From IMG/VR virus record IMGVR_UViG_3300032238_000336, positions 9,400-73,399 of that record: a stretch of DNA of 64,000 nucleotides, one strand, 5' to 3'. Positions 1 to 64,000 of this stretch are shown here, piece by piece. The first letter of the stretch is position 1, and every line of letters begins with the position of its first letter. Source of the DNA: a virus. The notes beneath the pieces are model-generated. The model made no database searches and had not been told where the DNA came from. It was given only the letters and a program-made list of their open reading frames with translations. The position numbers and the translations under genes were made by a program.

Positions 1-143
1 AATTGAGTAAATTTTTGCTTTCCATCATTATCAATTTCTTCATATTTATCTGGAACTTGGTCAAATAAACTAATAAGAAACTCACAAATATTAGGTTCTA
101 TTGCGTTCTCATAAACGTGAATAAAATCATTTAGTTCATCCAT
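1..143 (-). CDS. Partial ORF (5' part), probable 2OG-Fe(II) oxygenase
   Basis: Manual translation MDELNDFIHVYENAIEPNICEFLISLFDQ...; overlaps the uvsX stop and runs off the window; N-terminus resembles cyanophage 2OG-Fe(II) oxygenases. Confidence 0.55.
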   Translation of the reverse strand, partial: MDELNDFIHVYENAIEPNICEFLISLFDQVPDKYEEIDNDGKQKFTQ

Positions 144-1137
144 AAGAAAATGCACCTTTAGCAATCACATCAAGTTTTTCCATTACCTCTTCGGTAAAAT
201 ATTTTTCTGGATTTTTTAGAATTTCTTTAGCATAAATCTTCTTACCATCCATTTCATAACGTCCTGCGATGTTCTTCCACATACCACCTAATTCGCCAAG
301 TTCAAGCAAACCATAATATCTATCAAGACCACGCTCATCATAATAAAGACGTACTTCAACTTCCTGATTCTCCTTACTTAAACGCGACTTAGCAGTCTTT
401 GCCTTGATAATGTTTCCAATGACTTCTGTTCCATCTTTCTCCTTTTTCTTCGAGAGATGAATAATGGTAGAAGCAGCGTACTTAAGACCACTGCCACCTC
501 CCATCTCTTTAGTAGGAACATAAGCACCGATAACATCGTAGGTATGATTTGTAACGATCATTGGAATGTTTGCTTGACCAAGTTTTAAAGTGAGCATACG
601 GAATGCACCTTTAATCAGTTGAGATTTGGTCATATCTCTAACTTCTTTATCATTCAGAGCATCATTAATCTCCTTACTGGTAGAAAGCATACCCAAGGAG
701 TCTAACACAAACATACAAGGACTGCGTTCTCCTTCAGGTTTTTTCATATACAAATCAACTGCCTTTAGTGCCTTACCACGAAACTCTTCAACTGTAACCA
801 CATTGACCACAACCAATCGAGTTGTGTCAATGCCTCTGCTCTCCAGTAAGGATCGTGTGATTGCAGCTTCAGTATCAAAGTACAAGCAGTATCCAGTAGG
901 ATTATTATCAAGGAAATTCTTGACCACAGCCAAACTAAAGAAAGTTTTTCCTGTAGAACTTTCCCCTGCGATTGCAGTAATCTTGTTACCAGATACACCA
1001 CCAAAGATGCTACCACTAACAAGAGCATTAAATATGTACGAACCTGTGTCCACAAAAGTTTCAGTTTCATCAATATCTGCTGCCAGTTGTGTGTATTCTC
1101 CACCAATTTCTTTTACAATGTCTTTAAGAAAGTCCAT
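136..1137 (-). CDS. uvsX: UvsX RecA-like recombinase
   Basis: Walker A GESSTGKT, DSLGML, NHTY and MGGGSG motifs; start chosen 7 nt after SD AGGAG. Confidence 0.96.
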   Translation of the reverse strand: MDFLKDIVKEIGGEYTQLAADIDETETFVDTGSYIFNALVSGSIFGGVSGNKITAIAGESSTGKTFFSLAVVKNFLDNNPTGYCLYFDTEAAITRSLLESRGIDTTRLVVVNVVTVEEFRGKALKAVDLYMKKPEGERSPCMFVLDSLGMLSTSKEINDALNDKEVRDMTKSQLIKGAFRMLTLKLGQANIPMIVTNHTYDVIGAYVPTKEMGGGSGLKYAASTIIHLSKKKEKDGTEVIGNIIKAKTAKSRLSKENQEVEVRLYYDERGLDRYYGLLELGELGGMWKNIAGRYEMDGKKIYAKEILKNPEKYFTEEVMEKLDVIAKGAFSYG

Positions 1138-1264
1138 TAACATTCTCCTGTTGATATTTTAATTTAAAATGATATGCCCATAACTTATTATAAAGTTCAG
1201 GATGCTTGTATTTCAAAGACTCTATAATAAATTTAAGTTCTTTTTCTATGATTGGTAACTCCAT
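1124..1264 (-). CDS. Small hypothetical protein (46 aa)
   Basis: Manual translation MELPIIEKELKFIIESLKYKHPELYNKLWAYHFKLK...; fills the gp43-uvsX gap. Confidence 0.6.
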   Translation of the reverse strand: MELPIIEKELKFIIESLKYKHPELYNKLWAYHFKLKYQQENVNGLS

Positions 1265-1270
1265 ATGAGT

Positions 1271-3763
1271 TTATGCATAAAAGCTTGATAAGTTTACAGT
1301 TTTTTCCGTCTTCCATCCAATTGCATCCAAAATAATCTTCAAAGGTTCTAAGAAAGATTTATTAAACTGAGTAGTATAATCTACATATTTTTCCAGTCCA
1401 AGTTCCTTTGGAAAGTTTTGAATGAAGCAGATTACATCTTGATGAATAGGATTTGGAAGTTTAAGAGCACAGTATTTAATCTTCTCTCCATTATTGATGA
1501 TTGGGTACTTATTGTCAAGTTTATTCTTTTTTATATAATAGTTATAAAGTAAAGTTCCTCGAACGTGCATAGGTGTTCCTTTTGTGTAAATAGTCACATT
1601 TGAACTATAAGTTTCAAGATTGTTTACTGAACGAGGGAATGATATTTGCTCAATTGAAAAATTCATAAATTTTTCTTTACATTCTTGGATATACTGTATC
1701 ATATCCTTCTCAGTCTGGTTCATCATAATAGGTACAGCCTCTTTAATCATTGTTCTACAAACCGCAGGAGTAGATGACTTGATTGCCTCAAGACCTTTAA
1801 TTTTTACCTTTGGAGTTTCATATCGAACTCCTTCATTATCCCAAACATTTAGAATGTACCTTTTCTTTTTAGTCCAAATTGCTCTATCACAAATTGCCTC
1901 TCTTTTCATATAGAGAGAATTATTATATGCATTAGTATAATCAGAAAGTTCCTGAAAACATTTATTAATGAAATCTTGAAATGTGGTTCCACAAATTTTA
2001 TCTAAAAAATCTACAATCTTTTCCTTTGTGGGATTTTTATCTTTAAAAACTTTATCTACCAAAGGTCCAAAATTTAAGTAATTACTATCAGTATCAAGTG
2101 CAATAATAAAATCTTGATTTTTAGTTCCTACAATTTTATTTAAATAAGCATTCAATCTACTCTCAATCCATTTAATAGTAGTTTGTCCAGAAAAAGTAAT
2201 TGCTTTTGCATTCTCTAATTTATAATACCTAAAATATTGATTTCCCAAAGCACCATAGAGACTGTTTAAACAAATTTTTAAGTTTTGCTGAAGATTATGA
2301 TATTTTGAAATTGTATTCCGAAGTTCTATTGAAGGATTATTTTCATATTCTTGCTCTGCCTCAAGCATCTTTTTCTTATAGAGTTTCCTCTCATTGAACA
2401 TCTTTTCAGTCAGTTCAGGGAAGAACCCACGAATGTCTTTACGATACATCGCACCATTTGGGCACACTGTATAATCAGAATATGATTGCGTATCTACAGT
2501 TTGGTCTAGAACTCCCTGAATGGTGATATTAGGATGACGTTTTTCCATATAAGTCTCTGGACTGATGTTATACATCATCAATAAAGAAGGATATAGTGAT
2601 GCTAAGTCAAAACTTACAACCCAATCATACATTCCTGGTTTGGGTTCTTTTACATAAGCACCTGGAAACTTTTCCGTTTTACTTGTGATTTCCTTTGGAG
2701 GAACTGCGATATTTCTCTCTCTTAAGTAGTTATAAGTAATCGCATCCCACATTCGGACTTGATAGAATACATCAGTATAGTTCGTCTTTGCGTTATATGC
2801 CATCATAATACAAAGCTCAATCAACTTAAGCTTTTGTTCTAATCTGTCAACAAGCTCAACGTCAATTATATTATAACGAACAAACTTATCCCAATCTTTA
2901 GTATAAAAGTCTTTGAAAGTATCAAACTCAGAGTGGTCTAACTTTTCCATACCGAGTTCTACTTCTGCAATATGGTTCAAAGCATAACTCTCTCTATTTA
3001 CATAAGTAAATTTTTTGTAAAGATTGAGATAATCAATGATAGAAATACCAGCAATTTCACACTGAAGTTGAACTCTTCCTGAGATTTCAATCTCTTTTGT
3101 TTTTACCACTCCCCACGGGGATAGTCTACGGACTTCTTTATCTCCAAAAATTCTTGTTATTCTACCTACAAGATAGGGAATATCATACAACTCTAGGTTC
3201 CATCCAGTAATAAGGTCAGGACTTTCTTCCTCCCAAAATGCTAGGAACTTATCAAAAAGTTCTACCTCATCACTACATTCAATATAAGTTACATCATCTC
3301 TTTTATTATCATATGGTTTAACTCCAAAAGTGGTAATATGCTTAGTATTGTAATCTTGAATAGAAATCAAGAGCATTTCTTCAGCACAATCAAATACATT
3401 AGGAAATCCCTGTTCAGAGCAAACTTCAATATCAAGAGAAAATAATTTTATCTTTGTTAAATCATACTCAATTTGTTCAGAATAATTGTCTGAGATATAT
3501 TGGAAGGTATAGTTATCCATTCCATAAATTTTAAATCCTTGAACTTGAGAGTATTTTCTATAAAATTCTCTACAATCGGAAATGGACCCAGGTTGAACTG
3601 GTTCAACGCAAATATTATCAAGTGTTTTATAATTACTTTGTTTTTTACTTGGAACGTATAGAGTTGGATAAAAATCTACCTCTTCTTTGAATTTTTCTCC
3701 ATTTTCATATCCTCTTACTAAAATCTTATCGTATTTTTGATAAGCATTTGTGTAAAATCTCAA
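1271..3763 (-). CDS. gp43: Family B DNA polymerase
   Basis: Exonuclease motifs DIEV and YNIID; polymerase motifs SFDLASLYPS, KICLNSLYG and DTDS. Confidence 0.97.
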   Translation of the reverse strand: MRFYTNAYQKYDKILVRGYENGEKFKEEVDFYPTLYVPSKKQSNYKTLDNICVEPVQPGSISDCREFYRKYSQVQGFKIYGMDNYTFQYISDNYSEQIEYDLTKIKLFSLDIEVCSEQGFPNVFDCAEEMLLISIQDYNTKHITTFGVKPYDNKRDDVTYIECSDEVELFDKFLAFWEEESPDLITGWNLELYDIPYLVGRITRIFGDKEVRRLSPWGVVKTKEIEISGRVQLQCEIAGISIIDYLNLYKKFTYVNRESYALNHIAEVELGMEKLDHSEFDTFKDFYTKDWDKFVRYNIIDVELVDRLEQKLKLIELCIMMAYNAKTNYTDVFYQVRMWDAITYNYLRERNIAVPPKEITSKTEKFPGAYVKEPKPGMYDWVVSFDLASLYPSLLMMYNISPETYMEKRHPNITIQGVLDQTVDTQSYSDYTVCPNGAMYRKDIRGFFPELTEKMFNERKLYKKKMLEAEQEYENNPSIELRNTISKYHNLQQNLKICLNSLYGALGNQYFRYYKLENAKAITFSGQTTIKWIESRLNAYLNKIVGTKNQDFIIALDTDSNYLNFGPLVDKVFKDKNPTKEKIVDFLDKICGTTFQDFINKCFQELSDYTNAYNNSLYMKREAICDRAIWTKKKRYILNVWDNEGVRYETPKVKIKGLEAIKSSTPAVCRTMIKEAVPIMMNQTEKDMIQYIQECKEKFMNFSIEQISFPRSVNNLETYSSNVTIYTKGTPMHVRGTLLYNYYIKKNKLDNKYPIINNGEKIKYCALKLPNPIHQDVICFIQNFPKELGLEKYVDYTTQFNKSFLEPLKIILDAIGWKTEKTVNLSSFYA

Positions 3764-4086
3764 ACTTCTTCTCCTTCATAAAGTTCTTCAATCTCTTCGT
3801 CTGTTTCAACTTCAACTGGAGCAACAGGCTCTACATATCCAGTAAGTTTAATATAGTCTATTTTTAATTCAGTATTAGGAACAAACATCGTAAATATTTT
3901 ATCCGAATTTATTAAAAATTCAGTCTGTTCGGTATAAGCAACCAAAAGTTTAACTAGTTTATTGTTTAATATTATACAAGGATTGATTAATTTACAATCT
4001 ACAACACCCACTACATCTGGGTCGATTTCTACTGGAACTATTTCAGATACCAAAATTCTGCCGTCCGTCAACACAATTCCTTCCAT
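3760..4086 (-). CDS. Hypothetical protein upstream of gp43
   Basis: 108-aa ORF, SD GAGG, stop overlaps the gp43 start. Confidence 0.75.
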   Translation of the reverse strand: MEGIVLTDGRILVSEIVPVEIDPDVVGVVDCKLINPCIILNNKLVKLLVAYTEQTEFLINSDKIFTMFVPNTELKIDYIKLTGYVEPVAPVEVETDEEIEELYEGEEV

Positions 4087-4108
4087 ATTTACCTCATAAT
4101 TTCATAAT

Positions 4109-4137
4109 ATGCTATCACAAAAAAAAGAGACTGTCAA
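4109..4137 (-). promoter_or_regulatory. Sigma70-like promoter for the gp43 operon
   Basis: TTGACA-17 nt-TAGCAT (TG extended -10), overlapping a terminator. Confidence 0.6.
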
Positions 4138-4169
4138 TTCTGGTCTTAGTCAGAATTAGTCTCTTTTTT
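4119..4169 (-). terminator. Intrinsic terminator after hsp20
   Basis: AGAGACT-AATTCTG...CAGAATT-GAC-AGTCTCT hairpin with T/A tracts on both sides. Confidence 0.8.
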
Positions 4170-4212
4170 GCGACAACAATAAATGGGTGTAGCCCCAAAT
4201 TATTTATTCGTG

Positions 4213-4662
4213 TTATAAAATTTCATAAACCTTTCTCTTCTGATGTTCTGGAATAACTCTATTTAATTTAATAGTGAGTAATCCATCCTCAAAAGAAACA
4301 TCTTTAACTTCCACATCATCCGATAAAGTCCAAGTTCTTTTCAATCTTCTTTTTGCTATGCCATTATGAAGATATTCAACAGTATCTTTAGATTTTTTAT
4401 CTTCTGCTACATCAACAATAAGTATATTTTCTTCTGTAGCTACCCTAATATCATCTTTTTTGTATCCAGCAAGTGCAATTTCTAATCTGAAATCAACACT
4501 ACTTTCTTTGACCAGATTGTATGGCGGATAGTTAGTATGCGATTCAAACGCAGTATCAAACCTCTTAAACCACTCATCCAATCCAATACTATTTCTTTGA
4601 ATATCAGCCAGATACTTTGCTGTTTCTGGTACTGAAAGTGTAAGCGAACTTGTTCCAAACAT
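4213..4662 (-). CDS. hsp20: Small heat shock protein (Hsp20 family)
   Basis: NYPPYNL, LEIALAG and FEDGLLTIKL motifs; start MFGTSS follows SD AAGGAGGT. Confidence 0.93.
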   Translation of the reverse strand: MFGTSSLTLSVPETAKYLADIQRNSIGLDEWFKRFDTAFESHTNYPPYNLVKESSVDFRLEIALAGYKKDDIRVATEENILIVDVAEDKKSKDTVEYLHNGIAKRRLKRTWTLSDDVEVKDVSFEDGLLTIKLNRVIPEHQKRKVYEIL

Positions 4663-4736
4663 AATAGACCTCCTTAAGCGTCTTTTAGTGATTAATGTCC
4701 CCGAAGGCAACATTACTATTATATAACATAAAACCA

Positions 4737-4762
4737 TAAAAAAGAGGGGTGATGAAACCCCC
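4737..4762 (-). terminator. Intrinsic terminator after regA
   Basis: GGGGT...ACCCC hairpin followed by T tract on the minus strand. Confidence 0.55.
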
Positions 4763-4787
4763 CATTCTATATTCGGATTAGTGCCCT

Positions 4788-5225
4788 TTATTCTTCGGTC
4801 TCAGGTTTTAACTTTTTACCAATAGAATATTTACTTTCAAGCACCCAATCATTTTTATCTTTAAAAGAAAGAACTTTAATTTGATTTAGTGGAGCAATAT
4901 CTGAAACTGAATCTAGATTTACAATCGTCACAAGACCCCAATCAGCAACTAACTGCACTATACGATTGCGTCTTTGCATATCATTAACTGTAATATTTGC
5001 ATACTTACCATCAAGAGCAAATAGTTCTTTAAAGTGAGTAAGATAATACTTACCTTGTTTATGAAGAATGTGAACGGACTGGTACAGTTTTTTTTCTTTT
5101 CGTGAAGCTACCCCAATACGAGTTAAAGTCTCACGAACTTTAAGAAAATCATCAGGTTCATTTAACAAAACTTCTACCATCATACTAGGAGTCCAGTTCA
5201 CTTTGGGCTCATTAGAGTTATTCAT
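4788..5225 (-). CDS. regA: Translational repressor RegA
   Basis: DDFLKVRETLTRIG, LYQSVHILHKQG and HFKELFALDG motifs. Confidence 0.96.
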   Translation of the reverse strand: MNNSNEPKVNWTPSMMVEVLLNEPDDFLKVRETLTRIGVASRKEKKLYQSVHILHKQGKYYLTHFKELFALDGKYANITVNDMQRRNRIVQLVADWGLVTIVNLDSVSDIAPLNQIKVLSFKDKNDWVLESKYSIGKKLKPETEE

Positions 5226-5611
5226 CGAGTTATTCCACCTATATCAAGTTGTTTCTTTATAAAATTAATTTGGACTTCAGAAAGGAGTTTTAATGCTTGG
5301 AGAGCTTTTTCGTTACTATAGTTATAATAAGATTTGATGCATTCCAAATCATCTACTTTTTCTTTTTTAATCCAGGAAGAAAATCTCTTCCTTTTTCTTA
5401 GAATATTTATATAAAAATTATATTGCATATCCTTATCAATAAAAAAGTTCTTATTCATCTCATTTGCATACATTAATGTATCATTATGATATGACAAAGA
5501 TTTATTTACTAGATAAGGTTCATAGGATTTTATATGTTCTAAATCTTCTTCCAATAAATTTTTCTTAGTATCGCTGACAGAGTTCACCATATCCCATACA
5601 TTATATGTCAT
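5222..5611 (-). CDS. gp62: Clamp loader small subunit
   Basis: ANEMN, RKRKRFSSW and YYNYSNEKA motifs; lies between gp44 and regA. Confidence 0.92.
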   Translation of the reverse strand: MTYNVWDMVNSVSDTKKNLLEEDLEHIKSYEPYLVNKSLSYHNDTLMYANEMNKNFFIDKDMQYNFYINILRKRKRFSSWIKKEKVDDLECIKSYYNYSNEKALQALKLLSEVQINFIKKQLDIGGITR

Positions 5612-6552
5612 AGGAACTCACACTCTCTTACAATTTCAATTAGACAAGCCATAAGATTAATTTCTTGGTCCATACAAAAAGCAGACTGATATTGGTATTT
5701 TGCAATCACAAGAATTGCAAATGGTATTGTAGATGGAACAAGTTCAATATAAAGTTCATCATAAATCTGACGAAGGATTTTATTTACTTCGTTATCAAGA
5801 TTTTCAACTACCCACTTACGAACTCCACCAAAATTATTCTCTTTCATAAGAGAAACTAATTCTTTAATATTTGCATTTGAGGTGGATGCGATTGCACCAA
5901 TATCTAAATTTCCAGAAGCACTAAACCTTTGCAGTTCGTGTAAAGTTCTACGAAAATCTGGAAAATATTTTTGGACTAGTTGCACTAGAACTTTTTTATC
6001 ATAGTCAATACTTTCAGTTTCAAGAATATTAATAATTCTTTCAAAGAATGATTTTGCAAGTTTTGGTTTTTCTTTTGATGGAATTGTGAAGTCCAACAAA
6101 GAACAACGAGAATGTAGAGCAGGTAAAATTTTATTTTTATAGTTGCAGGTAAAAATAAAAGTGCAGTTATTTTGCAACTTCTCTATAACACCCAGAAGCG
6201 CCTTTTGTGCATCGTGAGTTAGATTGTCTGCCTCATCTATCAATAGAATTTTCTTACCATTACTATTAGATAGAGATACAGTAGATGCATAAGTCTGTAC
6301 TTTATTTCGAATGGTATCAATATACCTTCCTTCTTCCGACCCATTTATCATCATAAAGTCCATTCCCAACTCATTTGCAAGTGCTTTAATGGTTGAGGTC
6401 TTACCGATACCCGAAGGACCAGAAAGAATAAGGTTAGGAACCTGTTTAGAGTTCCCAACCTCAACGAAGAAATCTTTTAATCCTTTAGGTAAAATACATT
6501 CATTAACGCTTTTTGGAGCGTATTTTTCAACAAATAAGAATTCTTCACGCAT
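5608..6552 (-). CDS. gp44: Clamp loader large subunit (AAA+)
   Basis: VEKYAP, GPSGIGKT, DEAD, LHSRC and PDFRR motifs. Confidence 0.95.
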   Translation of the reverse strand: MREEFLFVEKYAPKSVNECILPKGLKDFFVEVGNSKQVPNLILSGPSGIGKTSTIKALANELGMDFMMINGSEEGRYIDTIRNKVQTYASTVSLSNSNGKKILLIDEADNLTHDAQKALLGVIEKLQNNCTFIFTCNYKNKILPALHSRCSLLDFTIPSKEKPKLAKSFFERIINILETESIDYDKKVLVQLVQKYFPDFRRTLHELQRFSASGNLDIGAIASTSNANIKELVSLMKENNFGGVRKWVVENLDNEVNKILRQIYDELYIELVPSTIPFAILVIAKYQYQSAFCMDQEINLMACLIEIVRECEFL

Positions 6553-6568
6553 AATAAAAATTTATAAA

Positions 6569-7258
6569 TTAAGAATCAAATGAACTGTCACTTTCCAACC
6601 CGACAAAATAAGTCAAATCGAAATTCTGATTGATAAACTGAGATACTAGTTGTTCAGAAATAACTACATCATAGGAACCTGGAATAATTTTCAAGTTTTC
6701 AATCTTAAAATTCAAACAAAACTCCTTATCAGTTTTACCCACATCAATGGATACTACATTAGTAGTTACATTCTCTTTCTGATGGACTTCAAGTTTAATC
6801 TCACCATCTTCTCCAACAACTGACAAATCAGGAAGACCAAACACCGAACTTGCTTTTACTAACTTTTCAAACTGTGCTTCATCAATTTGAAAACACACAT
6901 CCTGAGACGGTAGTTTCATATCACGGTTCTCTGGTGCGTGAATAAGCATAGATTCAGTCAATCGGTATTTAATCTTATGCTTACCTTGTCGGATATAAAC
7001 AAATCCTTCAGAAGAAAAGTCTAGTTCAGGACTATCATATAGTTTCAGTCCATTCAGAAACTGGTTCAAATCATAAATTCCAAACTCAGTGTCAAATTCT
7101 TCAGTAACAACAGCACTTGCAGCAATATTTCCTGAAAGTGCAATAGTTCGAATTACATTACCTTCTCGAATAAGAATGCTGGGATTAATGGTGGCAAAGT
7201 TTTTTAAAATGTTAATCGTATTATCAGAAAGTTTCATAATTTGAGAGTTTAGTTTCAT
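6569..7258 (-). CDS. gp45: Sliding clamp
   Basis: LKNFATINPSI, FGIYDLNQFL and ENLKIIPGSY motifs; synteny. Confidence 0.93.
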   Translation of the reverse strand: MKLNSQIMKLSDNTINILKNFATINPSILIREGNVIRTIALSGNIAASAVVTEEFDTEFGIYDLNQFLNGLKLYDSPELDFSSEGFVYIRQGKHKIKYRLTESMLIHAPENRDMKLPSQDVCFQIDEAQFEKLVKASSVFGLPDLSVVGEDGEIKLEVHQKENVTTNVVSIDVGKTDKEFCLNFKIENLKIIPGSYDVVISEQLVSQFINQNFDLTYFVGLESDSSFDS

Positions 7259-7554
7259 TTGTTTTCAACAAGATTAAGATGATTAATCAAAAGAATAGTA
7301 TAGTGCAAAACTTTAAACAGGTCTGCTCGTGGAGTTCCTTTGGTATCATATCGGTCAATATACTTGGTTACATTACCAGCACAAAATCCTTCACGACGAT
7401 TGTGTTTGATTTTATCCAGGGTCTGTTCCGTTCCACCACCAGTCCTATCAACATAATGTTGACTGTAAGTGCCAGAAATATATTCTTCAAGTTGTTTCAG
7501 GATTTTGTCTTCGTTGTATTTCCAGAAACCATTAGTATTTGTATTTTCGTTCAT
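7255..7554 (-). CDS. Conserved phage protein, DUF3310-like
   Basis: YSQHY...GFCAGNVTKYIDRY..K...DLFKVLHY pattern; start uncertain (open to 7605). Confidence 0.65.
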   Translation of the reverse strand: MNENTNTNGFWKYNEDKILKQLEEYISGTYSQHYVDRTGGGTEQTLDKIKHNRREGFCAGNVTKYIDRYDTKGTPRADLFKVLHYTILLINHLNLVENK

Positions 7555-7601
7555 AATAATGTTAATCACCTGATGTAGTTTACCAATCAATTGAAAAAAA
7601 G

Positions 7602-9317
7602 TCAAATCAAAACTTTAGAGAACCCATTAATCTTTTTGACTTCCAGCACTCGGTCAAATTTATCAATCAACTCATCTATTCTATGAGAAATCACAAATAT
7701 ATTAGTGTCTTTAATCACATAGTTTAATATTTTTAAAAGATTTCCCGAACCTTCTGTATCTAAAGAACTATCAAAAGTTTCGTCAAGTATCATCAGATTG
7801 CAGTTGATTGAGTTTTTCATTTTTGCAATATCTCTCCAAGCAAAAAGAATTGCAAGATTAATCTTTTGTTTCTCCCCTTCACTAAAAGAACCATAAGAAA
7901 AATCTTCGTGAATTGGAGTTTTTACATTTTCATTAAACTCTTCGTCAAGAGTAAAATTAATATAAAAGTCCATCATTTGCAAATACTTATTGATTTGTAA
8001 ATTAAGAAGAGGAAGATATTTCTGCATAATTTTTGTTTTAATTCCTCCATCTTTCATAAGAAGATGTGCAAATTCAAAATAATGCATTATTTCATTACAC
8101 TTTGAACTATCTCTATCTAAAGCATCTTCATCCTTTATCAAAGAACGAAGAACTTTTGCTTCTTCACTTTGATTTTTTAATTTGTTTGAAGTTTCTTCAA
8201 TTTCAATTTCAAGTTCTTTTATCTGTTTACTATTACGAAGTATTTGAAATTGTTGATTAGAAATTTCATTATTTAAAGACGTTATATTTCTAGAGAGTTT
8301 AGTGAATTCATTTTCTTTAGTTTCCTCTTCTTCTATAACTTGTTCTAGTTCAACGAACCCTCTGGAAATTCCGGATAGTTCATCTTTCAGTTTCAATATC
8401 ATTTCATCTTTGAACTCAACCTGTAAGTCCTGCTTACAAGTTGGACATACATCGTTATTTTGAAAAAATATCTTATCATCTTCAAGAATAGAAGATTTCT
8501 GTTGCATTTTACCCTTAATACCTATAAGTTGTTTAAGTTTTTTAGAAGAAAAAGAAATACTTTCCAGTTCTTGCTGCTTAACTTCTATATCTTTTAATAT
8601 AGTTGAAATTTTACTATTGATATTCTCACTTTCATTTTGTATTTCAGCAATCTTGTCTTTCTTTTTTGAAATAATCACCTCCCCCTCTTCTTTAAGGGTT
8701 TTGATGAAATTTTTTTGCATTTTAATTTTATCAACTACAGTAGATTTGTTGTAAATGATTTCTTGTCTTTTTCTTTCTAAATCTTTAATCTTATCTTTTA
8801 AAATCGAATTCATAGATGAGAATATTTTAATATCCAATAGTTCTTCAACTAAGTCTCTACGGTCAGAAGAAGATAACTGCATAAATGGAACAAAGTTATT
8901 ACTTCCAAGCACAACAACCTGAATGAAGGTCTTATAACTCATCCGAAGTATCGACTGTTCCAAATATTTCTGTTGGTCTTTTACAGATGCAAGTTGGTTC
9001 TGAACTATACCATCTACCCATATTTCAAATATATTTGGAGATATACCTCTTATAACTTTATATTGTTTTGACTTTATTGAGAATTCCAGTTCAACAACAC
9101 AATCTTTTTTATTTGTGCTATTGACTAATTGACTTTTAGTGGTTCCCCGATTGGACCTACCATATAAAGCAAAAATAAGAGCAGTAATAATCAGACTTTT
9201 ACCATTTCCATTTGCTCCAACAATTAAAGTAGTTTTAGTATCGATAAATCCAACTTCTGTGAATTGATTTCCTGCTGATAATATATTTTTATATCTTATT
9301 CTTTGAATATTCAACAT
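7602..9317 (-). CDS. gp46: Recombination endonuclease subunit (Rad50/SbcC-like)
   Basis: GANGNGKS, CPTC zinc hook, FSEGE signature, LILDE-like Walker B (MILDE). Confidence 0.95.
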   Translation of the reverse strand: MLNIQRIRYKNILSAGNQFTEVGFIDTKTTLIVGANGNGKSLIITALIFALYGRSNRGTTKSQLVNSTNKKDCVVELEFSIKSKQYKVIRGISPNIFEIWVDGIVQNQLASVKDQQKYLEQSILRMSYKTFIQVVVLGSNNFVPFMQLSSSDRRDLVEELLDIKIFSSMNSILKDKIKDLERKRQEIIYNKSTVVDKIKMQKNFIKTLKEEGEVIISKKKDKIAEIQNESENINSKISTILKDIEVKQQELESISFSSKKLKQLIGIKGKMQQKSSILEDDKIFFQNNDVCPTCKQDLQVEFKDEMILKLKDELSGISRGFVELEQVIEEEETKENEFTKLSRNITSLNNEISNQQFQILRNSKQIKELEIEIEETSNKLKNQSEEAKVLRSLIKDEDALDRDSSKCNEIMHYFEFAHLLMKDGGIKTKIMQKYLPLLNLQINKYLQMMDFYINFTLDEEFNENVKTPIHEDFSYGSFSEGEKQKINLAILFAWRDIAKMKNSINCNLMILDETFDSSLDTEGSGNLLKILNYVIKDTNIFVISHRIDELIDKFDRVLEVKKINGFSKVLI

Positions 9318-9573
9318 TTTGTTTTGGGGGGATTACAAATTCATTAGGATTCACTATCACATAGTGATAATTATATTTTTCGCAAGTTTGAATTGCTATT
9401 TCATCTTCAACTTCCACTACTTGCATTTCAGGAAAGTCATCTGCCTCTAAAAGTCCAGCATATCTAATTGCATCATCTTCAGATTCAAAAAAGCATAATG
9501 CCTTTTCACCACATTCGTCTACTACTCCATATGCACCTTCATTTACACAGTCAGCAATAGCGATTATATACAT
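9289..9573 (-). CDS. Conserved cyanophage protein (DUF3110-like)
   Basis: EGAY...FESEDDAIRYAGLLEADDF; lies between gp47 and gp46. Confidence 0.7.
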   Translation of the reverse strand: MYIIAIADCVNEGAYGVVDECGEKALCFFESEDDAIRYAGLLEADDFPEMQVVEVEDEIAIQTCEKYNYHYVIVNPNEFVIPPKQNVEYSKNKI

Positions 9574-10622
9574 TACACTGCCTCCAGTTCTAATGCCTCT
9601 TTATAAGTATTATGAAGAATATTTTTTATCATATCTTTATCTAAAGAAAAATCTGCTTCTTCTACGTATTTAGATAAAACTGCAAATGTATCTTCAGGTT
9701 CAATATCATCAAAATTGACATCAGTATCATTAAGGTCAACTAATTCAACTATGTTCAAATCAACAATATTAGTTTCAAGAATTTTAGATATGAACTTATC
9801 ATAATCACTTTGACTATTTCTTTCTTTAACTATTATTTTTACATTTTTGTTTTCAAAAATTGAATAATCAAAAGTCTTCCAATCAGTATCTTCGTAGTAA
9901 AATCTTTCATATAGATTATAAGGATTTGAAATAAACTCTAATTCATAAGTTTCAGTATCAAAAATATGAAATCCTCTTTTATCATCTACATCATTCCAAA
10001 ACATTTGATATGGATTTCCAATATAAAATATTTTACCATTATTGCTACGAGTATGATAGTGACCAGTAAACACTCGATCAAACTTTTCAAACTTCTCAGT
10101 TGTTAATCCGTGAGTATTGGTTTTTCCTGGAAATAAACTAAATCCCTGAAGTTCCAAATGACCGAATAAAACTTTTGCTTTGGTTTTTTCCATCAAAGAA
10201 AAAGTTTTTTCTTGATTTTCGGCACATATCCAAGGAACTATTAAACATTTCAAATTTCCTATTTCAATTTCCCCAGGTGATGAGAATGAGTTTATATTTT
10301 TATAACTTCTTAAAAGAGTATCAATTGCATTAATTTTATTTGAATTTTTATAAAAACTATCGTGATTTCCACAAATTTGAATAAGATTAATGTTTAAATC
10401 GTTTAGTCTGTCATAAAACACTCTCTGTGCCCAGTCTAATGCCCAGTAGTCCACTCCTTTACGATTATCAAAAGCATCCCCCAAATGAATGGCAGTATCA
10501 ATTCTACGGTCTTCTAGAGTAGGGAAAAAAACATCTGTGTAAAATCTTTCAAAATAATCGTGATAAATTTGGTTTGATTTTTTAAAATTGAAGTGGGTGT
10601 CACTAACTAAAGCAATTTTCAT
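9573..10622 (-). CDS. gp47: Recombination endonuclease subunit (Mre11/SbcD-like)
   Basis: Phosphoesterase motifs DTH, GD, GNHD, GHL and GHYH. Confidence 0.95.
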   Translation of the reverse strand: MKIALVSDTHFNFKKSNQIYHDYFERFYTDVFFPTLEDRRIDTAIHLGDAFDNRKGVDYWALDWAQRVFYDRLNDLNINLIQICGNHDSFYKNSNKINAIDTLLRSYKNINSFSSPGEIEIGNLKCLIVPWICAENQEKTFSLMEKTKAKVLFGHLELQGFSLFPGKTNTHGLTTEKFEKFDRVFTGHYHTRSNNGKIFYIGNPYQMFWNDVDDKRGFHIFDTETYELEFISNPYNLYERFYYEDTDWKTFDYSIFENKNVKIIVKERNSQSDYDKFISKILETNIVDLNIVELVDLNDTDVNFDDIEPEDTFAVLSKYVEEADFSLDKDMIKNILHNTYKEALELEAV

Positions 10623-10624
10623 AA

Positions 10625-11089
10625 TCAACAATATTTGGTATAAATCGCATCTTTAATTGAGTTGTAATCTGAGCTATTAAAATATTCGTCGGCAGTAAAG
10701 ACTTCATCAAATGAGGTTCTCTCTAGAATTTTCTCTTTAATCTCTACTTGTTTTTTTTCTTTACCTATGCGGCGTAAAAATGCGTAGTATACAATTTGAG
10801 TAAAGTAAGCAAATGGATTTGTCCTTTCTACATCAAAGTTATGAATATACTGTAAACAATTTTCAACACCATCACTTATCATATCATCACGGAACATATA
10901 GTTCACAAAATTAGGACGGTATGATAAATGAGTAGCAATCTTTAGAAAACAATCTCCAAGATAAGCCGAAACTTGTGGTCTTGGTTCTCCTTTTTCTTTT
11001 GCTATATTACATTTATTTTTATAAACAATAAGTGCTTCGTGAAATTCTTTATTGTTTACATAATGAATGTTCTTCTGTTTTTTATTCAT
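10625..11089 (-). CDS. gp55: Late-transcription sigma factor
   Basis: HYVNNKEF, DMISDGVENC and NPFAYFTQI..YAFLRRI motifs. Confidence 0.96.
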   Translation of the reverse strand: MNKKQKNIHYVNNKEFHEALIVYKNKCNIAKEKGEPRPQVSAYLGDCFLKIATHLSYRPNFVNYMFRDDMISDGVENCLQYIHNFDVERTNPFAYFTQIVYYAFLRRIGKEKKQVEIKEKILERTSFDEVFTADEYFNSSDYNSIKDAIYTKYC

Positions 11090-11111
11090 TTTATATACTT
11101 TATTTGGGGAT

Positions 11112-11163
11112 ATCTTAACAAGACCTTATCACATAAGTCAATTCTAAAAGATGAGTATTTATA
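11112..11163 (-). promoter_or_regulatory. gp55 promoters: sigma70-like plus late
   Basis: TTGACT-18-TAAGAT (11141-11112) and TATAAATA (11163-11156). Confidence 0.55.
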
Positions 11164-11167
11164 CCTA

Positions 11168-11196
11168 TTGACGATATACTCTAAAGTAAGTATAAT
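11168..11196 (+). promoter_or_regulatory. Antisense-oriented sigma70-like promoter
   Basis: TTGACG-17-TATAAT on + strand with no credible + ORF downstream. Confidence 0.55.
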
Positions 11197-11220
11197 AACT
11201 TCTGTGAGTTGAAAATAACT

Positions 11221-11646
11221 TTATTCCTTTATATTATCTAAATTACTTTTGGAAGCATTTAGGTTGTAAAGTTTCTCTAGAGACTGACGGGCATCACTAA
11301 TAGATGAAACATATCCCATATTAGGAGTAATTTCAGATTTATTAGAACGTTTAAATCTTTCTCTACTATATTTTTTATGCATCTTAATAAGAGAACTTTC
11401 AAACACTTCTGTCATAGTAATAATCTTATCTAAATTGATAATAAACATAGTATCATCACTTAATTTAATCCAAGGATGTACTTTTGCAATAGAACCTTCA
11501 AATCTAGGAACGTATATTGTTTCTATTGTAATTGGATTATCTAAAACTAAAATAGTTTTATCTTTTTCATCAAAAGGACAAACCTTTGCAAAGATTTCTT
11601 CTCCAGAAACTAGTTTAATTGTTGCATAGAATTCTTCTTCATTCAT
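11221..11646 (-). CDS. Conserved T4-like protein (Sm-like fold, inferred)
   Basis: ATIKLVSGEEI...PW pattern; lies between uvsW and gp55. Confidence 0.75.
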   Translation of the reverse strand: MNEEEFYATIKLVSGEEIFAKVCPFDEKDKTILVLDNPITIETIYVPRFEGSIAKVHPWIKLSDDTMFIINLDKIITMTEVFESSLIKMHKKYSRERFKRSNKSEITPNMGYVSSISDARQSLEKLYNLNASKSNLDNIKE

Positions 11647-13115
11647 TTTTCTTTAAAGTTAATTTTGTGTAGTTGATAATTAAATTGTTCTTCAGAATAA
11701 ATTTTTATTCTTTCAATAAGGTGGTTTAGTGTATAATTTTTTCTTGAATTATAAGTACAATCATCAGCAATATCATAAAGAACGGCTTTATTTTTAGTAT
11801 TTGACTTTCTAAGTATTCTACCAATACTCTGAAGATTTCTTATTCTTGATTTAGAAGGACTTGCAAAAATAAGATTGTGAAGATTTTTTATGGATATACC
11901 AGTACTGAAAACACCATAAGAAGCAACAATAACTGCATTAGTTTCAGTTTCAGTAATTTCCCTTATTTTCTCTCTTTCTTCAGTATCAACACCACCAAAA
12001 ACAAAAAATACTTTTCGTTCATCGGGCACTGAACTATTTATTAAATCATATAAGATTGCCCCGTGAGTTTCTACACGACTATAAAGAATTAAAGTATTGC
12101 CTTTTAAATCTAAAGTAAGATTTTTGATGAAGTTATTTCTTTTTTCGTGAGTAATTAAATATTGAATTTCATCTTCATAAGTTTCAAACTTTTGTCCTTT
12201 ATGTTGAAGAACCAAAACTTGAATTTGAAGTTGAGCAATATTTCCTTTATCCATTAACTCTTTGGTTTGAGTTACTTTATAAGTAGGGCCAAACATTCCT
12301 TCTAAACACCATTTATGAGTAGTGCTTCCATCTAAAGTTCCAGTAAATCCAAAACGATATTTTGTATTATGCATTTTATTCATAATACCTGTAATTGATT
12401 TTGATTTTGCAGTATGTGCTTCGTCAACAATCACGACATCAAACTCATTAAAATATTTTTTATCTAAGTCATAAATGCTTTGATAAGTAGATATCATAAT
12501 TTGTTTATCTGATTGCTTAGCACGACCTGAATACACCCTGTGTATGAACTCCTCACAGTCCCAACCATAATCGTGGAAGTCTTTATACATTTGTCCTACA
12601 AGAGATGTTGTAGGGGTAATCAGAAGTGTCTTGAGACCTTTCTGAGTGTAATAACGGATAAGTGTATAAATCATCATTGATTTACCACTACTCGTAGGAG
12701 AAAGAAGAAGTTTACGATTATATCTAAGGGCATCAGTTACTGCATCAATCTGATAATCTCTTGCTTCATATTTTGAAGAAAGAATTGACCTCATATAGGA
12801 TTTAACTCCTTCAAAAGAAATCATTTCATTTTCTTCAAAAGGAAGACCGTAGAATTTACTATCTTCAAATTCATAAGTATATTCGTGAGACTTTATTTTT
12901 TCGATTAACTTATCAAGAAGACCAACATAAAGTTCTCCAGTATGAGTACTAAGTAGATGAATAACTCCATCCCAATTCCTTCTTCTAGTCTGGGGCATAA
13001 ATTTGGCATTCTCAACTTCAAATGTAAAATATGGTGCCAACTCATAAAGAATATGCGGTTCACATTTAAGTTTGAGATATACTTCATTCTTTTTTGAAAT
13101 AATAATATCTGACAT
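11643..13115 (-). CDS. uvsW: UvsW SF2 helicase
   Basis: RDYQ, PTSSGKS, DEAH, GFTGT and QSIGRILR motifs. Confidence 0.96.
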   Translation of the reverse strand: MSDIIISKKNEVYLKLKCEPHILYELAPYFTFEVENAKFMPQTRRRNWDGVIHLLSTHTGELYVGLLDKLIEKIKSHEYTYEFEDSKFYGLPFEENEMISFEGVKSYMRSILSSKYEARDYQIDAVTDALRYNRKLLLSPTSSGKSMMIYTLIRYYTQKGLKTLLITPTTSLVGQMYKDFHDYGWDCEEFIHRVYSGRAKQSDKQIMISTYQSIYDLDKKYFNEFDVVIVDEAHTAKSKSITGIMNKMHNTKYRFGFTGTLDGSTTHKWCLEGMFGPTYKVTQTKELMDKGNIAQLQIQVLVLQHKGQKFETYEDEIQYLITHEKRNNFIKNLTLDLKGNTLILYSRVETHGAILYDLINSSVPDERKVFFVFGGVDTEEREKIREITETETNAVIVASYGVFSTGISIKNLHNLIFASPSKSRIRNLQSIGRILRKSNTKNKAVLYDIADDCTYNSRKNYTLNHLIERIKIYSEEQFNYQLHKINFKEK

Positions 13116-13117
13116 AA

Positions 13118-13546
13118 TTACGCATATCCTGCAGTAAATTTCATAAATTCAATAGCATTTTTAATTACAAAAGTTCTATTATGTAAAGTCTTGAGAATAC
13201 TTTCAAGATAATCCAACATTAATTGGAAATATTGAATTTTAGTTATAAGTTTGACAATATCTTCATCTGATCGTAAATACTTATCCAAATCCTGTTTTAT
13301 TACTCTGTGGTCAAAAGGTTTTTCTTTATAAACTTCTGGACTTGCTTTCCCTGAATAATATAACCATTTTTCTTTTTCAACAGTTGCTAATTTATTTTCC
13401 TCTAATTTTTTAAGTAATGCTATATTATTGTGAATTTGATGATACTTAGAGTGTAAAGAAGGAATTTTAATGCTTTCAAGATGTAGATTATCCGGGTCTA
13501 TTTTGCTATCTTCTTCCCAGAGATTTTCAATTTCATTAATGTTCAT
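13118..13546 (-). CDS. uvsY: UvsY recombination mediator
   Basis: IPSLHSKY, YYSGK and IKNAIEF motifs; synteny. Confidence 0.92.
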   Translation of the reverse strand: MNINEIENLWEEDSKIDPDNLHLESIKIPSLHSKYHQIHNNIALLKKLEENKLATVEKEKWLYYSGKASPEVYKEKPFDHRVIKQDLDKYLRSDEDIVKLITKIQYFQLMLDYLESILKTLHNRTFVIKNAIEFMKFTAGYA

Positions 13547-13549
13547 AAA

Positions 13550-14092
13550 TTATAGTTTAATAATATCAAATATAGTATACTTGAAGGTAACTTGTGCTGT
13601 CACATAATTTACATCATTTGAAGTGCTATCAAATGAAATACCACTCAGAGAAACTGGAAATAAATCTTTAAAAAAAACTTTTAAATTTGGATTGAAGGTA
13701 TTGTTATAAACAAAAAGAGTGCCATCAGACATACCTGAAATTGCATTTTGCTTTCCCTTACTATTTTCATCTTCATTCAATAGTTGCTGGTATTGACCGA
13801 AGTTATCTGGAAATCCAAATTGAACTAACCAGTTATAAACTTCTAGGTAATTCACCATATCTTCGTCTACCATAAAACGAAGAGTTAAATCATCATAAGA
13901 TAAAGTTTCTCCTGGAATAGGAATTGGTTTAAGTGGATTGGATTGAATTGCAACTCCTAAATTTAAACCTGGTAGATTTGCAGCATTACAAAAAAAATCT
14001 ATTTTTGGTTTTTTTACCAAAGAAAATTTAAATCCTATTGGAGATAAAAAGTTTCTATTTGTAATTTGACTAGGCCAAAGACTTCCCGACAT
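13550..14092 (-). CDS. gp3: Tail tube terminator / tail completion protein
   Basis: NFLSPIGFKF, FMVDEDM.NY and FKDLFPVSLS motifs. Confidence 0.88.
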   Translation of the reverse strand: MSGSLWPSQITNRNFLSPIGFKFSLVKKPKIDFFCNAANLPGLNLGVAIQSNPLKPIPIPGETLSYDDLTLRFMVDEDMVNYLEVYNWLVQFGFPDNFGQYQQLLNEDENSKGKQNAISGMSDGTLFVYNNTFNPNLKVFFKDLFPVSLSGISFDSTSNDVNYVTAQVTFKYTIFDIIKL

Positions 14093-14128
14093 TTTATCAA
14101 TTTATTCAATCACACCTATTTATTCCAA

Positions 14129-14157
14129 TAAAAAAGGACCCCCTTTTGGGAGGTCCT
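14129..14157 (-). terminator. Intrinsic terminator after gp23
   Basis: AGGACC(T)CCC-AAAA-GGGGGTCCT hairpin followed by T tract. Confidence 0.85.
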
Positions 14158-14178
14158 GAAGTTGAATGTAGCAGATTT

Positions 14179-15573
14179 CTACATCAGATTTTTTACTGTA
14201 ACTCTACGGTAGTAGTTATTGCTGTTTCTCTTAATAACTCCCAGGTCTGCATCAAGACCGCCTGCAAATGGGTTAGCAACCATACCATAACGGGTCTTAA
14301 ATCCGATTTTTGGTTGGAAGCTTCTCTCACCAACGGCACGAACCATTTGGAGGGGAACATAAGGGCAATAGAACAATCCAGCATCATAAGGTGAAGAACC
14401 CTTGTATCCTGCAACATAGTACTGAGTACCAGAGTTGTTAGCAGCATATGGGTCAATATAAACTTTGAACTTACCTTGAAGAACTCCAGCAAAAGTATTG
14501 CCGGTGTCATCAACATTCAAGTTTGCATTAAGTGCTGGGGTGTAATCAAGAATACCAGCGTGTGCAAGAGCAGAAGCGATGTCTGCAGAGCACATAATGA
14601 TATTACCCTTTCCTCTACGAGTTGTTTGTGCGATGAGGTTAGCATCACGCTCGATTTGGAAGATAAGACCTTTGAACTTCTCAACTGACCAACGACCGTT
14701 GCTGTCAACGTCAAGGTCAAAAATACCTTTAGTTGCAACGTTGTTCTGAGCACCAGGTTTAGCAATGCTATAGATGGTACGGATAACTTCTCTGTTGATT
14801 TCGGCAAGGATTTCAGTTGAGAGAATGTTAGCCAACTCAGCTTCTGCATTCAGACCGTGGATAGCTTTGAGGTCTTGTGCAAGTTCTAAACTGTACTCAG
14901 CTTTCAGAGCACGGGACTTCGCAGTAACCGATACTCTCTCAATGCTGAGAGACATTTCGTTGAACTGATTATTGCTATCATAAGTGCTACCGAGACTTTC
15001 TGCCTCAGCAGTGCTCATTCCTTGACCTACGTTATAAGCACCACTACCATCAGGGTTCAGAAGACCGGGGTTTCCACCTGATTGTGCAGTAGTACCAAGT
15101 CCAACAGCACCATCAACCCAACCCTGGTCATTATCAAAGGTAGAGTTTTGTCCTGAGAATGCGGTATCTACTTCATTGTAGAATGTTTCAGCACCAGACT
15201 GGTTCTTATACTTAGAACGCATTGCGAAGATCAAGCTTACAGGTCCACTCATTGGTTGAACACCAGCTAAGTCATATGCGACCAAGTTGGGCATTGAACG
15301 ACGAATGAGGCTGATAAGAACAGGGTCGAAACCAGCTACAGGTCCGGTTGCATCAGCACCGTAACTAAAACCAGCAGCATTAGGTGCTCCTTGAGTATTA
15401 GTAGTAGGTGATTCTGAGAGGAATTCTCTTTCTTCTCTAAGTGCTCTTTCTTGGTTCTCTAGCAAGATAGCAGTCACAGCTCTACGATGTGAATCTCCAA
15501 TAGATTCTACTCCATCGAAATCAAGGAGCGGTGCCCACTTTTCTTGCAATTGTTCTGCATTGAACATTTGCAT
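14179..15573 (-). CDS. gp23: Major capsid protein
   Basis: DPVLISLIRR, AKSRALKAEYSLELAQDL, FYCPYVPL and KIGFKTRYG motifs. Confidence 0.98.
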   Translation of the reverse strand: MQMFNAEQLQEKWAPLLDFDGVESIGDSHRRAVTAILLENQERALREEREFLSESPTTNTQGAPNAAGFSYGADATGPVAGFDPVLISLIRRSMPNLVAYDLAGVQPMSGPVSLIFAMRSKYKNQSGAETFYNEVDTAFSGQNSTFDNDQGWVDGAVGLGTTAQSGGNPGLLNPDGSGAYNVGQGMSTAEAESLGSTYDSNNQFNEMSLSIERVSVTAKSRALKAEYSLELAQDLKAIHGLNAEAELANILSTEILAEINREVIRTIYSIAKPGAQNNVATKGIFDLDVDSNGRWSVEKFKGLIFQIERDANLIAQTTRRGKGNIIMCSADIASALAHAGILDYTPALNANLNVDDTGNTFAGVLQGKFKVYIDPYAANNSGTQYYVAGYKGSSPYDAGLFYCPYVPLQMVRAVGERSFQPKIGFKTRYGMVANPFAGGLDADLGVIKRNSNNYYRRVTVKNLM

Positions 15574-15628
15574 TTGATTTACCTCTTTTAAAAAATAGTT
15601 TGTTGTTTGATTTGTTATTATCTAAAAA

Positions 15629-16876
15629 TCACTTTTTAGAAACTTTTGCGAAGGCATTGACATAAGCTTCCATAACTCCAGTTGGAGCAGAATATGGAAC
15701 CGAATCAGTAGTCTCTTCAACAAGATAATCTTGTCTGTTTCTGGTTGGAGCACTAGTATAAGTAGGGAAATAAGATTCCCTTAGAGTTACTAGTTTCTCA
15801 CGATATTCTCCTTCACCATCAAACTCAACATTTTCAGCAAGAGAGGCAAGCTTATCTTTTTGGGAAATTGCAAGACCTTCAGCTACTTCTGCAAAAATTA
15901 CATCAGTTGCTGACTCTGCTAATCTTTGGTTTAGAGCAACATTTTTTTCAATTTGCTCGTTGAGTTTTGTCTCCATATCATCTAGTTTTTCTACCATACT
16001 CTCAAGTACATCATATCTTTCTTCAGGGATTGAAACATAATGATCTTCAAAAAGTTCTTTCATTCCATTTAGGAATGATTCAGTCATTTCAGATTTGATT
16101 CCGGTTTCGATTGCGAGTGCATTTTCTTTAATCCACTCGTCGGCAACATATTCAAGATAAGAATCTACACGCTCAGTAAGTGCCTCAGTGATTTCTTGAA
16201 TTTCTTCAGAAAGTTGATCTTCATACTGACGAATGATTGCCTCTTCGATTTGTTCAGTTCTGGCATTAAGAGCTGCTTCAAAAACAGTTCTTGCCTTGAA
16301 CTTAAACTCTTCAGAAAGGTCTTCACCAGAAAGAAGAGCAGCCACATCTTCTTCAATCTGGTCTTCAATCATTTGTAGTTCTTCTTTTACATCTTCATCA
16401 TCTTCATCATCTTTAGATTCTCCACAACTCCCTTCATCATAGTCATCATTTTTTTCATTTTTTCCTTTCTTATCTTTCATCATTTTTCTTTTTTTTGATT
16501 TAGGAGTCTCATCCACCATATCTTCATCATCTTCTTTAGCCTCTAAGATTTCATCTTCATCATCATATTCGGATTCTTCATCTACTGGATTCTTCATAGT
16601 AGGCATAGGATCTGCAGCTTTTGCTTTAGCATTAACTACATTTCTTACCTGTTGTAGGACTGCGGCAGCATCTTTAAGTTTTGCTGGACCTTCAGGATCG
16701 TTTGTATAATTTTCTGGAGTTGGACCACCTAGGTCTTCCCAGCTACCAGTTTGACCATCAGGGATACCTGTAGTCAACTTAGGCATCGGGTCTCCCGACT
16801 TTGAACCTGCATTTACTGCAGTGTTAGATTGTTTAGTGCCTATTTCCATTTCTTGTAAATTTTTACCACGAGACAT
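15629..16876 (-). CDS. gp22: Prohead core scaffolding protein
   Basis: LSEEFK.KA.TVFEAA and YLEYVADEW motifs; acidic coiled coil; synteny. Confidence 0.93.
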   Translation of the reverse strand: MSRGKNLQEMEIGTKQSNTAVNAGSKSGDPMPKLTTGIPDGQTGSWEDLGGPTPENYTNDPEGPAKLKDAAAVLQQVRNVVNAKAKAADPMPTMKNPVDEESEYDDEDEILEAKEDDEDMVDETPKSKKRKMMKDKKGKNEKNDDYDEGSCGESKDDEDDEDVKEELQMIEDQIEEDVAALLSGEDLSEEFKFKARTVFEAALNARTEQIEEAIIRQYEDQLSEEIQEITEALTERVDSYLEYVADEWIKENALAIETGIKSEMTESFLNGMKELFEDHYVSIPEERYDVLESMVEKLDDMETKLNEQIEKNVALNQRLAESATDVIFAEVAEGLAISQKDKLASLAENVEFDGEGEYREKLVTLRESYFPTYTSAPTRNRQDYLVEETTDSVPYSAPTGVMEAYVNAFAKVSKK

Positions 16877-16911
16877 TTGAACTCTCCGAATAACCTTGTA
16901 TATTCTGTATT

Positions 16912-16919
16912 TATTTATA
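16912..16919 (-). promoter_or_regulatory. T4-type late promoter upstream of gp22
   Basis: Exact TATAAATA. Confidence 0.75.
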
Positions 16920-16942
16920 AATTTTATATTTTATATTATCAA

Positions 16943-17596
16943 TCAAAGTAATTTTAAATAATTTTCAAAATGCTGAAGTTTTCTTTCTTCAGTTAATCGT
17001 TTAGATAATGTATCACTTTCAATTTTATTTTTAATATTTTCAGAAATCCAAATTTGTTGCTTGCTATCGTACAACCAACTAACACCTTCCATAATACCAT
17101 TTACAAACGCATCTGGTGCAGATGGGTCGTGTACAATATCTGCAGCAGTTGAAATCATAAAATCTTTTCCAACTACGCTATATCCCTTTGATGTTGGAAC
17201 TAATGAACCAACTCCACGAGAAGATACTCCAAGCTTCACTCCTTCTTGATAAAGGCCAGCAGCAATTTTACCCATAGGTAAAGATGTTAAAATCTTGGCT
17301 TTGCCAATAAAGTTTGTTCCACATTCTTTTAATGATATAATATTATGAGAAACTCTATCTAGATTGATAGTAGGTCCTTGAGGATGTCCCAATTCACCAA
17401 CTGCTCTGCCTTTACTGAGGTATCTTTCAGTATAGGTTTTTACCCCCTCTCTTAAAGTATCCATTTCGTATAATCGTTTGTTTCGATTACACATATCACC
17501 TTGAAGGAAAATACCTTCAATATAAAGAGATTTTTTACCGTTGACTTCTTCAACGATAACTTCTACCTGGTCGATTTCTTCGGTGATTAGTTTCAT
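16943..17596 (-). CDS. gp21: Prohead protease
   Basis: Start MKLITEE; GELGHP, GVSSRGVGS and DPSAPDAFV motifs. Confidence 0.95.
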   Translation of the reverse strand: MKLITEEIDQVEVIVEEVNGKKSLYIEGIFLQGDMCNRNKRLYEMDTLREGVKTYTERYLSKGRAVGELGHPQGPTINLDRVSHNIISLKECGTNFIGKAKILTSLPMGKIAAGLYQEGVKLGVSSRGVGSLVPTSKGYSVVGKDFMISTAADIVHDPSAPDAFVNGIMEGVSWLYDSKQQIWISENIKNKIESDTLSKRLTEERKLQHFENYLKLL

Positions 17597-17600
17597 TAGT

Positions 17601-18158
17601 TTATGCGTATGCGTTTGCTTGGATTTCAGTAATATGAATTTTATTCGCACCACTTCCTGCATTATATGCAGCAACTTTTGTAACTTTACGAATTTCACCA
17701 ACTGGACTAGTAACTGTAGTAATTCCAGAAGTATTCCAATTCACAGTCATTCTTGTATTATGGTAACTATCATAAGATGTGCTAGTTTCAATACTATCTA
17801 CTGTAGTAAAAATAGTATTTACACCAACTGGGGATGCTCCACTAATTGATACCACATCACCAACCGCAAATCCTGCAGCAGTTCCAGGTTCAAAAATAAT
17901 TGTTGTAGATGATCCGGTTTGAATTCCAATAAAAGATCTAGACCCCCACTCCTGTTTAATAACTACAGTATCTCCTCCGGCAACCCAAATACTCGATACA
18001 TTATCTACTTGTGGATTTGGGTTGATTTCAATGTAAGCACTATCTTCTGGAGTAATACGAAGATATCCTGTTTTCATTGCAATCGGAATGGAAGTTGAAA
18101 TTCCACCGGAAGACGCAATAGAAATAGTGGGTATTTTTTGAACGATTTTGAAAGACAT
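17601..18158 (-). CDS. Hypothetical protein, probably virion structural
   Basis: 185-aa beta-rich ORF behind a late promoter in the head module. Confidence 0.7.
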   Translation of the reverse strand: MSFKIVQKIPTISIASSGGISTSIPIAMKTGYLRITPEDSAYIEINPNPQVDNVSSIWVAGGDTVVIKQEWGSRSFIGIQTGSSTTIIFEPGTAAGFAVGDVVSISGASPVGVNTIFTTVDSIETSTSYDSYHNTRMTVNWNTSGITTVTSPVGEIRKVTKVAAYNAGSGANKIHITEIQANAYA

Positions 18159-18179
18159 TATAATATACTAGTTATTAGT

Positions 18180-18187
18180 TATTTATA
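18180..18187 (-). promoter_or_regulatory. T4-type late promoter
   Basis: Exact TATAAATA upstream of the ORF starting at 18158. Confidence 0.7.
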
Positions 18188-18205
18188 AATGGAGATAAAT
18201 ATCAA

Positions 18206-18430
18206 CTATTCTTCATCCTCATCTTCTTCATCCTCATCTTCATACTCGTCATTTTCATAATCATCATCATAATCTTCTTCATCTACTTCTTGACCAAACA
18301 TAGAAGCAGATACTTGAGGAACTACCTCATTGATTTTTTCTGCTGATTTAGTATAAAGAATTTCTTTAATCTTATCTGAAATATCAGAAGGAGATTGATT
18401 AGTTGCAATTAAATTCACTAAGTCTTCCAT
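18206..18430 (-). CDS. Small acidic prohead core protein (gp67-like)
   Basis: Directly downstream of the portal gene; very acidic tail. Confidence 0.65.
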   Translation of the reverse strand: MEDLVNLIATNQSPSDISDKIKEILYTKSAEKINEVVPQVSASMFGQEVDEEDYDDDYENDEYEDEDEEDEDEE

Positions 18431-18459
18431 TTGTTGTAATTAAATATCAGTTCTATTTA

Positions 18460-20145
18460 TCAAATTTGACCTATATCTTTACCTGCACTCATTCCTCCAT
18501 TACCAACTTCTGGTTCTTGGATTGGAGCACCCATTGCAGGAGGTTGTCCTTCTGCAGGAGGTTGTGCTCCCATATCAGGTGGCATCATCATTGCCTTAGG
18601 GTCTGCAATTACTCCTTCTTCAATTTCTTTTTTAATTTGTTTATCAATATCTAAAATTTCACTATCAGATTGACCTAATATATTTTTTCTTATATATTCT
18701 GCTGAAAAATAACGACCAACATAAGGTTCCATTGCTGCAACGACACCTAGTTTGTCATTCATTATTTCATTTTTTTTCAAATCAGCAAAGTGATTATCAT
18801 ATAAAAAATCAAATTGAATATGGTCCGAAAGAAATTCCCAATCTTCAGGAGTAACAATATTTTTAAGAATAAGTTGCGTCTTTAGTAAATCTATAAAAAT
18901 TTGAGAGAACCTTTTTCGTAATCTTCCCACAAATCTAGTGAACTTAAGTTCATCTCTGAGAATTTCAGAAGAACGACCAAGATTAAATCCTCCTCCTGCA
19001 TCTAGACGAGTTGATGGTACCCCCAAAGCTTTAAAAAGTTTTCTTTGGAAATACTCAATATCAGCCAGTTCCCCTAAATTCTGTCCTGCTGGAAGAGTAG
19101 TAACTTCTGTTCCTCTACCTCCATCTTTACGGGGCAACCAGTAATCTTCAAGCATAGCCATATATTTTCTATCATCACGAATTTCACCAGTATCTGCATT
19201 ATACACTAGTTTATTTCGATATCTATTCATCACATCTCTCATATATTGCTCTGCCTTAATCTTTGGAAGATTGCCGACATCAATATAAAAAATTCTTTTT
19301 TCTGAACTTCTAGATAGTCTGTAAATAACAATACTATCTTCAATCATTCTTAACTGATTAAGTGCTTTAATTGCTTTATGTAAATAAGACAATACAGTTT
19401 GACGATTTCTGTCTACTAATCCCGATGTAACGTATACAACAGAATCGGCAGATAACTTAATTGCTTGAGATTGACTAAAACTACTTTGAATATTAGTTTG
19501 AGTTGACCCCTTACCTATATTTGGATCATACAAATAATATTCTTCTATTTCAGGAGAAATATAATTCTGGTCTGTATTTTGTTTAAGAAGAGTACTTACT
19601 TGCTTACTTAGTGTATTTTGTTGTCCTGGTTTTTTAAGTTTTCTAACTAATTTAATTTTAAGAGCATCAATATATCTAATTTCTTTTATTCCATCAGAAG
19701 GTCTTTTTATATCAATTACTTTATGATAAAAAAGTCTTCCATCCACATACCAATTTCTAAAAATTTCGTGTGCTTTTTTATCAAAATCCATAGCCTCTTT
19801 GAGGTATCTGAATTCTTTTCGAATAATTTCTTTTAATTTATCAGATGCTGGTAAATTTGATAGTTCAATCTCTATTGGACTATCATTTAAATCTGATACA
19901 ATTGCTTCATTAATTACATCTTCAATAGCACTATCACATTCTGGGTGTAGAGCCATCTCTCTATATCTTCTCACCAAGTCTGCTTCGTTTTTAAAAACTC
20001 CTTCTATATCTACATATTGCCCGTAAAATCCACTTTGAATATAATAATCGGATTTATCTTCATCATTACGAGGAACTGGAGAAAGAATTTGTTTAGATTT
20101 ATCTTCCCCAGTTCCTTCAATTTTAAAACCAAATATTTTAGACAT
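18460..20145 (-). CDS. gp20: Portal protein
   Basis: RIFYIDVGNLPK.KAEQY, EDYWLPR, GTEVTTLP and EILRDELKF motifs. Confidence 0.97.
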   Translation of the reverse strand: MSKIFGFKIEGTGEDKSKQILSPVPRNDEDKSDYYIQSGFYGQYVDIEGVFKNEADLVRRYREMALHPECDSAIEDVINEAIVSDLNDSPIEIELSNLPASDKLKEIIRKEFRYLKEAMDFDKKAHEIFRNWYVDGRLFYHKVIDIKRPSDGIKEIRYIDALKIKLVRKLKKPGQQNTLSKQVSTLLKQNTDQNYISPEIEEYYLYDPNIGKGSTQTNIQSSFSQSQAIKLSADSVVYVTSGLVDRNRQTVLSYLHKAIKALNQLRMIEDSIVIYRLSRSSEKRIFYIDVGNLPKIKAEQYMRDVMNRYRNKLVYNADTGEIRDDRKYMAMLEDYWLPRKDGGRGTEVTTLPAGQNLGELADIEYFQRKLFKALGVPSTRLDAGGGFNLGRSSEILRDELKFTRFVGRLRKRFSQIFIDLLKTQLILKNIVTPEDWEFLSDHIQFDFLYDNHFADLKKNEIMNDKLGVVAAMEPYVGRYFSAEYIRKNILGQSDSEILDIDKQIKKEIEEGVIADPKAMMMPPDMGAQPPAEGQPPAMGAPIQEPEVGNGGMSAGKDIGQI

Positions 20146-20176
20146 TAGTTATAATAAAATTCAAATATAATATTAT

Positions 20177-20815
20177 TTATGCAGTCTCGCCAGTACCAAG
20201 CATACTTGCATCAGAGTTTGCTTCATAAGTATCCCACCATTGATATTCAAATGTCACTGAAAACTCTTCAATTGCATCTGTAGTATCATAAGATAATCCA
20301 ATAGCACTAATATCTGTAGGAAATGCTCCATAAAATTTATAACTCTTATGGATAGGAATTTCATCTCCAGTTCCAGGAAGAGTACTGGAATATTCAAGCC
20401 CTCTACCTAACTGATGAACTAACATATTTGTTTGATATTCACTAGGAGTAATAACACCTGCATTATCATCATTACGGTTCATAAAATTCATCCACTTTTC
20501 AAATGAATTTCTTAATATAAAATTAGTATCGTTGATAACCGTAATAGTCCAGGGAGCAAAAGTTCTATCTCCAGAAACTTTCAACTGCCTTCCTCTAAAT
20601 GGAACGCTAATAGCACTTACGGTTGATCCTGGAAGTTCTGCGCCTTTAACCATAAATCTATATAAGTCACCATTAGGTCCCGTTGAATTGACATCAGTTA
20701 ATCCAGTAGGAAAGTTTAAAACTACTTCAAAAAGGTTAGGTCTTGCGCCTCCTCCGACTAATCTAGATTTGAAATCAGTAATAGTTCTTGTATTGTATCC
20801 ACCTATTGAAGCCAT
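20177..20815 (-). CDS. gp19: Tail tube protein
   Basis: ARPNLFEV, PFRGR.LKVSGDRTF..W and IEEFSVTF motifs. Confidence 0.95.
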   Translation of the reverse strand: MASIGGYNTRTITDFKSRLVGGGARPNLFEVVLNFPTGLTDVNSTGPNGDLYRFMVKGAELPGSTVSAISVPFRGRQLKVSGDRTFAPWTITVINDTNFILRNSFEKWMNFMNRNDDNAGVITPSEYQTNMLVHQLGRGLEYSSTLPGTGDEIPIHKSYKFYGAFPTDISAIGLSYDTTDAIEEFSVTFEYQWWDTYEANSDASMLGTGETA

Positions 20816-20854
20816 TTTGAATCCTCCTTTTAAATTAGATTAGATTAGATTAGA

Positions 20855-22978
20855 TTAAACCGTACCTACAATCTCAGAGAATGATACTCCGGTTCTTGTA
20901 GCAACAAATGTAAGATTGACAAAGTTAATAGACCTAGCAGGTTTAATATAAATATCTGCTTTAAATTGATTTGAATCAATAACATCTGGAGTATTATTAC
21001 TTTCATCACAAACGATTTGGAAATCAGTAATACCTCTTTTTGCTTTAATATCACGGAGATATGGCTCAACGATATTTACAAAATTATTTCTTGTAATTGT
21101 ATCGTTGAATTCAAATAACTGACTTCTTGCTACTCTTCCAATTTGATTTTCAATAGTAAGGAATAGTCTACGAACGTTAATTCTATCAAATGCAGATACA
21201 ACATTAGAAGCTGTTTTATCCCCAAATAAAATAATTCCTTGACCTGGAGAAGCAATAACTGGATTTATTGCATTAGAGTAAAGCAAATCTCTTTGACTTT
21301 GAGATGGGTTATATGCAAGTTTAATTGCATTATTAATTACACCTCTGTTTGCTCCTGCGGGAGAATACCAAGGATACTGGACAATCGAAGTTCTAGCCAT
21401 TAATCCTGCAACATCAGAATTGCAAGGAAGGTATAAAAATTGACTATTAAATCTATCGTAAGTATACTTGTGTCCACTATCAAATACAGCATAATTACTT
21501 GGAGTAATACCGGAAAAGAAATTTATAATATTTGCCGTTTGTACATTACTATCTGCAGTATTCAATACAGCTTCTTTTGGTGCAGATATAACTGCAATAC
21601 AATCTTTTCTAGTAGTTGCTATGTTGATTAATTCATTTGCCTTAGATTGACACTCTACTGAAGTAATTCCACCAGAAGGACCTGCAAGTAAGAAATCAAT
21701 TTTATATTCTGCAGGATTTGAAAATACTCTATATCCAGTAACAATATCATTTAAAGTTACTCCATAGTTTCCTATTCCATTTGTATAATCAGTTCCACCT
21801 GTTAGAGAATATGATTTATTTCCAACACCAGAGAATGTAGTTCCTTGAGTTAAAGTTCCCCAATTTCCAGTATTTCCTGCCACATTAGAATATAATGTAT
21901 CAAATCCAGTAGCAACTCCGTCTTCATTCTCTCCTACAAAAAGATAAGCAGAGTTTTCTGCAATATAGTTTTTATAGTAGATTTGTTGAGCAGGAGATAA
22001 CTTACCATCAATTGCTTTAGATAAATTTGGAAACTTTTCTACAATATTTCCAGCGGTTCCAGTAATTGCCCCATCATCATCAACTACTACGATATGAATT
22101 TCATCATTAGTAGAACTTCTTGCACGACCATATTCTGAAGTTCTTGGTTTTTGTGCAATAGATTTCCAATAAATTTTAGAGTTAGATAATCCTAAAGTTT
22201 GATTATTATACCAATCAGAAGTGGTATATGAAGAAGTAGTTAATACTCCGACTCCGGAGTCATTGTTAATAGTTATACTACCGGAGTTTATAGATGTGAT
22301 AGTATTTTCAGAATAATCAACAGTAACATACTCACCAGTAGAATTGCTATATTTTGAAACTATTTTTACATCAATAGAAGAAGTGCCAACTCCGGTAACG
22401 ATACCTTTCAAGAACCCGGTGTCAGTAACAACAGTTCCAACTCCAGCATATGTTGTATTAATTCCTACAGTAACTCCATACCCAACAACTATTGAACTGG
22501 TATCAATACCACTTACAATTTGGTCTGCATATGCGTCAATAGTGCAAACTTTAAGTCCATTTGCCCAAGAACCTGGATTTCTTGAAGCATAATACCAACC
22601 AGAATAACCATCTGAATGTAAGTTATAATCAACTGCAGAGTTAATTTGTATATCAGTAGACCCACCGCCCACTGCGACATTAGAGTTAGTCAATGCTCCA
22701 GTAGAAGAACTATCGCATCTTACAACTACTAACTCCCCACCATAGCTAAGATAATTAATAGCAGATAGCCAATATTCATTTTGATTATTAGTCAAAATAG
22801 GCTTTCCAAAAATATTCAATAACTCTTGTTCAGTTCTAATACTAACAGGAGTATTTACTGGACCTTTTTGGAATGGACCACAAAGTGCCGCAACCTGAGT
22901 ATTGCCTACTGTTGTTCCCCCTACAGTTAAGTCAACTTCTCTTATATTAACTCCAGGGGACACTAAATTTACTGCCAT
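20855..22978 (-). CDS. gp18: Tail sheath protein
   Basis: SPGV..REVD, PWYSPAG, FDRINVRRLF and IKPARSINFV motifs. Confidence 0.97.
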   Translation of the reverse strand: MAVNLVSPGVNIREVDLTVGGTTVGNTQVAALCGPFQKGPVNTPVSIRTEQELLNIFGKPILTNNQNEYWLSAINYLSYGGELVVVRCDSSSTGALTNSNVAVGGGSTDIQINSAVDYNLHSDGYSGWYYASRNPGSWANGLKVCTIDAYADQIVSGIDTSSIVVGYGVTVGINTTYAGVGTVVTDTGFLKGIVTGVGTSSIDVKIVSKYSNSTGEYVTVDYSENTITSINSGSITINNDSGVGVLTTSSYTTSDWYNNQTLGLSNSKIYWKSIAQKPRTSEYGRARSSTNDEIHIVVVDDDGAITGTAGNIVEKFPNLSKAIDGKLSPAQQIYYKNYIAENSAYLFVGENEDGVATGFDTLYSNVAGNTGNWGTLTQGTTFSGVGNKSYSLTGGTDYTNGIGNYGVTLNDIVTGYRVFSNPAEYKIDFLLAGPSGGITSVECQSKANELINIATTRKDCIAVISAPKEAVLNTADSNVQTANIINFFSGITPSNYAVFDSGHKYTYDRFNSQFLYLPCNSDVAGLMARTSIVQYPWYSPAGANRGVINNAIKLAYNPSQSQRDLLYSNAINPVIASPGQGIILFGDKTASNVVSAFDRINVRRLFLTIENQIGRVARSQLFEFNDTITRNNFVNIVEPYLRDIKAKRGITDFQIVCDESNNTPDVIDSNQFKADIYIKPARSINFVNLTFVATRTGVSFSEIVGTV

Positions 22979-23014
22979 TTGATTACCTCTTGAAGAAGTC
23001 TATTTATCTATTGG

Positions 23015-23022
23015 TATTTATA
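23015..23022 (-). promoter_or_regulatory. T4-type late promoter upstream of gp18
   Basis: Exact TATAAATA. Confidence 0.75.
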
Positions 23023-23039
23023 AAAAAATAAACTTTCCT

Positions 23040-24212
23040 TTACATATAGTTCCACATATAAGAAGTGTCTTCCTTGCTATCAGCAGTAATCCAAGTATCT
23101 CCATCAGTATCGACAAAAATTTTTTCTTCTTCATTTAGTCCGTCTATTATAAAACCAAACGGTGTCATATCTTGTTCAATTTGGTCTTTCTGTTCTTCAT
23201 ATATTCTTTTACGAACATCATTGTTCGTCATTTCTTTAAAATATTCTTGAACTATTAACCAAGAAAAAATTACCAAACACATTGCAAGGTCATCATTATA
23301 TCCATCATCTGCTTCAAAAGAATTATTTTTGCTGATAAATGTGGTAAGTTCACTTATAATATCATAATCTCGTATTAAGAGTTTGTCATCTTCTATAATA
23401 GTTTTAAGATTAGAACAACCTACCCGTTTTACTTGTTTAGACATTTTTATACCAAATTGTGATTTTCTTCCAGAAAACCCTTGACCCACTACTTGGCCTG
23501 CACGACCTCTCATAGAGCACATCAGAACATTATCATACTCTAAATCCATATGAAGTTCTTTTGCTACTTGCTCTCCAATATCATTTACCTCAATTAAACA
23601 ATATGCGTTGTTATATGACTTTGCAACTTTTTCAATAACTGTTGAATATACAAACGGTTTAATTTCATTATTTCTATATTTTCCCACTACTTTATACGGA
23701 ATATTAGTTATATCAAATATTATAAATGCGTGATAATCATTTTCAGTTCCTCTAGATACATCAACAGTCATTAAATAGTTATGGTCTTCTTTAGGAGTTT
23801 CGTATACATCTAATCCTGCATTTTTAGTAATAGGTTCATCGAATATTAAAGTTTTAAGTTTTGCTGCAGTAACTAAAGTATCAATAGAACCTAAAAAGTT
23901 ACAGTTATGTGATACAATACTATTAGCATAATAGAGATTATTATTCCCTACATCTATGGGGTCATAAAGCCATATACCTTCCTCTACTATTTCATTATAC
24001 ACAATTTCTTTACCATCTAATATATCACCAATTTGTAATTGTTCAGCTGTGACTTTAGATTTCCCGAAGGGGTGAGTATTTGAACACTTTATTTCTGTAT
24101 TGTCATTAAATATTATCTGATGATAAAAAGGTTTATATACTTTCTGAATTCCTTTAAAATCTACAAACCCAGTTGGAGATAATATTTTATATCCAGAATT
24201 TGATTTAAACAT
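23040..24212 (-). CDS. gp17: Terminase large subunit, C-terminal half (nuclease domain) with N-terminal split-intein C fragment
   Basis: 103-aa IntC ending SHN, then CNFLGS, TVDVSRG, IEVND and DDLAM nuclease motifs. Confidence 0.93.
   Translation of the reverse strand: MFKSNSGYKILSPTGFVDFKGIQKVYKPFYHQIIFNDNTEIKCSNTHPFGKSKVTAEQLQIGDILDGKEIVYNEIVEEGIWLYDPIDVGNNNLYYANSIVSHNCNFLGSIDTLVTAAKLKTLIFDEPITKNAGLDVYETPKEDHNYLMTVDVSRGTENDYHAFIIFDITNIPYKVVGKYRNNEIKPFVYSTVIEKVAKSYNNAYCLIEVNDIGEQVAKELHMDLEYDNVLMCSMRGRAGQVVGQGFSGRKSQFGIKMSKQVKRVGCSNLKTIIEDDKLLIRDYDIISELTTFISKNNSFEADDGYNDDLAMCLVIFSWLIVQEYFKEMTNNDVRKRIYEEQKDQIEQDMTPFGFIIDGLNEEEKIFVDTDGDTWITADSKEDTSYMWNYM
23904..24212 (-). mobile_element. Split intein C fragment (103 aa)
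   Basis: Block B-like CSNTH; block F/G LYDPIDV...YYANSIVSHN followed by Cys+1. Confidence 0.9.
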
Positions 24213-24774
24213 GGTTCCAAGTCTTCCTCTCTATAACTTGTCTGATATTTTGAGGTGTTACTCCATATACTTCAGAATATTTAATAGAAAATAATTGTTC
24301 GTATGACATAATTTTTCCATTTTTCATCTTTTTTCCTACCCCATTTATTTTAATTTTCTGGTCATATAACTGCCTAAGACATATTACGATGGAAGCATCT
24401 AATTTGGTCGGTCTCCAAACTTTACCTTTCCTAATATTACTAAAATGAGTAATAGTCTCTTCATTAAAGCACCCAGATTTATCTTTATTCCATGGAGTAT
24501 ATCCTTTTTTTACTCCACCAATACCCTTCCTACTATATGATTCAAATCCCTCTCCACCTGGAGACCTATTCCATCCATCAGAATATGTATTATATTCTGA
24601 AATAAATTCTATTTCTTTTAATTTAGCAATATTTTTATCTTCTGTTGAAAATATAATTTTAAATTCATGTAAATCTTTAGTATTTTTATGAGCACATCTT
24701 CTCTTATTTGGATTAATTGTTTGTCCAATATATTTAATTATATTATCTTGTTTCAAAGCGTAAATATAGTACAT
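24205..24774 (-). CDS. Free-standing GIY-YIG homing endonuclease
   Basis: YIY...YIGQT..R...H...E..FI..YNT...GWN...GG; PWNK motif; lies between the two terminase halves. Confidence 0.85.
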   Translation of the reverse strand: MYYIYALKQDNIIKYIGQTINPNKRRCAHKNTKDLHEFKIIFSTEDKNIAKLKEIEFISEYNTYSDGWNRSPGGEGFESYSRKGIGGVKKGYTPWNKDKSGCFNEETITHFSNIRKGKVWRPTKLDASIVICLRQLYDQKIKINGVGKKMKNGKIMSYEQLFSIKYSEVYGVTPQNIRQVIERKTWNHV

Positions 24775-24783
24775 AGTTTTATT

Positions 24784-26655
24784 TTATATAGAACTGTATA
24801 GTTCTTCAAGTGTAATATTTTTTTCAATTCCATCCTTTAATATAGTAACCAAAGTATCTCCACCCAAACATTCAAATTCCTGTTCAAACTGTTCTTTTGA
24901 TGTGTTTGCAATCGTCTGTTCTTTCCACTTTGCATCCCTTCCTGGAACTTCAGACCAATGCACCTCAGTGGGAACGTATTCATTTTTACCTCGTTCTGCA
25001 TTTACCCACATCTTATAAAACATATTCATACCCTTGGGGGTAGAAATGATTATAACTTTTGTATTCTTACCTGAAGTAATTGTAGGATATACAGAACTAA
25101 AGAAGTCCTCTGCAATATTATTTTGAATGAACGCAAATTCGTCCAATACTAGAATATTGTATGCACCACCACGAACAGCAGAAGCAGATGTAGATGCCGC
25201 AATTATCTTTGAACCATTATCTAGTTCTAATGATGCTTTGTTCCATATTTTAACCCCGTGCTGCATCCATTTAGGAAGGTTTTCATAAGCAAGTTGAAGC
25301 TTACCTAAAATTTCTTTAGCAGTTTGAGCTTTGTTTGCAAGAATAGCAATATTTACGTTATCGTTGAATAGAATATAATGTAAAATATATGAAGTAACAG
25401 TTGTAGTATTATGAGTAGGTATAAAAGTATTTCCACACAAGAATAAATGGTCTTCTGAATCTACTTTAATACAAGCAACAGGAACACTTTCTACTTTTTC
25501 TATTTTTTGTATGTAATGCCGTTGTTCTTGTGGTCTGGTAGATTTAGTATTATTAATAGCATTTATTTTTCGGGGCAGATTAAATACACATTTTTCAGTA
25601 GTAAAAGATACCGTATGGTAATAACACTCTTTTATTTTTTTGCATCTTACTTTAGATTTTATTCCTAACGAAGATAGTAACTCAACAAATTGTAAAATAA
25701 ACTCATAATTTTTTTGATAGAACTCAAAGGACTTTGTATGGAGTTTTACTGAACCATCAGTATCCATCAATCCACGAAGAAGTTCTAGTCTATCTTCATA
25801 GGAAGACCTTAAATAATCTAATGGTATGTGTTTATTTTGCAATAAATTATAAGATTTTAATTTTGATTGCAATTCTTTTATTTTAAACCGAATACAATTA
25901 TTATCTTTTCTCTCATACTCCACATTCATTTTAGTTTTATAATACTCATAATCTTCTTTATGAGATATAATTCTCCCATCACGAGAGTATCCATCCCCTA
26001 ACCAAACACCTAGAAGATATGGGTCAATATTTAAATTCTTTTTAGTAAAATTGCAAGGATTTGATTTATTGATATATAATGTTCCTTGAACTCCTTTACC
26101 CCTAATATTGTTGGTTTTATTTTGATATCTATCAAAAATTTCACCTGAAGTTATTACTTTTTTACCAGTTCTCCAATATGAACTATTCACTTCCCATAAA
26201 TGGTCAGAATCTGCAATAATTTCTTCTCCATTATCAAAATATAATTTATAACAATCGTGGTTATACATAGTTTCAGTTTTCAGAATTACTGAAACTGGAT
26301 TTCCAGAAGGAGACATAATTTTATCCCCTTCCTTAAGGTCTCCCATAGTAGTCCACCCATCAGGAGTAGGTATCGGAGTATCTAATGCTAATGCTTTCCC
26401 ACACTGCCTAGGCATTTTACAGATATTAAATCTGTTCTTATGAAATCTTTGAACTAGTTTCTCTTGAAACTTCCTCATTTTAAAAGGAACTACACCTTCG
26501 TCAACACTTACAATCTTTACATAATTTTTACAAAAATATAAAGGGTCTTTATTGCACTTTATATACTCAGCAATTTGTTCTTTAGTAAACTCCTGCTTTG
26601 TATTTGCTTTTTTTAGATGAGGATTACCAAGATACTGTTCAGAAGGAGGGCTCAT
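24784..26655 (-). CDS. gp17: Terminase large subunit, N-terminal half (ATPase) with a cis-intein and C-terminal split-intein N fragment
   Basis: YLGNP, PRQCGK|TT Walker A interrupted by an intein, LDEFAF Walker B, STPKG, ends EQEFE-CLGGDT... Confidence 0.95.
   Translation of the reverse strand: MSPPSEQYLGNPHLKKANTKQEFTKEQIAEYIKCNKDPLYFCKNYVKIVSVDEGVVPFKMRKFQEKLVQRFHKNRFNICKMPRQCGKALALDTPIPTPDGWTTMGDLKEGDKIMSPSGNPVSVILKTETMYNHDCYKLYFDNGEEIIADSDHLWEVNSSYWRTGKKVITSGEIFDRYQNKTNNIRGKGVQGTLYINKSNPCNFTKKNLNIDPYLLGVWLGDGYSRDGRIISHKEDYEYYKTKMNVEYERKDNNCIRFKIKELQSKLKSYNLLQNKHIPLDYLRSSYEDRLELLRGLMDTDGSVKLHTKSFEFYQKNYEFILQFVELLSSLGIKSKVRCKKIKECYYHTVSFTTEKCVFNLPRKINAINNTKSTRPQEQRHYIQKIEKVESVPVACIKVDSEDHLFLCGNTFIPTHNTTTVTSYILHYILFNDNVNIAILANKAQTAKEILGKLQLAYENLPKWMQHGVKIWNKASLELDNGSKIIAASTSASAVRGGAYNILVLDEFAFIQNNIAEDFFSSVYPTITSGKNTKVIIISTPKGMNMFYKMWVNAERGKNEYVPTEVHWSEVPGRDAKWKEQTIANTSKEQFEQEFECLGGDTLVTILKDGIEKNITLEELYSSI
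24787..24870 (-). mobile_element. Split intein N fragment (28 aa)
   Basis: CLGGDTLVTILKDGIEKNITLEELYSSI-stop, a block A pattern directly after EQEFE. Confidence 0.88.
25408..26394 (-). mobile_element. Cis-intein (329 aa, Ala1, class 3 signature) with LAGLIDADG endonuclease domain
   Basis: Starts ALALDTPIPTPDGW; DHLW, VACIKV and PTHN/T; LAGLIDADG-like LLGVWLGDG and LLRGLMDTDG. Confidence 0.92.
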
Positions 26656-27629
26656 ATACCTGTAAATAATAATGGTTTAGTTGGGTCTTTAATTGATGGT
26701 GCATAAGAAAAGACCGTTGCATTTGGATATATTTTTCTTATCTCAAATACAACTTCATCTTTGGTAGGTCTCGATGATTTAGGGAAAAATATTTGAACTG
26801 AAAGATGTTGACCTTTCCAACTCAATAAAACAGTATAAGTTAAACCACGAGATTGTATTCTTGTATATTCTTCATCTACGTTAGTTTTTTCTGTTTTATT
26901 TCCCCAGTTTGATGCACCAACTTTACGGCATTTGACAAGTGCTCCAGATGCATATGCAGAAGGCCAAATTTTATATCTACTTTTTACTTTATGGTAACAG
27001 GCATCCTTTTCACCTTTTTTTTCTTGAATGCATTCTTCTTGTGTCACAATCTTTGCATCTCCTGACCTATTTGGATTCGGGTCTTCTCTACGTTTTTTAG
27101 CAGCTCTCTCATCTCTTTCTTCTTTACTCATAGAGGCTCGAACATCAGCATCTCTGCAATATGGTTTAGTTGTTTGTCCAGGTTGACGGGCACAAGGTTT
27201 ACCATCATATTTTCCTCCAGTTTGAACCCATCCCTTAAACCAATCTCTCAAAGAATAATCAAGATCTCTCGGAGTTTTTCCATCCAATTCTTCCTTTACA
27301 TCTTTAAACTTTTTATGTTCTTTTTTGGCAGATGCTTCCATTTTTTTCAAACGAGTATAATAATCTGGAATTTCATCAAGATGCTGTAAAGCAATATCTG
27401 TTGCTAAAACTTTATCTTTGGTATGTTCGTGCTCAATGGGAATTCCCATTTCAAGTTGATGCTTTATAAAAGAAACATCAAGACGATGTTTTTTTGCAAT
27501 TTCATTAACTGTTTTATATGATTTTAATTTTGAACAATTTTTAGTTCCGTGTGATGGGCAATATTTTCCCTCACCCGATTGATTACATATTGAAGTAGCT
27601 TCCAAAATAAACGCAGTAAAACTTTTCAT
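26652..27629 (-). CDS. Mosaic hypothetical protein between gp16 and gp17, possible internal head protein
   Basis: 325-aa ORF; N-terminal MKSFTAFILE; modules EHEHT...HLDEIPDYY and PSAYASGALVKCRK. Confidence 0.7.
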   Translation of the reverse strand: MKSFTAFILEATSICNQSGEGKYCPSHGTKNCSKLKSYKTVNEIAKKHRLDVSFIKHQLEMGIPIEHEHTKDKVLATDIALQHLDEIPDYYTRLKKMEASAKKEHKKFKDVKEELDGKTPRDLDYSLRDWFKGWVQTGGKYDGKPCARQPGQTTKPYCRDADVRASMSKEERDERAAKKRREDPNPNRSGDAKIVTQEECIQEKKGEKDACYHKVKSRYKIWPSAYASGALVKCRKVGASNWGNKTEKTNVDEEYTRIQSRGLTYTVLLSWKGQHLSVQIFFPKSSRPTKDEVVFEIRKIYPNATVFSYAPSIKDPTKPLLFTGI

Positions 27630-27640
27630 TGCATTTTTGA

Positions 27641-28063
27641 CTATTTATCTTTCATACTATTTTTTAAAAATTTTTGAAGGTCAGCAGTGGAACCAACAAA
27701 TAGTGCATTTGTAGTATTATTGGTAATATTTGTTTTATTCTCCTCTTCTTTCAACTTTTTCATTTTTTGTTGATTATCTAATAATTTATCGGAAATATCT
27801 CCAACTGTCTTTAATAGTTGACCAACAACTTCAAAATCTCTTGCTTTTTGAGTTTCTTTTGCTATTTCAAACATTTCATATGCAGCGTGCTGTCCCATCT
27901 CCATCAACTCATATAAATTATCACGAGTATACTTTTCATCATCATCAATAGTTCCTTCTATTGGTTTTGCTAATTCTACTTTTGCTTTTTTAACTATTTT
28001 TTTAGACATTTCTTTTACATCAATATCTAAAACTTCATCTATTTTATCGAAATTGTTATTCAT
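27641..28063 (-). CDS. gp16: Terminase small subunit
   Basis: R.FEV.GQL and NNTTNALFVGSTADLQK motifs. Confidence 0.92.
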   Translation of the reverse strand: MNNNFDKIDEVLDIDVKEMSKKIVKKAKVELAKPIEGTIDDDEKYTRDNLYELMEMGQHAAYEMFEIAKETQKARDFEVVGQLLKTVGDISDKLLDNQQKMKKLKEEENKTNITNNTTNALFVGSTADLQKFLKNSMKDK

Positions 28064-29112
28064 ACGTCTATACCTTTTCTAGGACTATAGATTTTTCCAT
28101 CTCCAAAATCAAAAGTTTCTTCATTAAATTCATAATCATCTGTAAGTGGGATTAAATCATCATCTGCTGTAGTTATAGCATTAACTGCAGTACCTTCTTC
28201 GTGAGTGCTGCGAGGAGTGCCATCTGCTCCTCTGACCACTACAAGAGTATTACCTGAGATGGACTTAATCAACATTTCCTCATTGCCTATTGAAATATAA
28301 GTATCAGGAACTAATGAAGTAGCATCCGAAACATTAAATGTTATTTTACTTTCATCTATATCTTGTGCTAATGTTGTAGTTTGGTCATTATTATAATCTT
28401 TGATTGCTCTAGGAGTAGCAACATATCTCAACTGTCTGGATGAATTTTTAACATTTGTTCCAGTATGATAATCTACCTGAACTTTTTTGATTATATTTCC
28501 ATTATTATCGGATGGAATAGGTCCAAATAGATATATTTTAGCAGTAAAACTTAGTGTGCATATTAAATTCCTACGAGTTTGATAATTTCCTTCATAATCA
28601 TCTTTAAGTGCAGAGACATCATTTAATACAATCGGAATATCTCTTTTTTCTCCAATTTCTTTAATTAAATCTATAGTAACATTTAGTTCTGGAGTAAAAT
28701 AAGGTAATATTTGTTCTATAATTTCAAACATATCATCATTGAACTTTGTAATGATAGATAGTTCAATTGGTAAATTATATGGAACAGGCATATACAGCTT
28801 AGCTGGAGTTCCTCCAGTGGTAACTGCATTAAATGTTTGCATTTTTGAAGTTTTACGAGAACTATCATAAGATAATTTTCCAACTTCATAAGACATTCTA
28901 GGCAAGGTTATTGACTGCCTTTTTCTTAAATCTGGTTTTTCTTCTAATCTTGCCAGAAATTTTTGAATTGGGCCATATCTAATAGGAACTTTAATTACAC
29001 TAACATCTTGAGTATTATCATCCCTATGGTGAATATAAATGTTATTAAAAAGTGTTCCGAAAGAAATTATCGTCTTTCGGATAATTTGATGATATGGGGA
29101 GTTTTCAAACAT
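28060..29112 (-). CDS. gp15: Tail sheath stabiliser / completion protein
   Basis: FGTLFNNI, VPIRYGP, LPRMSYE and IEQILPYF.P motifs. Confidence 0.93.
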   Translation of the reverse strand: MFENSPYHQIIRKTIISFGTLFNNIYIHHRDDNTQDVSVIKVPIRYGPIQKFLARLEEKPDLRKRQSITLPRMSYEVGKLSYDSSRKTSKMQTFNAVTTGGTPAKLYMPVPYNLPIELSIITKFNDDMFEIIEQILPYFTPELNVTIDLIKEIGEKRDIPIVLNDVSALKDDYEGNYQTRRNLICTLSFTAKIYLFGPIPSDNNGNIIKKVQVDYHTGTNVKNSSRQLRYVATPRAIKDYNNDQTTTLAQDIDESKITFNVSDATSLVPDTYISIGNEEMLIKSISGNTLVVVRGADGTPRSTHEEGTAVNAITTADDDLIPLTDDYEFNEETFDFGDGKIYSPRKGIDV

Positions 29113-29141
29113 TTTTAGTTACAGTTCTATATTTATTTAGA

Positions 29142-30503
29142 TTAAAAATCTCCAAAGGGATTTTTCTCATCAAAATCTAATATCATATCTGCTTGTTCTT
29201 GTATAGTATCATTATCTGCATATGGATTATTTAAATCATCATTATTCATAGAGAATATCCTGTAGCTTGCACCAGCTCCAACTATTATCTCACCTAATTC
29301 ATAATTGCCATTGATTGTAGATACTTTTAATATTCTAGTATCATAATTCCAATCTTTAACATATGCACTAGTTCCTGTAGATACTCCTCTTACTATTTCA
29401 TCATAAAGATAATTTCCAGTATAAATTCCAACTGGACTATCTATTTGTATTGCTGGTGGTTGAGTATATCCAGCTCCAGCATTTGTAAATCTAATCGAAG
29501 TTACTATTCCTAAAGTATTTAATACAGCAATAGCTTGTGCATTTTGATTTGTAGGTGATGTAGAAATTGATATATTCGGAGGTGTGGGATAATTATATCC
29601 ACCATTAATTATTTGGATAGGACCTAATACTCCACTAGAAATTATTGAAGTTCCTATAAAACCTGAACCAGATAATGAGACTATACTTACATCTGGAGGA
29701 ACAGTATATCCTGCTCCTGGATTTGTGATTAATATATTATCGATAGTAGAGTTATTTCCTTGATTTTTTAATATTGCAACAGCAGTTGCAGTTACTCCTC
29801 CCGAAGGAGCTTTAGTAAATTTAACAGAAGGAGTTGATTTATATCCATATCCACCATTAATAATATCTACATATTGCACTGATTTATTTTGAGTTAATCC
29901 AATTCCCAAAACTGCACTAGATGCGGAATTATTTACCATAGTTATTGTAGTTACATATTTAAAATCTTGAATATTTTTGTCAACCATATCTATTCCAGTA
30001 CTAATAATTTCATCTTCATATTCATAAAGTTCGCATCTAAGTTCATAGATATAAAGATCATTAAGTTGATAGAATGGTCTTTTTCCTTCTACATATTTAA
30101 TTTCAAACAAAGCATTATCTAAAGGTAAGAAAATTAAATCTCCTTCTTGAGGACGCTCTACTACTTTTACCTTGGGGTCATCTGTTATGAATGGAGTTAT
30201 AAGACTTTGATACCTTTCTTTTGATATAATAAAAGTTATCTCATCTGTGCTTCTAACGCCAAACTTGCTTAAAATATCTCCTTGTCCTCCAAATCCATCT
30301 ACAGTGGAAATGTAAGCTTCTATTATAAAACTTTCATCAAATTTTGATAAAATTACTTCTCTTACAATTTTATTTTCTTTTATAAATTTTCTGGGCAGAT
30401 AATATACATCTTGCCCATACATTCTTATCTGTTCATTTATTAAATCTTGAACTAACTTTTGTTCTGAATAAGAACCATTTAAAAAATAAGGATTAAGTGT
30501 CAT
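29142..30503 (-). CDS. gp14: Neck protein
   Basis: EQ.LVQDLINEQI, LSKFG, RPQEGDLI and C-terminal FDEKNPFG motifs; internal GxGY repeats. Confidence 0.92.
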   Translation of the reverse strand: MTLNPYFLNGSYSEQKLVQDLINEQIRMYGQDVYYLPRKFIKENKIVREVILSKFDESFIIEAYISTVDGFGGQGDILSKFGVRSTDEITFIISKERYQSLITPFITDDPKVKVVERPQEGDLIFLPLDNALFEIKYVEGKRPFYQLNDLYIYELRCELYEYEDEIISTGIDMVDKNIQDFKYVTTITMVNNSASSAVLGIGLTQNKSVQYVDIINGGYGYKSTPSVKFTKAPSGGVTATAVAILKNQGNNSTIDNILITNPGAGYTVPPDVSIVSLSGSGFIGTSIISSGVLGPIQIINGGYNYPTPPNISISTSPTNQNAQAIAVLNTLGIVTSIRFTNAGAGYTQPPAIQIDSPVGIYTGNYLYDEIVRGVSTGTSAYVKDWNYDTRILKVSTINGNYELGEIIVGAGASYRIFSMNNDDLNNPYADNDTIQEQADMILDFDEKNPFGDF

Positions 30504-30512
30504 ATGATATTT

Positions 30513-31328
30513 CTATCCAAGTAATCCTAGTGGTGGTAACTCATATTCATCTTTCAACTGCTTCTCAATTTCTTCAATTTCTCTTACCGCATCATCAAAG
30601 ATTTGTCTTCCATTAAATGTAATTCCACCAGGTAGTTGAACTCCATTGAATTTAATTAAGTTTTGTCCCCACTGTTTTTTAATGGTAGCAGTTAAATATT
30701 TTTTGAGCCAATAATCATTGTATATTGATGTAAATTGTTGCGGGTCTACAATTCGATAGCAATCTATAATAATATATGAATTGCCATCTACCATTTGCCA
30801 ATCAATATCTAAATATAATCTATGTTGCTTTTTATTAAATCTCAACTGAACGTCTGGAGTAATGATACGACTAATATCTTCTAGATATGTTTTAGTCATA
30901 GCATAATTTAATAGATCTAATGCTCCATAATTATATAAATCATTTAAAAATATTTGATATTTAATATTAAACATTCCACTAGTAATAGTGTTTGAATCAG
31001 ATTTAAAAACACTATTAACTCCAATAACAGTATCTGGAAGTGGAATAAAGTTTTGGGCCTCTTCAATTATTGCGGAAGTTATTCCCTCACTTGCCGTTGC
31101 TGTAGTATATTTTGGAGTTTTTGTAATTATTTCTCTTTCCGCAGGCAATAGTTTATGCTTTAAAAAACATCTTTCAATTCCATCAAAATGTCTTTCTTGA
31201 AAATATTGTAAAGCATCATCCAATCTATCATTTAATTGGTCATCCTCCACATTAATCTCAAGGACTGGATATCCTAACTGCCTGAGACAGTATTCAATTA
31301 ACTCTGTTCTTGAACTTGGTTTAGACAT
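30513..31328 (-). CDS. gp13: Neck protein
   Basis: YCLRQLG.PVLEINV and KQWGQNLIKF.GVQLPGG motifs. Confidence 0.94.
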   Translation of the reverse strand: MSKPSSRTELIEYCLRQLGYPVLEINVEDDQLNDRLDDALQYFQERHFDGIERCFLKHKLLPAEREIITKTPKYTTATASEGITSAIIEEAQNFIPLPDTVIGVNSVFKSDSNTITSGMFNIKYQIFLNDLYNYGALDLLNYAMTKTYLEDISRIITPDVQLRFNKKQHRLYLDIDWQMVDGNSYIIIDCYRIVDPQQFTSIYNDYWLKKYLTATIKKQWGQNLIKFNGVQLPGGITFNGRQIFDDAVREIEEIEKQLKDEYELPPLGLLG

Positions 31329-31362
31329 TGTTGTTAATTGAAATCCTTTAGTATTTATGTTG

Positions 31363-31575
31363 TTATGTAAAATCTTCTTTAATTTTAGGTTTTCTTACTT
31401 TTGGAGCACTTAATATTTTATTTTCTTCTTTTAATTCATTTACTTTATTAGTAAGTAATTCAATGAGTTGATTCGAATTCATAAGTTTAGCTTCTAATGC
31501 TACACACTGTGACATTAAATCTGTAGTTTTTTGTTGATAAATCGCAATCAAACTTTTAAGTTCTTGGTCTGTCAT
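31363..31575 (-). CDS. Small coiled-coil hypothetical protein
   Basis: 70-aa ORF in the late module. Confidence 0.7.
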   Translation of the reverse strand: MTDQELKSLIAIYQQKTTDLMSQCVALEAKLMNSNQLIELLTNKVNELKEENKILSAPKVRKPKIKEDFT

Positions 31576-31600
31576 AAAAAAAGGGAGATTTCTCTCCCTT
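31576..31600 (-). terminator. Intrinsic terminator
   Basis: AAGGGAGA-GAAA-TCTCCCTT hairpin plus T tract. Confidence 0.8.
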
Positions 31601-31627
31601 ATTTATTAAGTTAACTTCGAGGTATTA

Positions 31628-33106
31628 TCAGAAAACACCACCATCAACAACAATATTCTGTAGGTTCAGTTCGCTACCGATACATCCGATAACTTCCTGT
31701 ACTCCTCCGGTGCAAGCATTGTTGATATAAAGTGAACCAACTTCAAGTGCAGCGTATGCATTAGCAGTTAAAACACTTGATGCTTCAGAGACATCTGATG
31801 CAAGAGCAATTCTGGATACACTATCATCCCAATAGACTGCTGCCTTCTTAGCAGACCCAGAGTAATAGTTAAGAAGTAATCCAAGGTCTTTATTTAAATC
31901 GGATGCTGGTGGATTGCCATCAACCATACCGAGGTCAACCAGGGTGTCTTCAACTGTTAATGAAGTGGTATTTACTTGAGTCGTGGTTCCGTTTACATAA
32001 AGATTACCAGAAATGGTAAGGTCACTAGAAACTCCAACTGCACCAGTAACATCAGTAATAGTAATAGCTGAAGCACCATCATTTGCTTTAACTGTTCCAG
32101 TTGAAACTGAATTGAAAGTTACGTCAGCAGTAGTTGCAACATCTTGACCAATGCTAAATTCACCACTAGAGTAAGAAACACCAGTACCAGCAGAGAACTG
32201 GTCTCTAATCTGGCTAGTAGTAACTCCAGTATATGCAAATACTCCAGTAGCAGCAGTATAGACTAAAGAACCTAAGTCTGAACTGGTAGCAGAAACTTCA
32301 TTACGAACAGCAGTAGAAACTCCTGTGATATTGCTATATGTAAGATTAGTTACACTAGCACCATCTCCAACGAAGCTGCTTGCAGTAACAATGCCAGTAG
32401 CATTAATATCTCCTGCATTTACTAGGCCAGTGAAGGTTGAAACTCCAGTGACGCTTAAGTCAGTGAAGGTATTAGGAGCATTAGCAACTGCAGATTCAAT
32501 TGTTGCAATAGTTGTTGCATCAAGTGAAAGGATATTTTGAAGTTGGAAAGCACTGCTGATAACTTGAGTCGAACCAATGCTAAGTGAACCAACAGTAGCA
32601 ATACCGCTGACATTCAGTGAATCTGCACCAAGTGTGGTGAACTGACCAGCAGCTGCGGTTGTTAACCCAATGGTTGTTCCATTGATTGAACCACCTTGAA
32701 TCACAGCATTCGTGATGGTGGTAACACCAGTCAGAGATGCATTTTCAAAAGTTGCACTTGCACTTACACTAGCCCAAGAAAGGGTACCATTTGCATTTGT
32801 CTTCAGGAAATATCCATCAGTTGGAGTTTCAGGAAGAGTATAGGTTGTAATGCCGGAAACAGTGTCAGGAGCCGCTAATCTTACTCCATTATTACCAGTC
32901 TTATCTACAAGGTTTAACTTGAGTGAGTTAGTTCCGTCTTCTCTAATCCAATATCTACTTGAACCAAAAAACTTATTTCCTTGAGTGGTGCTATTAAAAC
33001 CTACATAAAAGTCTGATCTGTCGGTCGCAAATCCAGGTTCTCCTGCACGAAGGCCAGGAAGATTCTGAACTAGGCCTCTCTTAAATTGAATTGTTGGGGA
33101 TGCCAT
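31628..33106 (-). CDS. Fibre-like virion structural protein
   Basis: N-terminal TIQFKRG...L.AGEPGF motif; Thr/Ser/Gly-rich; GNLYVNGTTTQVNT; C-terminal DGG.F. Confidence 0.75.
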   Translation of the reverse strand: MASPTIQFKRGLVQNLPGLRAGEPGFATDRSDFYVGFNSTTQGNKFFGSSRYWIREDGTNSLKLNLVDKTGNNGVRLAAPDTVSGITTYTLPETPTDGYFLKTNANGTLSWASVSASATFENASLTGVTTITNAVIQGGSINGTTIGLTTAAAGQFTTLGADSLNVSGIATVGSLSIGSTQVISSAFQLQNILSLDATTIATIESAVANAPNTFTDLSVTGVSTFTGLVNAGDINATGIVTASSFVGDGASVTNLTYSNITGVSTAVRNEVSATSSDLGSLVYTAATGVFAYTGVTTSQIRDQFSAGTGVSYSSGEFSIGQDVATTADVTFNSVSTGTVKANDGASAITITDVTGAVGVSSDLTISGNLYVNGTTTQVNTTSLTVEDTLVDLGMVDGNPPASDLNKDLGLLLNYYSGSAKKAAVYWDDSVSRIALASDVSEASSVLTANAYAALEVGSLYINNACTGGVQEVIGCIGSELNLQNIVVDGGVF

Positions 33107-33200
33107 ATTTTTTAAAAAATGTAAAGTACTAGTAAATTACAAAAAATCAAACACACACTACAATATTATTATAGTTTATTCAGTTAATAATATTTATGTT

Positions 33201-33767
33201 TTAAAATTGTCCAGCATCTATATCAATTCTATTATCTAAATCAACATCTAATTCATTTAAGAATGCTGTTGTAAATCCAACTAAACCTGGTTGAGTAGTT
33301 TCGGTTTCTGCTGCCGCATTCAAGACTTCATCTGGGTTAACAAATTTAATTTTTTTAATAGTAGCATCATACATTAATACATACTTATCTTTCATATCAG
33401 TAGCGTCAATATCTGGAGGTGGTAATGGGGGAGCGGGACTATTAGTTACCGAACCACTTACTATCGCACTTCCTTCAAAAATTCTATTTGTAGTAGTACC
33501 ATCGCTTATTACAATATCATATGAATATCTTCCGTCTTTAAGTCTAGATGTAACATTTGAAGGTAACGCCAAAGTAATCTCAGTATTATCAATTGTTACT
33601 TCAAATTCTGCTGAAACTGTTAAAGAATATGGGCTTTTTTTTAATATGGACCTAGCATAATATCCTGAAAAATTAACAGGAGATTTACTAATTGGATCTA
33701 TATAAACAAATATAGAACTATAGTCATCTCCAGCAGGAATTGTTATATTGGATACGTATATGAGCAT
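33201..33767 (-). CDS. Hypothetical virion protein
   Basis: LKDGRYSYDIVI...RIFEG adaptor-like motif; late promoter upstream. Confidence 0.7.
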   Translation of the reverse strand: MLIYVSNITIPAGDDYSSIFVYIDPISKSPVNFSGYYARSILKKSPYSLTVSAEFEVTIDNTEITLALPSNVTSRLKDGRYSYDIVISDGTTTNRIFEGSAIVSGSVTNSPAPPLPPPDIDATDMKDKYVLMYDATIKKIKFVNPDEVLNAAAETETTQPGLVGFTTAFLNELDVDLDNRIDIDAGQF

Positions 33768-33797
33768 AGTATTTCCGATTTAAAATCCCCTTCTTTG

Positions 33798-33805
33798 TAT
33801 TTATA
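33798..33805 (-). promoter_or_regulatory. T4-type late promoter
   Basis: Exact TATAAATA. Confidence 0.7.
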
Positions 33806-33811
33806 AGTATA

Positions 33812-34003
33812 TCATTTAACTAAAGAACGTAAAAGTAATTTAATTTCATCAATATCATTTTTGATAGTATCAATTTCAGTTTTTTGATTTATAATAATAT
33901 TTTTAACTTTTAAGTATTCATTATATTCTGCATCACTGCAATTTAAAATCGCATTACTAGTTTCATCCCGGTAAAGTTCACTATGTCCTTTTACTGGTAT
34001 CAT
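33812..34003 (-). CDS. Small hypothetical protein
   Basis: VKGH..LYRD..S.AI.N; overlaps the stop of the upstream gene. Confidence 0.7.
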   Translation of the reverse strand: MIPVKGHSELYRDETSNAILNCSDAEYNEYLKVKNIIINQKTEIDTIKNDIDEIKLLLRSLVK

Positions 34004-37000
34004 AATGTTGCTATTGCCCTCAGATTTTTAATTCTAGGAACAAATGATTGATTTGTTCCAGTCATTATAATTTTAATTTGGAATCCATTAAATACCGGCA
34101 AGTTTGAATCTGTATACTCATAACTTCTAAAATCATTAGAACTGATTGAGGGTGATACAAAAGTATCAGAATTTCCAGTATTTTTAGAATAGTTTATAAT
34201 ATTTCCATTTTCATCTAGGTTATTATACCCTGGGAATAACTCATAGTTTTGTTTTTGATTTGGACTATCATTTCTGAATAATCTATACATAACTTTAATT
34301 TCATTAGTAGAATGTCTATATGCATCTAATAAAACCTTTAGACTATCTGCGGATTTTGCAAGATTTATTTGCTTAGAAATATAAATCGCAGAGTTGGGAT
34401 CCGTATCAATTCCATTTACTCTTGGGTCAAGTGTAAAATCTAATACTGGACTATCGATACGGTTCATTACTGTAATCAAACTAACTCGGTCTAAGTCAAT
34501 GATTGGTGATACTTTGGAATCATTAGTTGATAACACCATTTCTAAAGTAAAAGATTTTTTACCTGGGAAATCTCCAAGTCTATCTTCTTCATTCACTTTG
34601 GAGCAAATAATTCTAGTACTAGAAAGATAGTTGTTAGAATTTAAAGAAATATTTTCATAACCATTATCGATATATGGAACTTCATTGCCACTTACACTAG
34701 TTCCAGTAAAGGTTCTAATTCTACTTTCAATAGTAGTAGAGTTCGGTAGTAATGTTTGAACATTTGGTTTTACTAAATTGAAAGCAATATTTTGAGTTGC
34801 CTTTGGTCCAACCATCGAATCAGTTTGTGGAGTTGTATAAAGATAAGAACCACCTGACTTTGTAGAATTGAAAAATAATTTGGGACCTGTAATATTATTA
34901 TCCAATGTTCTATTAATTCCACCAGAAGACATATTGAGATGGATATAATAACTATCAATTTCAATAGGAGATTTTATATTATGAGTTTTATTAATTCTTC
35001 TTAATGATATTCCATTAAATTCATATTTAAATACCAAATCATTTTGTTTATGTAAATTTAATTTAGTTGTATCGATTGCTCTAAGTATTCCTCCTAGGGT
35101 ATTGGTATTAGTATTAACACTAGTGTATTGAATAATCTCATCATTTATCAAAATATAACCAGGATTTCCAGGTCCAACTGGAATATTTTCAAAAGTAGTA
35201 AAGATATTGACGTTAGATAATTTAATATCTGAAGTTGATGTTGAAGGATATTCGGAAGAAAGAGTAACTGGAGAGACATCAGATTCTATTCCACTTAGAG
35301 AAACAATAGAATTTTCAAAATACATTCCGTGATTTGAATGGGATACTTTTAAATATGTTCCAGTATTGATTGAAGAATATGAACTTACATATGCATTTGT
35401 AATTGATATTCCATTAGAAACAATATAATCTATGGATGTATTAGTATTATTATCGACAGTTCCTTGGATATTATCAATTTTAATTGAATTAAATGCAGAG
35501 ATGATTCCCACATTATTTGGTATACTAAGAACTAGGTTCTTGCCGAAATTATCAGTATTACTATAGTTTATAGTTAATGTATCTCCAACTGCATATCCAG
35601 AACCACCCGAACTTACTGTCGCAGAACTTACTTTACCAAAAGCATCAGTAACAATGTTTGCGGTTGCTCCACTTCCATAACCTGTGATATTTACTATATT
35701 TACATTTGAATAAGTTGTGGATGGAATAAATCCAGTGCCAGAATCATTTATTGATAACGTAGTCCCTATTCCGATAGATCCTAATATGGAAACTAATCTT
35801 CCTGAGAAGTAAGGATTATTTAATTGAGTAATTCCAGCACCAACTTTTAAATTTGAAATATCAGTTGGAGTTAAACTCTTGCCCAACCCTACAATAGCAG
35901 ATTGGGAATAAGCAGAAATTGGGTTAGGGGACAATGATACTATTTGATGATTTCCAATATTTAACTCTGGATTATAGAATCTTACAGAACCTGAAGTGTC
36001 AAAGTCAGCTCTATATAATACAAATTTTAAGTCTTCTAACTGACTTGGTTCCCAAGTGGAACCATTCTGAGACTTAAATAAAGACCCAAGGGTTGGTTGT
36101 TGAGAGATTATAATTTTTTCAGAATCTGGTTTGTTAATAGTAGAAACATCAGTTTCTCCCATTCTAGAAATCCAAACAGTATAAGAATCAGATGCTGATA
36201 CTAATACTAATGCATATCCACTACCCGTTTGTTCTAAATATACTGGAGATGGGAATACAAAAGTAGTAGGAACTGTTCCATCTTCCGAGATATTTACATC
36301 TTTTGCTTCCATAACAGTTTCTGCAAATGGTAAAACCTGTTGAGTAGGAGTTCCATTTTGCATAGTTCTAATCTGCAAGGTAACTGGAATATTATTAGTA
36401 TCTTTTGAACGGAAGAATATATCACATTTTGTAATGAATACTCCATTAGTATCTGCTACCTCAAATGATTGTGCTAAAGGGTCTACCCACCTATTTGTAG
36501 TTCTAGTATTAGAATCAAAAATTGTATTTGTTGTGGTTGTTGCGTTTCTAATTCTAAGAGTGGTTTCTTGAGTATTATTTAAAGTTCCACTTGAAGTAAA
36601 TACTGCATCCGCTGAACTATCAGAAATACCAGTAATTTGAGAATTTGATGAACTACTAGTTAGGGTTAGTGTCTTACTTCCAGTAAGGAAAGTTGGAGTA
36701 GATGGCAGATTAGAATCCGGAATAAAAAGAGATGCAATTAAAGTACCACTAGAGTCTGAAATTAATCTTAAATCTGAAATGGTAGCTATAGCACCACTTG
36801 TGTCTCCTATCAGTTGCATACCAATCGAAACGCAACCATAAAACTGTGAAGTAGATTTCAGTTGTAAACTAAATGTATCCACATTCAATAATGTAGAAGT
36901 AGGTGAATAAACACTAGGTAATCCTAATGAAATTTGATATGGATTTACATCATAGATTTCCGTAGGTGCATTGTACGGACCATATTTGTGATTTTGAGAA

Positions 37001-40000
37001 GCAAGTCTAAATGAAATATTTTTAGTACCTAATACTCCAGTTACAGTTTCTCCTGCTTGGAAAGTTCCACTTACCATCTTCACTTCCAAAAGTTTTGGAA
37101 TGAAGTATTGATTCATATCTTTACTATCAAAAAATCCATAGAATCTAGTATTTGGTTTTAGTCTTTTTGCAACAACTTCAATATTTCTAGACCTCATTTC
37201 GAGAATAATACTTTGAGAAACTATATTAGAAGAAGTAGTTGCATCAAACTTCTCATTCACTTGAACTTGAGTTCCAGTCCTGTTAACTGTTGTTACATCT
37301 GTAACTAATCTTCTTCCGCTTCCTCTTGGGTCTATTGTAATATTTGATTCATTCCAAGAATTCCATTGTGCTGGAGCAAATCCAGTGTTACTATCTGCAC
37401 CCAATGAAGATATAGTTGAATTATAATTCCCTTCCACATTTACAGTATTACTACCGATGACTTTAGATTCAAACCAACTATCACTAGATGGGTGCAATGC
37501 TATAGATCCTAACCAGTTAATAACATTAAATGGATTTACATTTTCAACTCTAGATGAGAATCTATTTTTAACATATTCTACATCTCTGTAGTTTAAACAA
37601 ACTATATCACCTACTTTTTTAATATTTGGAGATCCTAAATCGTTAACGTATCTGGGGTCTGCATCTGGGTTATATACTATACCAGTGCCACTTACTAACT
37701 CAGACCCAAGTAACAAATCAATAGAAGTGGTATAATGTTGGGGTCTTAAAGTCTCATTCTCTAAATCAATACTTGATTTAAAACTAAGATTCTGAGAATC
37801 TCCCCCATCTAAGCTCTTAAAATTATCTACAAAAAATCCACACTTAAATTTATTTAAATTAGTCTGAGAATCTCTAATAGTTAAATTTTTAGTATCGGTC
37901 TCTAATAAAGATAACGAAGTGTAATATTCTACATTTGATACTCTATCATCTATATTAGAAATATCTTTCATAGTATATCTCTTATGTGGAGATAGAACAA
38001 TATTGCAATCATCTACATTATACAAATATGCAGGTAAATAAATTGTAGCAACTTCTAATGCTGAATCTAAAGTATTAGGCAATGTTGGAGTTATTGAAGG
38101 AACTCCGGTATTAATAACAAAATTTCCATCTTTAGTTAAAAATAATTTATCAATTCTTGGTAAATAATATGAATATGATAGATTTATTGTTTTATCCTTA
38201 GCAAAAATATATGGAGATGACCCATACTCTGAAGAAAATACTCTTGAACTAAATTCAAATGGAGACGCATTTCCCGAGTATGTGGAAACTCTTGGCCTTA
38301 AATCAATAATATCAGTAGATCTTATTCCATTAAATACTGGTATATTAAATGAATACCTATCTTTGTCGTATGAGTTTACTCCAACGAAATCACCATCATC
38401 ATCGGGTTTAATAGTATAGTTATTGTAGATTATTTTAAGTTTTTTTGTTGGACTCTCAGCATTCGACTTTCGTATAATTCTTGAAAAATCTAAAAACTCT
38501 TTTCTGTATCCATTATCAAAAATATAAGAATTTCTAATATTTTTATCCCCTACTGAAACTGAAAATACGGTTCCCTTTACATTAGATACTTCAAATGTAA
38601 CTTCTTCATTGATAATAAATCTATTCTCATTTAAATATACTAAATTTACTTTATTATTAATAGTTGAAACTAACGTAGCAACTGCATTACTTTTAGTTCC
38701 AATAATCTTTTCACCAATACTAGAATTTAAAATATTAGAATTTAAATTAGTTAGAGTAATTGATGGTAGTTGCGGTTCATTAGTAGTTGAAGATTCATAT
38801 ACCGCTAAAACAGATTCAACATCTGGAATATTTAAAGATATTTCTTTATCTTCTACCCTTAAACCGTATACATTGCTGAGAGTTAGACCACTTGTAGAAG
38901 TAGATACTCCAGAAATAGTTTTATCTATAACTAATGTAGAGCAAGGATTATATATTTTTTTACGAGTCTTAGTATTAACTTTTTTAAATGTTACTGTAAG
39001 TATAGCACCATTTGAATTTGGAGGAATGCCTTGTATTGTTATAGTTTTATTGTTAGTTATTACTTTCTGATTATCTAATGAAACTATAACTCCATCTGAA
39101 AATGCTAAAGTATAATCTTCCTCATCAAATGGTTCTAAAGTTAAATCTTGATTGCCAGACTCTAATGTTACAGTATATGAACCTGTAGTAAAATTACCAG
39201 GAGCAATATTATATGACTTTTTGATGATTACGTCAGAACTTTCAAGATTTAAATTTGAAATGTTTTTATTATGCAATTCAGAATACAAATAAGCATTGGA
39301 TGTATTCAATAGTTCTAATGTAATTTTTTTAAAATCATTTACTGTAGATACTGCAGTTGGTAAACTACCTAAACATACATTAGGGACATCTACAGTAGGA
39401 ATGATTGTTATTGATTTTAGTGTTGGACTAATATTAGATACTTTACTGTATGTTGGTAGTTTGGAACTTCCAATAGTGTACGATACAATATCTCCTACAT
39501 TTATTCCAGAATAGAAATTTTGATTTGAACTAGTTACTGTACTTATTCCAGAAGTACCATCCGAGATTGAGAATGAACTAGAAGAACCTAGTATTACTTC
39601 TTTAGACAACAATACGTCAGCAGTAAACCCATTTTGATATAATTGATGAATATCAGAAATTCCATAATCTCTAACGGATCTAATAGTTCTAGTATCATCT
39701 ATGCCATTAATTTTGATTTGTTCTCCTATTAGGAAAGTTCCGGAAACTTGATATAATGATACTTCATTTGAGTTTGTTACATTAGACACTAAATATCCAG
39801 AAGCTCCACCATTTTTACCTTCAATAAAAGCAGGAACAGGTATAGTAGAAATATCTGAGTTTAAAGTGAGTTCAGTATATGTTTGAATATCATATAAAGA
39901 ACATTCAAATTTTGTAGATGAATCTACATATTCAGAATTTTTAAGTTTAAAGTCGTATACTCTTGCTACACCAATTTCAGTTCCGGATGGAAAACCAGTA

Positions 40001-41280
40001 CTTAACGTTCTATCACTGTATAATTTTACAATAGAAGTTGTATTAATTCCAACGGGAATGCTTCTACATACATTATTCAATATTATTTGCTTACCTATAC
40101 TGAATGGTATAGACTCATTAATTACGGTAGTAGTCTGTCTGGGTTTACTAATATCAATTTGAGAAGTGGTAATAGTTTCTACTTCATATCCTTTAACATA
40201 GGCCTTACCTACATCTATACTAAGACAAGCTAAATCATTAGAAGGATTATTTCCCTCTGCAGTTTGTTGCCCTAGATTATAAATGCCATTATTTCCAATT
40301 TTATTATTCAATGATTCATTTAATGTAACTTTAAATGGTTTTACATAATAGTTTCCAGACTCATCATAAGTTCTTCTTGCAAGTTCATCAGTTAATAAAC
40401 TATTAGTTGTAGTTTTTGTAATTTTTTCTACAATACCATTTTTTACTCTTAATAATTCAATAAAATTTTCATCATTGAAGTCATCTAATGATTTTTTAAT
40501 TAAAGTAGTATTAATAACTAATCTATCTGCACCAGATGATGTATAATTTGAAAATCCCTGAGCATTATCAAACAAATCATTATATTCATTAGATGCTACA
40601 GCAAAGTCTTCTTGAATTAATAGACCAATTCTATATGATGGAGTATTTGTGTATTGGTCTAAAATGACTGTTTGTGGTGAAACTTCTACAAAATATCCTC
40701 TAATAAAATATACACCTGCTGCTATTTTTGCAGCAGTTCCTACAGAAGTAGATTCTGAAGAAATTGTAGTTGCAAAAGTAGAATTTGCTCGTAATGAAGA
40801 TACTGAATAGTCAACATCTTCAAGAATAATCAAGTTTTCAGAATCATTAAATTTACTTAATCCAAAATTATTAGTATCAGAGCTTTGATACTTTATATAA
40901 AGTGTATAATTTGATCTATCAGAATCTACATTAGTAATATAATTGTCTATTTTTGCTTTAACTCCACTAGTTTCACCTTGAATCAGTTTTCCTACAAGAT
41001 TATCAATATATGCAGATACGGGAATACCTAAATGAGAATCGTTAATTTCAACACAAGTATAATTAAAATCATAAGCAATTTGTCCAGGTATAACTACTGA
41101 CCCTTCTTTGAAAAAATGATTACCAAATTTTTCAATTTGATTTTGTAAGATGGATTGTAATGTAGTAATTTCCCTTGCTTGAATGGAAGTCCCTGGTTTA
41201 AAAAGTACCTTATAATAATTTTTTAAAGGATCAAAATCATCGTAATATGGAAAAATGTTGAGATTTGTATTTTGAGCCAT
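34000..41280 (-). CDS. Large virion structural protein (VrlC/DUF4815-like)
   Basis: PYYDDFD, QARE.T.LQ, LARRTYDESGNY, GFFVDNF and DPLAQSF motifs; 2426 aa. Confidence 0.85.
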   Translation of the reverse strand: MAQNTNLNIFPYYDDFDPLKNYYKVLFKPGTSIQAREITTLQSILQNQIEKFGNHFFKEGSVVIPGQIAYDFNYTCVEINDSHLGIPVSAYIDNLVGKLIQGETSGVKAKIDNYITNVDSDRSNYTLYIKYQSSDTNNFGLSKFNDSENLIILEDVDYSVSSLRANSTFATTISSESTSVGTAAKIAAGVYFIRGYFVEVSPQTVILDQYTNTPSYRIGLLIQEDFAVASNEYNDLFDNAQGFSNYTSSGADRLVINTTLIKKSLDDFNDENFIELLRVKNGIVEKITKTTTNSLLTDELARRTYDESGNYYVKPFKVTLNESLNNKIGNNGIYNLGQQTAEGNNPSNDLACLSIDVGKAYVKGYEVETITTSQIDISKPRQTTTVINESIPFSIGKQIILNNVCRSIPVGINTTSIVKLYSDRTLSTGFPSGTEIGVARVYDFKLKNSEYVDSSTKFECSLYDIQTYTELTLNSDISTIPVPAFIEGKNGGASGYLVSNVTNSNEVSLYQVSGTFLIGEQIKINGIDDTRTIRSVRDYGISDIHQLYQNGFTADVLLSKEVILGSSSSFSISDGTSGISTVTSSNQNFYSGINVGDIVSYTIGSSKLPTYSKVSNISPTLKSITIIPTVDVPNVCLGSLPTAVSTVNDFKKITLELLNTSNAYLYSELHNKNISNLNLESSDVIIKKSYNIAPGNFTTGSYTVTLESGNQDLTLEPFDEEDYTLAFSDGVIVSLDNQKVITNNKTITIQGIPPNSNGAILTVTFKKVNTKTRKKIYNPCSTLVIDKTISGVSTSTSGLTLSNVYGLRVEDKEISLNIPDVESVLAVYESSTTNEPQLPSITLTNLNSNILNSSIGEKIIGTKSNAVATLVSTINNKVNLVYLNENRFIINEEVTFEVSNVKGTVFSVSVGDKNIRNSYIFDNGYRKEFLDFSRIIRKSNAESPTKKLKIIYNNYTIKPDDDGDFVGVNSYDKDRYSFNIPVFNGIRSTDIIDLRPRVSTYSGNASPFEFSSRVFSSEYGSSPYIFAKDKTINLSYSYYLPRIDKLFLTKDGNFVINTGVPSITPTLPNTLDSALEVATIYLPAYLYNVDDCNIVLSPHKRYTMKDISNIDDRVSNVEYYTSLSLLETDTKNLTIRDSQTNLNKFKCGFFVDNFKSLDGGDSQNLSFKSSIDLENETLRPQHYTTSIDLLLGSELVSGTGIVYNPDADPRYVNDLGSPNIKKVGDIVCLNYRDVEYVKNRFSSRVENVNPFNVINWLGSIALHPSSDSWFESKVIGSNTVNVEGNYNSTISSLGADSNTGFAPAQWNSWNESNITIDPRGSGRRLVTDVTTVNRTGTQVQVNEKFDATTSSNIVSQSIILEMRSRNIEVVAKRLKPNTRFYGFFDSKDMNQYFIPKLLEVKMVSGTFQAGETVTGVLGTKNISFRLASQNHKYGPYNAPTEIYDVNPYQISLGLPSVYSPTSTLLNVDTFSLQLKSTSQFYGCVSIGMQLIGDTSGAIATISDLRLISDSSGTLIASLFIPDSNLPSTPTFLTGSKTLTLTSSSSNSQITGISDSSADAVFTSSGTLNNTQETTLRIRNATTTTNTIFDSNTRTTNRWVDPLAQSFEVADTNGVFITKCDIFFRSKDTNNIPVTLQIRTMQNGTPTQQVLPFAETVMEAKDVNISEDGTVPTTFVFPSPVYLEQTGSGYALVLVSASDSYTVWISRMGETDVSTINKPDSEKIIISQQPTLGSLFKSQNGSTWEPSQLEDLKFVLYRADFDTSGSVRFYNPELNIGNHQIVSLSPNPISAYSQSAIVGLGKSLTPTDISNLKVGAGITQLNNPYFSGRLVSILGSIGIGTTLSINDSGTGFIPSTTYSNVNIVNITGYGSGATANIVTDAFGKVSSATVSSGGSGYAVGDTLTINYSNTDNFGKNLVLSIPNNVGIISAFNSIKIDNIQGTVDNNTNTSIDYIVSNGISITNAYVSSYSSINTGTYLKVSHSNHGMYFENSIVSLSGIESDVSPVTLSSEYPSTSTSDIKLSNVNIFTTFENIPVGPGNPGYILINDEIIQYTSVNTNTNTLGGILRAIDTTKLNLHKQNDLVFKYEFNGISLRRINKTHNIKSPIEIDSYYIHLNMSSGGINRTLDNNITGPKLFFNSTKSGGSYLYTTPQTDSMVGPKATQNIAFNLVKPNVQTLLPNSTTIESRIRTFTGTSVSGNEVPYIDNGYENISLNSNNYLSSTRIICSKVNEEDRLGDFPGKKSFTLEMVLSTNDSKVSPIIDLDRVSLITVMNRIDSPVLDFTLDPRVNGIDTDPNSAIYISKQINLAKSADSLKVLLDAYRHSTNEIKVMYRLFRNDSPNQKQNYELFPGYNNLDENGNIINYSKNTGNSDTFVSPSISSNDFRSYEYTDSNLPVFNGFQIKIIMTGTNQSFVPRIKNLRAIATL

Positions 41281-41287
41281 TTTTTTA

Positions 41288-42838
41288 TCAGAACTCCAGT
41301 ATTATTTTGATATCTTCTTTTTGACTTACAGACCTTGGAATTGCTTGCCTGGTATCTATGTAAAGTAGTTCACCGGAACCTTTTACATATTCTGAGGAAG
41401 AAATACCTGATGTGAAAGTAGTTCCTAGACGATAGATTTTATTATTTATAGTGGTAGAAATTCCACTAAATGAGGTATCAATTAATAATGGAGAAGGAGT
41501 GAATTCGCAATTAATAATAGTAGACCCACCTACCCCAACATTTGAACTAAATTCGTTTATACCATAACTAACTTCACTTTTAGCTAGTCCTACGGGTTGA
41601 TAATACTTCAATACTCCAGTAGTATTATCCCAAGATGCCACAAATCCAATAGCTGTAGTCCCAGTACTTATAGTTTGAGTAATTACATTATCTATTGGAT
41701 AAACTGTATTAGTTGAAGTAGTTTTTAATTTTAAAGATTTTAATCCACTTACATAAGTATTATCAGTATTAACTGTTGGATTTTTTATAATACCAACAGT
41801 AGCAAAATCATTTCCAACAATTGCATCTGGGTTATCTTGGTCAGTTTCATATCGAGAATATACTAAAACTCGATATGCTCCAAGTTCTCTATACACATCA
41901 TACCCGTGTCCTCCTTTGGGGGGTATAATGACATCAAATTGAGCAGAATTATTTGTATCTGTTAAACTTAAAGATGAAGGAATTCCCGGAGCCCCCGGTT
42001 CAAATTTAATAATACCTTTAGTATATCCCATACCGCCATCTGTAACAATAATCTCTGAAACTTCACCAAAGGAATTAGTTATAATTGTAACTTTTCCTCC
42101 AGTTCCATCTCCTAATATAGGTATATCATTATAAGTAGTAGATTTTGTATATCCCAATCCTCTACTTCTAATCGATACTACTTCTACTTTTCCATCAGTG
42201 GCATTATTTTTTATTGAAATACTTTCTCCACTAGTTCCCCAGTTTTCGGGAACGGGAATAAAATTTACACTATCAAATTTTACAAATTCAATAGGTTTAA
42301 TTGTATATAAGTATTTCCAAATATATCCATCCCCACTAGTTCCAGCAGGACTTGCTTCTAATCCTACAAATGTCGGTTGGTCTAATGATGGGTTTCCTTT
42401 TGGATTTTCAGGAGTAGCACCATTGTTTAAACAAATATAAACTCTAAAGTCTTCATTTATTACATAATAATTTGCATCATATAAAGAAGTTGAATTTGTT
42501 ATAGGTGAAAGATTATACGCATTATAATCATTTCTATACATTTCATAAGTAGTTCCTGATACCCACTGTTCCTTTCTAATAACTCTAGAAACATCTGAAG
42601 TTAATATTTTTTTTAAAGTTATTATAGTATCTTTTACATTACTTTCATTTGCAAAACTATCTAATGGTGGAGGGGGAGATACTTGCCAAGATGGGGTTCC
42701 TCCTGCTTCTGGATTTAATGAATTTGGTTGACCTATAAAAGTATAATAATTATTTGCAGTACTACCAATAGAAACTAATGATTTAACAAAAGTTTCTGCA
42801 TTCATTATTCTAAACTGATCTGATATAATTGCAGACAT
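41288..42838 (-). CDS. gp8: Baseplate wedge subunit
   Basis: VYICL.N, DGYIWKYLYTI and QKEDIKIILEF motifs. Confidence 0.9.
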   Translation of the reverse strand: MSAIISDQFRIMNAETFVKSLVSIGSTANNYYTFIGQPNSLNPEAGGTPSWQVSPPPPLDSFANESNVKDTIITLKKILTSDVSRVIRKEQWVSGTTYEMYRNDYNAYNLSPITNSTSLYDANYYVINEDFRVYICLNNGATPENPKGNPSLDQPTFVGLEASPAGTSGDGYIWKYLYTIKPIEFVKFDSVNFIPVPENWGTSGESISIKNNATDGKVEVVSIRSRGLGYTKSTTYNDIPILGDGTGGKVTIITNSFGEVSEIIVTDGGMGYTKGIIKFEPGAPGIPSSLSLTDTNNSAQFDVIIPPKGGHGYDVYRELGAYRVLVYSRYETDQDNPDAIVGNDFATVGIIKNPTVNTDNTYVSGLKSLKLKTTSTNTVYPIDNVITQTISTGTTAIGFVASWDNTTGVLKYYQPVGLAKSEVSYGINEFSSNVGVGGSTIINCEFTPSPLLIDTSFSGISTTINNKIYRLGTTFTSGISSSEYVKGSGELLYIDTRQAIPRSVSQKEDIKIILEF

Positions 42839-42864
42839 TTTAACTTAATATTTTTATATATTTA

Positions 42865-45800
42865 TCAAAGTAATAGAGGGACTGTTCTGGAAACTTGAGA
42901 TGAAGTAGATAGACCAATTAATCCGTTATCGGTATTCACATCGAATTGTTTAGGAGTTCCCAATTGTCGATTATCATAATCATAGAATTTACCCCAACTA
43001 TAATTTCCATAAAAACTAGTTTGTGATAATCCTGCAATATTTACAGATAATCCACCATCTACAGCAACAAAATTGCATTTAACGGTAACAATTCCTGCGT
43101 TAGGTAGTGTTACATCTTCTACTCTATACACACCATCTATAAAACTTCTTGCAGTTCCAACTTTTGAATTTGGATAATTGGACATCCCACCTAAACTATC
43201 GGTTATTCCAGTCAATGCGTGTCCGCATATTACATTACTATTAGAAATTACAAAGTAGTCTCCAATTTCTAGTTGACTTGAATTAATTCCAAAAGTATTT
43301 AAAGAACTATATCCAATTCCTAAATTATCATTATCATATGTATTTGATTTTAGTTCAAAGTCTATTCTTCCAGTTTGTATTCCAGGAGAAGATGCAAATG
43401 TGTTAATTCCAACTATAGAACCATAATCTCCTTTAACCTTTACTGAAGTAAGTTTTTCATATTTTATTATGTCTAATGAAGTATAATCTAAAATATTAAT
43501 ATTTCTCTTGAATTCTGGTAATCTATTTGGACCGGAATCTAATTCACTGAAATATGGAAATGCATCATTTACATAAACTGCAGTATCATTGATACCTACA
43601 GAATTGATTAAGAATGTGTTAGGAATAATATTAGATTTTAAAGTCGTTCTTGATTTAGAAATCAAAGAACCATTGATAATTCTATCCGCAGTTTGTTTAG
43701 TCCAACTTAGAGGTCTAGCAGTATTTGTGATGCCATATCCAGTATAAACAAAAGTATCTAAAGTATTTGATTGTACTATTCTTTTAACAACTCGTTCTAA
43801 TTGTTCTGTAGTTATTGCAGAGGTTATATTTTGTCTAGATTGTAAAATATCCCCATCTTTTATAGTTTGAACTGGAGTGACCTCCTCCACATCAGAACTA
43901 GACCCCCTATAGAATAATATAGTGCAAGTTGATCCAGAAGAAGGAGGCTCTGTAAATAATATTCTTCCAGCAAAGTATCTGTATGCTACAGTCGGTACTT
44001 GTAAAATACCATTAATAAGAATAAAGAAATTATTTTCGATAGTTAAATCTGAACCCGAAGGAACTTTAAATGTAATTCTAGTATCAATTCCATTCACGGG
44101 AGTTGTTATATCAAATAATCTTTCAAAACCATTAAATTTATTTGAAATATCATTAAACTGTATGAACTGTCCAGGATAATAACCACTAAAGATATCAGAA
44201 ACAGTTTCAGTTACAGTTAATTTAAATTCATCAAATAAATTCCCCGCAGTTGGGTCTGTAGTTAATCCTACTACTCTTAGAACATCTCCTACTTTATATA
44301 AAGAACCTGGGTCATTTAATAAGAAATTTCCAATACTTGTATCACTTGCAACTAAAATCGATACTTTAGCACCAGTTCCTAATCCAGAATTTTCTGGAGC
44401 ATATTCTACATCTAAGTTATAATATGGCAAAGGAGTATCGATATTTACAATAGGAACCGAAGTTGAAGTGTAACCACTTCCTGGATTCACGATTGTAAAT
44501 CCAGTTATAGTTCCAGATGCTCCTACATTAGCAACAATGGACGCCCCGGTTCCAACTATGGAACCTAGGTTAATATATGGAGAGGTTCTATACCCGCTTC
44601 CTGCCCCTGTAAGATACACATTAGAGATAGTGCCTAATCCAGAAACAGAAACTGTTGCAGCAGCACCTACAAGAGGCACATAACCAAAGGCAGTATTGAT
44701 ACCAACATTTAAAATCTTACCGGAATTTGGAATTCCTGTTAAATAACTAATCTCATTTGCATTACTATTTTGAATTGTGAAATCAGTTTCAGGAACCTGT
44801 AGTACATTGTTTATGAATACTAATGGGTTATTACTCGCATTAGTTCCATAGTTTCTATTATTATAAATTTGTGTTATATTATTTTGATTTTCTTTTAAAA
44901 TGAATGTAGATAGTCCTGTAAACTGGTCTGAGATATCATCAAAAATAAGATTTTTATCATCTGGATATGCAGGGTCAAATTTTCTACTGAATACTCTACC
45001 TGAGAAAGAAGATGATACTTTTAGTCCTTCTAACCCAGTAGGACCTTGTGGGGGAGATGTAAAGAATATAGTGTCTTCAATGATATTATAATCACCTCTG
45101 ATGATATTAATATCAGACCCAGATGTATGATTATTTTCTTGAGTTCCTAGGAAACCTCGTTCAACATTTATTACATTAGTTGAACCTATACCTACATTAA
45201 TTATTTTTAGGAGTTCATCATTAATTTTAAGAATATCAATAGTTGAAATGGAACTTATTCCCGAGTTCACATAAATTGAATTTATTCCCACATTAGCATC
45301 ATTCACTAATCCTAAAGTGATTGGTCTATTGTAGAGTGGTTTTTGTATAATATTATCAATAGAAATTAAAGCATTAGCATTTGGATTATCTACAGTAAAT
45401 TTATGAGTTCCTATTCCTAAACTAGTTAGTTCTAATCTTGTAGATGTAGATAGACCGGATACTTGGAAACTATTGTCATTAATTTTATTAACATATAACG
45501 TTGAAGGTAATATATCTGTAGATATTCCTCCTGAAACTAAGTTAGTAGTAGTAATTCTAATAGGAGTGCCACCTTGATATGAATAGAATATTTTTTGACC
45601 AGTTTGTAAGTTATGATTGGTAATATTAAAACTATAGGTAGTCAAATTTACAATAGAACTATCATTGGAGTTAAAAGTTCTACTGAAGAGAGGGATATTT
45701 TTATTAGTTAATTTGAATGAACTAATTCCAGATACTATATTACCATTTAATCTTCTAGAAAAACTTAATCTTTCAGTTACTATTCCTGAATATGATTTAT

Positions 45801-48800
45801 GTGGGTATAATGTAAATACACTTCCAATTCCGATTGAAGTTATACCAGTATTTTCTGGATATGTATGATAAGTAGAGTAACCAACAATATCACCAACTAA
45901 TAACCCAGCAGTAGATACTCCTAAGTTATATGGATAGTCCGGATTAAAAGTTACTGGTATATTTGATTGTATAGTTATTTCAGCATTAGTACCAGTAAAC
46001 TGACTACTTATATCATCAATTTGAATTACTTTATTTGTATTATTTAAAATATAAGGAAGTAGGTCAATACCTTTAATCGCAGTTAATCCAACTCCAGCAA
46101 CATTCCAAGGTTCAATCGCACCAAAACTTATTCTTTCCGCATATGACTGATTAACTTGAGATTCATCGTAAACAATTGCAAAATTATCACGAGTGGATAA
46201 TGATACTTGATTATCTATTTTTATAATTAAAGTTACCTCACTTTTAGGAGGATTCATTCTAACAGTATTACCTGCCTGACTAACAACTTCTAAATCTGAA
46301 AATTCTCTATATCCTGAGGGGTGAATTACTGAATGTACAGGTTCTTTCCAATCACTGTATGGAACTTCACCTCTTATCGCATACGAAAAATTTTGATAAT
46401 AATTATTATCTGATATTTTTTGTAATGAATTATTTAAATCTCCAATATTATTTTGAGTATAATTTATTTTATCTCTAGCTACTCCTAATGTCGATTTTAG
46501 ATTGAAGTTATTTACATTTGTAATTGCTCCATTAAGATTTGATATCGATCCTTTCAATCGATATCCAATATCCAGTTTTCCTTCAGACTTATTAATTCTT
46601 ATTTGTTTTAGTTTATTATCCCACCCATTTTCCATTACATATCCAATAAAAGTTTGATTTCCTTGTAAATCAACTCCAGTTATTTTTTCACCAGAAATAT
46701 AACTAACATCATCAGATATATTCATTTTAAAGGTAGCCATATCTTTACGATTAACTACTGTTCCATATCCATTTGCTAAAGTGTAAGAACCAAATGTCCC
46801 AGGCAATCCAGTTATATCATATATTATAGTTGAAGTATTGACATCTACTGATACTACTTTAAAAAATACATAATTATAATCTTTAGAGTTATAATTATTT
46901 TGAGCATTTGATGTGATATTACAATTTTCTATAAAAATCTCATCCCCCACACTGAATGGAAATATACCAGATAATAAAGGATACGATGTAGTGTCTATTT
47001 GAATGCTATTTTGTGTAGGTGATATATTTGTTATTTGAATAATATCAAATCCATTAGAATTATTTACAGGTACTATTGGTAATGGTGTATCAAGAGTATT
47101 ATCATTTAATATAATACTTACTTTGGATACACTATTTCCATTAAGTTCTGTAGTTAATTGCAATACATTATTTCCAATTACTTTTAAGTTTGGAGCAGTA
47201 TTGTAATTTTTTCCTCCATAAAGCACATCTACGGATTTGACATTAGAAACTTTATTTAATATTGCAATCGTGGGTATAGATAATTTTGGTAATAGTGTGC
47301 TATCTGTAGGATAGTCAAATCCATCTTTAACCCTTTCTAATGTGTCAATTTTTCCTATTTTACTAGAAACCGTATTTAATAATTCATTACTTCCGGATGT
47401 TGTAAGTATTGAAGTGATTTTAGGTATTTTATTATGAATTTTTCCTTTTTCATTTACTTTAATAGTTTTTATCGGTCCTTTAGCAGTCTTTGATGTTGTA
47501 GAATATGTTGCATTATTAGCAATAATATTTTCAAAATAATTAGGTTTATTTTTTAAGTTCAATCTGAATGAAGTATCCGAAGTTGGAATTGCTGAATATT
47601 TACCATCATATAAATTTTCAAGTAGTATAATTTTACCTCCTGATATTACATCAGTATCTATAGATACTTGTTTTTGAGATAAGGGTGAATTAATATTAAA
47701 ATCTAAAGTATAATACAACTCATTCGGGTACTTTTGATTAATAGTATCTAAAGTAGATGAGGTATATCTATATGGTTCTAATTCATATAAAAATTTTGAA
47801 TCTTTGTATAATTTAATATATGAACCAATTCCTACAAATTTAAATATATTTCCCTTATTCAAATAAATTAATGGATTTACTTTTGCAATTGAATGTACAC
47901 CAGTACCAGTACTAGTTAACTTGACATAGTTATTTTTAGATATGTCATCATAATATTGAGTTAGTTTAATGGCATTTGGATTTTCTCTTAATACAAAATA
48001 TCTTTCATTATTAACTAATCCACCAATAGAAGGGTTGGTTAAATTCGTATATACAACTTTATCCCCGGTTTGAAGTGAATCATCTGAAATATAAATTGTT
48101 GATGTTGCAACATCAACTGATGTCGATGCGTTGAAAGTAACAGGTGCAGTAGTTATCTTGCGAATGGTTGAATTGTAATCTAGTTCAACTTCAAATGTAT
48201 TAGAAGTTATTACTTTAAGATCAATTTCATCATTGGATGATAATAAATGGGGATACTTTGTATTGGCAATTATAGTGTATCTTTCAGTTTTTCCACTTAT
48301 TAAATCATATTGAGTAGTAAATTTATGAGAATTGCCTAAAGAGTTGCTATTATCTCTAAAATATAATGAATTATAACTGACACCTATTCCAGTACTGGTA
48401 GTAAATCCCAATGTAGATAATCCTACAAAATTTGCACCATAATTTACTGCATATACGGTTTGTCCATCGACTAACTGAAACTGTGCCGAAGATGGAAAAT
48501 TGGATACTTTTAATCCAACACCTGCAACTCCTACATTATATGTTAGGGGTTGACCTGTATAATATTTGTGATTTTCAATATAGATTGATTTAGGTGGAAC
48601 AAAATAAGTAGTATTTCCATAATCAATATAAGTAGTTCCTATAGTTCCCAATCCTATACTATTTGAAGGATTAAAATATACAACAGAATTTTCTTGTAAG
48701 TTGGCATTAAATTTAGGTTCATTAAATGTAAATTTAGTAGGAAGTAGTTTAACTAAAGATATACCAGCACTATGAATGCCAATATTACTAATTCTATCTA

Positions 48801-51800
48801 CGAGCAGTTGAGACTGGTTAAATTTAATGTCTCTAATTTTTAATACTTCAGAATCAATTTGAATATAATCATTAATACTGAATCCAGAAACATCATTGAC
48901 AGAAATAGTAGTAGATAAACCAGTGATTCCTGATGATGGGATATCTAATGAAAGTCCAGATGTTTTCTGATTTACTGAAATAATTTTACTTCCTTCTAAA
49001 GATGAATATTGATTAGAAGAAATCGAAGATATCACAACAATGTCATTTGATACTAAACTATGAGGCATTGTCGTAATGCCTGTAATTATATTATTTTTAT
49101 TTTTAAATATTACATCTTTTAAAGTAGAAATTCCTACTGTTATATCAGTTAAGGGAACTCCATTAATACTCGATACAGAACAACTTGGACTAATGGTATT
49201 TGGAGTATTTTCAAATTGAAGTCTATCTCCAACCATAAAATTATCACCTGGAGATACTATATTAACAGAATCTATTCCAGACTTAATAATATTATTTACT
49301 ATAAATTCTTGCTTATATTTTGGGTCAATTTTATTGATTGGTAAATACCCAGAATTTTCAGAATTTAAATAATATGGACCAGTATTTCTAATAAAATTAA
49401 TAGAATCTAAATTTAAATCTTGATTAATATATCCGTTGAAATTTTTAACTATTGGAGTATTTTTAAATTCCGCAGCTATTGTATATGGATATACTGGAAT
49501 ATTTAAGTTATTTAATGTTGTAAAATAAGCATAGGTCCCTTCAGGAAACTCATTAGTTTGAATAAACATTCCGTTATGCTCATCCAAATCTCCAAAATTT
49601 GGAATATACCTATAATCTTCTATGAAATCACCATTATTCCATTGAGCAGGCCTTATACCACTTATACTATTGACATCTACATTAGGTAATTGATAACTAC
49701 TTTTAACTTTTGATGGAGAAGTTGATGAAGATAAATTTGCATAGGGTCCATAAATTGGATTTCCATCATAAGCCCACCCTAGAATAGGAGAAGCATTTCC
49801 CGAGTTATCTCCAACTTCATCTCTTAATTTTTTTGGTGGATAAAAATTAATATACTGCAAAGTTTTTTTAACATTATTACTTGGTATAAGAATTCCTTCT
49901 CCTGAAAAATTCTTTATTTTATTTGAGTATTTTTTATATTGGTTTAACGTCCATTTTGTTAAATTTGCTATAAATTTAGCAGAGCTTCCTCTCTTTACAA
50001 TTTGAAGACTGGTTTGTTTATTTACATATCCAAGTCCAGGATTTACTATAGACACATCTGTAATTCTACCATTTTCAACTTTAGGAACTAACAACGCATA
50101 TTTTCCAGAACCAGTAATTATAATATCAATATCTTCACCATATCCAGAACCACCAGATAAAATTTGAACTCCGACAATTTTTCCTTCAAATATAACTGGA
50201 TTAAGTAATGCTTCAGTAGATGGAGTTTGAATTTTTACATCTGGTCTTCTATGGAAGTTTATAATATCCGAAGACCCATAGTTAGTGCCATAATTTTCTA
50301 TAAATAGACTTTCAAATTCTCCCAATACAATAGGTACAAACACTGGAGAAATTGCAGTTGAAGATATTCCAGAAGTAGTTTCTACAACTACTTGAATAGG
50401 TGGATATTTAAAAGTATGTGTTCCTGAACCAATAGAATTTAGATTTACAAATTTATTATGTGAGTAATTGTAATAAAAATCTGTAGAAATAGTTTGTGCT
50501 AATCTGAACTTATTGTTATCAATTACATTTACAATATATTGACTAGTTGTAGATAGTCCTGAAACTCGTGTACCTGTAGTTGAGTATACAACGATATCTT
50601 TTTCTTTTAAATTATGGTTTTTAACAAGTATGTAATTATCAAAAGTATTAATTGAATCTGTAGTATCATCAATATAGTTTAAAGATGAAAGTTTAACAGT
50701 TTTATTTGAATAATTTTCTCCACTCTTTTTCACATATACTTCAGTTATAGTATTTTTAATATCGACTGTCTTTAAATAATAAATTCCAGTATTATTATTT
50801 CCAATAACAATTGCATTATTTTTATTGATAGAATCAGATTTATTTCGGTATAGTTTAATTTGAGTTGAATTTATAACACCAACATAATAAACTGAGTTGT
50901 TAACCAATCCCACTAATTCTGGATTTGAATTATTTTGATAAATTACTTGCTCAGTATTTTGAAAATTATGATTACTTGTAAAAGTAATCACATTTGATGA
51001 TATTGCAGAACCTAAAAAGTAAGATATGATAGGTGATTGTATTAAATTGCTTTCAAGCACTGCACCATATCCATTTCCACCAGTTATAGAAATCTTGGGT
51101 TTGACTTGATATCCAATACCTGGAGAAATTACCTGAATTGCTCTTACCGTGCCTCTCATATTGGCGTGAACTTGTGCTCCAATTCCTTGCCCCCCCTCAT
51201 CACTAATTTCAATCGTAGGGGCATTTATAACATCATAATCCTTTCCTGAATTTGAAATTGTAATGTCATTAATTTTACCATAATAATAACCTTCATTAAA
51301 TATAGCAGGTGAATATAACTCAACTCCATTAATAAGTAATCCTAAAGACTTACCAATTGTATTTTTACTTGTGGCAGTATTTTCATTATTTTTATTATTA
51401 ATATTAAATATTTTTAATAATTTTTGATGTTCTAAAACTGAATCATTTTTTCCTTCATATCCTAATTTTACAATAGTTCCAATATTTGATACACTAGTTT
51501 GAATCCCTATGTAATTATTAGCATAAAGATTACTATAACTGTATGATAATGATATTGAAGTTTCGGTGTATCTATTTACAAAATAAGTTCCAGTAGAAAG
51601 TCCAGTAAACTCTAAACTTGGAGTAAAATAAACCTTCTCTCCGGTATAAAAATAGTGTAGATCAGTAGTGGAAAATATAGATGTTTCAACTCCTGCAGAT
51701 ATTAAACCTACTTCTCTATTATCTAATATAATATTTTTATAATCAGGAAGTCCTGAAGATAATACAACTACATTATTGGTTGAGGTATCAATATAAGTAT

Positions 51801-53358
51801 TTTGAATTCGGGAAGTAATATTAGGGTTTAACTGACTTTTATTGATAACTTTTTGAAATCGATTGTAATTATTAGATAATACTCCTAAAACAGTAAACTT
51901 ATTTTTAGAAATAATAGTATTTACGGAAACTGTTATTGTAGGATTATTTGGAATTGTAGTGTCTGATAGTACTATACTATCTCCCTTATAAAGTAAAACA
52001 TCATCTACCGTGGTAATTATATTACCAGTGATATTTGATATATTATGGTAAGTTGGAAGATTGTACATCCAACTATTATATTCAGGAAAATTTTGATAGT
52101 TTTCACCAAAAGAAGAAAGATTTATTTTATCTCCAACTCTCAAATTAGAAGTTTTTGAATAATCAATAGATTCTATAATATTAAATATTCTAAACTCAAG
52201 AATATTGCCATTATCTAATGTAGAGTATGCAAAATTATTTTCAATAATATCAGTATTGAAAGGAACTTTAGTATTAACTCCACTTACATTTAGGAACTGG
52301 TTCGCACTTTTATTTTGGTAAGTAACTGGAATAAAGGTGGAACTATTAGATGAATGTATATAAACAGTACCTGAGATTGGGAAATCAACAGTTGAATCGA
52401 CAGAGATAGTATTAGAACCAATACTGATATCTTCTATTGTATTAGTTTTCTTTGTAGGAATGAAGTTATAGATAAAACTTTCTGAATCTAATGAGATTTC
52501 ATATAAGTCTCTGTTATCAGTCCTCCTATATTCTACATTATAAATTGCAGCACTAGCAGTCCTTCCTCCGGGAATAGTTTGAAATATAGTATTTCCAATT
52601 AAATCTATAGGATTTCCAACTCCACTAATCTTTTCAACAACAATATTTTTAGTGACTAGAGATGGATTGTTAGATGGTTTTATTGTAAAGTTTTTAGGAT
52701 CAATGATACTTATGTCCTTACCATATAAAACTTTAAATAGCAACTTATATGAAGTATCAGTTCCCTTTGAAGCATAGAAGTCTTTTGCTCGGGTTAGTAT
52801 ATTTTGTAAACTTATCTGTGGATAAAAGTTACGTTCTTCAAAACCTAAAAGATATTGGGACTTGAACTTTTTAAATATTTCATTAAAAAATAGTAAATTT
52901 AAATTAAATACCTTACTTCCAGAAGAATGTTCTTCAACTGAAGTTGATTTAAATATTAACTCAGAATGGTCTGAATTGATATCAATACCACTGAATCCAC
53001 GAACGCATCCGGTGAAAGATGTTGTAGTAATTCCAGTATAGGTAATAATCTCATTATCTATTTTCAAAAGTCCGTATGAACTAGGAAATCCAAAAGTATT
53101 ATTAACAAAAATTTCATCAGCAAAAGATAATACATTCGAACTTAACTCACAGGAGTTGTAGAACGTCTCTGCATTGAAGTTTTCAATTCCTTTATATTGA
53201 TTTAAATTGATTGCAAGGTCATTTAATCCCGTAGTATATTCCTGAGAAGTATAATATTGTTTTAAAAACTCTTGAAAAAGTGGAGACTCCTCATTTAAAA
53301 ATTCTGGAATTTGGGATTCTATAAAATTTTGAATTTTTACTCTTTTTATTTCTGACAT
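42865..53358 (-). CDS. gp7: Baseplate wedge initiator, very large (3497 aa)
   Basis: QIPEF, FY.SKGT..S.K.LF..LY and YYQ.FSY...HPSG motifs; lies between gp6 and gp8. Confidence 0.85.
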   Translation of the reverse strand: MSEIKRVKIQNFIESQIPEFLNEESPLFQEFLKQYYTSQEYTTGLNDLAINLNQYKGIENFNAETFYNSCELSSNVLSFADEIFVNNTFGFPSSYGLLKIDNEIITYTGITTTSFTGCVRGFSGIDINSDHSELIFKSTSVEEHSSGSKVFNLNLLFFNEIFKKFKSQYLLGFEERNFYPQISLQNILTRAKDFYASKGTDTSYKLLFKVLYGKDISIIDPKNFTIKPSNNPSLVTKNIVVEKISGVGNPIDLIGNTIFQTIPGGRTASAAIYNVEYRRTDNRDLYEISLDSESFIYNFIPTKKTNTIEDISIGSNTISVDSTVDFPISGTVYIHSSNSSTFIPVTYQNKSANQFLNVSGVNTKVPFNTDIIENNFAYSTLDNGNILEFRIFNIIESIDYSKTSNLRVGDKINLSSFGENYQNFPEYNSWMYNLPTYHNISNITGNIITTVDDVLLYKGDSIVLSDTTIPNNPTITVSVNTIISKNKFTVLGVLSNNYNRFQKVINKSQLNPNITSRIQNTYIDTSTNNVVVLSSGLPDYKNIILDNREVGLISAGVETSIFSTTDLHYFYTGEKVYFTPSLEFTGLSTGTYFVNRYTETSISLSYSYSNLYANNYIGIQTSVSNIGTIVKLGYEGKNDSVLEHQKLLKIFNINNKNNENTATSKNTIGKSLGLLINGVELYSPAIFNEGYYYGKINDITISNSGKDYDVINAPTIEISDEGGQGIGAQVHANMRGTVRAIQVISPGIGYQVKPKISITGGNGYGAVLESNLIQSPIISYFLGSAISSNVITFTSNHNFQNTEQVIYQNNSNPELVGLVNNSVYYVGVINSTQIKLYRNKSDSINKNNAIVIGNNNTGIYYLKTVDIKNTITEVYVKKSGENYSNKTVKLSSLNYIDDTTDSINTFDNYILVKNHNLKEKDIVVYSTTGTRVSGLSTTSQYIVNVIDNNKFRLAQTISTDFYYNYSHNKFVNLNSIGSGTHTFKYPPIQVVVETTSGISSTAISPVFVPIVLGEFESLFIENYGTNYGSSDIINFHRRPDVKIQTPSTEALLNPVIFEGKIVGVQILSGGSGYGEDIDIIITGSGKYALLVPKVENGRITDVSIVNPGLGYVNKQTSLQIVKRGSSAKFIANLTKWTLNQYKKYSNKIKNFSGEGILIPSNNVKKTLQYINFYPPKKLRDEVGDNSGNASPILGWAYDGNPIYGPYANLSSSTSPSKVKSSYQLPNVDVNSISGIRPAQWNNGDFIEDYRYIPNFGDLDEHNGMFIQTNEFPEGTYAYFTTLNNLNIPVYPYTIAAEFKNTPIVKNFNGYINQDLNLDSINFIRNTGPYYLNSENSGYLPINKIDPKYKQEFIVNNIIKSGIDSVNIVSPGDNFMVGDRLQFENTPNTISPSCSVSSINGVPLTDITVGISTLKDVIFKNKNNIITGITTMPHSLVSNDIVVISSISSNQYSSLEGSKIISVNQKTSGLSLDIPSSGITGLSTTISVNDVSGFSINDYIQIDSEVLKIRDIKFNQSQLLVDRISNIGIHSAGISLVKLLPTKFTFNEPKFNANLQENSVVYFNPSNSIGLGTIGTTYIDYGNTTYFVPPKSIYIENHKYYTGQPLTYNVGVAGVGLKVSNFPSSAQFQLVDGQTVYAVNYGANFVGLSTLGFTTSTGIGVSYNSLYFRDNSNSLGNSHKFTTQYDLISGKTERYTIIANTKYPHLLSSNDEIDLKVITSNTFEVELDYNSTIRKITTAPVTFNASTSVDVATSTIYISDDSLQTGDKVVYTNLTNPSIGGLVNNERYFVLRENPNAIKLTQYYDDISKNNYVKLTSTGTGVHSIAKVNPLIYLNKGNIFKFVGIGSYIKLYKDSKFLYELEPYRYTSSTLDTINQKYPNELYYTLDFNINSPLSQKQVSIDTDVISGGKIILLENLYDGKYSAIPTSDTSFRLNLKNKPNYFENIIANNATYSTTSKTAKGPIKTIKVNEKGKIHNKIPKITSILTTSGSNELLNTVSSKIGKIDTLERVKDGFDYPTDSTLLPKLSIPTIAILNKVSNVKSVDVLYGGKNYNTAPNLKVIGNNVLQLTTELNGNSVSKVSIILNDNTLDTPLPIVPVNNSNGFDIIQITNISPTQNSIQIDTTSYPLLSGIFPFSVGDEIFIENCNITSNAQNNYNSKDYNYVFFKVVSVDVNTSTIIYDITGLPGTFGSYTLANGYGTVVNRKDMATFKMNISDDVSYISGEKITGVDLQGNQTFIGYVMENGWDNKLKQIRINKSEGKLDIGYRLKGSISNLNGAITNVNNFNLKSTLGVARDKINYTQNNIGDLNNSLQKISDNNYYQNFSYAIRGEVPYSDWKEPVHSVIHPSGYREFSDLEVVSQAGNTVRMNPPKSEVTLIIKIDNQVSLSTRDNFAIVYDESQVNQSYAERISFGAIEPWNVAGVGLTAIKGIDLLPYILNNTNKVIQIDDISSQFTGTNAEITIQSNIPVTFNPDYPYNLGVSTAGLLVGDIVGYSTYHTYPENTGITSIGIGSVFTLYPHKSYSGIVTERLSFSRRLNGNIVSGISSFKLTNKNIPLFSRTFNSNDSSIVNLTTYSFNITNHNLQTGQKIFYSYQGGTPIRITTTNLVSGGISTDILPSTLYVNKINDNSFQVSGLSTSTRLELTSLGIGTHKFTVDNPNANALISIDNIIQKPLYNRPITLGLVNDANVGINSIYVNSGISSISTIDILKINDELLKIINVGIGSTNVINVERGFLGTQENNHTSGSDINIIRGDYNIIEDTIFFTSPPQGPTGLEGLKVSSSFSGRVFSRKFDPAYPDDKNLIFDDISDQFTGLSTFILKENQNNITQIYNNRNYGTNASNNPLVFINNVLQVPETDFTIQNSNANEISYLTGIPNSGKILNVGINTAFGYVPLVGAAATVSVSGLGTISNVYLTGAGSGYRTSPYINLGSIVGTGASIVANVGASGTITGFTIVNPGSGYTSTSVPIVNIDTPLPYYNLDVEYAPENSGLGTGAKVSILVASDTSIGNFLLNDPGSLYKVGDVLRVVGLTTDPTAGNLFDEFKLTVTETVSDIFSGYYPGQFIQFNDISNKFNGFERLFDITTPVNGIDTRITFKVPSGSDLTIENNFFILINGILQVPTVAYRYFAGRILFTEPPSSGSTCTILFYRGSSSDVEEVTPVQTIKDGDILQSRQNITSAITTEQLERVVKRIVQSNTLDTFVYTGYGITNTARPLSWTKQTADRIINGSLISKSRTTLKSNIIPNTFLINSVGINDTAVYVNDAFPYFSELDSGPNRLPEFKRNINILDYTSLDIIKYEKLTSVKVKGDYGSIVGINTFASSPGIQTGRIDFELKSNTYDNDNLGIGYSSLNTFGINSSQLEIGDYFVISNSNVICGHALTGITDSLGGMSNYPNSKVGTARSFIDGVYRVEDVTLPNAGIVTVKCNFVAVDGGLSVNIAGLSQTSFYGNYSWGKFYDYDNRQLGTPKQFDVNTDNGLIGLSTSSQVSRTVPLLL

Positions 53359-53360
53359 TT

Positions 53361-55238
53361 TTAACGAATATAATTACCGTTGGAATAGCTTGAAGTTACT
53401 GCATAAGAACTAGCAGAAAGATTTTCACCAGAAGATATAGTATCTTCTATCATATTTACGACTGTATTTTGAATATTAAGGTCTAAATATATATCCCTCA
53501 AAGCAATGACATCATTTGATTCAGGTACTGCCTCAACTTGTATTTCAGAACCAATTATTGTGCTAGTAATATTTACTGGATTTAACTTTATCTCTCCTGT
53601 TTTATAATTAACAATTCCTGCATTATTACTCACAATAAATGGAACTCCAGTATCTAATGTAAAGAAGAATATATTTCCAGTAGTGTCATTTATTGGTGAA
53701 TCACTTAGATATACTGTTGAAGATACATTTTTAATATTAAATCCAGTTGATTTAATATTATATCCTCGGTTATCAGTTAGATTATTTTTTTGAAGATGAA
53801 ATCGATTTCCAAAGCATAACTCATAAGTAGCGAGTGTATTATAAGCTGGAGTTATATTTCTTCTTATTTTTACTTTAGTAATGTTTGAAGTAATTGCATC
53901 ACTTACACTATCAACTAAAGATACAAACTTACTATATTTAAATCTTCCACCAAAACTATTTAAATCAGAAGATTTAGAATAGCTTGTAATTGCATTTTGG
54001 ACATTAGTTTTTAATGTGTTGACATCTGAAGACTTTGATTTGTTATAATAAACATTTGTATTTAACTCTACATAAAGATATTTCAAATCTATCAGTTCTT
54101 GTTTAATTCCGGCTACACTATACAGTTTAAGTTGTTTTAAAATTCTTTCTTTAGTTGCTTGAGATAAAAAAGAACCATTCTTTGGTTTTACTGATAATAA
54201 TACTTTTCCATATTGAGGTGGGTCTAACTCTTCTCCTCCATATGCAGTTACAGACTCTACATTTGAAAACAGATATGGTATTAACCCAGCATAATCACTT
54301 GCAGTAACTGCACGATACTGTGATGAATAAACTCTAGGTGCAAGATATTTGATTGCATCGACTGGTTCAATCGAATCACCATTTTCTGATGATTGAATTG
54401 TAGTTAACAATGAAATACCCTGAGTAATAGTATTATCTTCGTTATCTTTTAAAATTCCCGAGAATGTAAAGTTAGCCGCACCATTACCAGAAATTCCATT
54501 AGTGATAATATAACTGATTGTAACTGTGCTATTATTTTCCGGTGTCTTTCCTAAAATGCCATCTCCAAATAAAATTTGATATTTTTCATCCAATACTTCT
54601 TGTATTAAAAATAATTTAGTATTTTTATTAACTTCAAATATATTTTGATATTGTTTATATTCTTCGACTGTAGTTGTAGATACTTTAACTCTAATTGTTG
54701 AGGTATCTACTCCGGGGTTTGGAATTAAAAACTTTTGATTTAATTGAGAGCTATCAACTACATATGATTTTGTAAAATATGAACCTTCAAAAATCTCTAT
54801 ATTATTGAAATATGCAACTCCATCATCTCCTACTGGTGATATAATATCCTCTGGAATTGAAAATATATAATTTCCACCCTGAACCGAACCTAATGCTACA
54901 ATGCCCGATTTGAGGGTTATAGTCTTATTATTGGGTGAGACTACCGAAAAGTTTACAATTGCTCTTGCTGCCCGTTTTGAACGGGGCACATAACCTATAT
55001 TTCTTGCTAAGGATACTACATTTTCACGAAGAGTTGCACTGTCAATAAAACTTTCATTCACAGCCATATTGGTGTTGAATGAAGTGATATATGAGTTGTA
55101 TGCTAAAATATCAATGATATTAGAAAAGTTAGACCCTTCAAAATCAAAGTCAGTAAAATTACTATTCGCTCTCAAATAATCTTTAATTTGAGTTCGAATA
55201 TTGTTAAAATCTAAATTTGTAAATTGATTAAAAGCCAT
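53361..55238 (-). CDS. gp6: Baseplate wedge subunit
   Basis: LDF..I, FDFEGS, NESFIDSATLRENVVSLA..IGY.P and Q.RAVTA.DY motifs. Confidence 0.95.
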   Translation of the reverse strand: MAFNQFTNLDFNNIRTQIKDYLRANSNFTDFDFEGSNFSNIIDILAYNSYITSFNTNMAVNESFIDSATLRENVVSLARNIGYVPRSKRAARAIVNFSVVSPNNKTITLKSGIVALGSVQGGNYIFSIPEDIISPVGDDGVAYFNNIEIFEGSYFTKSYVVDSSQLNQKFLIPNPGVDTSTIRVKVSTTTVEEYKQYQNIFEVNKNTKLFLIQEVLDEKYQILFGDGILGKTPENNSTVTISYIITNGISGNGAANFTFSGILKDNEDNTITQGISLLTTIQSSENGDSIEPVDAIKYLAPRVYSSQYRAVTASDYAGLIPYLFSNVESVTAYGGEELDPPQYGKVLLSVKPKNGSFLSQATKERILKQLKLYSVAGIKQELIDLKYLYVELNTNVYYNKSKSSDVNTLKTNVQNAITSYSKSSDLNSFGGRFKYSKFVSLVDSVSDAITSNITKVKIRRNITPAYNTLATYELCFGNRFHLQKNNLTDNRGYNIKSTGFNIKNVSSTVYLSDSPINDTTGNIFFFTLDTGVPFIVSNNAGIVNYKTGEIKLNPVNITSTIIGSEIQVEAVPESNDVIALRDIYLDLNIQNTVVNMIEDTISSGENLSASSYAVTSSYSNGNYIR

Positions 55239-55639
55239 TATATTCTAGTTGGTTGTAAGATGAACTCTATATTTTGTGGTGGCAATGGCAATCCAACAAT
55301 ATCATAATTTATGGTTACATTCAGTTCATTTGTGTCATCTATAGGAGAAACCACTATACTTCTAACTCTAATTCTAGGTTCAAAGTTATCTAATAAAGTT
55401 GTAATTTGTTCTTCTAATATTGAAGAAACTTCTATTGTATTCAATTCAAAAAGAAGACTAGATGTAGAGGTTCCCAATAAAGAATTGAAGAACCTCTCTC
55501 CTATCTGAGTCTTCACTAAATTCATTACAGATTTCTTAATGGCATCTTCATTTTTTAGAGTTAAAATATCATTAGTTACAGGATTTCTTGCAAAGGATAA
55601 ACTAATATCTTTAAAACTCCTTGATATTTGAACAGCCAT
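55238..55639 (-). CDS. gp25: Baseplate wedge subunit
   Basis: DISLSF..NP, AIKKSV.NLV.T..GERFF and FEPRI motifs. Confidence 0.93.
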   Translation of the reverse strand: MAVQISRSFKDISLSFARNPVTNDILTLKNEDAIKKSVMNLVKTQIGERFFNSLLGTSTSSLLFELNTIEVSSILEEQITTLLDNFEPRIRVRSIVVSPIDDTNELNVTINYDIVGLPLPPQNIEFILQPTRI

Positions 55640-55670
55640 TTAGATGGTATTTGAATCGTATATTATTTAT

Positions 55671-55928
55671 TCATTCAGATAGAAGGTTTTTATTGGTTTT
55701 TCCATATACTGGCTCGGTTCCATACTCCCAATCATCATAATCTTCATCATTACGAATTTTCTCGTGTAGTTCAGATTGTTTTGCAAAATTATGCTTAGGT
55801 GCAAGGTCGTGCATTACTTCTTGAATTACTCGATTTGTAGGAATACCATTGTAATCGGTAACTAGTTTCACAGTTCCCCACATTTTTTTCATATATTCGG
55901 GGTCTCTACTTACTGGTAAGTTAGACAT
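55671..55928 (-). CDS. Conserved hypothetical protein
   Basis: 85-aa ORF with SD AGGAG; MWGT..LVTDY motif. Confidence 0.75.
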   Translation of the reverse strand: MSNLPVSRDPEYMKKMWGTVKLVTDYNGIPTNRVIQEVMHDLAPKHNFAKQSELHEKIRNDEDYDDWEYGTEPVYGKTNKNLLSE

Positions 55929-55992
55929 TTGATTCTCCTGTTTTAAAGTGTAAAACAGAACTTTTAATAAAGGAGGTTCCTATCTCCTAAAG

Positions 55993-56334
55993 TTATCTAG
56001 CTAATTCTCTAAGTGTGTAATTATCAGTATTAAAATATTTCAATAACTCCAATGCAATCAGTTTTGGATTTCCTTGACCACAAGTATAGACATCTATGGA
56101 TGCACATCCATTTTCAGGCCAAGAATGTAAAGAACAGTGACTTTCAGATAGTGCAATTACAATCGTAATACCTTGAGGATTAAAACAATGACTAAAAACA
56201 TTCAAAATAGTCATATTTGCAAGAGAAATTGCCTGAATCATAGATTCTAATAAAGGCTTTTCTTCATTTAGAAGATTAAATTCTACGTCGTATACTTCTA
56301 AAAGAAGATGAGACCCCATAGAAAACTGTTCCAA
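55993..56334 (-). CDS. speD: Pyruvoyl-dependent S-adenosylmethionine decarboxylase family protein
   Basis: G.HLL, F.PQG.T, LSESH self-cleavage motif, H.WPE.G and DVYTCG. Confidence 0.9.
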   Translation of the reverse strand: MEQFSMGSHLLLEVYDVEFNLLNEEKPLLESMIQAISLANMTILNVFSHCFNPQGITIVIALSESHCSLHSWPENGCASIDVYTCGQGNPKLIALELLKYFNTDNYTLRELAR

Positions 56335-56365
56335 CTCCGAATACCTCTATAAATTTTGATTAAAA

Positions 56366-56401
56366 GAAAAAAAAAATCTATAGAATTTCTTCTATAGATT
56401 T
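56366..56401 (-). terminator. Intrinsic terminator
   Basis: AAATCTATAGAA...TTCTATAGATTT hairpin with long T tract on the minus strand. Confidence 0.65.
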
Positions 56402-56427
56402 CAATTCTTAGTTTTTTTGTATATTAT

Positions 56428-56565
56428 TTATCCTTTTCCTTGTCGATGATACGCTTTTTTAGCTTTATTTCGACTAGTTGCGGAATATTTTGTGTTCTTT
56501 CCTTGACCTTGACTTGTATTTTTTGGCTTACTCTCGATTTTCATCGTTTTCTTATTGACTGCCAT
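56428..56565 (-). CDS. Small basic hypothetical protein (45 aa)
   Basis: Manual translation MAVNKKTMKIESKPKNTSQGQGKNTKYSATSRNKAKKAYHRQGKG; SD AGGAG. Confidence 0.7.
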   Translation of the reverse strand: MAVNKKTMKIESKPKNTSQGQGKNTKYSATSRNKAKKAYHRQGKG

Positions 56566-56647
56566 TGAAATTTTCTCCTAATTTGGGTTTTTTACGCACA
56601 TTTGGCCTTCTAAAACGCATAAAATTCTTATAACGTTTCAAAGAAAC

Positions 56648-56690
56648 AAAAAAGATGCTTTGAAAGGTGGTTTGGTTCCTTTCAAAGCAT
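56648..56690 (-). terminator. Intrinsic terminator
   Basis: 13-bp stem ATGCTTTGAAAGG/CCTTTCAAAGCAT followed by CTTTTTT. Confidence 0.8.
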
Positions 56691-56717
56691 TCTATCATAT
56701 CCTCAGAGTGATGTCAA
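56689..56717 (-). promoter_or_regulatory. Sigma70-like promoter
   Basis: TTGACA-17-TAGAAT with TG extension. Confidence 0.65.
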
Positions 56718-56728
56718 AGATGATTTTC

Positions 56729-57487
56729 TTAGATTACCCGAGTTTTCTCGTGTCCGACACGGATTTTAGGATCGCACCAAATCTCAAAACCTGCTGCAAT
56801 GGCATCTAAACAGAAACTTACATCTTCTCCACACATATCTTGAACCTCTCCAGACTCAAAAACTTGCATCTTTGGAGCAAACCACGGATATTTCATCTCA
56901 GGATGTTCAAATACTCCTTTCTTAATCAAAGTCCAACCAAATCCAGTGTAATCCACTGTGAAAGGCTTCCGACGCTTACTCATTGTTTCCAAGGTCTCGT
57001 GATTCATCACACCACCATTACCTCTGAAATCATCTTCATCTAACCAGTGAGCTACTGAGGAAGTGTGACCATCTTCCGTACAATACCAACCAGCTGCAAT
57101 ATCTTTATCCATTGCAACTAGACGGTAGAAAGATTCGGTATTAAACACAATATCAGAGTCAATCCATAACTGGTAGTCATAATTTAGTTTACCATCCCAA
57201 GGAATTTGGTTAGGACCTCTCAGAACATTAGCTCCTAAGCACTTACAACGTGCAAAGTTTACCATTGAACTATAGTCCTGTGAAATCTGAATAGCAGCTC
57301 CTGCCTGAACTAAGTCAAAACATAGTTGAACAAAGTTCTTCAGATAAACATATGAAACTCCTCTTCCAGGTAGACAAAATACAATTGTCTTTCCTTTAAT
57401 TAACTCTTTTGCTGCTTGTAAATCAAACTCATCCTCAAGGGTCTTTCCCTCAGGAGCTTTTGCCTTTACTGTAAATCCTTTTGCCAT
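56729..57487 (-). CDS. Conserved cyanophage protein, glycosyltransferase (GT-A)-like
   Basis: LWIDSDIVF (DxD), TGFGW.LIK, GEDVSFC and VGHEK motifs. Confidence 0.8.
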   Translation of the reverse strand: MAKGFTVKAKAPEGKTLEDEFDLQAAKELIKGKTIVFCLPGRGVSYVYLKNFVQLCFDLVQAGAAIQISQDYSSMVNFARCKCLGANVLRGPNQIPWDGKLNYDYQLWIDSDIVFNTESFYRLVAMDKDIAAGWYCTEDGHTSSVAHWLDEDDFRGNGGVMNHETLETMSKRRKPFTVDYTGFGWTLIKKGVFEHPEMKYPWFAPKMQVFESGEVQDMCGEDVSFCLDAIAAGFEIWCDPKIRVGHEKTRVI

Positions 57488-57535
57488 ATTGTTTTCAAAT
57501 TTGTAACGTGATTATTATAGCACCCTCAGTCAATA

Positions 57536-57700
57536 TTATGAGTGCTGTTCGTTGGTATTTATAGAGACAGTAATATCCTTATCTGACCCCCCGTTCGTCC
57601 AAACTAACCCTCGGATAATCTTTAAGTTTTCTTCGATATTTTCATTTGATATTTCAGTTAATACTACTTTCCCTTCTACGGAAATATTATAAGTATTCAT
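57536..57700 (-). CDS. Small hypothetical protein (54 aa)
   Basis: Manual translation MNTYNISVEGKVVLTEIS...IRGLVWTNGG. Confidence 0.6.
   Translation of the reverse strand: MNTYNISVEGKVVLTEISNENIEENLKIIRGLVWTNGGSDKDITVSINTNEQHS
57556..57563 (-). promoter_or_regulatory. T4-type late promoter
   Basis: Exact TATAAATA upstream of the ORF starting at 57487. Confidence 0.55.
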
Positions 57701-57836
57701 CTTCTACTTTTCTTAGAAGTTCTTGAATATCATCTTTGATACCTTCACTAAGTATTAACCTCTCGTCATTCTCAATTCTATACTGAAGTGTTTCTATTAG
57801 AATATCTTTCTCATATTCATCAAAATCTATTTTCAT
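57687..57836 (-). CDS. Small acidic hypothetical protein (49 aa)
   Basis: Manual translation MKIDFDEYEKDILIETLQYRIENDE...; overlaps the next ORF. Confidence 0.6.
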   Translation of the reverse strand: MKIDFDEYEKDILIETLQYRIENDERLILSEGIKDDIQELLRKVEDEYL

Positions 57837-58056
57837 TGTTTTACCTATTTTTCAAAGGGGACATTTAAAAATTATATATGATTTATATTTTTTCACAAAA
57901 AACACTTTTTAGCAATATTTTTTTCCTGGGGAATTTTTTTCAAAGAGAGGTAATATATTATCGATTTTGGTAGTTTATAGCTTAGGGTAGTACATCGAAA
58001 TTATATAAGGGGGGGCATCGGTAACGGTTAATAATACCCAACAATCATAATACACT

Positions 58057-58566
58057 GTCTATTAGAATAAACGAAGAACTGCGATTAGACTGTTATTCTA
58101 ATAGACGAAGGCAAAAAGTAACGAAGTAAAACAACACTGTTTGATTAAAATACCCTACCCTCCCCACGTATCCCATAATCAAAAAACTGCGATTATCAGT
58201 AACACGAAGTCACTCTCAATCACAGTTGCATCTTATCAGTAATACGAAGTAATGTCAACTTCTCAGATATTATAATCACGAAGTGATTGCCCGAAGTTGA
58301 TTACATTTAGAGGTCGATGTAACGAAGTAAAACAACACTGTTTGTAAAAAATACATAACCCTCCCCCCGTATGCCGAGTTGAGTGTAACGAACTACACAG
58401 TGTTATGTGTTACTTCCCCTAGACGAAGTTGGCAGGGCAAGTGTGCAAACAGTGCTGATAATAACGAAGTAAGCAACACTGTTTGCACGAAATACACTAC
58501 CCTCCCCACGTATTCGGTATTCTCGCTCTACACGAAGTAAGCACCGAGAATACCTATACACGAAGT
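58057..58566 (+). repeat. Non-coding region with 12 same-strand CGAAG motifs, several hairpins and three ~53-bp direct repeats; origin-like
   Basis: CGAAG at 58072, 58106, 58122, 58205, 58245, 58279, 58292, 58323, 58424, 58465, 58533 and 58561; repeats at 58119, 58320 and 58462. Confidence 0.85.
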
Positions 58567-58719
58567 CTAGACTGCAACCACCTCAGCATCTTCTGCACTC
58601 ACAACTGCCTCTACATCGTTATCAGGGGCAATCGCATTCAGAATGTTGAGAATATCGTTGCCAGTGCTACCCTTGCGGAGCATAGCAATCATCAGGTCAC
58701 GGTTGAGTTCGTTAGTCAT
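58567..58719 (-). CDS. Small early-type hypothetical protein (50 aa)
   Basis: MTNELNRDLMIAMLRKGSTGNDILNILNAI...; downstream of the promoter at 58774-58831. Confidence 0.7.
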   Translation of the reverse strand: MTNELNRDLMIAMLRKGSTGNDILNILNAIAPDNDVEAVVSAEDAEVVAV

Positions 58720-58773
58720 TGTTTTGGTTGTTTTGGTGTATTGAACGTGTCGGGGGTGTCCCTCCACCCCCTT

Positions 58774-58831
58774 AGAATACCATATTTTGGGGTCTGTGCT
58801 CATTGAATGTGCCAGAAAGATTAGTGGCACA
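58774..58831 (-). promoter_or_regulatory. Palindrome-type early promoter (copy a)
   Basis: TGTGCCA-N10-TGGCACA plus TGGTATTCT -10. Confidence 0.7.
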
Positions 58832-58909
58832 TAATGTCTGAGACTTACCGTGCGACTGGGAGACTGGGAGTTCTCTCATAAGCATTCCTAATAACTGGGG
58901 TTCCGGGGG

Positions 58910-58938
58910 TTGACATTTTTTGAGAAGTGTGGTATACT
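58910..58938 (+). promoter_or_regulatory. Consensus-like sigma70 promoter on + strand
   Basis: TTGACA-17-TATACT with TG extension; no ORF downstream. Confidence 0.75.
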
Positions 58939-58954
58939 TATGCAGGCCTAGACG

Positions 58955-59068
58955 ACAAGAACTACCACCATTAAATCATACATTAAAAGACAAAGAATAA
59001 GAGCATTAAATGAGATATCAATACAAGAACTACCACCATTAAATCATACATTAAAAGACAAAGAATAA
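58955..59068 (+). repeat. 46-bp perfect direct repeat, two copies
   Basis: ACAAGAACTACCACCATTAAATCATACATTAAAAGACAAAGAATAA at 58955-59000 and 59023-59068. Confidence 0.95.
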
Positions 59069-59255
59069 CACATATCTATTGGTAAACAATAACTCTTTTT
59101 AGATAAGCATTAGTAATCAAACAATCACAAAAGACTATATTTTTTTAAACCTTTTTATTGTTTATGATTATGATGATATCAACACAAAAACAGTCTATTT
59201 ATGATGATTTCAAATAGTATATTTGAACCTTCACATACTGTATAATATCACACAT

Positions 59256-59480
59256 TCATTCAGATTGTCCCAGAGATTGATACTGAGAAATATACCTCAA
59301 GAAATCAGGAACTTTATCATTATCATAAAAGCAATCATACTCCTCTGGAATACTTACCTCTGGATACTGATAACTAATCTCATTCATTAAATATTGACCA
59401 TACCGTAAATCACCTGAATGAGTAATAAAACTTGCATTCACATTCTGTATAAACTGATTAAAATCAAAACTCATCATCAT
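59256..59480 (-). CDS. Hypothetical protein
   Basis: LRYGQ.LMN...DCFY.ND motif. Confidence 0.7.
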   Translation of the reverse strand: MMMSFDFNQFIQNVNASFITHSGDLRYGQYLMNEISYQYPEVSIPEEYDCFYDNDKVPDFLRYISQYQSLGQSE

Positions 59481-59564
59481 CTTTTGAATTGACTGAATGA
59501 AGAGCATAGTTTAATACAAGTGCTACACCCATTAGAGTAAGATACACTACAACATAAGTCATAA

Positions 59565-59714
59565 TCAGTCAAGGCAGATAAAATCATAATCAATAATGTC
59601 TTCACCTTCTTCAAGATTTAGACATTCAGCAATAGCATCAGGAATGAACTTACGAGGATGACTATTCTCATCAATCGCAATTTCAATCTTAATAACCCAG
59701 TTTTTGGTATTCAT
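59565..59714 (-). CDS. Hypothetical protein (49 aa)
   Basis: MNTKNWVIKIEI...HPRKFIPDAI; tightly packed with neighbours. Confidence 0.65.
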   Translation of the reverse strand: MNTKNWVIKIEIAIDENSHPRKFIPDAIAECLNLEEGEDIIDYDFICLD

Positions 59715-59716
59715 AA

Positions 59717-59947
59717 TCAAGGAAGAATACAGAAAGAAGCACAGAACTTGCGAACCCAATGTAGAGTATCAAAATACCCACGAGGATTAGACATCACCAT
59801 ACTTGTATCCTTACGAGGATTGTAAGCAACAGCAATGTACCTATAAACATCAGGTGCTTCTTCAATCTCTTGAATCCACATTTGATTTACATTACCAGAC
59901 TGCCAATCCCAACGGGAAGTAGTATAATGAAAAACATCAGTAATCAT
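59717..59947 (-). CDS. Hypothetical protein (76 aa)
   Basis: MITDVFHYTTSRWDWQSGNVNQMWI... Confidence 0.7.
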   Translation of the reverse strand: MITDVFHYTTSRWDWQSGNVNQMWIQEIEEAPDVYRYIAVAYNPRKDTSMVMSNPRGYFDTLHWVRKFCASFCILP

Positions 59948-59969
59948 TTTCTTATTAAATGAAGTAGAT

Positions 59970-60125
59970 TTAGTTTTGAGTGTATCCATCAAACCATTCT
60001 CCCTCTTTACGAGTTTTAGGGTCTCGGCAATGTTCTTGTGCTTGTTCAAGAGTTAAACCTCGTTTGATAATACGATTCGATTTGTTCAAGTGAGGAGCAT
60101 AGGATCGAATAATGTTGTAAGTCAT
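59970..60125 (-). CDS. Hypothetical protein (51 aa)
   Basis: Manual translation MTYNIIRSY...IKRGLTLEQAQEHCRDPKT...WFDGY. Confidence 0.7.
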   Translation of the reverse strand: MTYNIIRSYAPHLNKSNRIIKRGLTLEQAQEHCRDPKTRKEGEWFDGYTQN

Positions 60126-60175
60126 TGTGATTTAGATAATGAAAGTGGTTGGTGCTTTATGAATGTTCCAGAGGA

Positions 60176-60367
60176 TTAACTGGCACATTCATAATCGTAA
60201 TCTACAATATCATCTGGTAGCATTAGTTGAGTTCCCATTGAAAACTCATCTAACAAATAATCCACAGTGATATTCATTTGATTTGCATACCATTCAAACA
60301 TCAAATAATCTTCAATATGAATTTCGTATCCTTCGGTTTCAATAATCTGTTGATTCATTTTAGTCAT
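60176..60367 (-). CDS. Hypothetical acidic protein
   Basis: A..MNITVDYL.DEF motif; start uncertain. Confidence 0.65.
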   Translation of the reverse strand: MTKMNQQIIETEGYEIHIEDYLMFEWYANQMNITVDYLLDEFSMGTQLMLPDDIVDYDYECAS

Positions 60368-60503
60368 TGGTGTTATCAAGTGCGGAATGGACTTTATCAA
60401 ATAAAGAGTTCATATCAATATCATACAACTCTTGAATCTCATCCCAATCTTCGTGAAACTCAATCAAAGTTAAAATATCTTGTAAATCTTTTTGATTAAA
60501 CAT
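60360..60503 (-). CDS. Hypothetical acidic protein (47 aa)
   Basis: Manual translation MFNQKDLQDILTLIEFHEDWDEI...; first ORF after promoter b. Confidence 0.65.
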   Translation of the reverse strand: MFNQKDLQDILTLIEFHEDWDEIQELYDIDMNSLFDKVHSALDNTND

Positions 60504-60526
60504 TTGCTTTGATTGATTACTTCGTA

Positions 60527-60585
60527 ATCATAGCACGGATTTGGTCGGTTTGGACGATTATAGGGACAGTGCTACAACTGGCACA
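60527..60585 (-). promoter_or_regulatory. Palindrome-type early promoter (copy b)
   Basis: TGTGCCA-N10-TGTCCCT plus TGCTATGAT -10. Confidence 0.7.
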
Positions 60586-60591
60586 TCAGTA

Positions 60592-60783
60592 TTACTTACT
60601 ACTCTCTTTTGCTAATGTTACCTTATCATATTCATTTGGATAAACTAACAAACACACATCCTTTGATTTATCTTCAAATCTATGAATACAAACTGTAATA
60701 TATTTCTCACAGATAAAATCAACAACACCGTGCATTCCACGATAATGAACTTCAATTCCTTCTGCAAATGTTATTCTTGGCAT
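60592..60783 (-). CDS. Hypothetical protein (63 aa)
   Basis: GVVDFICEKYITVCI...VCLLVYP. Confidence 0.7.
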   Translation of the reverse strand: MPRITFAEGIEVHYRGMHGVVDFICEKYITVCIHRFEDKSKDVCLLVYPNEYDKVTLAKESSK

Positions 60784-60888
60784 TTAATGAATAAAAACAA
60801 CTCTCTTGCATTAGTTTATCAGCATTATGTGATACTGTAAATCCTATTGCAAGAGAAGTTAAAGTAAAACAACAGATGAGAAAACTAT

Positions 60889-61296
60889 TCATCGTGTGCG
60901 AAGATAAAAACCTACCCAATCTGCACGTTTGTACATTTCCTCACGAGACTTATCATCTAAAAGATTATACCTCACACCTTTGGCAGGAGATTTCCAGGAT
61001 GCAGATTTGTACACATCACCAGTATTCAAATCAACAAATGCGTGAGCACTTCTTTGACCACTGGGTTGAGTGATATGAACAATACGAGCATACTTTCTAC
61101 CTTTCTCGTAAGTATATTCATCTACACCTTCACCCATTGCAAGTTGATTGATTTGCTCAATGTGATAATCAACATTCTCTTCCTTGTTGATATAGTTTCT
61201 ATGAAGAGCAATAGAATACTCTTGATAGTTTGTGCGAAGAACTCGGCAAAACTCTTCAATTCGGTCAATAACTTTATTAGCAGTGGCAGTAGTCAT
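60889..61296 (-). CDS. Conserved phage hypothetical protein
   Basis: GRKYARIV...HAFVD..TGDVYK.ASW..PAKG.RYN motif. Confidence 0.8.
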   Translation of the reverse strand: MTTATANKVIDRIEEFCRVLRTNYQEYSIALHRNYINKEENVDYHIEQINQLAMGEGVDEYTYEKGRKYARIVHITQPSGQRSAHAFVDLNTGDVYKSASWKSPAKGVRYNLLDDKSREEMYKRADWVGFYLRTR

Positions 61297-61300
61297 TTTT

Positions 61301-61474
61301 TCAATCATCTCCAAAGTTATTAGAAAGGAAATCTTCAAGTTCATCAAGTTTGCTATCACTCAAAGAGCAAACATACTCACTGATAATAGTAGCAAGCAAA
61401 TCAGGGTCTTGCCTACATTTCTCATACAAGAACTGTTCAAGTTCTTCACCAGTAGAATAACGAAAATCAGTCAT
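61301..61474 (-). CDS. Hypothetical acidic protein
   Basis: MTDFRYSTGEELEQFLYEKC...; ATGA overlap with the upstream ORF. Confidence 0.65.
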   Translation of the reverse strand: MTDFRYSTGEELEQFLYEKCRQDPDLLATIISEYVCSLSDSKLDELEDFLSNNFGDD

Positions 61475-61596
61475 TTGAAGTTCAGTTTGCGTTTGATATG
61501 TTGAAGTGCTTGCTTGCGTGCTTTTAATTGTGCTTTGCAAGTTCCTTTCGTTTTTTTATTTTTGTTTGAGTTGTGTTGCCAATTTGGAATAGTCAT
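61471..61596 (-). CDS. Small basic hypothetical protein (41 aa)
   Basis: Manual translation MTIPNWQHNSNKNKKTKGTCKAQLKARKQALQHIKRKLNFK; first ORF after promoter c. Confidence 0.65.
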   Translation of the reverse strand: MTIPNWQHNSNKNKKTKGTCKAQLKARKQALQHIKRKLNFK

Positions 61597-61618
61597 TTCT
61601 TTTTTTTGGTATGAACCT

Positions 61619-61677
61619 ATTATAGGACATAATCATCCCGATTGGAGGTGTGATGTGCCAGAAGCACAAGTGTCACA
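61619..61677 (-). promoter_or_regulatory. Palindrome-type early promoter (copy c)
   Basis: TGTGACA-N10-TGGCACA plus TATAAT. Confidence 0.7.
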
Positions 61678-61903
61678 GGGTCTCAACGTCCTCTAGCAAT
61701 TCTGGGTAGTAATCTGTTACTTCTGTAATGAGTTCTTCATCAGTATAATCTGCTAGATTATCTTTCAGAGTATCATAAACCAAACACTCCATAGTTTTAT
61801 AATCCATTCCTTCAATTATTTGCTGGATATAATCCTCAACAAGTTGCTTACGGTCAAAAGACATTTTGTTAAACTCCAAGATTTCAGTGTAAAGGTCAGA
61901 CAT
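61673..61903 (-). CDS. Hypothetical acidic protein (76 aa)
   Basis: DY.QQIIEGMD.K...Y.DEEL..EV..YYPELL. Confidence 0.75.
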   Translation of the reverse strand: MSDLYTEILEFNKMSFDRKQLVEDYIQQIIEGMDYKTMECLVYDTLKDNLADYTDEELITEVTDYYPELLEDVETL

Positions 61904-62019
61904 TAGACATCAATTTCAGCAAGTTTCTTTTGCTTACGCAAATCAGTGATAATCATTTGAAGTTCTGCAATATCTTCATACAGAACTTCTGCTTCATCAG
62001 CAAGATTCTCATATTGGTA
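61903..62019 (-). pseudogene. Probable 5'-truncated gene remnant
   Basis: Open frame YQYENLADEAEVLYEDIAELQMIITDLRKQKKLAEIDV ends in a TAATG overlap; no upstream start, frame begins inside promoter copy d. Confidence 0.45.
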
Positions 62020-62026
62020 TGAACCT

Positions 62027-62085
62027 ATTATAGGACATAATCATCCCGATTGGAGGTGTGATGTGCCACTAGAATAAGTGGCACA
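62027..62085 (-). promoter_or_regulatory. Palindrome-type early promoter (copy d)
   Basis: TGTGCCA-N10-TGGCACA plus TATAAT. Confidence 0.7.
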
Positions 62086-62095
62086 TTTTCATACA

Positions 62096-62263
62096 TTATT
62101 CCTTAACTACAACTTCAAGAGGTACTTTAATCGCAGACAACCAAGTATTCAAATTATCCATCAAATCTTCATTTGATGGATTTTCAAAATTGATATTGAT
62201 ACTGCGAATAGTATCACGATTGTCATTACGACAATCATAGTCCAAACGATAAGAGGTTTCCAT
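62096..62263 (-). CDS. Hypothetical protein (55 aa)
   Basis: Manual translation METSYRLDYDCRNDNRDTIRSININFENP...; TGATG coupling to the upstream ORF. Confidence 0.65.
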   Translation of the reverse strand: METSYRLDYDCRNDNRDTIRSININFENPSNEDLMDNLNTWLSAIKVPLEVVVKE

Positions 62264-62433
62264 CAAGCAGCAACGGGTTCAGTTGCATTTTCCAGAACCG
62301 CAGAATCATAGTTATCCAATGCTTCTACAAGTTCAGCACCAGTTTCTGCTTTCGTGATATTTACAATCAGTTGAGCACCAGCAGGATTGGTATCAACGAG
62401 TTCAGCAGCAAGAGCAAGTAGTTTGGTAGACAT
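62263..62433 (-). CDS. Hypothetical protein (56 aa)
   Basis: Manual translation MSTKLLALAAELVDTNPAGAQLIVNITKAETGAELVEALD... Confidence 0.7.
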   Translation of the reverse strand: MSTKLLALAAELVDTNPAGAQLIVNITKAETGAELVEALDNYDSAVLENATEPVAA

Positions 62434-62512
62434 AATAATAAAATCAAGGTGAATAGATTGGTGCTTTTTAAGTCATCACCAGGACTATTGAAATCAAACA
62501 CTCAAAGAGTAT

Positions 62513-62683
62513 TCATTTCATTTTAGCCACTAACTCTTTAACCTTATCTACAGACTTACATTGTGCTCCCTTGATTGCTTTTGTAATCGAAGTTGTAAGC
62601 ATCAAACATTGATGACTTCTGACATCACAAATTGCATACACTTGTTGACGAGTTTTAATATCAAAAGTGGTTCGGATTATCAT
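62513..62683 (-). CDS. Hypothetical protein (56 aa)
   Basis: Manual translation MIIRTTFDIKTRQQVYAICD... Confidence 0.6.
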   Translation of the reverse strand: MIIRTTFDIKTRQQVYAICDVRSHQCLMLTTSITKAIKGAQCKSVDKVKELVAKMK

Positions 62684-62728
62684 TCTGTTTGATTGAAAGG
62701 TGAAAAAAAGAGTGTGCTATGCTATCTC

Positions 62729-62902
62729 TTAAACACGAGAGAGAGCATCAGTTTTTTGCTTGGGATTTTGAGTTTGTTTTACCCAAGTAGAAGTGCGACG
62801 GGAATAAACTTGTGAAGGAAGTTTAGATTTTCCTTGCACCTCATTGATAAGAGAAATGAAGTGAAGAAAAAATTGTTTTTCCATTCGTTGCTCGGTGGTC
62901 AT
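62729..62902 (-). CDS. Hypothetical protein (57 aa)
   Basis: MTTEQRMEKQFFLHFISLINEVQGKSKLPSQ...; SD AAGGA; promoter upstream. Confidence 0.7.
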   Translation of the reverse strand: MTTEQRMEKQFFLHFISLINEVQGKSKLPSQVYSRRTSTWVKQTQNPKQKTDALSRV

Positions 62903-62924
62903 TCCTTGACTGTGAACTTCGTTC

Positions 62925-62953
62925 ATCATAGCACGGATTGGAGTGTTTGTCAA
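62925..62953 (-). promoter_or_regulatory. Sigma70-like promoter
   Basis: TTGACA-17-TATGAT with TG extension. Confidence 0.8.
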
Positions 62954-63001
62954 GGGGTTACGAGATGTTCTAGTCATTAGCATTCCTGATGGGTATAGGA
63001 A

Positions 63002-63181
63002 CTAAACTAATTCCCAGTGATAACCAATGCCACAACCATAATTATCATAAATCACTGTGCGTTTGATAATGTTGGAATCAAGCATAGGTTGAATTGCTCG
63101 CATCCGTTGCGAAGAATTCAAAACAGAATTAGTGTTTCCAATCTCTTCAAGAATTGCAGATTGTGCTTTAGTGAACTTCAT
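63002..63181 (-). CDS. Hypothetical protein (59 aa)
   Basis: MKFTKAQSAILEEIG...; first ORF after promoter f. Confidence 0.65.
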   Translation of the reverse strand: MKFTKAQSAILEEIGNTNSVLNSSQRMRAIQPMLDSNIIKRTVIYDNYGCGIGYHWELV

Positions 63182-63205
63182 CTGTTTTCTTTTGATTACT
63201 TCGTA

Positions 63206-63265
63206 ATCATAGCACGGATTCCGGGGGTTTGGGGGGTGTAATGTGCCAGAAGGATTAGTGGCACA
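63206..63265 (-). promoter_or_regulatory. Palindrome-type early promoter (copy f)
   Basis: TGTGCCA-N10-TGGCACA plus TGCTATGAT -10. Confidence 0.7.
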
Positions 63266-63279
63266 TCGTATCATTGGTC

Positions 63280-63609
63280 TCACATAAATTGATGAGACAA
63301 TGCGTATTTCACAATCTCAGTGCGATTATTTTTATATTCAAGAATCAAATCAACTACGTGCTTCAAATTTGTTTCATCTACTTCGTTTACATTACTATTT
63401 TTATTAAGTGCATTCATAATAGATGCAATCTCAAAATCATTTGAGAATAAAATATTTCGATGGTTATCAATTTCAAGATAATCATCAACTGCATCAGAAC
63501 TTAAATGAAATGGAATGTCAGGAGATAACATACCCAACGTTGCAAGACGTTCGGTAGCACCAACAACCCACAGCATTTTACACTCATCAATTGACAGTTG
63601 TGCTTTCAT
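63280..63609 (-). CDS. Hypothetical protein (109 aa)
   Basis: MKAQLSIDECKMLWVVGA.ERLATLG... Confidence 0.7.
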   Translation of the reverse strand: MKAQLSIDECKMLWVVGATERLATLGMLSPDIPFHLSSDAVDDYLEIDNHRNILFSNDFEIASIMNALNKNSNVNEVDETNLKHVVDLILEYKNNRTEIVKYALSHQFM

Positions 63610-63646
63610 TGTATTAAGAATAAAAAAAAGAAAGAGAGGGTGTGAA

Positions 63647-64000
63647 TCACACCCCACAAAGTTGTTTTGTCACAGAACCAGATGCTTGACGATTCAAAGA
63701 AACACCAGCACCTACAGTTGAACCAACATAAGCACCTTCTCCACTTGCACCATTCATTTTCTTTCCACGTACAAATTGCATCGTGGAAAGTTTATCTTTC
63801 ACTGCGTTTGCATCATCGTGTACTCGGTTTTCTTCTTGTTTCATTTCAAGCAAACGCAGTGCTACTTTATCAGCAAATGCCTTGCGGAAATTAAGTTTGA
63901 AAGACCGAGAAACACTCTTACCAGTCAGATCAGACATAATCTTTTCTGCTGAATGTGCAACTTCTGCTTCTTTCTCCATCACCTGAACCAGATAATCAAA
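63647..64000 (-). CDS. Partial ORF (3' part), resembles the C-terminal domain of DUF2786-type proteins
   Basis: Frame open to the window edge; SFKLNFRKAFA..V..RL...G...G..VSLNRQ. Confidence 0.55.
   Translation of the reverse strand, partial: FDYLVQVMEKEAEVAHSAEKIMSDLTGKSVSRSFKLNFRKAFADKVALRLLEMKQEENRVHDDANAVKDKLSTMQFVRGKKMNGASGEGAYVGSTVGAGVSLNRQASGSVTKQLCGV

Follow-up and report, generated by a model that had tools for sequence, protein, structure and literature searches.

A T4-type terminase gene carrying a class 3 intein in its Walker A loop and a split intein with a GIY-YIG gene at the ATPase/nuclease boundary

How could a phage obtain a full-length large terminase from a gene that is divided between two open reading frames and further interrupted by intein sequence, and does this arrangement serve the virus or only the elements that cause it? 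The locus that raises the question lies at positions 23040-26655 of a 64,000-nt stretch of viral DNA (the window), which corresponds to positions 9,400-73,399 of the IMG/VR record IMGVR_UViG_3300032238_000336. In the reading that we favor, to which we assign a probability of about 0.85, the locus is a single gp17 gene of a T4-like, cyanophage-type myovirus that has been colonized by two independent selfish elements.

Layout of the gp17 locus

All the features described here lie on the minus strand. ORF1 (24784-26655; 623 aa) encodes the precursor of the N-terminal part of gp17. It comprises an N-extein of 87 aa (26395-26655), whose last residues, PRQCGK, form the first half of the Walker A motif; a cis-intein of 329 aa (25408-26394), which runs from Ala1 to THN and is followed by Thr+1; a middle extein of 179 aa (24871-25407; TTTV...EQEFE), with the rest of the ATPase domain; and an N-intein fragment of 28 aa (IntN; 24787-24870), which starts with Cys1 and directly precedes the stop codon (24784-24786). 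ORF2, a free-standing gene of 189 aa (24205-24774), begins 9 nt past this stop codon and overlaps the start of the following frame by 8 nt. ORF3 (23040-24212; 390 aa) consists of a C-intein fragment of 103 aa (IntC; 23904-24212), ending in SHN before Cys+1, and a C-extein of 287 aa (23043-23903; CNFLGS...), which carries the nuclease (Terminase_6C) domain. With slashes marking the junctions, these read PRQCGK/ALALDT...IPTHN/TTTV, EQEFE/CLGGDT...SSI(stop), and M...IVSHN/CNFLGS. The host gene is thus fractured into two adjacent same-strand ORFs, with the halves of a split intein at the end of one and at the start of the other.

The lengths given in the initial annotation are exactly reproduced (623 = 87+329+179+28 for ORF1 and 390 = 103+287 for ORF3), with exteins adding up to 553 aa. 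Alignment with the intein-free gp17 of P-SSM2 (547 aa) confirmed that the three extein pieces are colinear with a complete gp17, and the same colinearity is seen against the terminase of Synechococcus phage B3 (880 aa, cis-intein only). In tblastn comparisons, the P-loop insertion is exactly 987 nt long and the one at the EFE/C site exactly 967 nt. The N-extein is 69% identical to P-SSM2 gp17, the middle extein is 100% identical in amino acids to that of the relative L014, and the C-extein matches the RB49 nuclease domain 3C6A (E 3.4e-43). Pfam places Terminase_6N in ORF1 (residues 417-601, E 7.5e-17) and Terminase_6C in ORF3 (residues 149-310, E 1.2e-14), and therefore the gene is split at the ATPase/nuclease boundary, as had been proposed. 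The gene order around the locus is gp15-gp16-DUF5661-gp17-gp18.

A single Terminase_6N match and a single Terminase_6C match were found in the whole 73.4-kb contig. Each of five related contigs, all of them less than 90% complete, likewise has one Terminase_6N match. Another intact gp17, which the initial annotation had named as a finding that would count against it, is absent from the 73.4-kb contig, although this contig is estimated to be only 39% complete and a second intact copy may thus lie outside it. Regarding expression, the T4 late-promoter motif TATAAATA has 10 matches in the window, compared with 15 expected by chance; none falls within the terminase locus, and one lies upstream of gp18 (23015-23022, minus strand). 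Scans for sigma-70 promoters and terminators gave background levels only. As no promoter or terminator signal exceeds background, the co-transcription of ORF1, the ORF2 gene and ORF3 is presumed rather than read from such signals.

The two inteins and the gene between the split halves

The cis-intein had been assigned to class 3, an assignment upheld by its alignment to the Mycobacterium smegmatis DnaB intein (Msm DnaBi1, 6BS8) and by the conservation of its residues. The alignment is free of gaps (E 2.2e-26) and matches Ala1, His65, Trp67, the block-F Cys, and THN. Position 1, immediately after PRQCGK, is Ala, in place of a Ser, Thr or Cys nucleophile; of 62 distinct relatives, 56 also have Ala there, 5 have Ser, and 1 has Pro. 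The WCT triplet is made up of Trp67 (block B position 12), Cys308 (block F position 4), and Thr327 (block G position 5), all three aligned to the corresponding residues of 6BS8 and, together with His65, His328 and Asn329, invariant in 62/62 relatives. The +1 residue is Thr here (THN/T) and either Thr (21/62) or Ser (41/62) in the relatives. These features fit the definition of class 3 in PMC2807308; inteins of this class rely absolutely for splicing on the block-F Cys, through a branched thioester intermediate. By analogy with this mechanism, once ORF1 is translated, Cys308 would attack the N-terminal junction, the N-extein would then be handed to Thr+1, and Asn329 would cyclize, restoring the P-loop.

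The cis-intein also contains a double LAGLIDADG domain (LLGVWLGDG at residue 127 and LMDTDG near residue 210), a predicted nuclease recognized by Pfam as LAGLIDADG_3 (PF14528, E 3e-10). Its closest copies in GenBank, from Synechococcus phages B3 and B23, show 66% identity. Pfam Intein_splicing (PF14890) gave no match on the contig; this model does not detect inteins of the kind found here, and its silence is therefore uninformative on further inteins in the contig.

In the case of the split intein, IntC matches CatC (6DSL_B) with E 6.2e-41, and IntN, taken together with the EFE extein residues, matches CatN (6DSL_A) with E 1.1e-4. The atypical split, with a 28-aa IntN confined to block A and a 103-aa IntC that spans blocks B, F and G and bears the block-B His, LYD and SHN, and the host protein, gp17, also indicate by homology that it belongs to the AceL-TerL/GOS-TerL/Cat atypical family, whose three named members are reported to trans-splice in vitro (review PMC11766414). 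All 14 alleles retain Cys1, the block-B His, LYD, SHN, and Cys+1, together with an IntC of exactly 103 aa, even at a divergence of IntC down to 61% identity.

The ORF lying between the split-intein halves is predicted to be a GIY-YIG homing endonuclease gene (HEG). In 13 of the 14 alleles it is intact at 189 aa and overlaps IntC by 8 nt, and it matches PHROG 314, 'homing endonuclease', with E 8.5e-11. The copy in the window scores below the cut-off of the Pfam GIY-YIG model (E 0.0037; 18 bits against 22.6), and PF01541 is matched by 13/13 members of the HEG family (best E 8.6e-9). Searching the PDB with a profile of the 13 HEGs returned a sole, weak match, to the GIY-YIG domain of UvrC (E 0.29), so no structural confirmation of the HEG came from that search. 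Homology and conservation thus agree with the view that gp17 houses three mobile modules, namely the LAGLIDADG-bearing cis-intein, the split intein, and the separate GIY-YIG gene.

In the proposed sequence of events, the 28-aa IntN tail of ORF1 would dock with the 103-aa IntC head of ORF3, and Cys1/Cys+1 chemistry would ligate the two halves in trans to give the 553-aa terminase. The claim that full-length gp17 needs one cis-splicing and one trans-splicing event is supported by homology and residue conservation, from which we infer that both reactions occur and are required for DNA packaging.

Mobility, co-occurrence and possible roles of the two elements

Purifying selection acts on the cis-intein, the HEG, and IntC, with dN/dS of about 0.1-0.2: 0.10-0.12 for the cis-intein, 0.10-0.20 for the HEG (against the closer alleles L004 and L005), and 0.12-0.13 for IntC. 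Against the more distant L008, the values are 0.48 for the HEG and 0.23 for IntC. The nearest relative, L014, with 88-90% nucleotide identity, lacks exactly the 965-nt IntN-HEG-IntC unit (23904-24868), a clean indel, and thus represents an empty allele. In comparison with L004, IntC is 80% and the HEG 76% identical, whereas the exteins are only 58-69% identical. An extein tree of 110 alleles requires a minimum of 19 changes of state for the element at the split-intein site (site 3) and of 8 for the P-loop intein, and 54 of the 110 alleles contain no intein whatever. The most fitting reading of both elements is that they are selfish and mobile. The P-loop intein appears to be inherited fairly stably within a clade while the split-intein/HEG unit comes and goes, and this difference would account for their coexistence with no functional link between them.

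The suggestion that the co-occurrence of a class 3 cis-intein and a split intein in one protein is uncommon was not borne out. The same arrangement is present in 9 other distinct IMG/VR alleles, and 16 of the 57 distinct P-loop-intein alleles in which site 3 can be read also have a split intein there. One allele, found on two contigs (L087 and L088), has three inteins, and in GenBank the Vibrio phage VP-1 combines a P-loop intein with a split intein and a GIY-YIG region at the same site. Raw counts in the 110-allele set, which samples sequences chosen in part on the elements themselves, place the split element in 17 of 52 P-loop-intein alleles against 4 of 58 others. An independent-pairs test on the extein tree, with only 8 independent pairs and little power, gave a median p of 0.625: there is no association of the two elements beyond shared ancestry. 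Functional coupling of the two elements was rejected because the raw enrichment is lost in this test. A search of the literature for this combination in cyanophage-type gp17, with the original AceL-TerL, GOS-TerL and Cat papers outside its scope, found no description of it, and the accessible parts of PMC7468147 and of bioRxiv 10.1101/2025.01.02.630785 contain nothing on it.

The initial annotation went further and suggested a regulatory checkpoint, in which the two Cys-dependent splicing reactions would have been co-opted to make packaging pause under oxidative stress or at unfavorable temperature. Such control of terminase splicing is plausible by homology. H2O2 is reported to inhibit Msm DnaBi1, the closest solved homolog of the cis-intein, in a reversible manner by way of a disulfide between Cys48 and Cys118 (PMC6195587), and the residues of the cis-intein that align with these two, 48 and 308, are likewise cysteines, both invariant in 62/62 relatives. 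As this pair, Cys48 and the block-F Cys, is kept as in the M. smegmatis intein, packaging might pause under oxidative stress; the host is probably an oxygenic phototroph, judging from matches to Kyanoviridae, and the redox trap in the P-loop intein might act under high light. Temperature-sensitive trans-splicing might add a second condition, since temperature-dependent rates are reported for AceL-TerL (optimum 8 °C) and GOS-TerL (PMC11766414). If true, this would be a case of conditional protein splicing controlling a viral packaging motor. We nevertheless consider it unlikely. According to PMC6195587, Cys48 of Msm DnaBi1 is needed for splicing as such, and its conservation is therefore no pointer to regulation. 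Moreover, about half of the related alleles do without any intein, L014 does without the split element, and both elements retain intact homing nucleases and could thus persist with no benefit to the phage. The distribution of the two elements likewise gives no hint of selection for their combination.

Considerably less likely still is that the split intein is dead for splicing and that its fragments only keep the ATPase and nuclease halves bound to each other by non-covalent docking. A fragmented phage enzyme that assembles non-covalently is known in Aeh1 NrdA (PMC3045599, cited in PMC2677866), and a protein best tolerates a break between domains, which is where this split lies. However, the invariance of Cys1, the block-B His, the C-terminal His-Asn and Cys+1 across such diverged alleles, the IntC dN/dS of about 0.12, and the in vitro splicing of family members all argue against loss of the reaction. 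Finally, a chimeric contig or a decaying, dead terminase pseudogene, conceivable for an incomplete metagenomic viral contig, can practically be dismissed, as every ORF is open, the insertions have precise boundaries, purifying selection is strong, independent IMG/VR contigs show the same arrangement, and IntC-TerL C-halves form 202 protein clusters in public data.

Relation to known systems

With two independent selfish elements as the preferred reading, the arrangement in the window is made of known selfish elements, recurs in many related phages, and reveals no new mechanism. Its interest lies in being a clean and complete natural example, a whole gp17 locus with a class 3 P-loop intein, an atypical split intein and a GIY-YIG gene, for which the near-isogenic L014 supplies the empty site of the split element. 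T4-type cyanophage terminases emerge as an intein hot spot, in which the P-loop, the C-motif, and the ATPase/nuclease hinge, at the least, serve as insertion sites; a single gene can hold as many as three inteins, and the split-intein unit turns over fast. The locus could be of use in studies of homing dynamics, and it adds natural variants to a split-intein family employed in protein engineering.

The closest systems to the split intein are AceL-TerL, GOS-TerL and Cat (6DSL; Thiel 2014, Bachmann & Mootz 2015, and Stevens 2018, as covered in PMC11766414 and the title of the PDB entry). They share the host protein, the large terminase, and the type of split, with a short IntN of 25-37 aa holding block A only and an IntC of about 104 aa. 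Their native EFE N-extein is matched in the window, and Cys1 and Cys+1 are as reported for AceL-TerL. The window has an IntN of 28 aa and, at the same locus, the P-loop class 3 intein. The 'fractured genes' of Dassa et al. 2009 (PMC2677866), which include a gp17 terminase locus from Lake Gatun split at an unusual point, also have same-strand ORFs with intein halves, a GIY-YIG gene between them, overlapping frames, and a T4-like/cyanophage context. Their terminase locus is incomplete, with a C-part reported as 122 residues, whereas the window holds the whole gene and a second, contiguous intein.

Among class 3 P-loop inteins, those of MP-Be DnaB (PMC2807308), Msm DnaBi1 (6BS8, PMC6195587) and mycobacteriophage TerL (PMC5050341) have in common with the cis-intein a non-nucleophilic Ala at residue 1, the WCT triplet, Thr or Ser at +1, and insertion between Lys and Thr of the ATPase Walker A loop, the 'classic' P-loop site. 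The window differs in its host protein, a T4-type (Terminase_6) gp17 of a cyanophage-like virus, and in the LAGLIDADG domain of its intein, Msm DnaBi1 being a mini-intein.

Two further phages have comparable terminase loci. Aeromonas phage PX29 (GU396103) has gp17A and gp17B divided at the homologous site, annotated respectively as bearing a putative N-intein and a putative GIY-YIG endonuclease plus C-intein; there the HEG and IntC form one continuous reading frame, and the P-loop intein is absent. Vibrio phage VP-1 (MH363700) resembles the window in having a P-loop intein and then IntN, the GIY-YIG region and IntC at the same downstream site, although its P-loop intein, of about 179 aa, starts with Cys (class 1 type). 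The IntC sequences of PX29 and VP-1 are only 33-37% identical to that of the window.

Anatomy of a terminase gene with two inteins

The terminase region (23040-26655, minus strand) is occupied by three open reading frames: ORF1 (24784-26655, minus strand; 623 aa, read as 87 + 329 + 179 + 28), ORF2 (24205-24774, minus strand; 189 aa), which lies between the other two, and ORF3 (23040-24212, minus strand; 390 aa, read as 103 + 287), an arithmetic put forward in the initial annotation and reproduced here by script. ORF2 starts 9 nt past the ORF1 stop, a spacer (24775-24783) that measures 27-42 nt in 13 related alleles, and overlaps the start of ORF3 by 8 nt. Alignment with the intein-free large terminase (gp17) of P-SSM2 (547 aa) bears out the proposed reconstruction: the three extein pieces are colinear with it at 68-72% identity and, once joined, their junctions restore the Walker A sequence PRQCGK-TT and EFE-C(N/E)FLGS. 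With the same protein as tblastn query, the locus shows two cleanly bounded insertions, one of 987 nt and the other of 967 nt. Pfam places Terminase_6N at ORF1 residues 417-601 and Terminase_6C at ORF3 residues 149-310, T4 gp17 structures match both terminase halves, and the C-extein begins at about the point where the RB49 nuclease-domain construct 3C6A does; therefore the split falls, as first described, at the boundary between the ATPase and nuclease domains. No second intact gp17 was found in the 73.4-kb parent contig (39% complete by CheckV) or in five related contigs (27-58% complete).

The first insertion, a 329-aa cis-intein (25408-26394), lies between the Lys and Thr of Walker A, a position described in PMC5050341 as the 'classic' P-loop site of mycobacteriophage TerL inteins. 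The M. smegmatis DnaB intein 6BS8 aligns with both of its splicing halves (E 2.2e-26); there is no gap over the first 70 residues, and Ala1, His65, Trp67, Cys308 of block F and the Thr-His-Asn end all find their counterparts. Class 3 inteins, as defined by Tori et al. (PMC2807308), lack a nucleophile at residue 1, carry a Trp/Cys/Thr triplet, are followed by Thr or Ser at +1, and are found mostly in ATPase P-loops, phage terminases included; by the 6BS8 alignment and its fit to this definition, the cis-intein is classed as class 3, as originally claimed. Seven residues do not vary among 62 distinct relatives (89 loci): His65, Trp67, Cys48, Cys308, Thr327, His328 and Asn329. In these relatives residue 1 is mostly Ala (56), with Ser in five and Pro in one, and position +1 holds Thr in 21 cases and Ser in 41. 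The centre is a LAGLIDADG nuclease domain with two motifs (PF14528, E 3e-10). Although 853 GenBank phage records match the family, the only close copies (66% identity) are those of Synechococcus phages B3 and B23, whose 880-aa terminase carries the P-loop intein alone.

The second element, a split intein, consists of a 28-aa N-terminal half (IntN), ORF2 and a 103-aa C-terminal half (IntC). IntC matches PDB 6DSL chain B ('Consensus engineered intein CatC') over all 103 residues (E 6.2e-41), and IntN, taken with the EFE residues of its native extein, matches CatN (E 1.1e-4). According to a review (PMC11766414), Cat represents a consensus drawn from AceL-TerL and GOS-TerL, natural split inteins of the atypical kind that have an IntN of 25-37 aa and an IntC of about 104 aa and trans-splice in vitro; on sequence grounds, the present split intein is a member of this known family. 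Fractured genes of this kind were already known, as had been stated: Dassa et al. 2009 (PMC2677866) described genes in which the two halves of a split intein enclose a free-standing endonuclease gene of GIY-YIG or Vsr-like type, and their set includes a gp17-like terminase locus with an unusual split point and a long C-part. ORF2 alone falls under the cut-off against Pfam GIY-YIG (E 0.0037), but PF01541 is hit by all 13 members of its family (best E 8.6e-9), and PHROG 314 'homing endonuclease' by ORF2 itself (E 8.5e-11). By these assignments, ORF2 is a free-standing endonuclease of the fractured-gene type.

Recurrence, selection and signs of mobility in the two elements

Related IMG/VR loci were fetched with IntC (10 loci), the cis-intein (best 80 of 103 relatives) and the middle extein (best 80 of at least 597 relatives), and pooled into 132 distinct alleles, distinctness being set by a 300-nt key. 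A Cys1-type split intein with a 189-aa GIY-YIG gene is present in 14 of them, the window included, with an IntC of 103 aa and invariant Cys1, block-B His, LYD, SHN and Cys+1 in all 14; in 13 the endonuclease gene is intact and overlaps IntC by the same 8 nt. The exception, L036 (3999-4565), has its GIY-YIG ORF cut to 95 aa next to two intact intein halves, and looks like a case of a decaying homing endonuclease. The P-loop class 3 intein also occurs in nine of the 13 other Cys1-type alleles (L004, L008, L010, L018, L025, L027, L036, L037 and L041), and is missing from L005, L007, L009 and L137, as well as from the partial locus L006. Pairwise dN/dS against the closer alleles was 0.10-0.12 for the cis-intein, 0.10-0.20 for the endonuclease gene, compared there with L004 and L005, and 0.12-0.13 for IntC; the respective values against L008 were 0.11, 0.48 and 0.23. 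As judged from these alleles, the two-intein arrangement is recurrent and under selection. In a collection of 5.8 billion proteins, 202 of 218 candidate clusters have an IntC-like head, and among the matches listed all 120 IntC-headed clusters are 261-422 aa long and have a Terminase_6C body.

Evidence of mobility comes from the nearest relative (L014/L094), which across some 7 kb shares 88-90% DNA identity with the window and 94-100% protein identity in the exteins (179/179 residues in the middle extein). It carries the cis-intein but is missing exactly the 965 nt of window positions 24868-23904, an indel that falls at the splice site. Conversely, the window's IntC and endonuclease gene have their closest counterparts in L004 (80% and 76%), the exteins of which are only 58-69% identical. 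Because the synonymous divergence of the cis-intein from its L014 counterpart (L014:1037-2023; dS 0.85, 84% amino acid identity) is higher than that of the flanking exteins (dS 0.31-0.43, 94-100%), the comparison suggests that the cis-intein has been exchanged independently of its host gene and has its own history.

Co-occurrence and the probable requirement for splicing

The co-occurrence of both inteins had been thought uncommon, a view that does not hold: the nine alleles listed carry both, a split intein occupies the downstream site in 16 of 57 distinct P-loop-intein alleles in which that site is readable, and the cultured Vibrio phage VP-1 has a two-intein terminase. Conversely, the P-loop intein is present in three of six IntC-found alleles with both sites readable. 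Among 66 distinct alleles selected by extein similarity only (best 80 of at least 597 relatives), 59 are intein-free, three have the P-loop intein only, two the split intein only, one both, and one is unreadable at the P-loop. In VP-1 the P-loop holds a Cys1 intein of about 179 aa, and the same downstream site as here holds IntN, a GIY-YIG region and IntC. Its GenBank entry (L176, MH363700, 1837-5179) gives a 739-aa 'terminase large subunit' that includes the unannotated P-loop intein and runs in frame from the IntN-like segment into the GIY-YIG-like region, and the IntC-like segment spans the end of this CDS and the following one. At the homologous site of Aeromonas phage PX29, gp17A is annotated with a 'putative N-intein' and gp17B with a 'putative GIY-YIG endonuclease and C-intein'; Shigella phage JK32 has its terminase split at the Walker B region, unlike the site described here. 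IntC-like sequences occur in 51 GenBank phage records, none of them with an IntC at least 60% identical to ours.

The downstream EFE site is also occupied by Ser1-type split inteins, and a Ser1/Cys+1 pairing is reported for GOS-TerL in the review (PMC11766414). Some have inserts of 448-575 nt with no endonuclease gene between the halves (L046, L071, L085, L102, L087), others a different, longer insert of 1355-1536 nt (L039, L045, L069, L083); their IntC, L087 aside, is 32-40% identical to ours. The ATPase C-motif region of L067, L072, L076 (6357-7847), L089 and L087/L088 holds a third intein, contiguous and about 430-440 aa long, that starts with Cys after ...IIxS; L087/L088 thus has three inteins in one gp17. 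On an extein tree of 110 distinct full-length alleles (FastTree), 54 have no intein, 31 the P-loop intein only, 16 P-loop and split, four split only, four P-loop and C-motif, and one all three, with at least eight state changes for the P-loop intein and at least 19 for the split element. An independent-pairs test, of low power and with two of three allele samples chosen on the traits themselves, gave no association between the two (median p 0.625; of eight pairs, 3.6 the same way, 1.0 opposite and 3.4 without difference).

We place at roughly 0.85 the probability that this is a functional gp17 gene dependent on two splices, a class 3 one in cis and a Cys1/Cys+1 one in trans, imposed by two selfish elements persisting via their own nucleases. 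The cis-splice would remove the P-loop intein from the gp17 precursor, the trans-splice would join the two gp17 parts, and the elements imposing these requirements would each be maintained by their own nuclease. That splicing might in addition serve as a redox or temperature checkpoint on DNA packaging, as the initial annotation proposed, appears unlikely despite a genuine precedent: under H2O2, a disulfide between Cys48 and Cys118 traps the M. smegmatis intein DnaBi1 in a reversible manner, and equivalents of both cysteines are present and invariant in the cis-intein family, but Cys48 is required for splicing itself in DnaBi1 (PMC6195587), half of the relatives are intein-free, and the P-loop intein and split element show no association beyond ancestry. 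Non-covalent assembly of the terminase halves without splicing is harder still to reconcile with conserved catalytic residues and a recurrent arrangement, and can be given very little weight. An artefact or pseudogene, faced with the same conservation and recurrence, is scarcely credible. Every component of this terminase gene belongs to a kind already known, and public data contain further cases of the combination; no published account of it in a cyanophage-type gp17 was found in a search that stopped short of the primary AceL-TerL, GOS-TerL and Cat reports and of supplements.

Gene neighbourhood

The window, bases 9400-73399 of its IMG/VR viral contig, carries a T4-like myovirus gene set (DNA polymerase, helicase, major head protein, scaffold, portal, tail tube, baseplate wedge, tail sheath, small terminase and tail-sheath stabiliser), and its terminase region is nearest to Kyanoviridae cyanophages (about 67-74% DNA identity over the extein parts). 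Gene order around the terminase, all on the minus strand, is gp15, gp16, a DUF5661 ORF, gp17 and gp18. The DUF5661 ORF (26652-27629, minus strand; 325 aa) overlaps the gp17 start by 4 nt, and Synechococcus phage B3 has a hypothetical gene at the equivalent position. Near the gp16/DUF5661 boundary, a GIY-YIG-like match below the cut-off (27524-27727, minus strand; E 0.0027), with three internal stops, is probably due to chance. The structural module contains two giant ORFs, one of 2426 aa (34000-41280) and one of 3497 aa (42865-53358), both on the minus strand. At 14001-16000, G+C rises to 0.41 from a level near 0.30 elsewhere, a stretch that coincides with the gene for the major head protein (14179-15573).

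Follow-up and report, generated by a model that had tools for sequence, protein, structure and literature searches.

What is the role of a gene-free gap in which one short word is written 13 times in one orientation and never in the other? The question is raised by the contig of a T4-like cyanomyovirus, IMG/VR record IMGVR_UViG_3300032238_000336, of which a window of 64,000 nucleotides (positions 9,400 to 73,399) was analysed. Every gene lies on the − strand, so that the word, ACGAA on the + strand, reads (A)(C)TTCGT in gene sense. The gap covers 730 bp, 57837-58566; it is bounded by two small genes, a 50-aa gene whose stop lies at 58567 and a 49-aa gene that starts at 57836. A sequence-only reading had proposed that it carries an array of CGAAG hairpins, serving as a replication origin, a structured single-stranded DNA or RNA element, or a packaging signal.

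The array and its setting

The features of the gap and its surroundings, in window coordinates, are as follows:

56729-57487, − strand: gene for a 252-aa conserved cyanophage protein, phrog_1574
57536-57700, − strand: 54-aa gene (MNTYNISVEG...), overlapping the 49-aa gene
57687-57836, − strand: acidic 49-aa gene (MKIDFDEYEKD...), nearest of the downstream genes and the marker for the lineage that carries the array
57870-57945, no strand assigned: A/T-rich tract downstream of the array, with A-runs around a short palindrome (AAAAAAATTCCCCAGGAAAAAAAT)
57962-58037, − strand: core element downstream of the array, a C-run, TTATATAA and then ACTACCCTAAGCTATAAAC
58057-58566, − strand: the array, 13 TTCGT in gene sense (ACGAA on +) and one CTTCGG, defined by positions and enrichment
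58567-58719, − strand: 50-aa gene (MTNELNRDLMIAMLRKG...) directly upstream, its stop codon abutting the first repeat

The 13 words lie within 510 bp at irregular spacings of 16-83 nt, with none on the other strand, and their pairwise distances show no 10-11-bp (10.5-bp) period. The polarity claimed in the sequence-only reading holds: from 58072 to 58565 the + strand has twelve CGAAG and the − strand none, with ∼0.5 expected, and the two variants it mentioned are ACGAAC at 58388 and ACGAAA at 58487 on the + strand. The enrichment holds as well: the 730-bp gap has 13 ACGAA, where the density elsewhere on the contig would give 0.46 per 730 nt (Poisson P ∼5e-15); the next densest ACGAA cluster on the contig has four. 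Over its full 73,399 bp the contig has 14 copies of the longer form ACGAAGT on the + strand, nine of these within 58121-58566 and five elsewhere, none of them in 58567-64000. The array is one locus per contig, and a site matrix built from 100 sites in eight arrays gives the word an informative length of ∼5-9 bp.

Overlooked until now, three copies of a 57-nt unit also lie in the array:

58118-58174, − strand: copy 1, in gene sense ATACGTGGGGAGGGTA..AATCAAACAGTGTTG..TTACTTCGTTAC
58319-58375, − strand: copy 2, 86% identity with copy 1
58460-58516, − strand: copy 3, 70% identity with copy 1

Similarly built units, composed of a G/C-rich block, a T-rich stretch, AATCAAACAGT and TTCGT, can be read in relatives. 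Small peptides encoded in the units were considered and rejected, as frames and start codons differ on reading between the copies. The exact pattern of the unit has no match in IMG/VR, and a BLAST search with the array found none in 50,697 phage records either. A triple ACTTCGT pattern picks out 117 stretches in IMG/VR, nearly all of them regular tandem repeats in unrelated contigs; the only like arrays among them belong to one further contig, L117, and to contigs already known. We found no published description of the array.

As had been proposed, the array sits at a junction, with a block of small genes on one side and the baseplate genes gp25/gp6/gp7 on the other, gp6 being encoded ∼2.8 kb downstream. 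The 50-aa protein has no match in Pfam, PHROG or the ESM Atlas, the 49-aa protein no family match in Pfam or PHROG, and the 54-aa protein none in Pfam, PHROG or the ESM Atlas; by Pfam, PHROG and Atlas, no candidate initiator is found among these three flanking proteins. The description of the gap as free of open reading frames stands in the sense that no conserved frame crosses it, but two mechanically called frames do cross the array, 58379-58540 (+) and 58403-58561 (−). Neither is a conserved frame, since indels of 1, 3 and 10 nt separate the window here from its closest relative.

Conservation and surroundings in related phages

Is the array kept in other phages? The gene for the 252-aa phrog_1574 protein was used as the anchor for finding relatives, and the related set comprises 65 virus contigs in which the 49-aa gene is preceded by at least 1 kb of sequence. 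The array expected at the same locus in relatives is there: 44 of the 65 loci carry 8-17 TTCGT in 1.3 kb, and the reverse complement occurs only 0-3 times in each of the 65. Relatives of the 50-aa gene stand upstream of the arrays in three contigs (L003, L117 and L205). The first of these, L003, is the closest relative, and it and the window are the only two sequences of their lineage. Between them the core letters are identical at 62 of 65 positions (95%), compared with 330 of 445 (74%) at the other positions of the array (Fisher p 3e-5). Of the 13 sites in the window, 11 are kept in L003, which, by our reading of the alignment, has three sites absent from the window. On this comparison of sequences, selection is on the core word and not on its surroundings. 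Units of 13 and 17 nt have been gained and lost among the relatives. Among contigs from four DNA runs of a single study, 58040-58566 has seven variants, none of them inside an ACGAA core; with only about one expected there by chance, this absence is not significant.

The most telling companions of the array are DnaA boxes. Exact TTTTCCACA boxes, 2-11 of them, lie beside or among the repeats in 27 of the 44 arrays, and at only 1 of the 21 loci with fewer than eight TTCGT. One such cluster of boxes lies at 3800-4022 in the related contig L058. In the part of PMC4674748 consulted, TTTTCCACA is described as a cyanobacteria-specific DnaA box. A composite, TGTGGAAAAC-TA-TTCGTTAT, recurs in the related arrays, and the parts follow one another in a fixed order, boxes first, then array, core element, A/T tract and genes. 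In the window and in L003, even with one mismatch allowed, no DnaA box is present near the array; the closest sites with one mismatch in the window lie at 57889 and 62288. The strongest mark of an origin is thus missing from the window itself. A scan of at least 120 listed bacterial and archaeal oriC-like loci, with no marine picocyanobacterial record among the 80 titles listed, found no TTCGT arrays, the top count being 5 per 600 bp, in 2 of 120; no host system using the word is therefore evident.

The core element is present in 71 distinct sequences from related loci and matches 151 records of cultured cyanomyoviruses, of which the 30 listed are unannotated there or annotated as 'hypothetical protein'. 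In the cultured phage S-ShM2, four of the seven TTTTCCACA boxes in the genome lie within ∼1.2 kb upstream of this same element, as do three of the six in S-RIM12, where a fourth is ∼1 kb downstream. The stretch 58056-57837, which takes in the element, is 91% identical between the window and L003. A stem flanking a TATA-like box in the element looked covarying by eye and was rejected, the longest stem averaging 4.56 nt against 4.35 nt for shuffled arms.

Two compositional claims of the sequence-only reading were borne out. The G run consists of seven G at 58010-58016, and the tract at 57870-57945 has 80% A+T, compared with 68% for the contig, which places it in the top 3% of 76-nt windows. The tract is conserved in L003, and the tracts of other relatives carry, by reading, other palindromes (TTTTGCC/GGCAAAA, TTTTC/GAAAA and TTCTG/CAGAA). 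Neither the contig nor two complete genomes of cultured phages with the core element show an extreme of cumulative GC skew here, which counts only weakly against an origin, the genes being co-oriented and the skew monotonic.

Hairpins in the array

The four stems named in the sequence-only reading are all present, none assigned to a strand:

58057-58070/58093-58106: perfect 14-nt inverted repeat GTCTATTAGAATAA/TTATTCTAATAGAC (100%)
58255-58262/58293-58300: stem TCAACTTC/GAAGTTGA, enclosing AATCAC-GAA-GTGATT (by reading)
58443-58457/58474-58488: 15-nt inverted repeat GTGCAAACAGTG/CACTGTTTGCAC (93%), with ACTTCGT in the loop
58516-58525/58545-58554: 10-nt inverted repeat GGTATTCTCG/CGAGAATACC (100%), with ACTTCGT in the loop

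Their fates in the closest relative differ. The first is not kept, L003 having a direct repeat there, two copies of CTTCGTGTATTAGAAT. The inner AATCAC-GAA-GTGATT hairpin of the second is identical and its outer stem has a 1-nt deletion; the third is kept, with one end pair changed and no compensatory change. In the fourth the counterpart is AGTATTCACT/AGTGAATACT, in which, by reading, three pairs are changed on both sides, and these paired changes hint at some structural role for this hairpin, as far as two sequences can indicate one.

Were the hairpins the signal, they would resemble d(GCGAAGC)-type mini-hairpins, the hairpin of the phage G4 origin and the hairpin promoters of N4. The likeness lies in the window, where C-GAA-G is the + strand form of 12 of the 14 words and one word forms a 6-bp stem with a GAA loop; most word sites have a stem of 2 bp only. 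Across 100 sites in eight arrays the conserved word is TTCGT/ACGAA, the base before TTCGT being C in just 50 of them, and in 15 related arrays none of 38 predicted pairs is compensatory (covariation term −0.29, consensus −17.5 kcal/mol). With no compensatory pairs and a C-GAA-G closing pair that is not family-wide, the reading of the words as G4- or N4-like single-strand mini-hairpin signals fails. The G4 and N4 systems differ too in that the present phage is double-stranded and T4-like and has no N4-type virion RNA polymerase. An N4-like phage had been suggested by the neighbouring 3497-aa ORF, and both this idea and an N4-type mechanism fall away, since the PHROG matches of the ORF are to baseplate and virion proteins, its position is syntenic with that of S-SSM7 gp7 and its product is a gp7-like baseplate or virion protein. 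Nothing in the analysis speaks for the suggested packaging signal.

A candidate origin and its alternatives

The best explanation is that the array is the central part of a non-coding control region conserved in a lineage of uncultured T4-like cyanophages. We suggest, tentatively, that it consists of ∼13 same-oriented candidate sites, with TTCGT as their core, for a sequence-specific protein, and that the region is most likely a replication origin. The earlier proposal of an origin thus survives in part: a unique, conserved and polar array, accompanied by an A/T tract, sigma-70-like promoters and, in relatives, DnaA boxes, supports it, and the hairpin mechanism that went with it does not stand.

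How does such a region compare with known origins? Classical iterons are ∼17-22 bp long with regular, helix-phased spacing. The origins of plasmids and of phage P1 (oriR) that combine iterons with DnaA boxes resemble the present locus in their same-oriented repeats, their A/T stretch, the DnaA boxes of the relatives and their restriction to one locus per genome. They differ in that the word here is short (TTCGT with weak flanks) and irregularly spaced, no recognisable rep gene adjoins it, the window lacks a DnaA box and the replicon, a lytic T4-like phage, brings its own replication proteins.

Phage T4 itself provides the other comparison, and here the promoters of the array become relevant:

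58192-58219, − strand: sigma-70-like site TTGAGA-16-GATAAT, a consensus match whose −10 part is not conserved in L003
58230-58258, − strand: sigma-70-like promoter TTGACA-17-TAAGAT, with TG, facing the downstream genes; a consensus match only, kept in L003 by reading as TTGACA-17-TAGAAT

In the sections seen of PMC3016281, T4 oriE is described as having 12-nt direct repeats, whose role is unproven, and as relying on an early promoter. In the T4 record these repeats are GTTGAAGGTAAT every 24 bp within the coding sequence of gene 5, and oriE lies 1.7 kb upstream of gene 6. It is thus alike in belonging to a T4-type phage and in having direct repeats of one orientation that precede the gp6-gp7 baseplate genes by a few kb, whereas the repeats of the present array are non-coding, irregular and of another sequence. 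The same sections describe oriF and oriG as minimal origins of ∼100 bp in which a MotA-dependent middle promoter precedes an A+T-rich unwinding element and an R-loop serves for priming (PMC3016281). The promoter-like site of the array likewise faces an A/T-rich tract downstream; unlike those of oriF and oriG, it is sigma-70-like and stands ∼300 bp from the tract, and the locus also contains the core element and the repeats.

These promoters also furnish the first alternative, that the locus is cis-regulatory. The TTCGT words would then be operators for a phage or host transcription factor acting on tandem early promoters of the downstream operon, from the 49-, 54- and 252-aa genes to the baseplate, with DnaA as a co-regulator in relatives. 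The array always stands upstream of the same operon, and sigma-70-like promoters do lie inside arrays: the two of the window, one of them kept in L003, and about five in tandem in L117, where by eye ACTTCGT overlaps or precedes each. The strict promoter pattern is found in about a dozen of ∼40 arrays. Against this, TTCGT stands at no fixed distance from the −10 and −35 hexamers (8-15 nt in the cases read), and the matrix signal ends at +8. Promoter-like matches are, moreover, common here by chance, a scan of 56500-64000 giving 42 sites where 30 were expected, and 13-17 operators with up to 11 DnaA boxes would far exceed the promoter control regions generally known. We therefore consider the operator cluster unlikely. 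Judged by eye, the array shows no convincing match to NtcA or LexA boxes, low-affinity DnaA sites or primase sites.

Could the word act in RNA instead? In the manner of the sponge RNAs CsrB and RsmZ, a gene-sense transcript with 13 (A)CUUCGU words would tie up a nuclease or a protein that binds RNA; the phage translational repressor RegA, to whose motif we assume a likeness, would presumably be one candidate. Like those RNAs, the array has about a dozen short words on one strand, some in loops, over ∼500 nt, and so strict a polarity would suit RNA. The array is probably transcribed, since it abuts the stop codon of the 50-aa gene and no terminator is recognisable after that gene. Folding predictions tend to leave the words unpaired, three stems hold a word in the loop, the folding z-score is −5.6, and the stem at 58516-58554 keeps its pairing through the three double changes. 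The opposite strand, however, has a z-score of −5.3, and words are less paired than other positions in the folds of both strands, as expected by construction, because the complementary word is missing from the strand. Folding, in contrast to that of CsrB and RsmZ, is not conserved in relatives, as the modest consensus energy and lack of compensatory pairs in the 15 arrays show, and the tight interleaving of words with DnaA boxes, which are DNA sites, favours a role at the DNA level. Against Rfam 15, the stretch 56500-60000 gave only three matches at chance level (E 0.29-0.99) and seven related loci gave none; a tRNA search found no tRNA. No RNA run is among the sequencing runs listed as containing the sequence. 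An RNA decoy is, on balance, improbable.

A DNA decoy would be a further alternative. The datA locus of E. coli is the model for titration, and by analogy the array and the DnaA boxes of relatives would soak up a host DNA-binding protein, halting host replication or transcription, with no phage start here. Many sites at one locus, multiplied by the copies of the phage genome, would suit this, as would host-type DnaA boxes in so many arrays and the failure to find an initiator gene beside the array; yet titration leaves the fixed order with core element and A/T tract unexplained, and, with no TTCGT arrays in the oriC-like loci listed, no host system using the word is evident. We regard it as quite improbable.

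Composites of a stem-loop and a sigma-70-like promoter, located between ORFs, are described as PeSLs in the portion of PMC4122927 consulted, and the array resembles them in its stem-loops, sigma-70-like promoters, region of small variable genes and gain and loss of units. Stems and two promoter-like sites occur in the array of the window, but not as a repeated unit of stem-loop followed by promoter. That the array is a functionless pile-up of such recombination cassettes, left after the loss of small genes in a hyperplastic region, is very improbable, since its word is confined to one gene-free locus, neither dispersed between ORFs nor present in the other intergenic spaces of the contig, its core is under selection, the array is kept at a fixed place in most related loci, and cyanophage S-PM2, in the part of PMC4503421 seen, is said not to share the high density of PeSLs of other T4-like phages.

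We return, then, to the origin-like protein-binding array and the way in which it might work. A binding protein would coat the array, and in many relatives host DnaA would also occupy the adjoining cluster of cyanobacterial DnaA boxes. The complex would open the A/T-rich tract ∼200-400 bp downstream, perhaps aided by transcription from the sigma-70-like promoter of the array, and the T4-type replication proteins of the phage would be loaded at the opened tract, so that replication would start here. It is possible, if more speculative, that this is a new kind of lytic-phage origin, in which TTCGT iterons for an initiator are mostly fused to an oriC-like DnaA cluster, with host DnaA recruited or hijacked to start or time replication and the window representing a DnaA-independent branch.

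T4-like cyanophages are among the most abundant viruses of oceans and lakes, and we found no literature on replication start sites or host initiation factors in them. The present locus, with its DnaA boxes, its polar word and a core element common to 151 cultured records, provides a concrete and testable origin candidate, and the TTCGT word offers a handle for fishing out its binding protein. Should the array turn out to be a decoy or operator cluster instead, it would still be an unannotated, selected element in dozens of environmental phage genomes. If DnaA is used, replication of the phage would be tied to the replication state of its host, to our knowledge the first such link in a T4-type phage.

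The repeat array and its genomic setting

The window is bases 9400-73399 of one virus contig of 73,399 bp, and all its long ORFs lie on the minus strand. Two giant minus-strand ORFs follow gp6, of 2426 aa (34000-41280) and 3497 aa (42865-53358). The larger first suggested an N4-like phage, an assignment ruled out by its PHROG matches, which are to baseplate and virion proteins and include gp7-like families. Beside it lie gp6-like and gp25-like baseplate wedge proteins and an SAM decarboxylase; the gp6-like protein shares 60% identity with its counterparts in Synechococcus phages S-SCSM2R and S-SSM7, and the gp25-gp6-gp7 order is also annotated in S-SSM7. The baseplate matches, the gp6 identity and this shared gene order place the window in an uncultured T4-like cyanomyovirus.

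A gene-free gap of 730 bp (57837-58566) lies between a 50-aa gene, which stops at 58567, and a 49-aa gene starting at 57836. Within 58072-58565 the plus strand has 12 CGAAG and the minus strand 0, with two variant words, ACGAAC at 58388 and ACGAAA at 58487. The gap holds 13 ACGAA against 0.46 expected from the rate in the rest of the contig, where the second-densest cluster has 4. The polarity and enrichment claimed in a sequence-only reading are thus borne out, and its four stems, A/T tract (80% A+T, in the top 3% of windows) and G run were all found in place; to that account we add a 57-nt unit present in three copies. Since the flanking genes read right to left, CGAAG on the plus strand is CTTCG in gene sense, and the polar word is given below as TTCGT. 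Two mechanical ORFs crossing the array were rejected, their frames not being conserved (indels of 1, 3 and 10 nt in the alignment with L003, the closest relative); no tRNA was found at the locus and no Rfam family scored above chance. The array is real, conserved and unannotated.

In the related loci the order is fixed: DnaA-type boxes, array, core element, A-tract palindrome, 49-aa gene. The core element lies as follows.

57962-58037, minus strand: core element, a conserved non-coding stretch (4475-4550 in the related locus L058, 2969-3044 in L083, the cultured cyanomyovirus S-ShM2, and 2979-3054 in L084, the cultured S-RIM12)

It comprises a C-run, TATATAAAA and ACTACCCTAACCTACAA or, more fully, a G/C-rich run, TATATAAAA, about 8 nt and ACTACCCTAA(C/T/G)CTA(C/T)AA. 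It is far more widely spread than the array, with 71 distinct sequences among related loci and matches to 151 cultured cyanomyovirus records; among the 30 matches listed of these 151 it is unannotated or lies under 'hypothetical protein', and no Rfam family matched it. A promoter plus conserved leader is one possible role, a protein site another.

Conservation in relatives and selection on the word

Relatives were first sought with the 252-aa neighbour protein as anchor, giving 80 IMG/VR loci. Directly upstream of the same small genes, 8-14 TTCGT are found in L003 (96% identity in the anchor protein), L014, L024, L036, L058 and L081; L117 was contributed by a pattern scan. A second query, an alignment of the 49-aa protein, gave 80 loci, of which 65 had upstream sequence of 1 kb or more and were counted. 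In 44 of these, 8-17 TTCGT lie on the gene strand within 1.3 kb, while the reverse complement occurs 0-3 times per locus (zero in 34 of the 65) against about 1.4 expected by our own estimate from base composition. At the syntenic locus, where the sequence-only reading had proposed to look, a lineage of environmental phages thus carries the array in one fixed place. S-SCSM2R is the one cultured phage with the 49-aa gene, and the 1 kb upstream of its core element is free of TTCGT.

Other features of these loci also recur or vary. A very basic 45-aa protein (…TKYSATSRNKAKKAYHRQGKG; 56428-56565, minus strand), encoded downstream of the 252-aa gene and without a Pfam match, is kept in all array-bearing loci looked at. 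L081 has a 197-aa ORF (855-1448), with an HNH-like motif seen by eye, inserted between core element and 49-aa gene; the array is shifted about 1 kb upstream in L219, L225, L240, L256 and L265, perhaps by similar insertions.

A matrix of 100 sites from 8 arrays, collected with TTCGT itself as search word, has TTCGT as its invariant core and weak flanks: A at -2 (59%), C at -1 (50%), not-A at +5 and T at +7 (57%). The window and L003 arrays are collinear, with core letters identical at 62 of 65 positions; for the rest of the array the figure is 330 of 445 (Fisher p = 3e-5). Of the 13 sites 11 are kept and 2 lost, and by eye 3 are present only in L003; the L058-like group has gained and lost 13-nt and 17-nt units. 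The pattern is that of a binding-site array held by selection on site number.

Most relatives also carry exact TTTTCCACA, described in PMC4674748 as a cyanobacterial DnaA box, in both orientations directly upstream of the TTCGT words and in part interleaved with them. There are 2-11 boxes in 27 of 44 arrays, compared with any box in only 1 of the 21 loci where the TTCGT count stays below 8, and L058 has 8 in 223 bp where about 4.6 one-mismatch matches are expected across the whole locus. A recurrent composite is TGTGGAAAAC-TA-TTCGTTAT. The window and L003 have array and core element without the TTTTCCACA box; in L205, an intermediate relative, the order is boxes, a gene related to the window's 50-aa gene, array. 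S-ShM2 has 4 of its 7 genome boxes, and S-RIM12 3 of its 6, in the roughly 1.2 kb upstream of the core element; S-RIM12 has a fourth about 1 kb downstream. These clusters (record positions 52811-53092 and 47476-47736, respectively) occur in phages without a TTCGT array, and some of their boxes directly precede small-gene start codons. A comparison set of at least 120 oriC-like loci, bacterial and archaeal with three clustered boxes, yielded a TTCGT array in none of 120 among the matches listed (at most 5 words per 600 bp, a count reached in 2 loci), and the word therefore looks phage-specific.

Hairpins and RNA structure

On either strand the window's array folds more stably than shuffled sequence (z -5.6 and -5.3), as does any DNA with inverted repeats. 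Stem 58516-58554 still pairs in L003 despite three double changes, and stem 58443-58488 is kept there with no compensatory change; the 14-nt stem 58057-58106 corresponds in L003 to a direct repeat. Across 15 related arrays (65-97% identity) RNAalifold gave -17.5 kcal/mol over 681 columns, with compensatory changes in 0 of 38 pairs. On both strands the words pair less than the remaining positions do, because the complementary word is absent. Given this weak consensus and two-stranded bias, no conserved structured RNA or single-strand fold is seen in the array. The proposed C-GAA-G mini-hairpin mechanism is not supported: its closing base, C at -1 in half of the 100 sites, is not a family feature. 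One or two hairpins may have a local role within the window's own lineage.

Other inverted repeats lie near or within such arrays. The palindrome of the A-tract region (57895-57945, minus strand; L014 2905-2935, L081 862-890, L058 4570-4600) has arms that vary by phage and stay complementary (TTCC/GGAA, TTTTGCC/GGCAAAA, TTTTC/GAAAA, TTCTG/CAGAA). Bidirectional terminator and cruciform-prone site are candidate roles for it. Upstream of the 50-aa gene (58735-58850, minus strand), GTGCCA..TGGCAC and a strong G/C hairpin, GGGGGTG-GAGGGA-CACCCCC, are both shared with L003 and L205; in L003 one hairpin pair has become T-G, which as U-G still pairs on the gene-sense strand only. Arrays of the L058 type (L246 and relatives, alignment columns 307-331) keep a near-perfect palindrome, GTACACAG-TT-CTGTGTAC, absent from the window, which resembles the cyanobacterial LexA box but has its spacing one base short.

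Possible functions of the array

What might such an array do? Our tentative preference is for an origin-like, protein-loading array, because its features fit the make-up of iteron and DnaA-box origins, with P1 and plasmid origins as the comparison: one locus per genome whose dozen polar sites are under selection, with an oriC-like box cluster to one side of it in most relatives and to the other an A/T-rich tract, into which a conserved sigma-70-like promoter in the array points. The origin idea of the sequence-only reading, unlike its hairpin mechanism, is the best supported, mainly through the relatives. Against it count the missing DnaA box of the window and a word that is short and unevenly spaced. 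No initiator candidate was found, the flanking small proteins having no Pfam, PHROG or Atlas match; GC skew, monotonic with no extreme at the locus where the genes are co-oriented, is uninformative. Literature searches on cyanophage origins and DnaA listed no paper describing a cyanomyovirus replication origin.

An operator and promoter cluster is less likely: promoter-like sites do lie inside arrays, above all in L117, but the word keeps no fixed register to promoter hexamers. Transcription of the array as an RNA decoy would suit its strand polarity and the finding that no terminator follows the upstream gene, yet covariation is missing and DNA sites are interleaved with the words, which makes it improbable; titration at the DNA level seems slightly less probable still. 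Comparison systems for these readings and for the hairpin mechanism are datA, CsrB, RegA and GCGAAGC mini-hairpins. Leftover PeSL-like cassettes are very improbable, since PeSLs lie dispersed between ORFs (PMC4122927) and the TTCGT word is confined to one locus.

The origin-like reading may finally be set beside T4. The T4 record places oriE 1.7 kb upstream of gene 6, with GTTGAAGGTAAT repeated every 24 bp inside gene 5, so that its place is similar to that of the array and its anatomy different. According to PMC3016281, oriF and oriG consist of a promoter and a downstream A+T-rich unwinding element; direct repeats, their role unproven, are part of oriE, which depends on an early promoter. The features of the array match this description of T4 origins in part.
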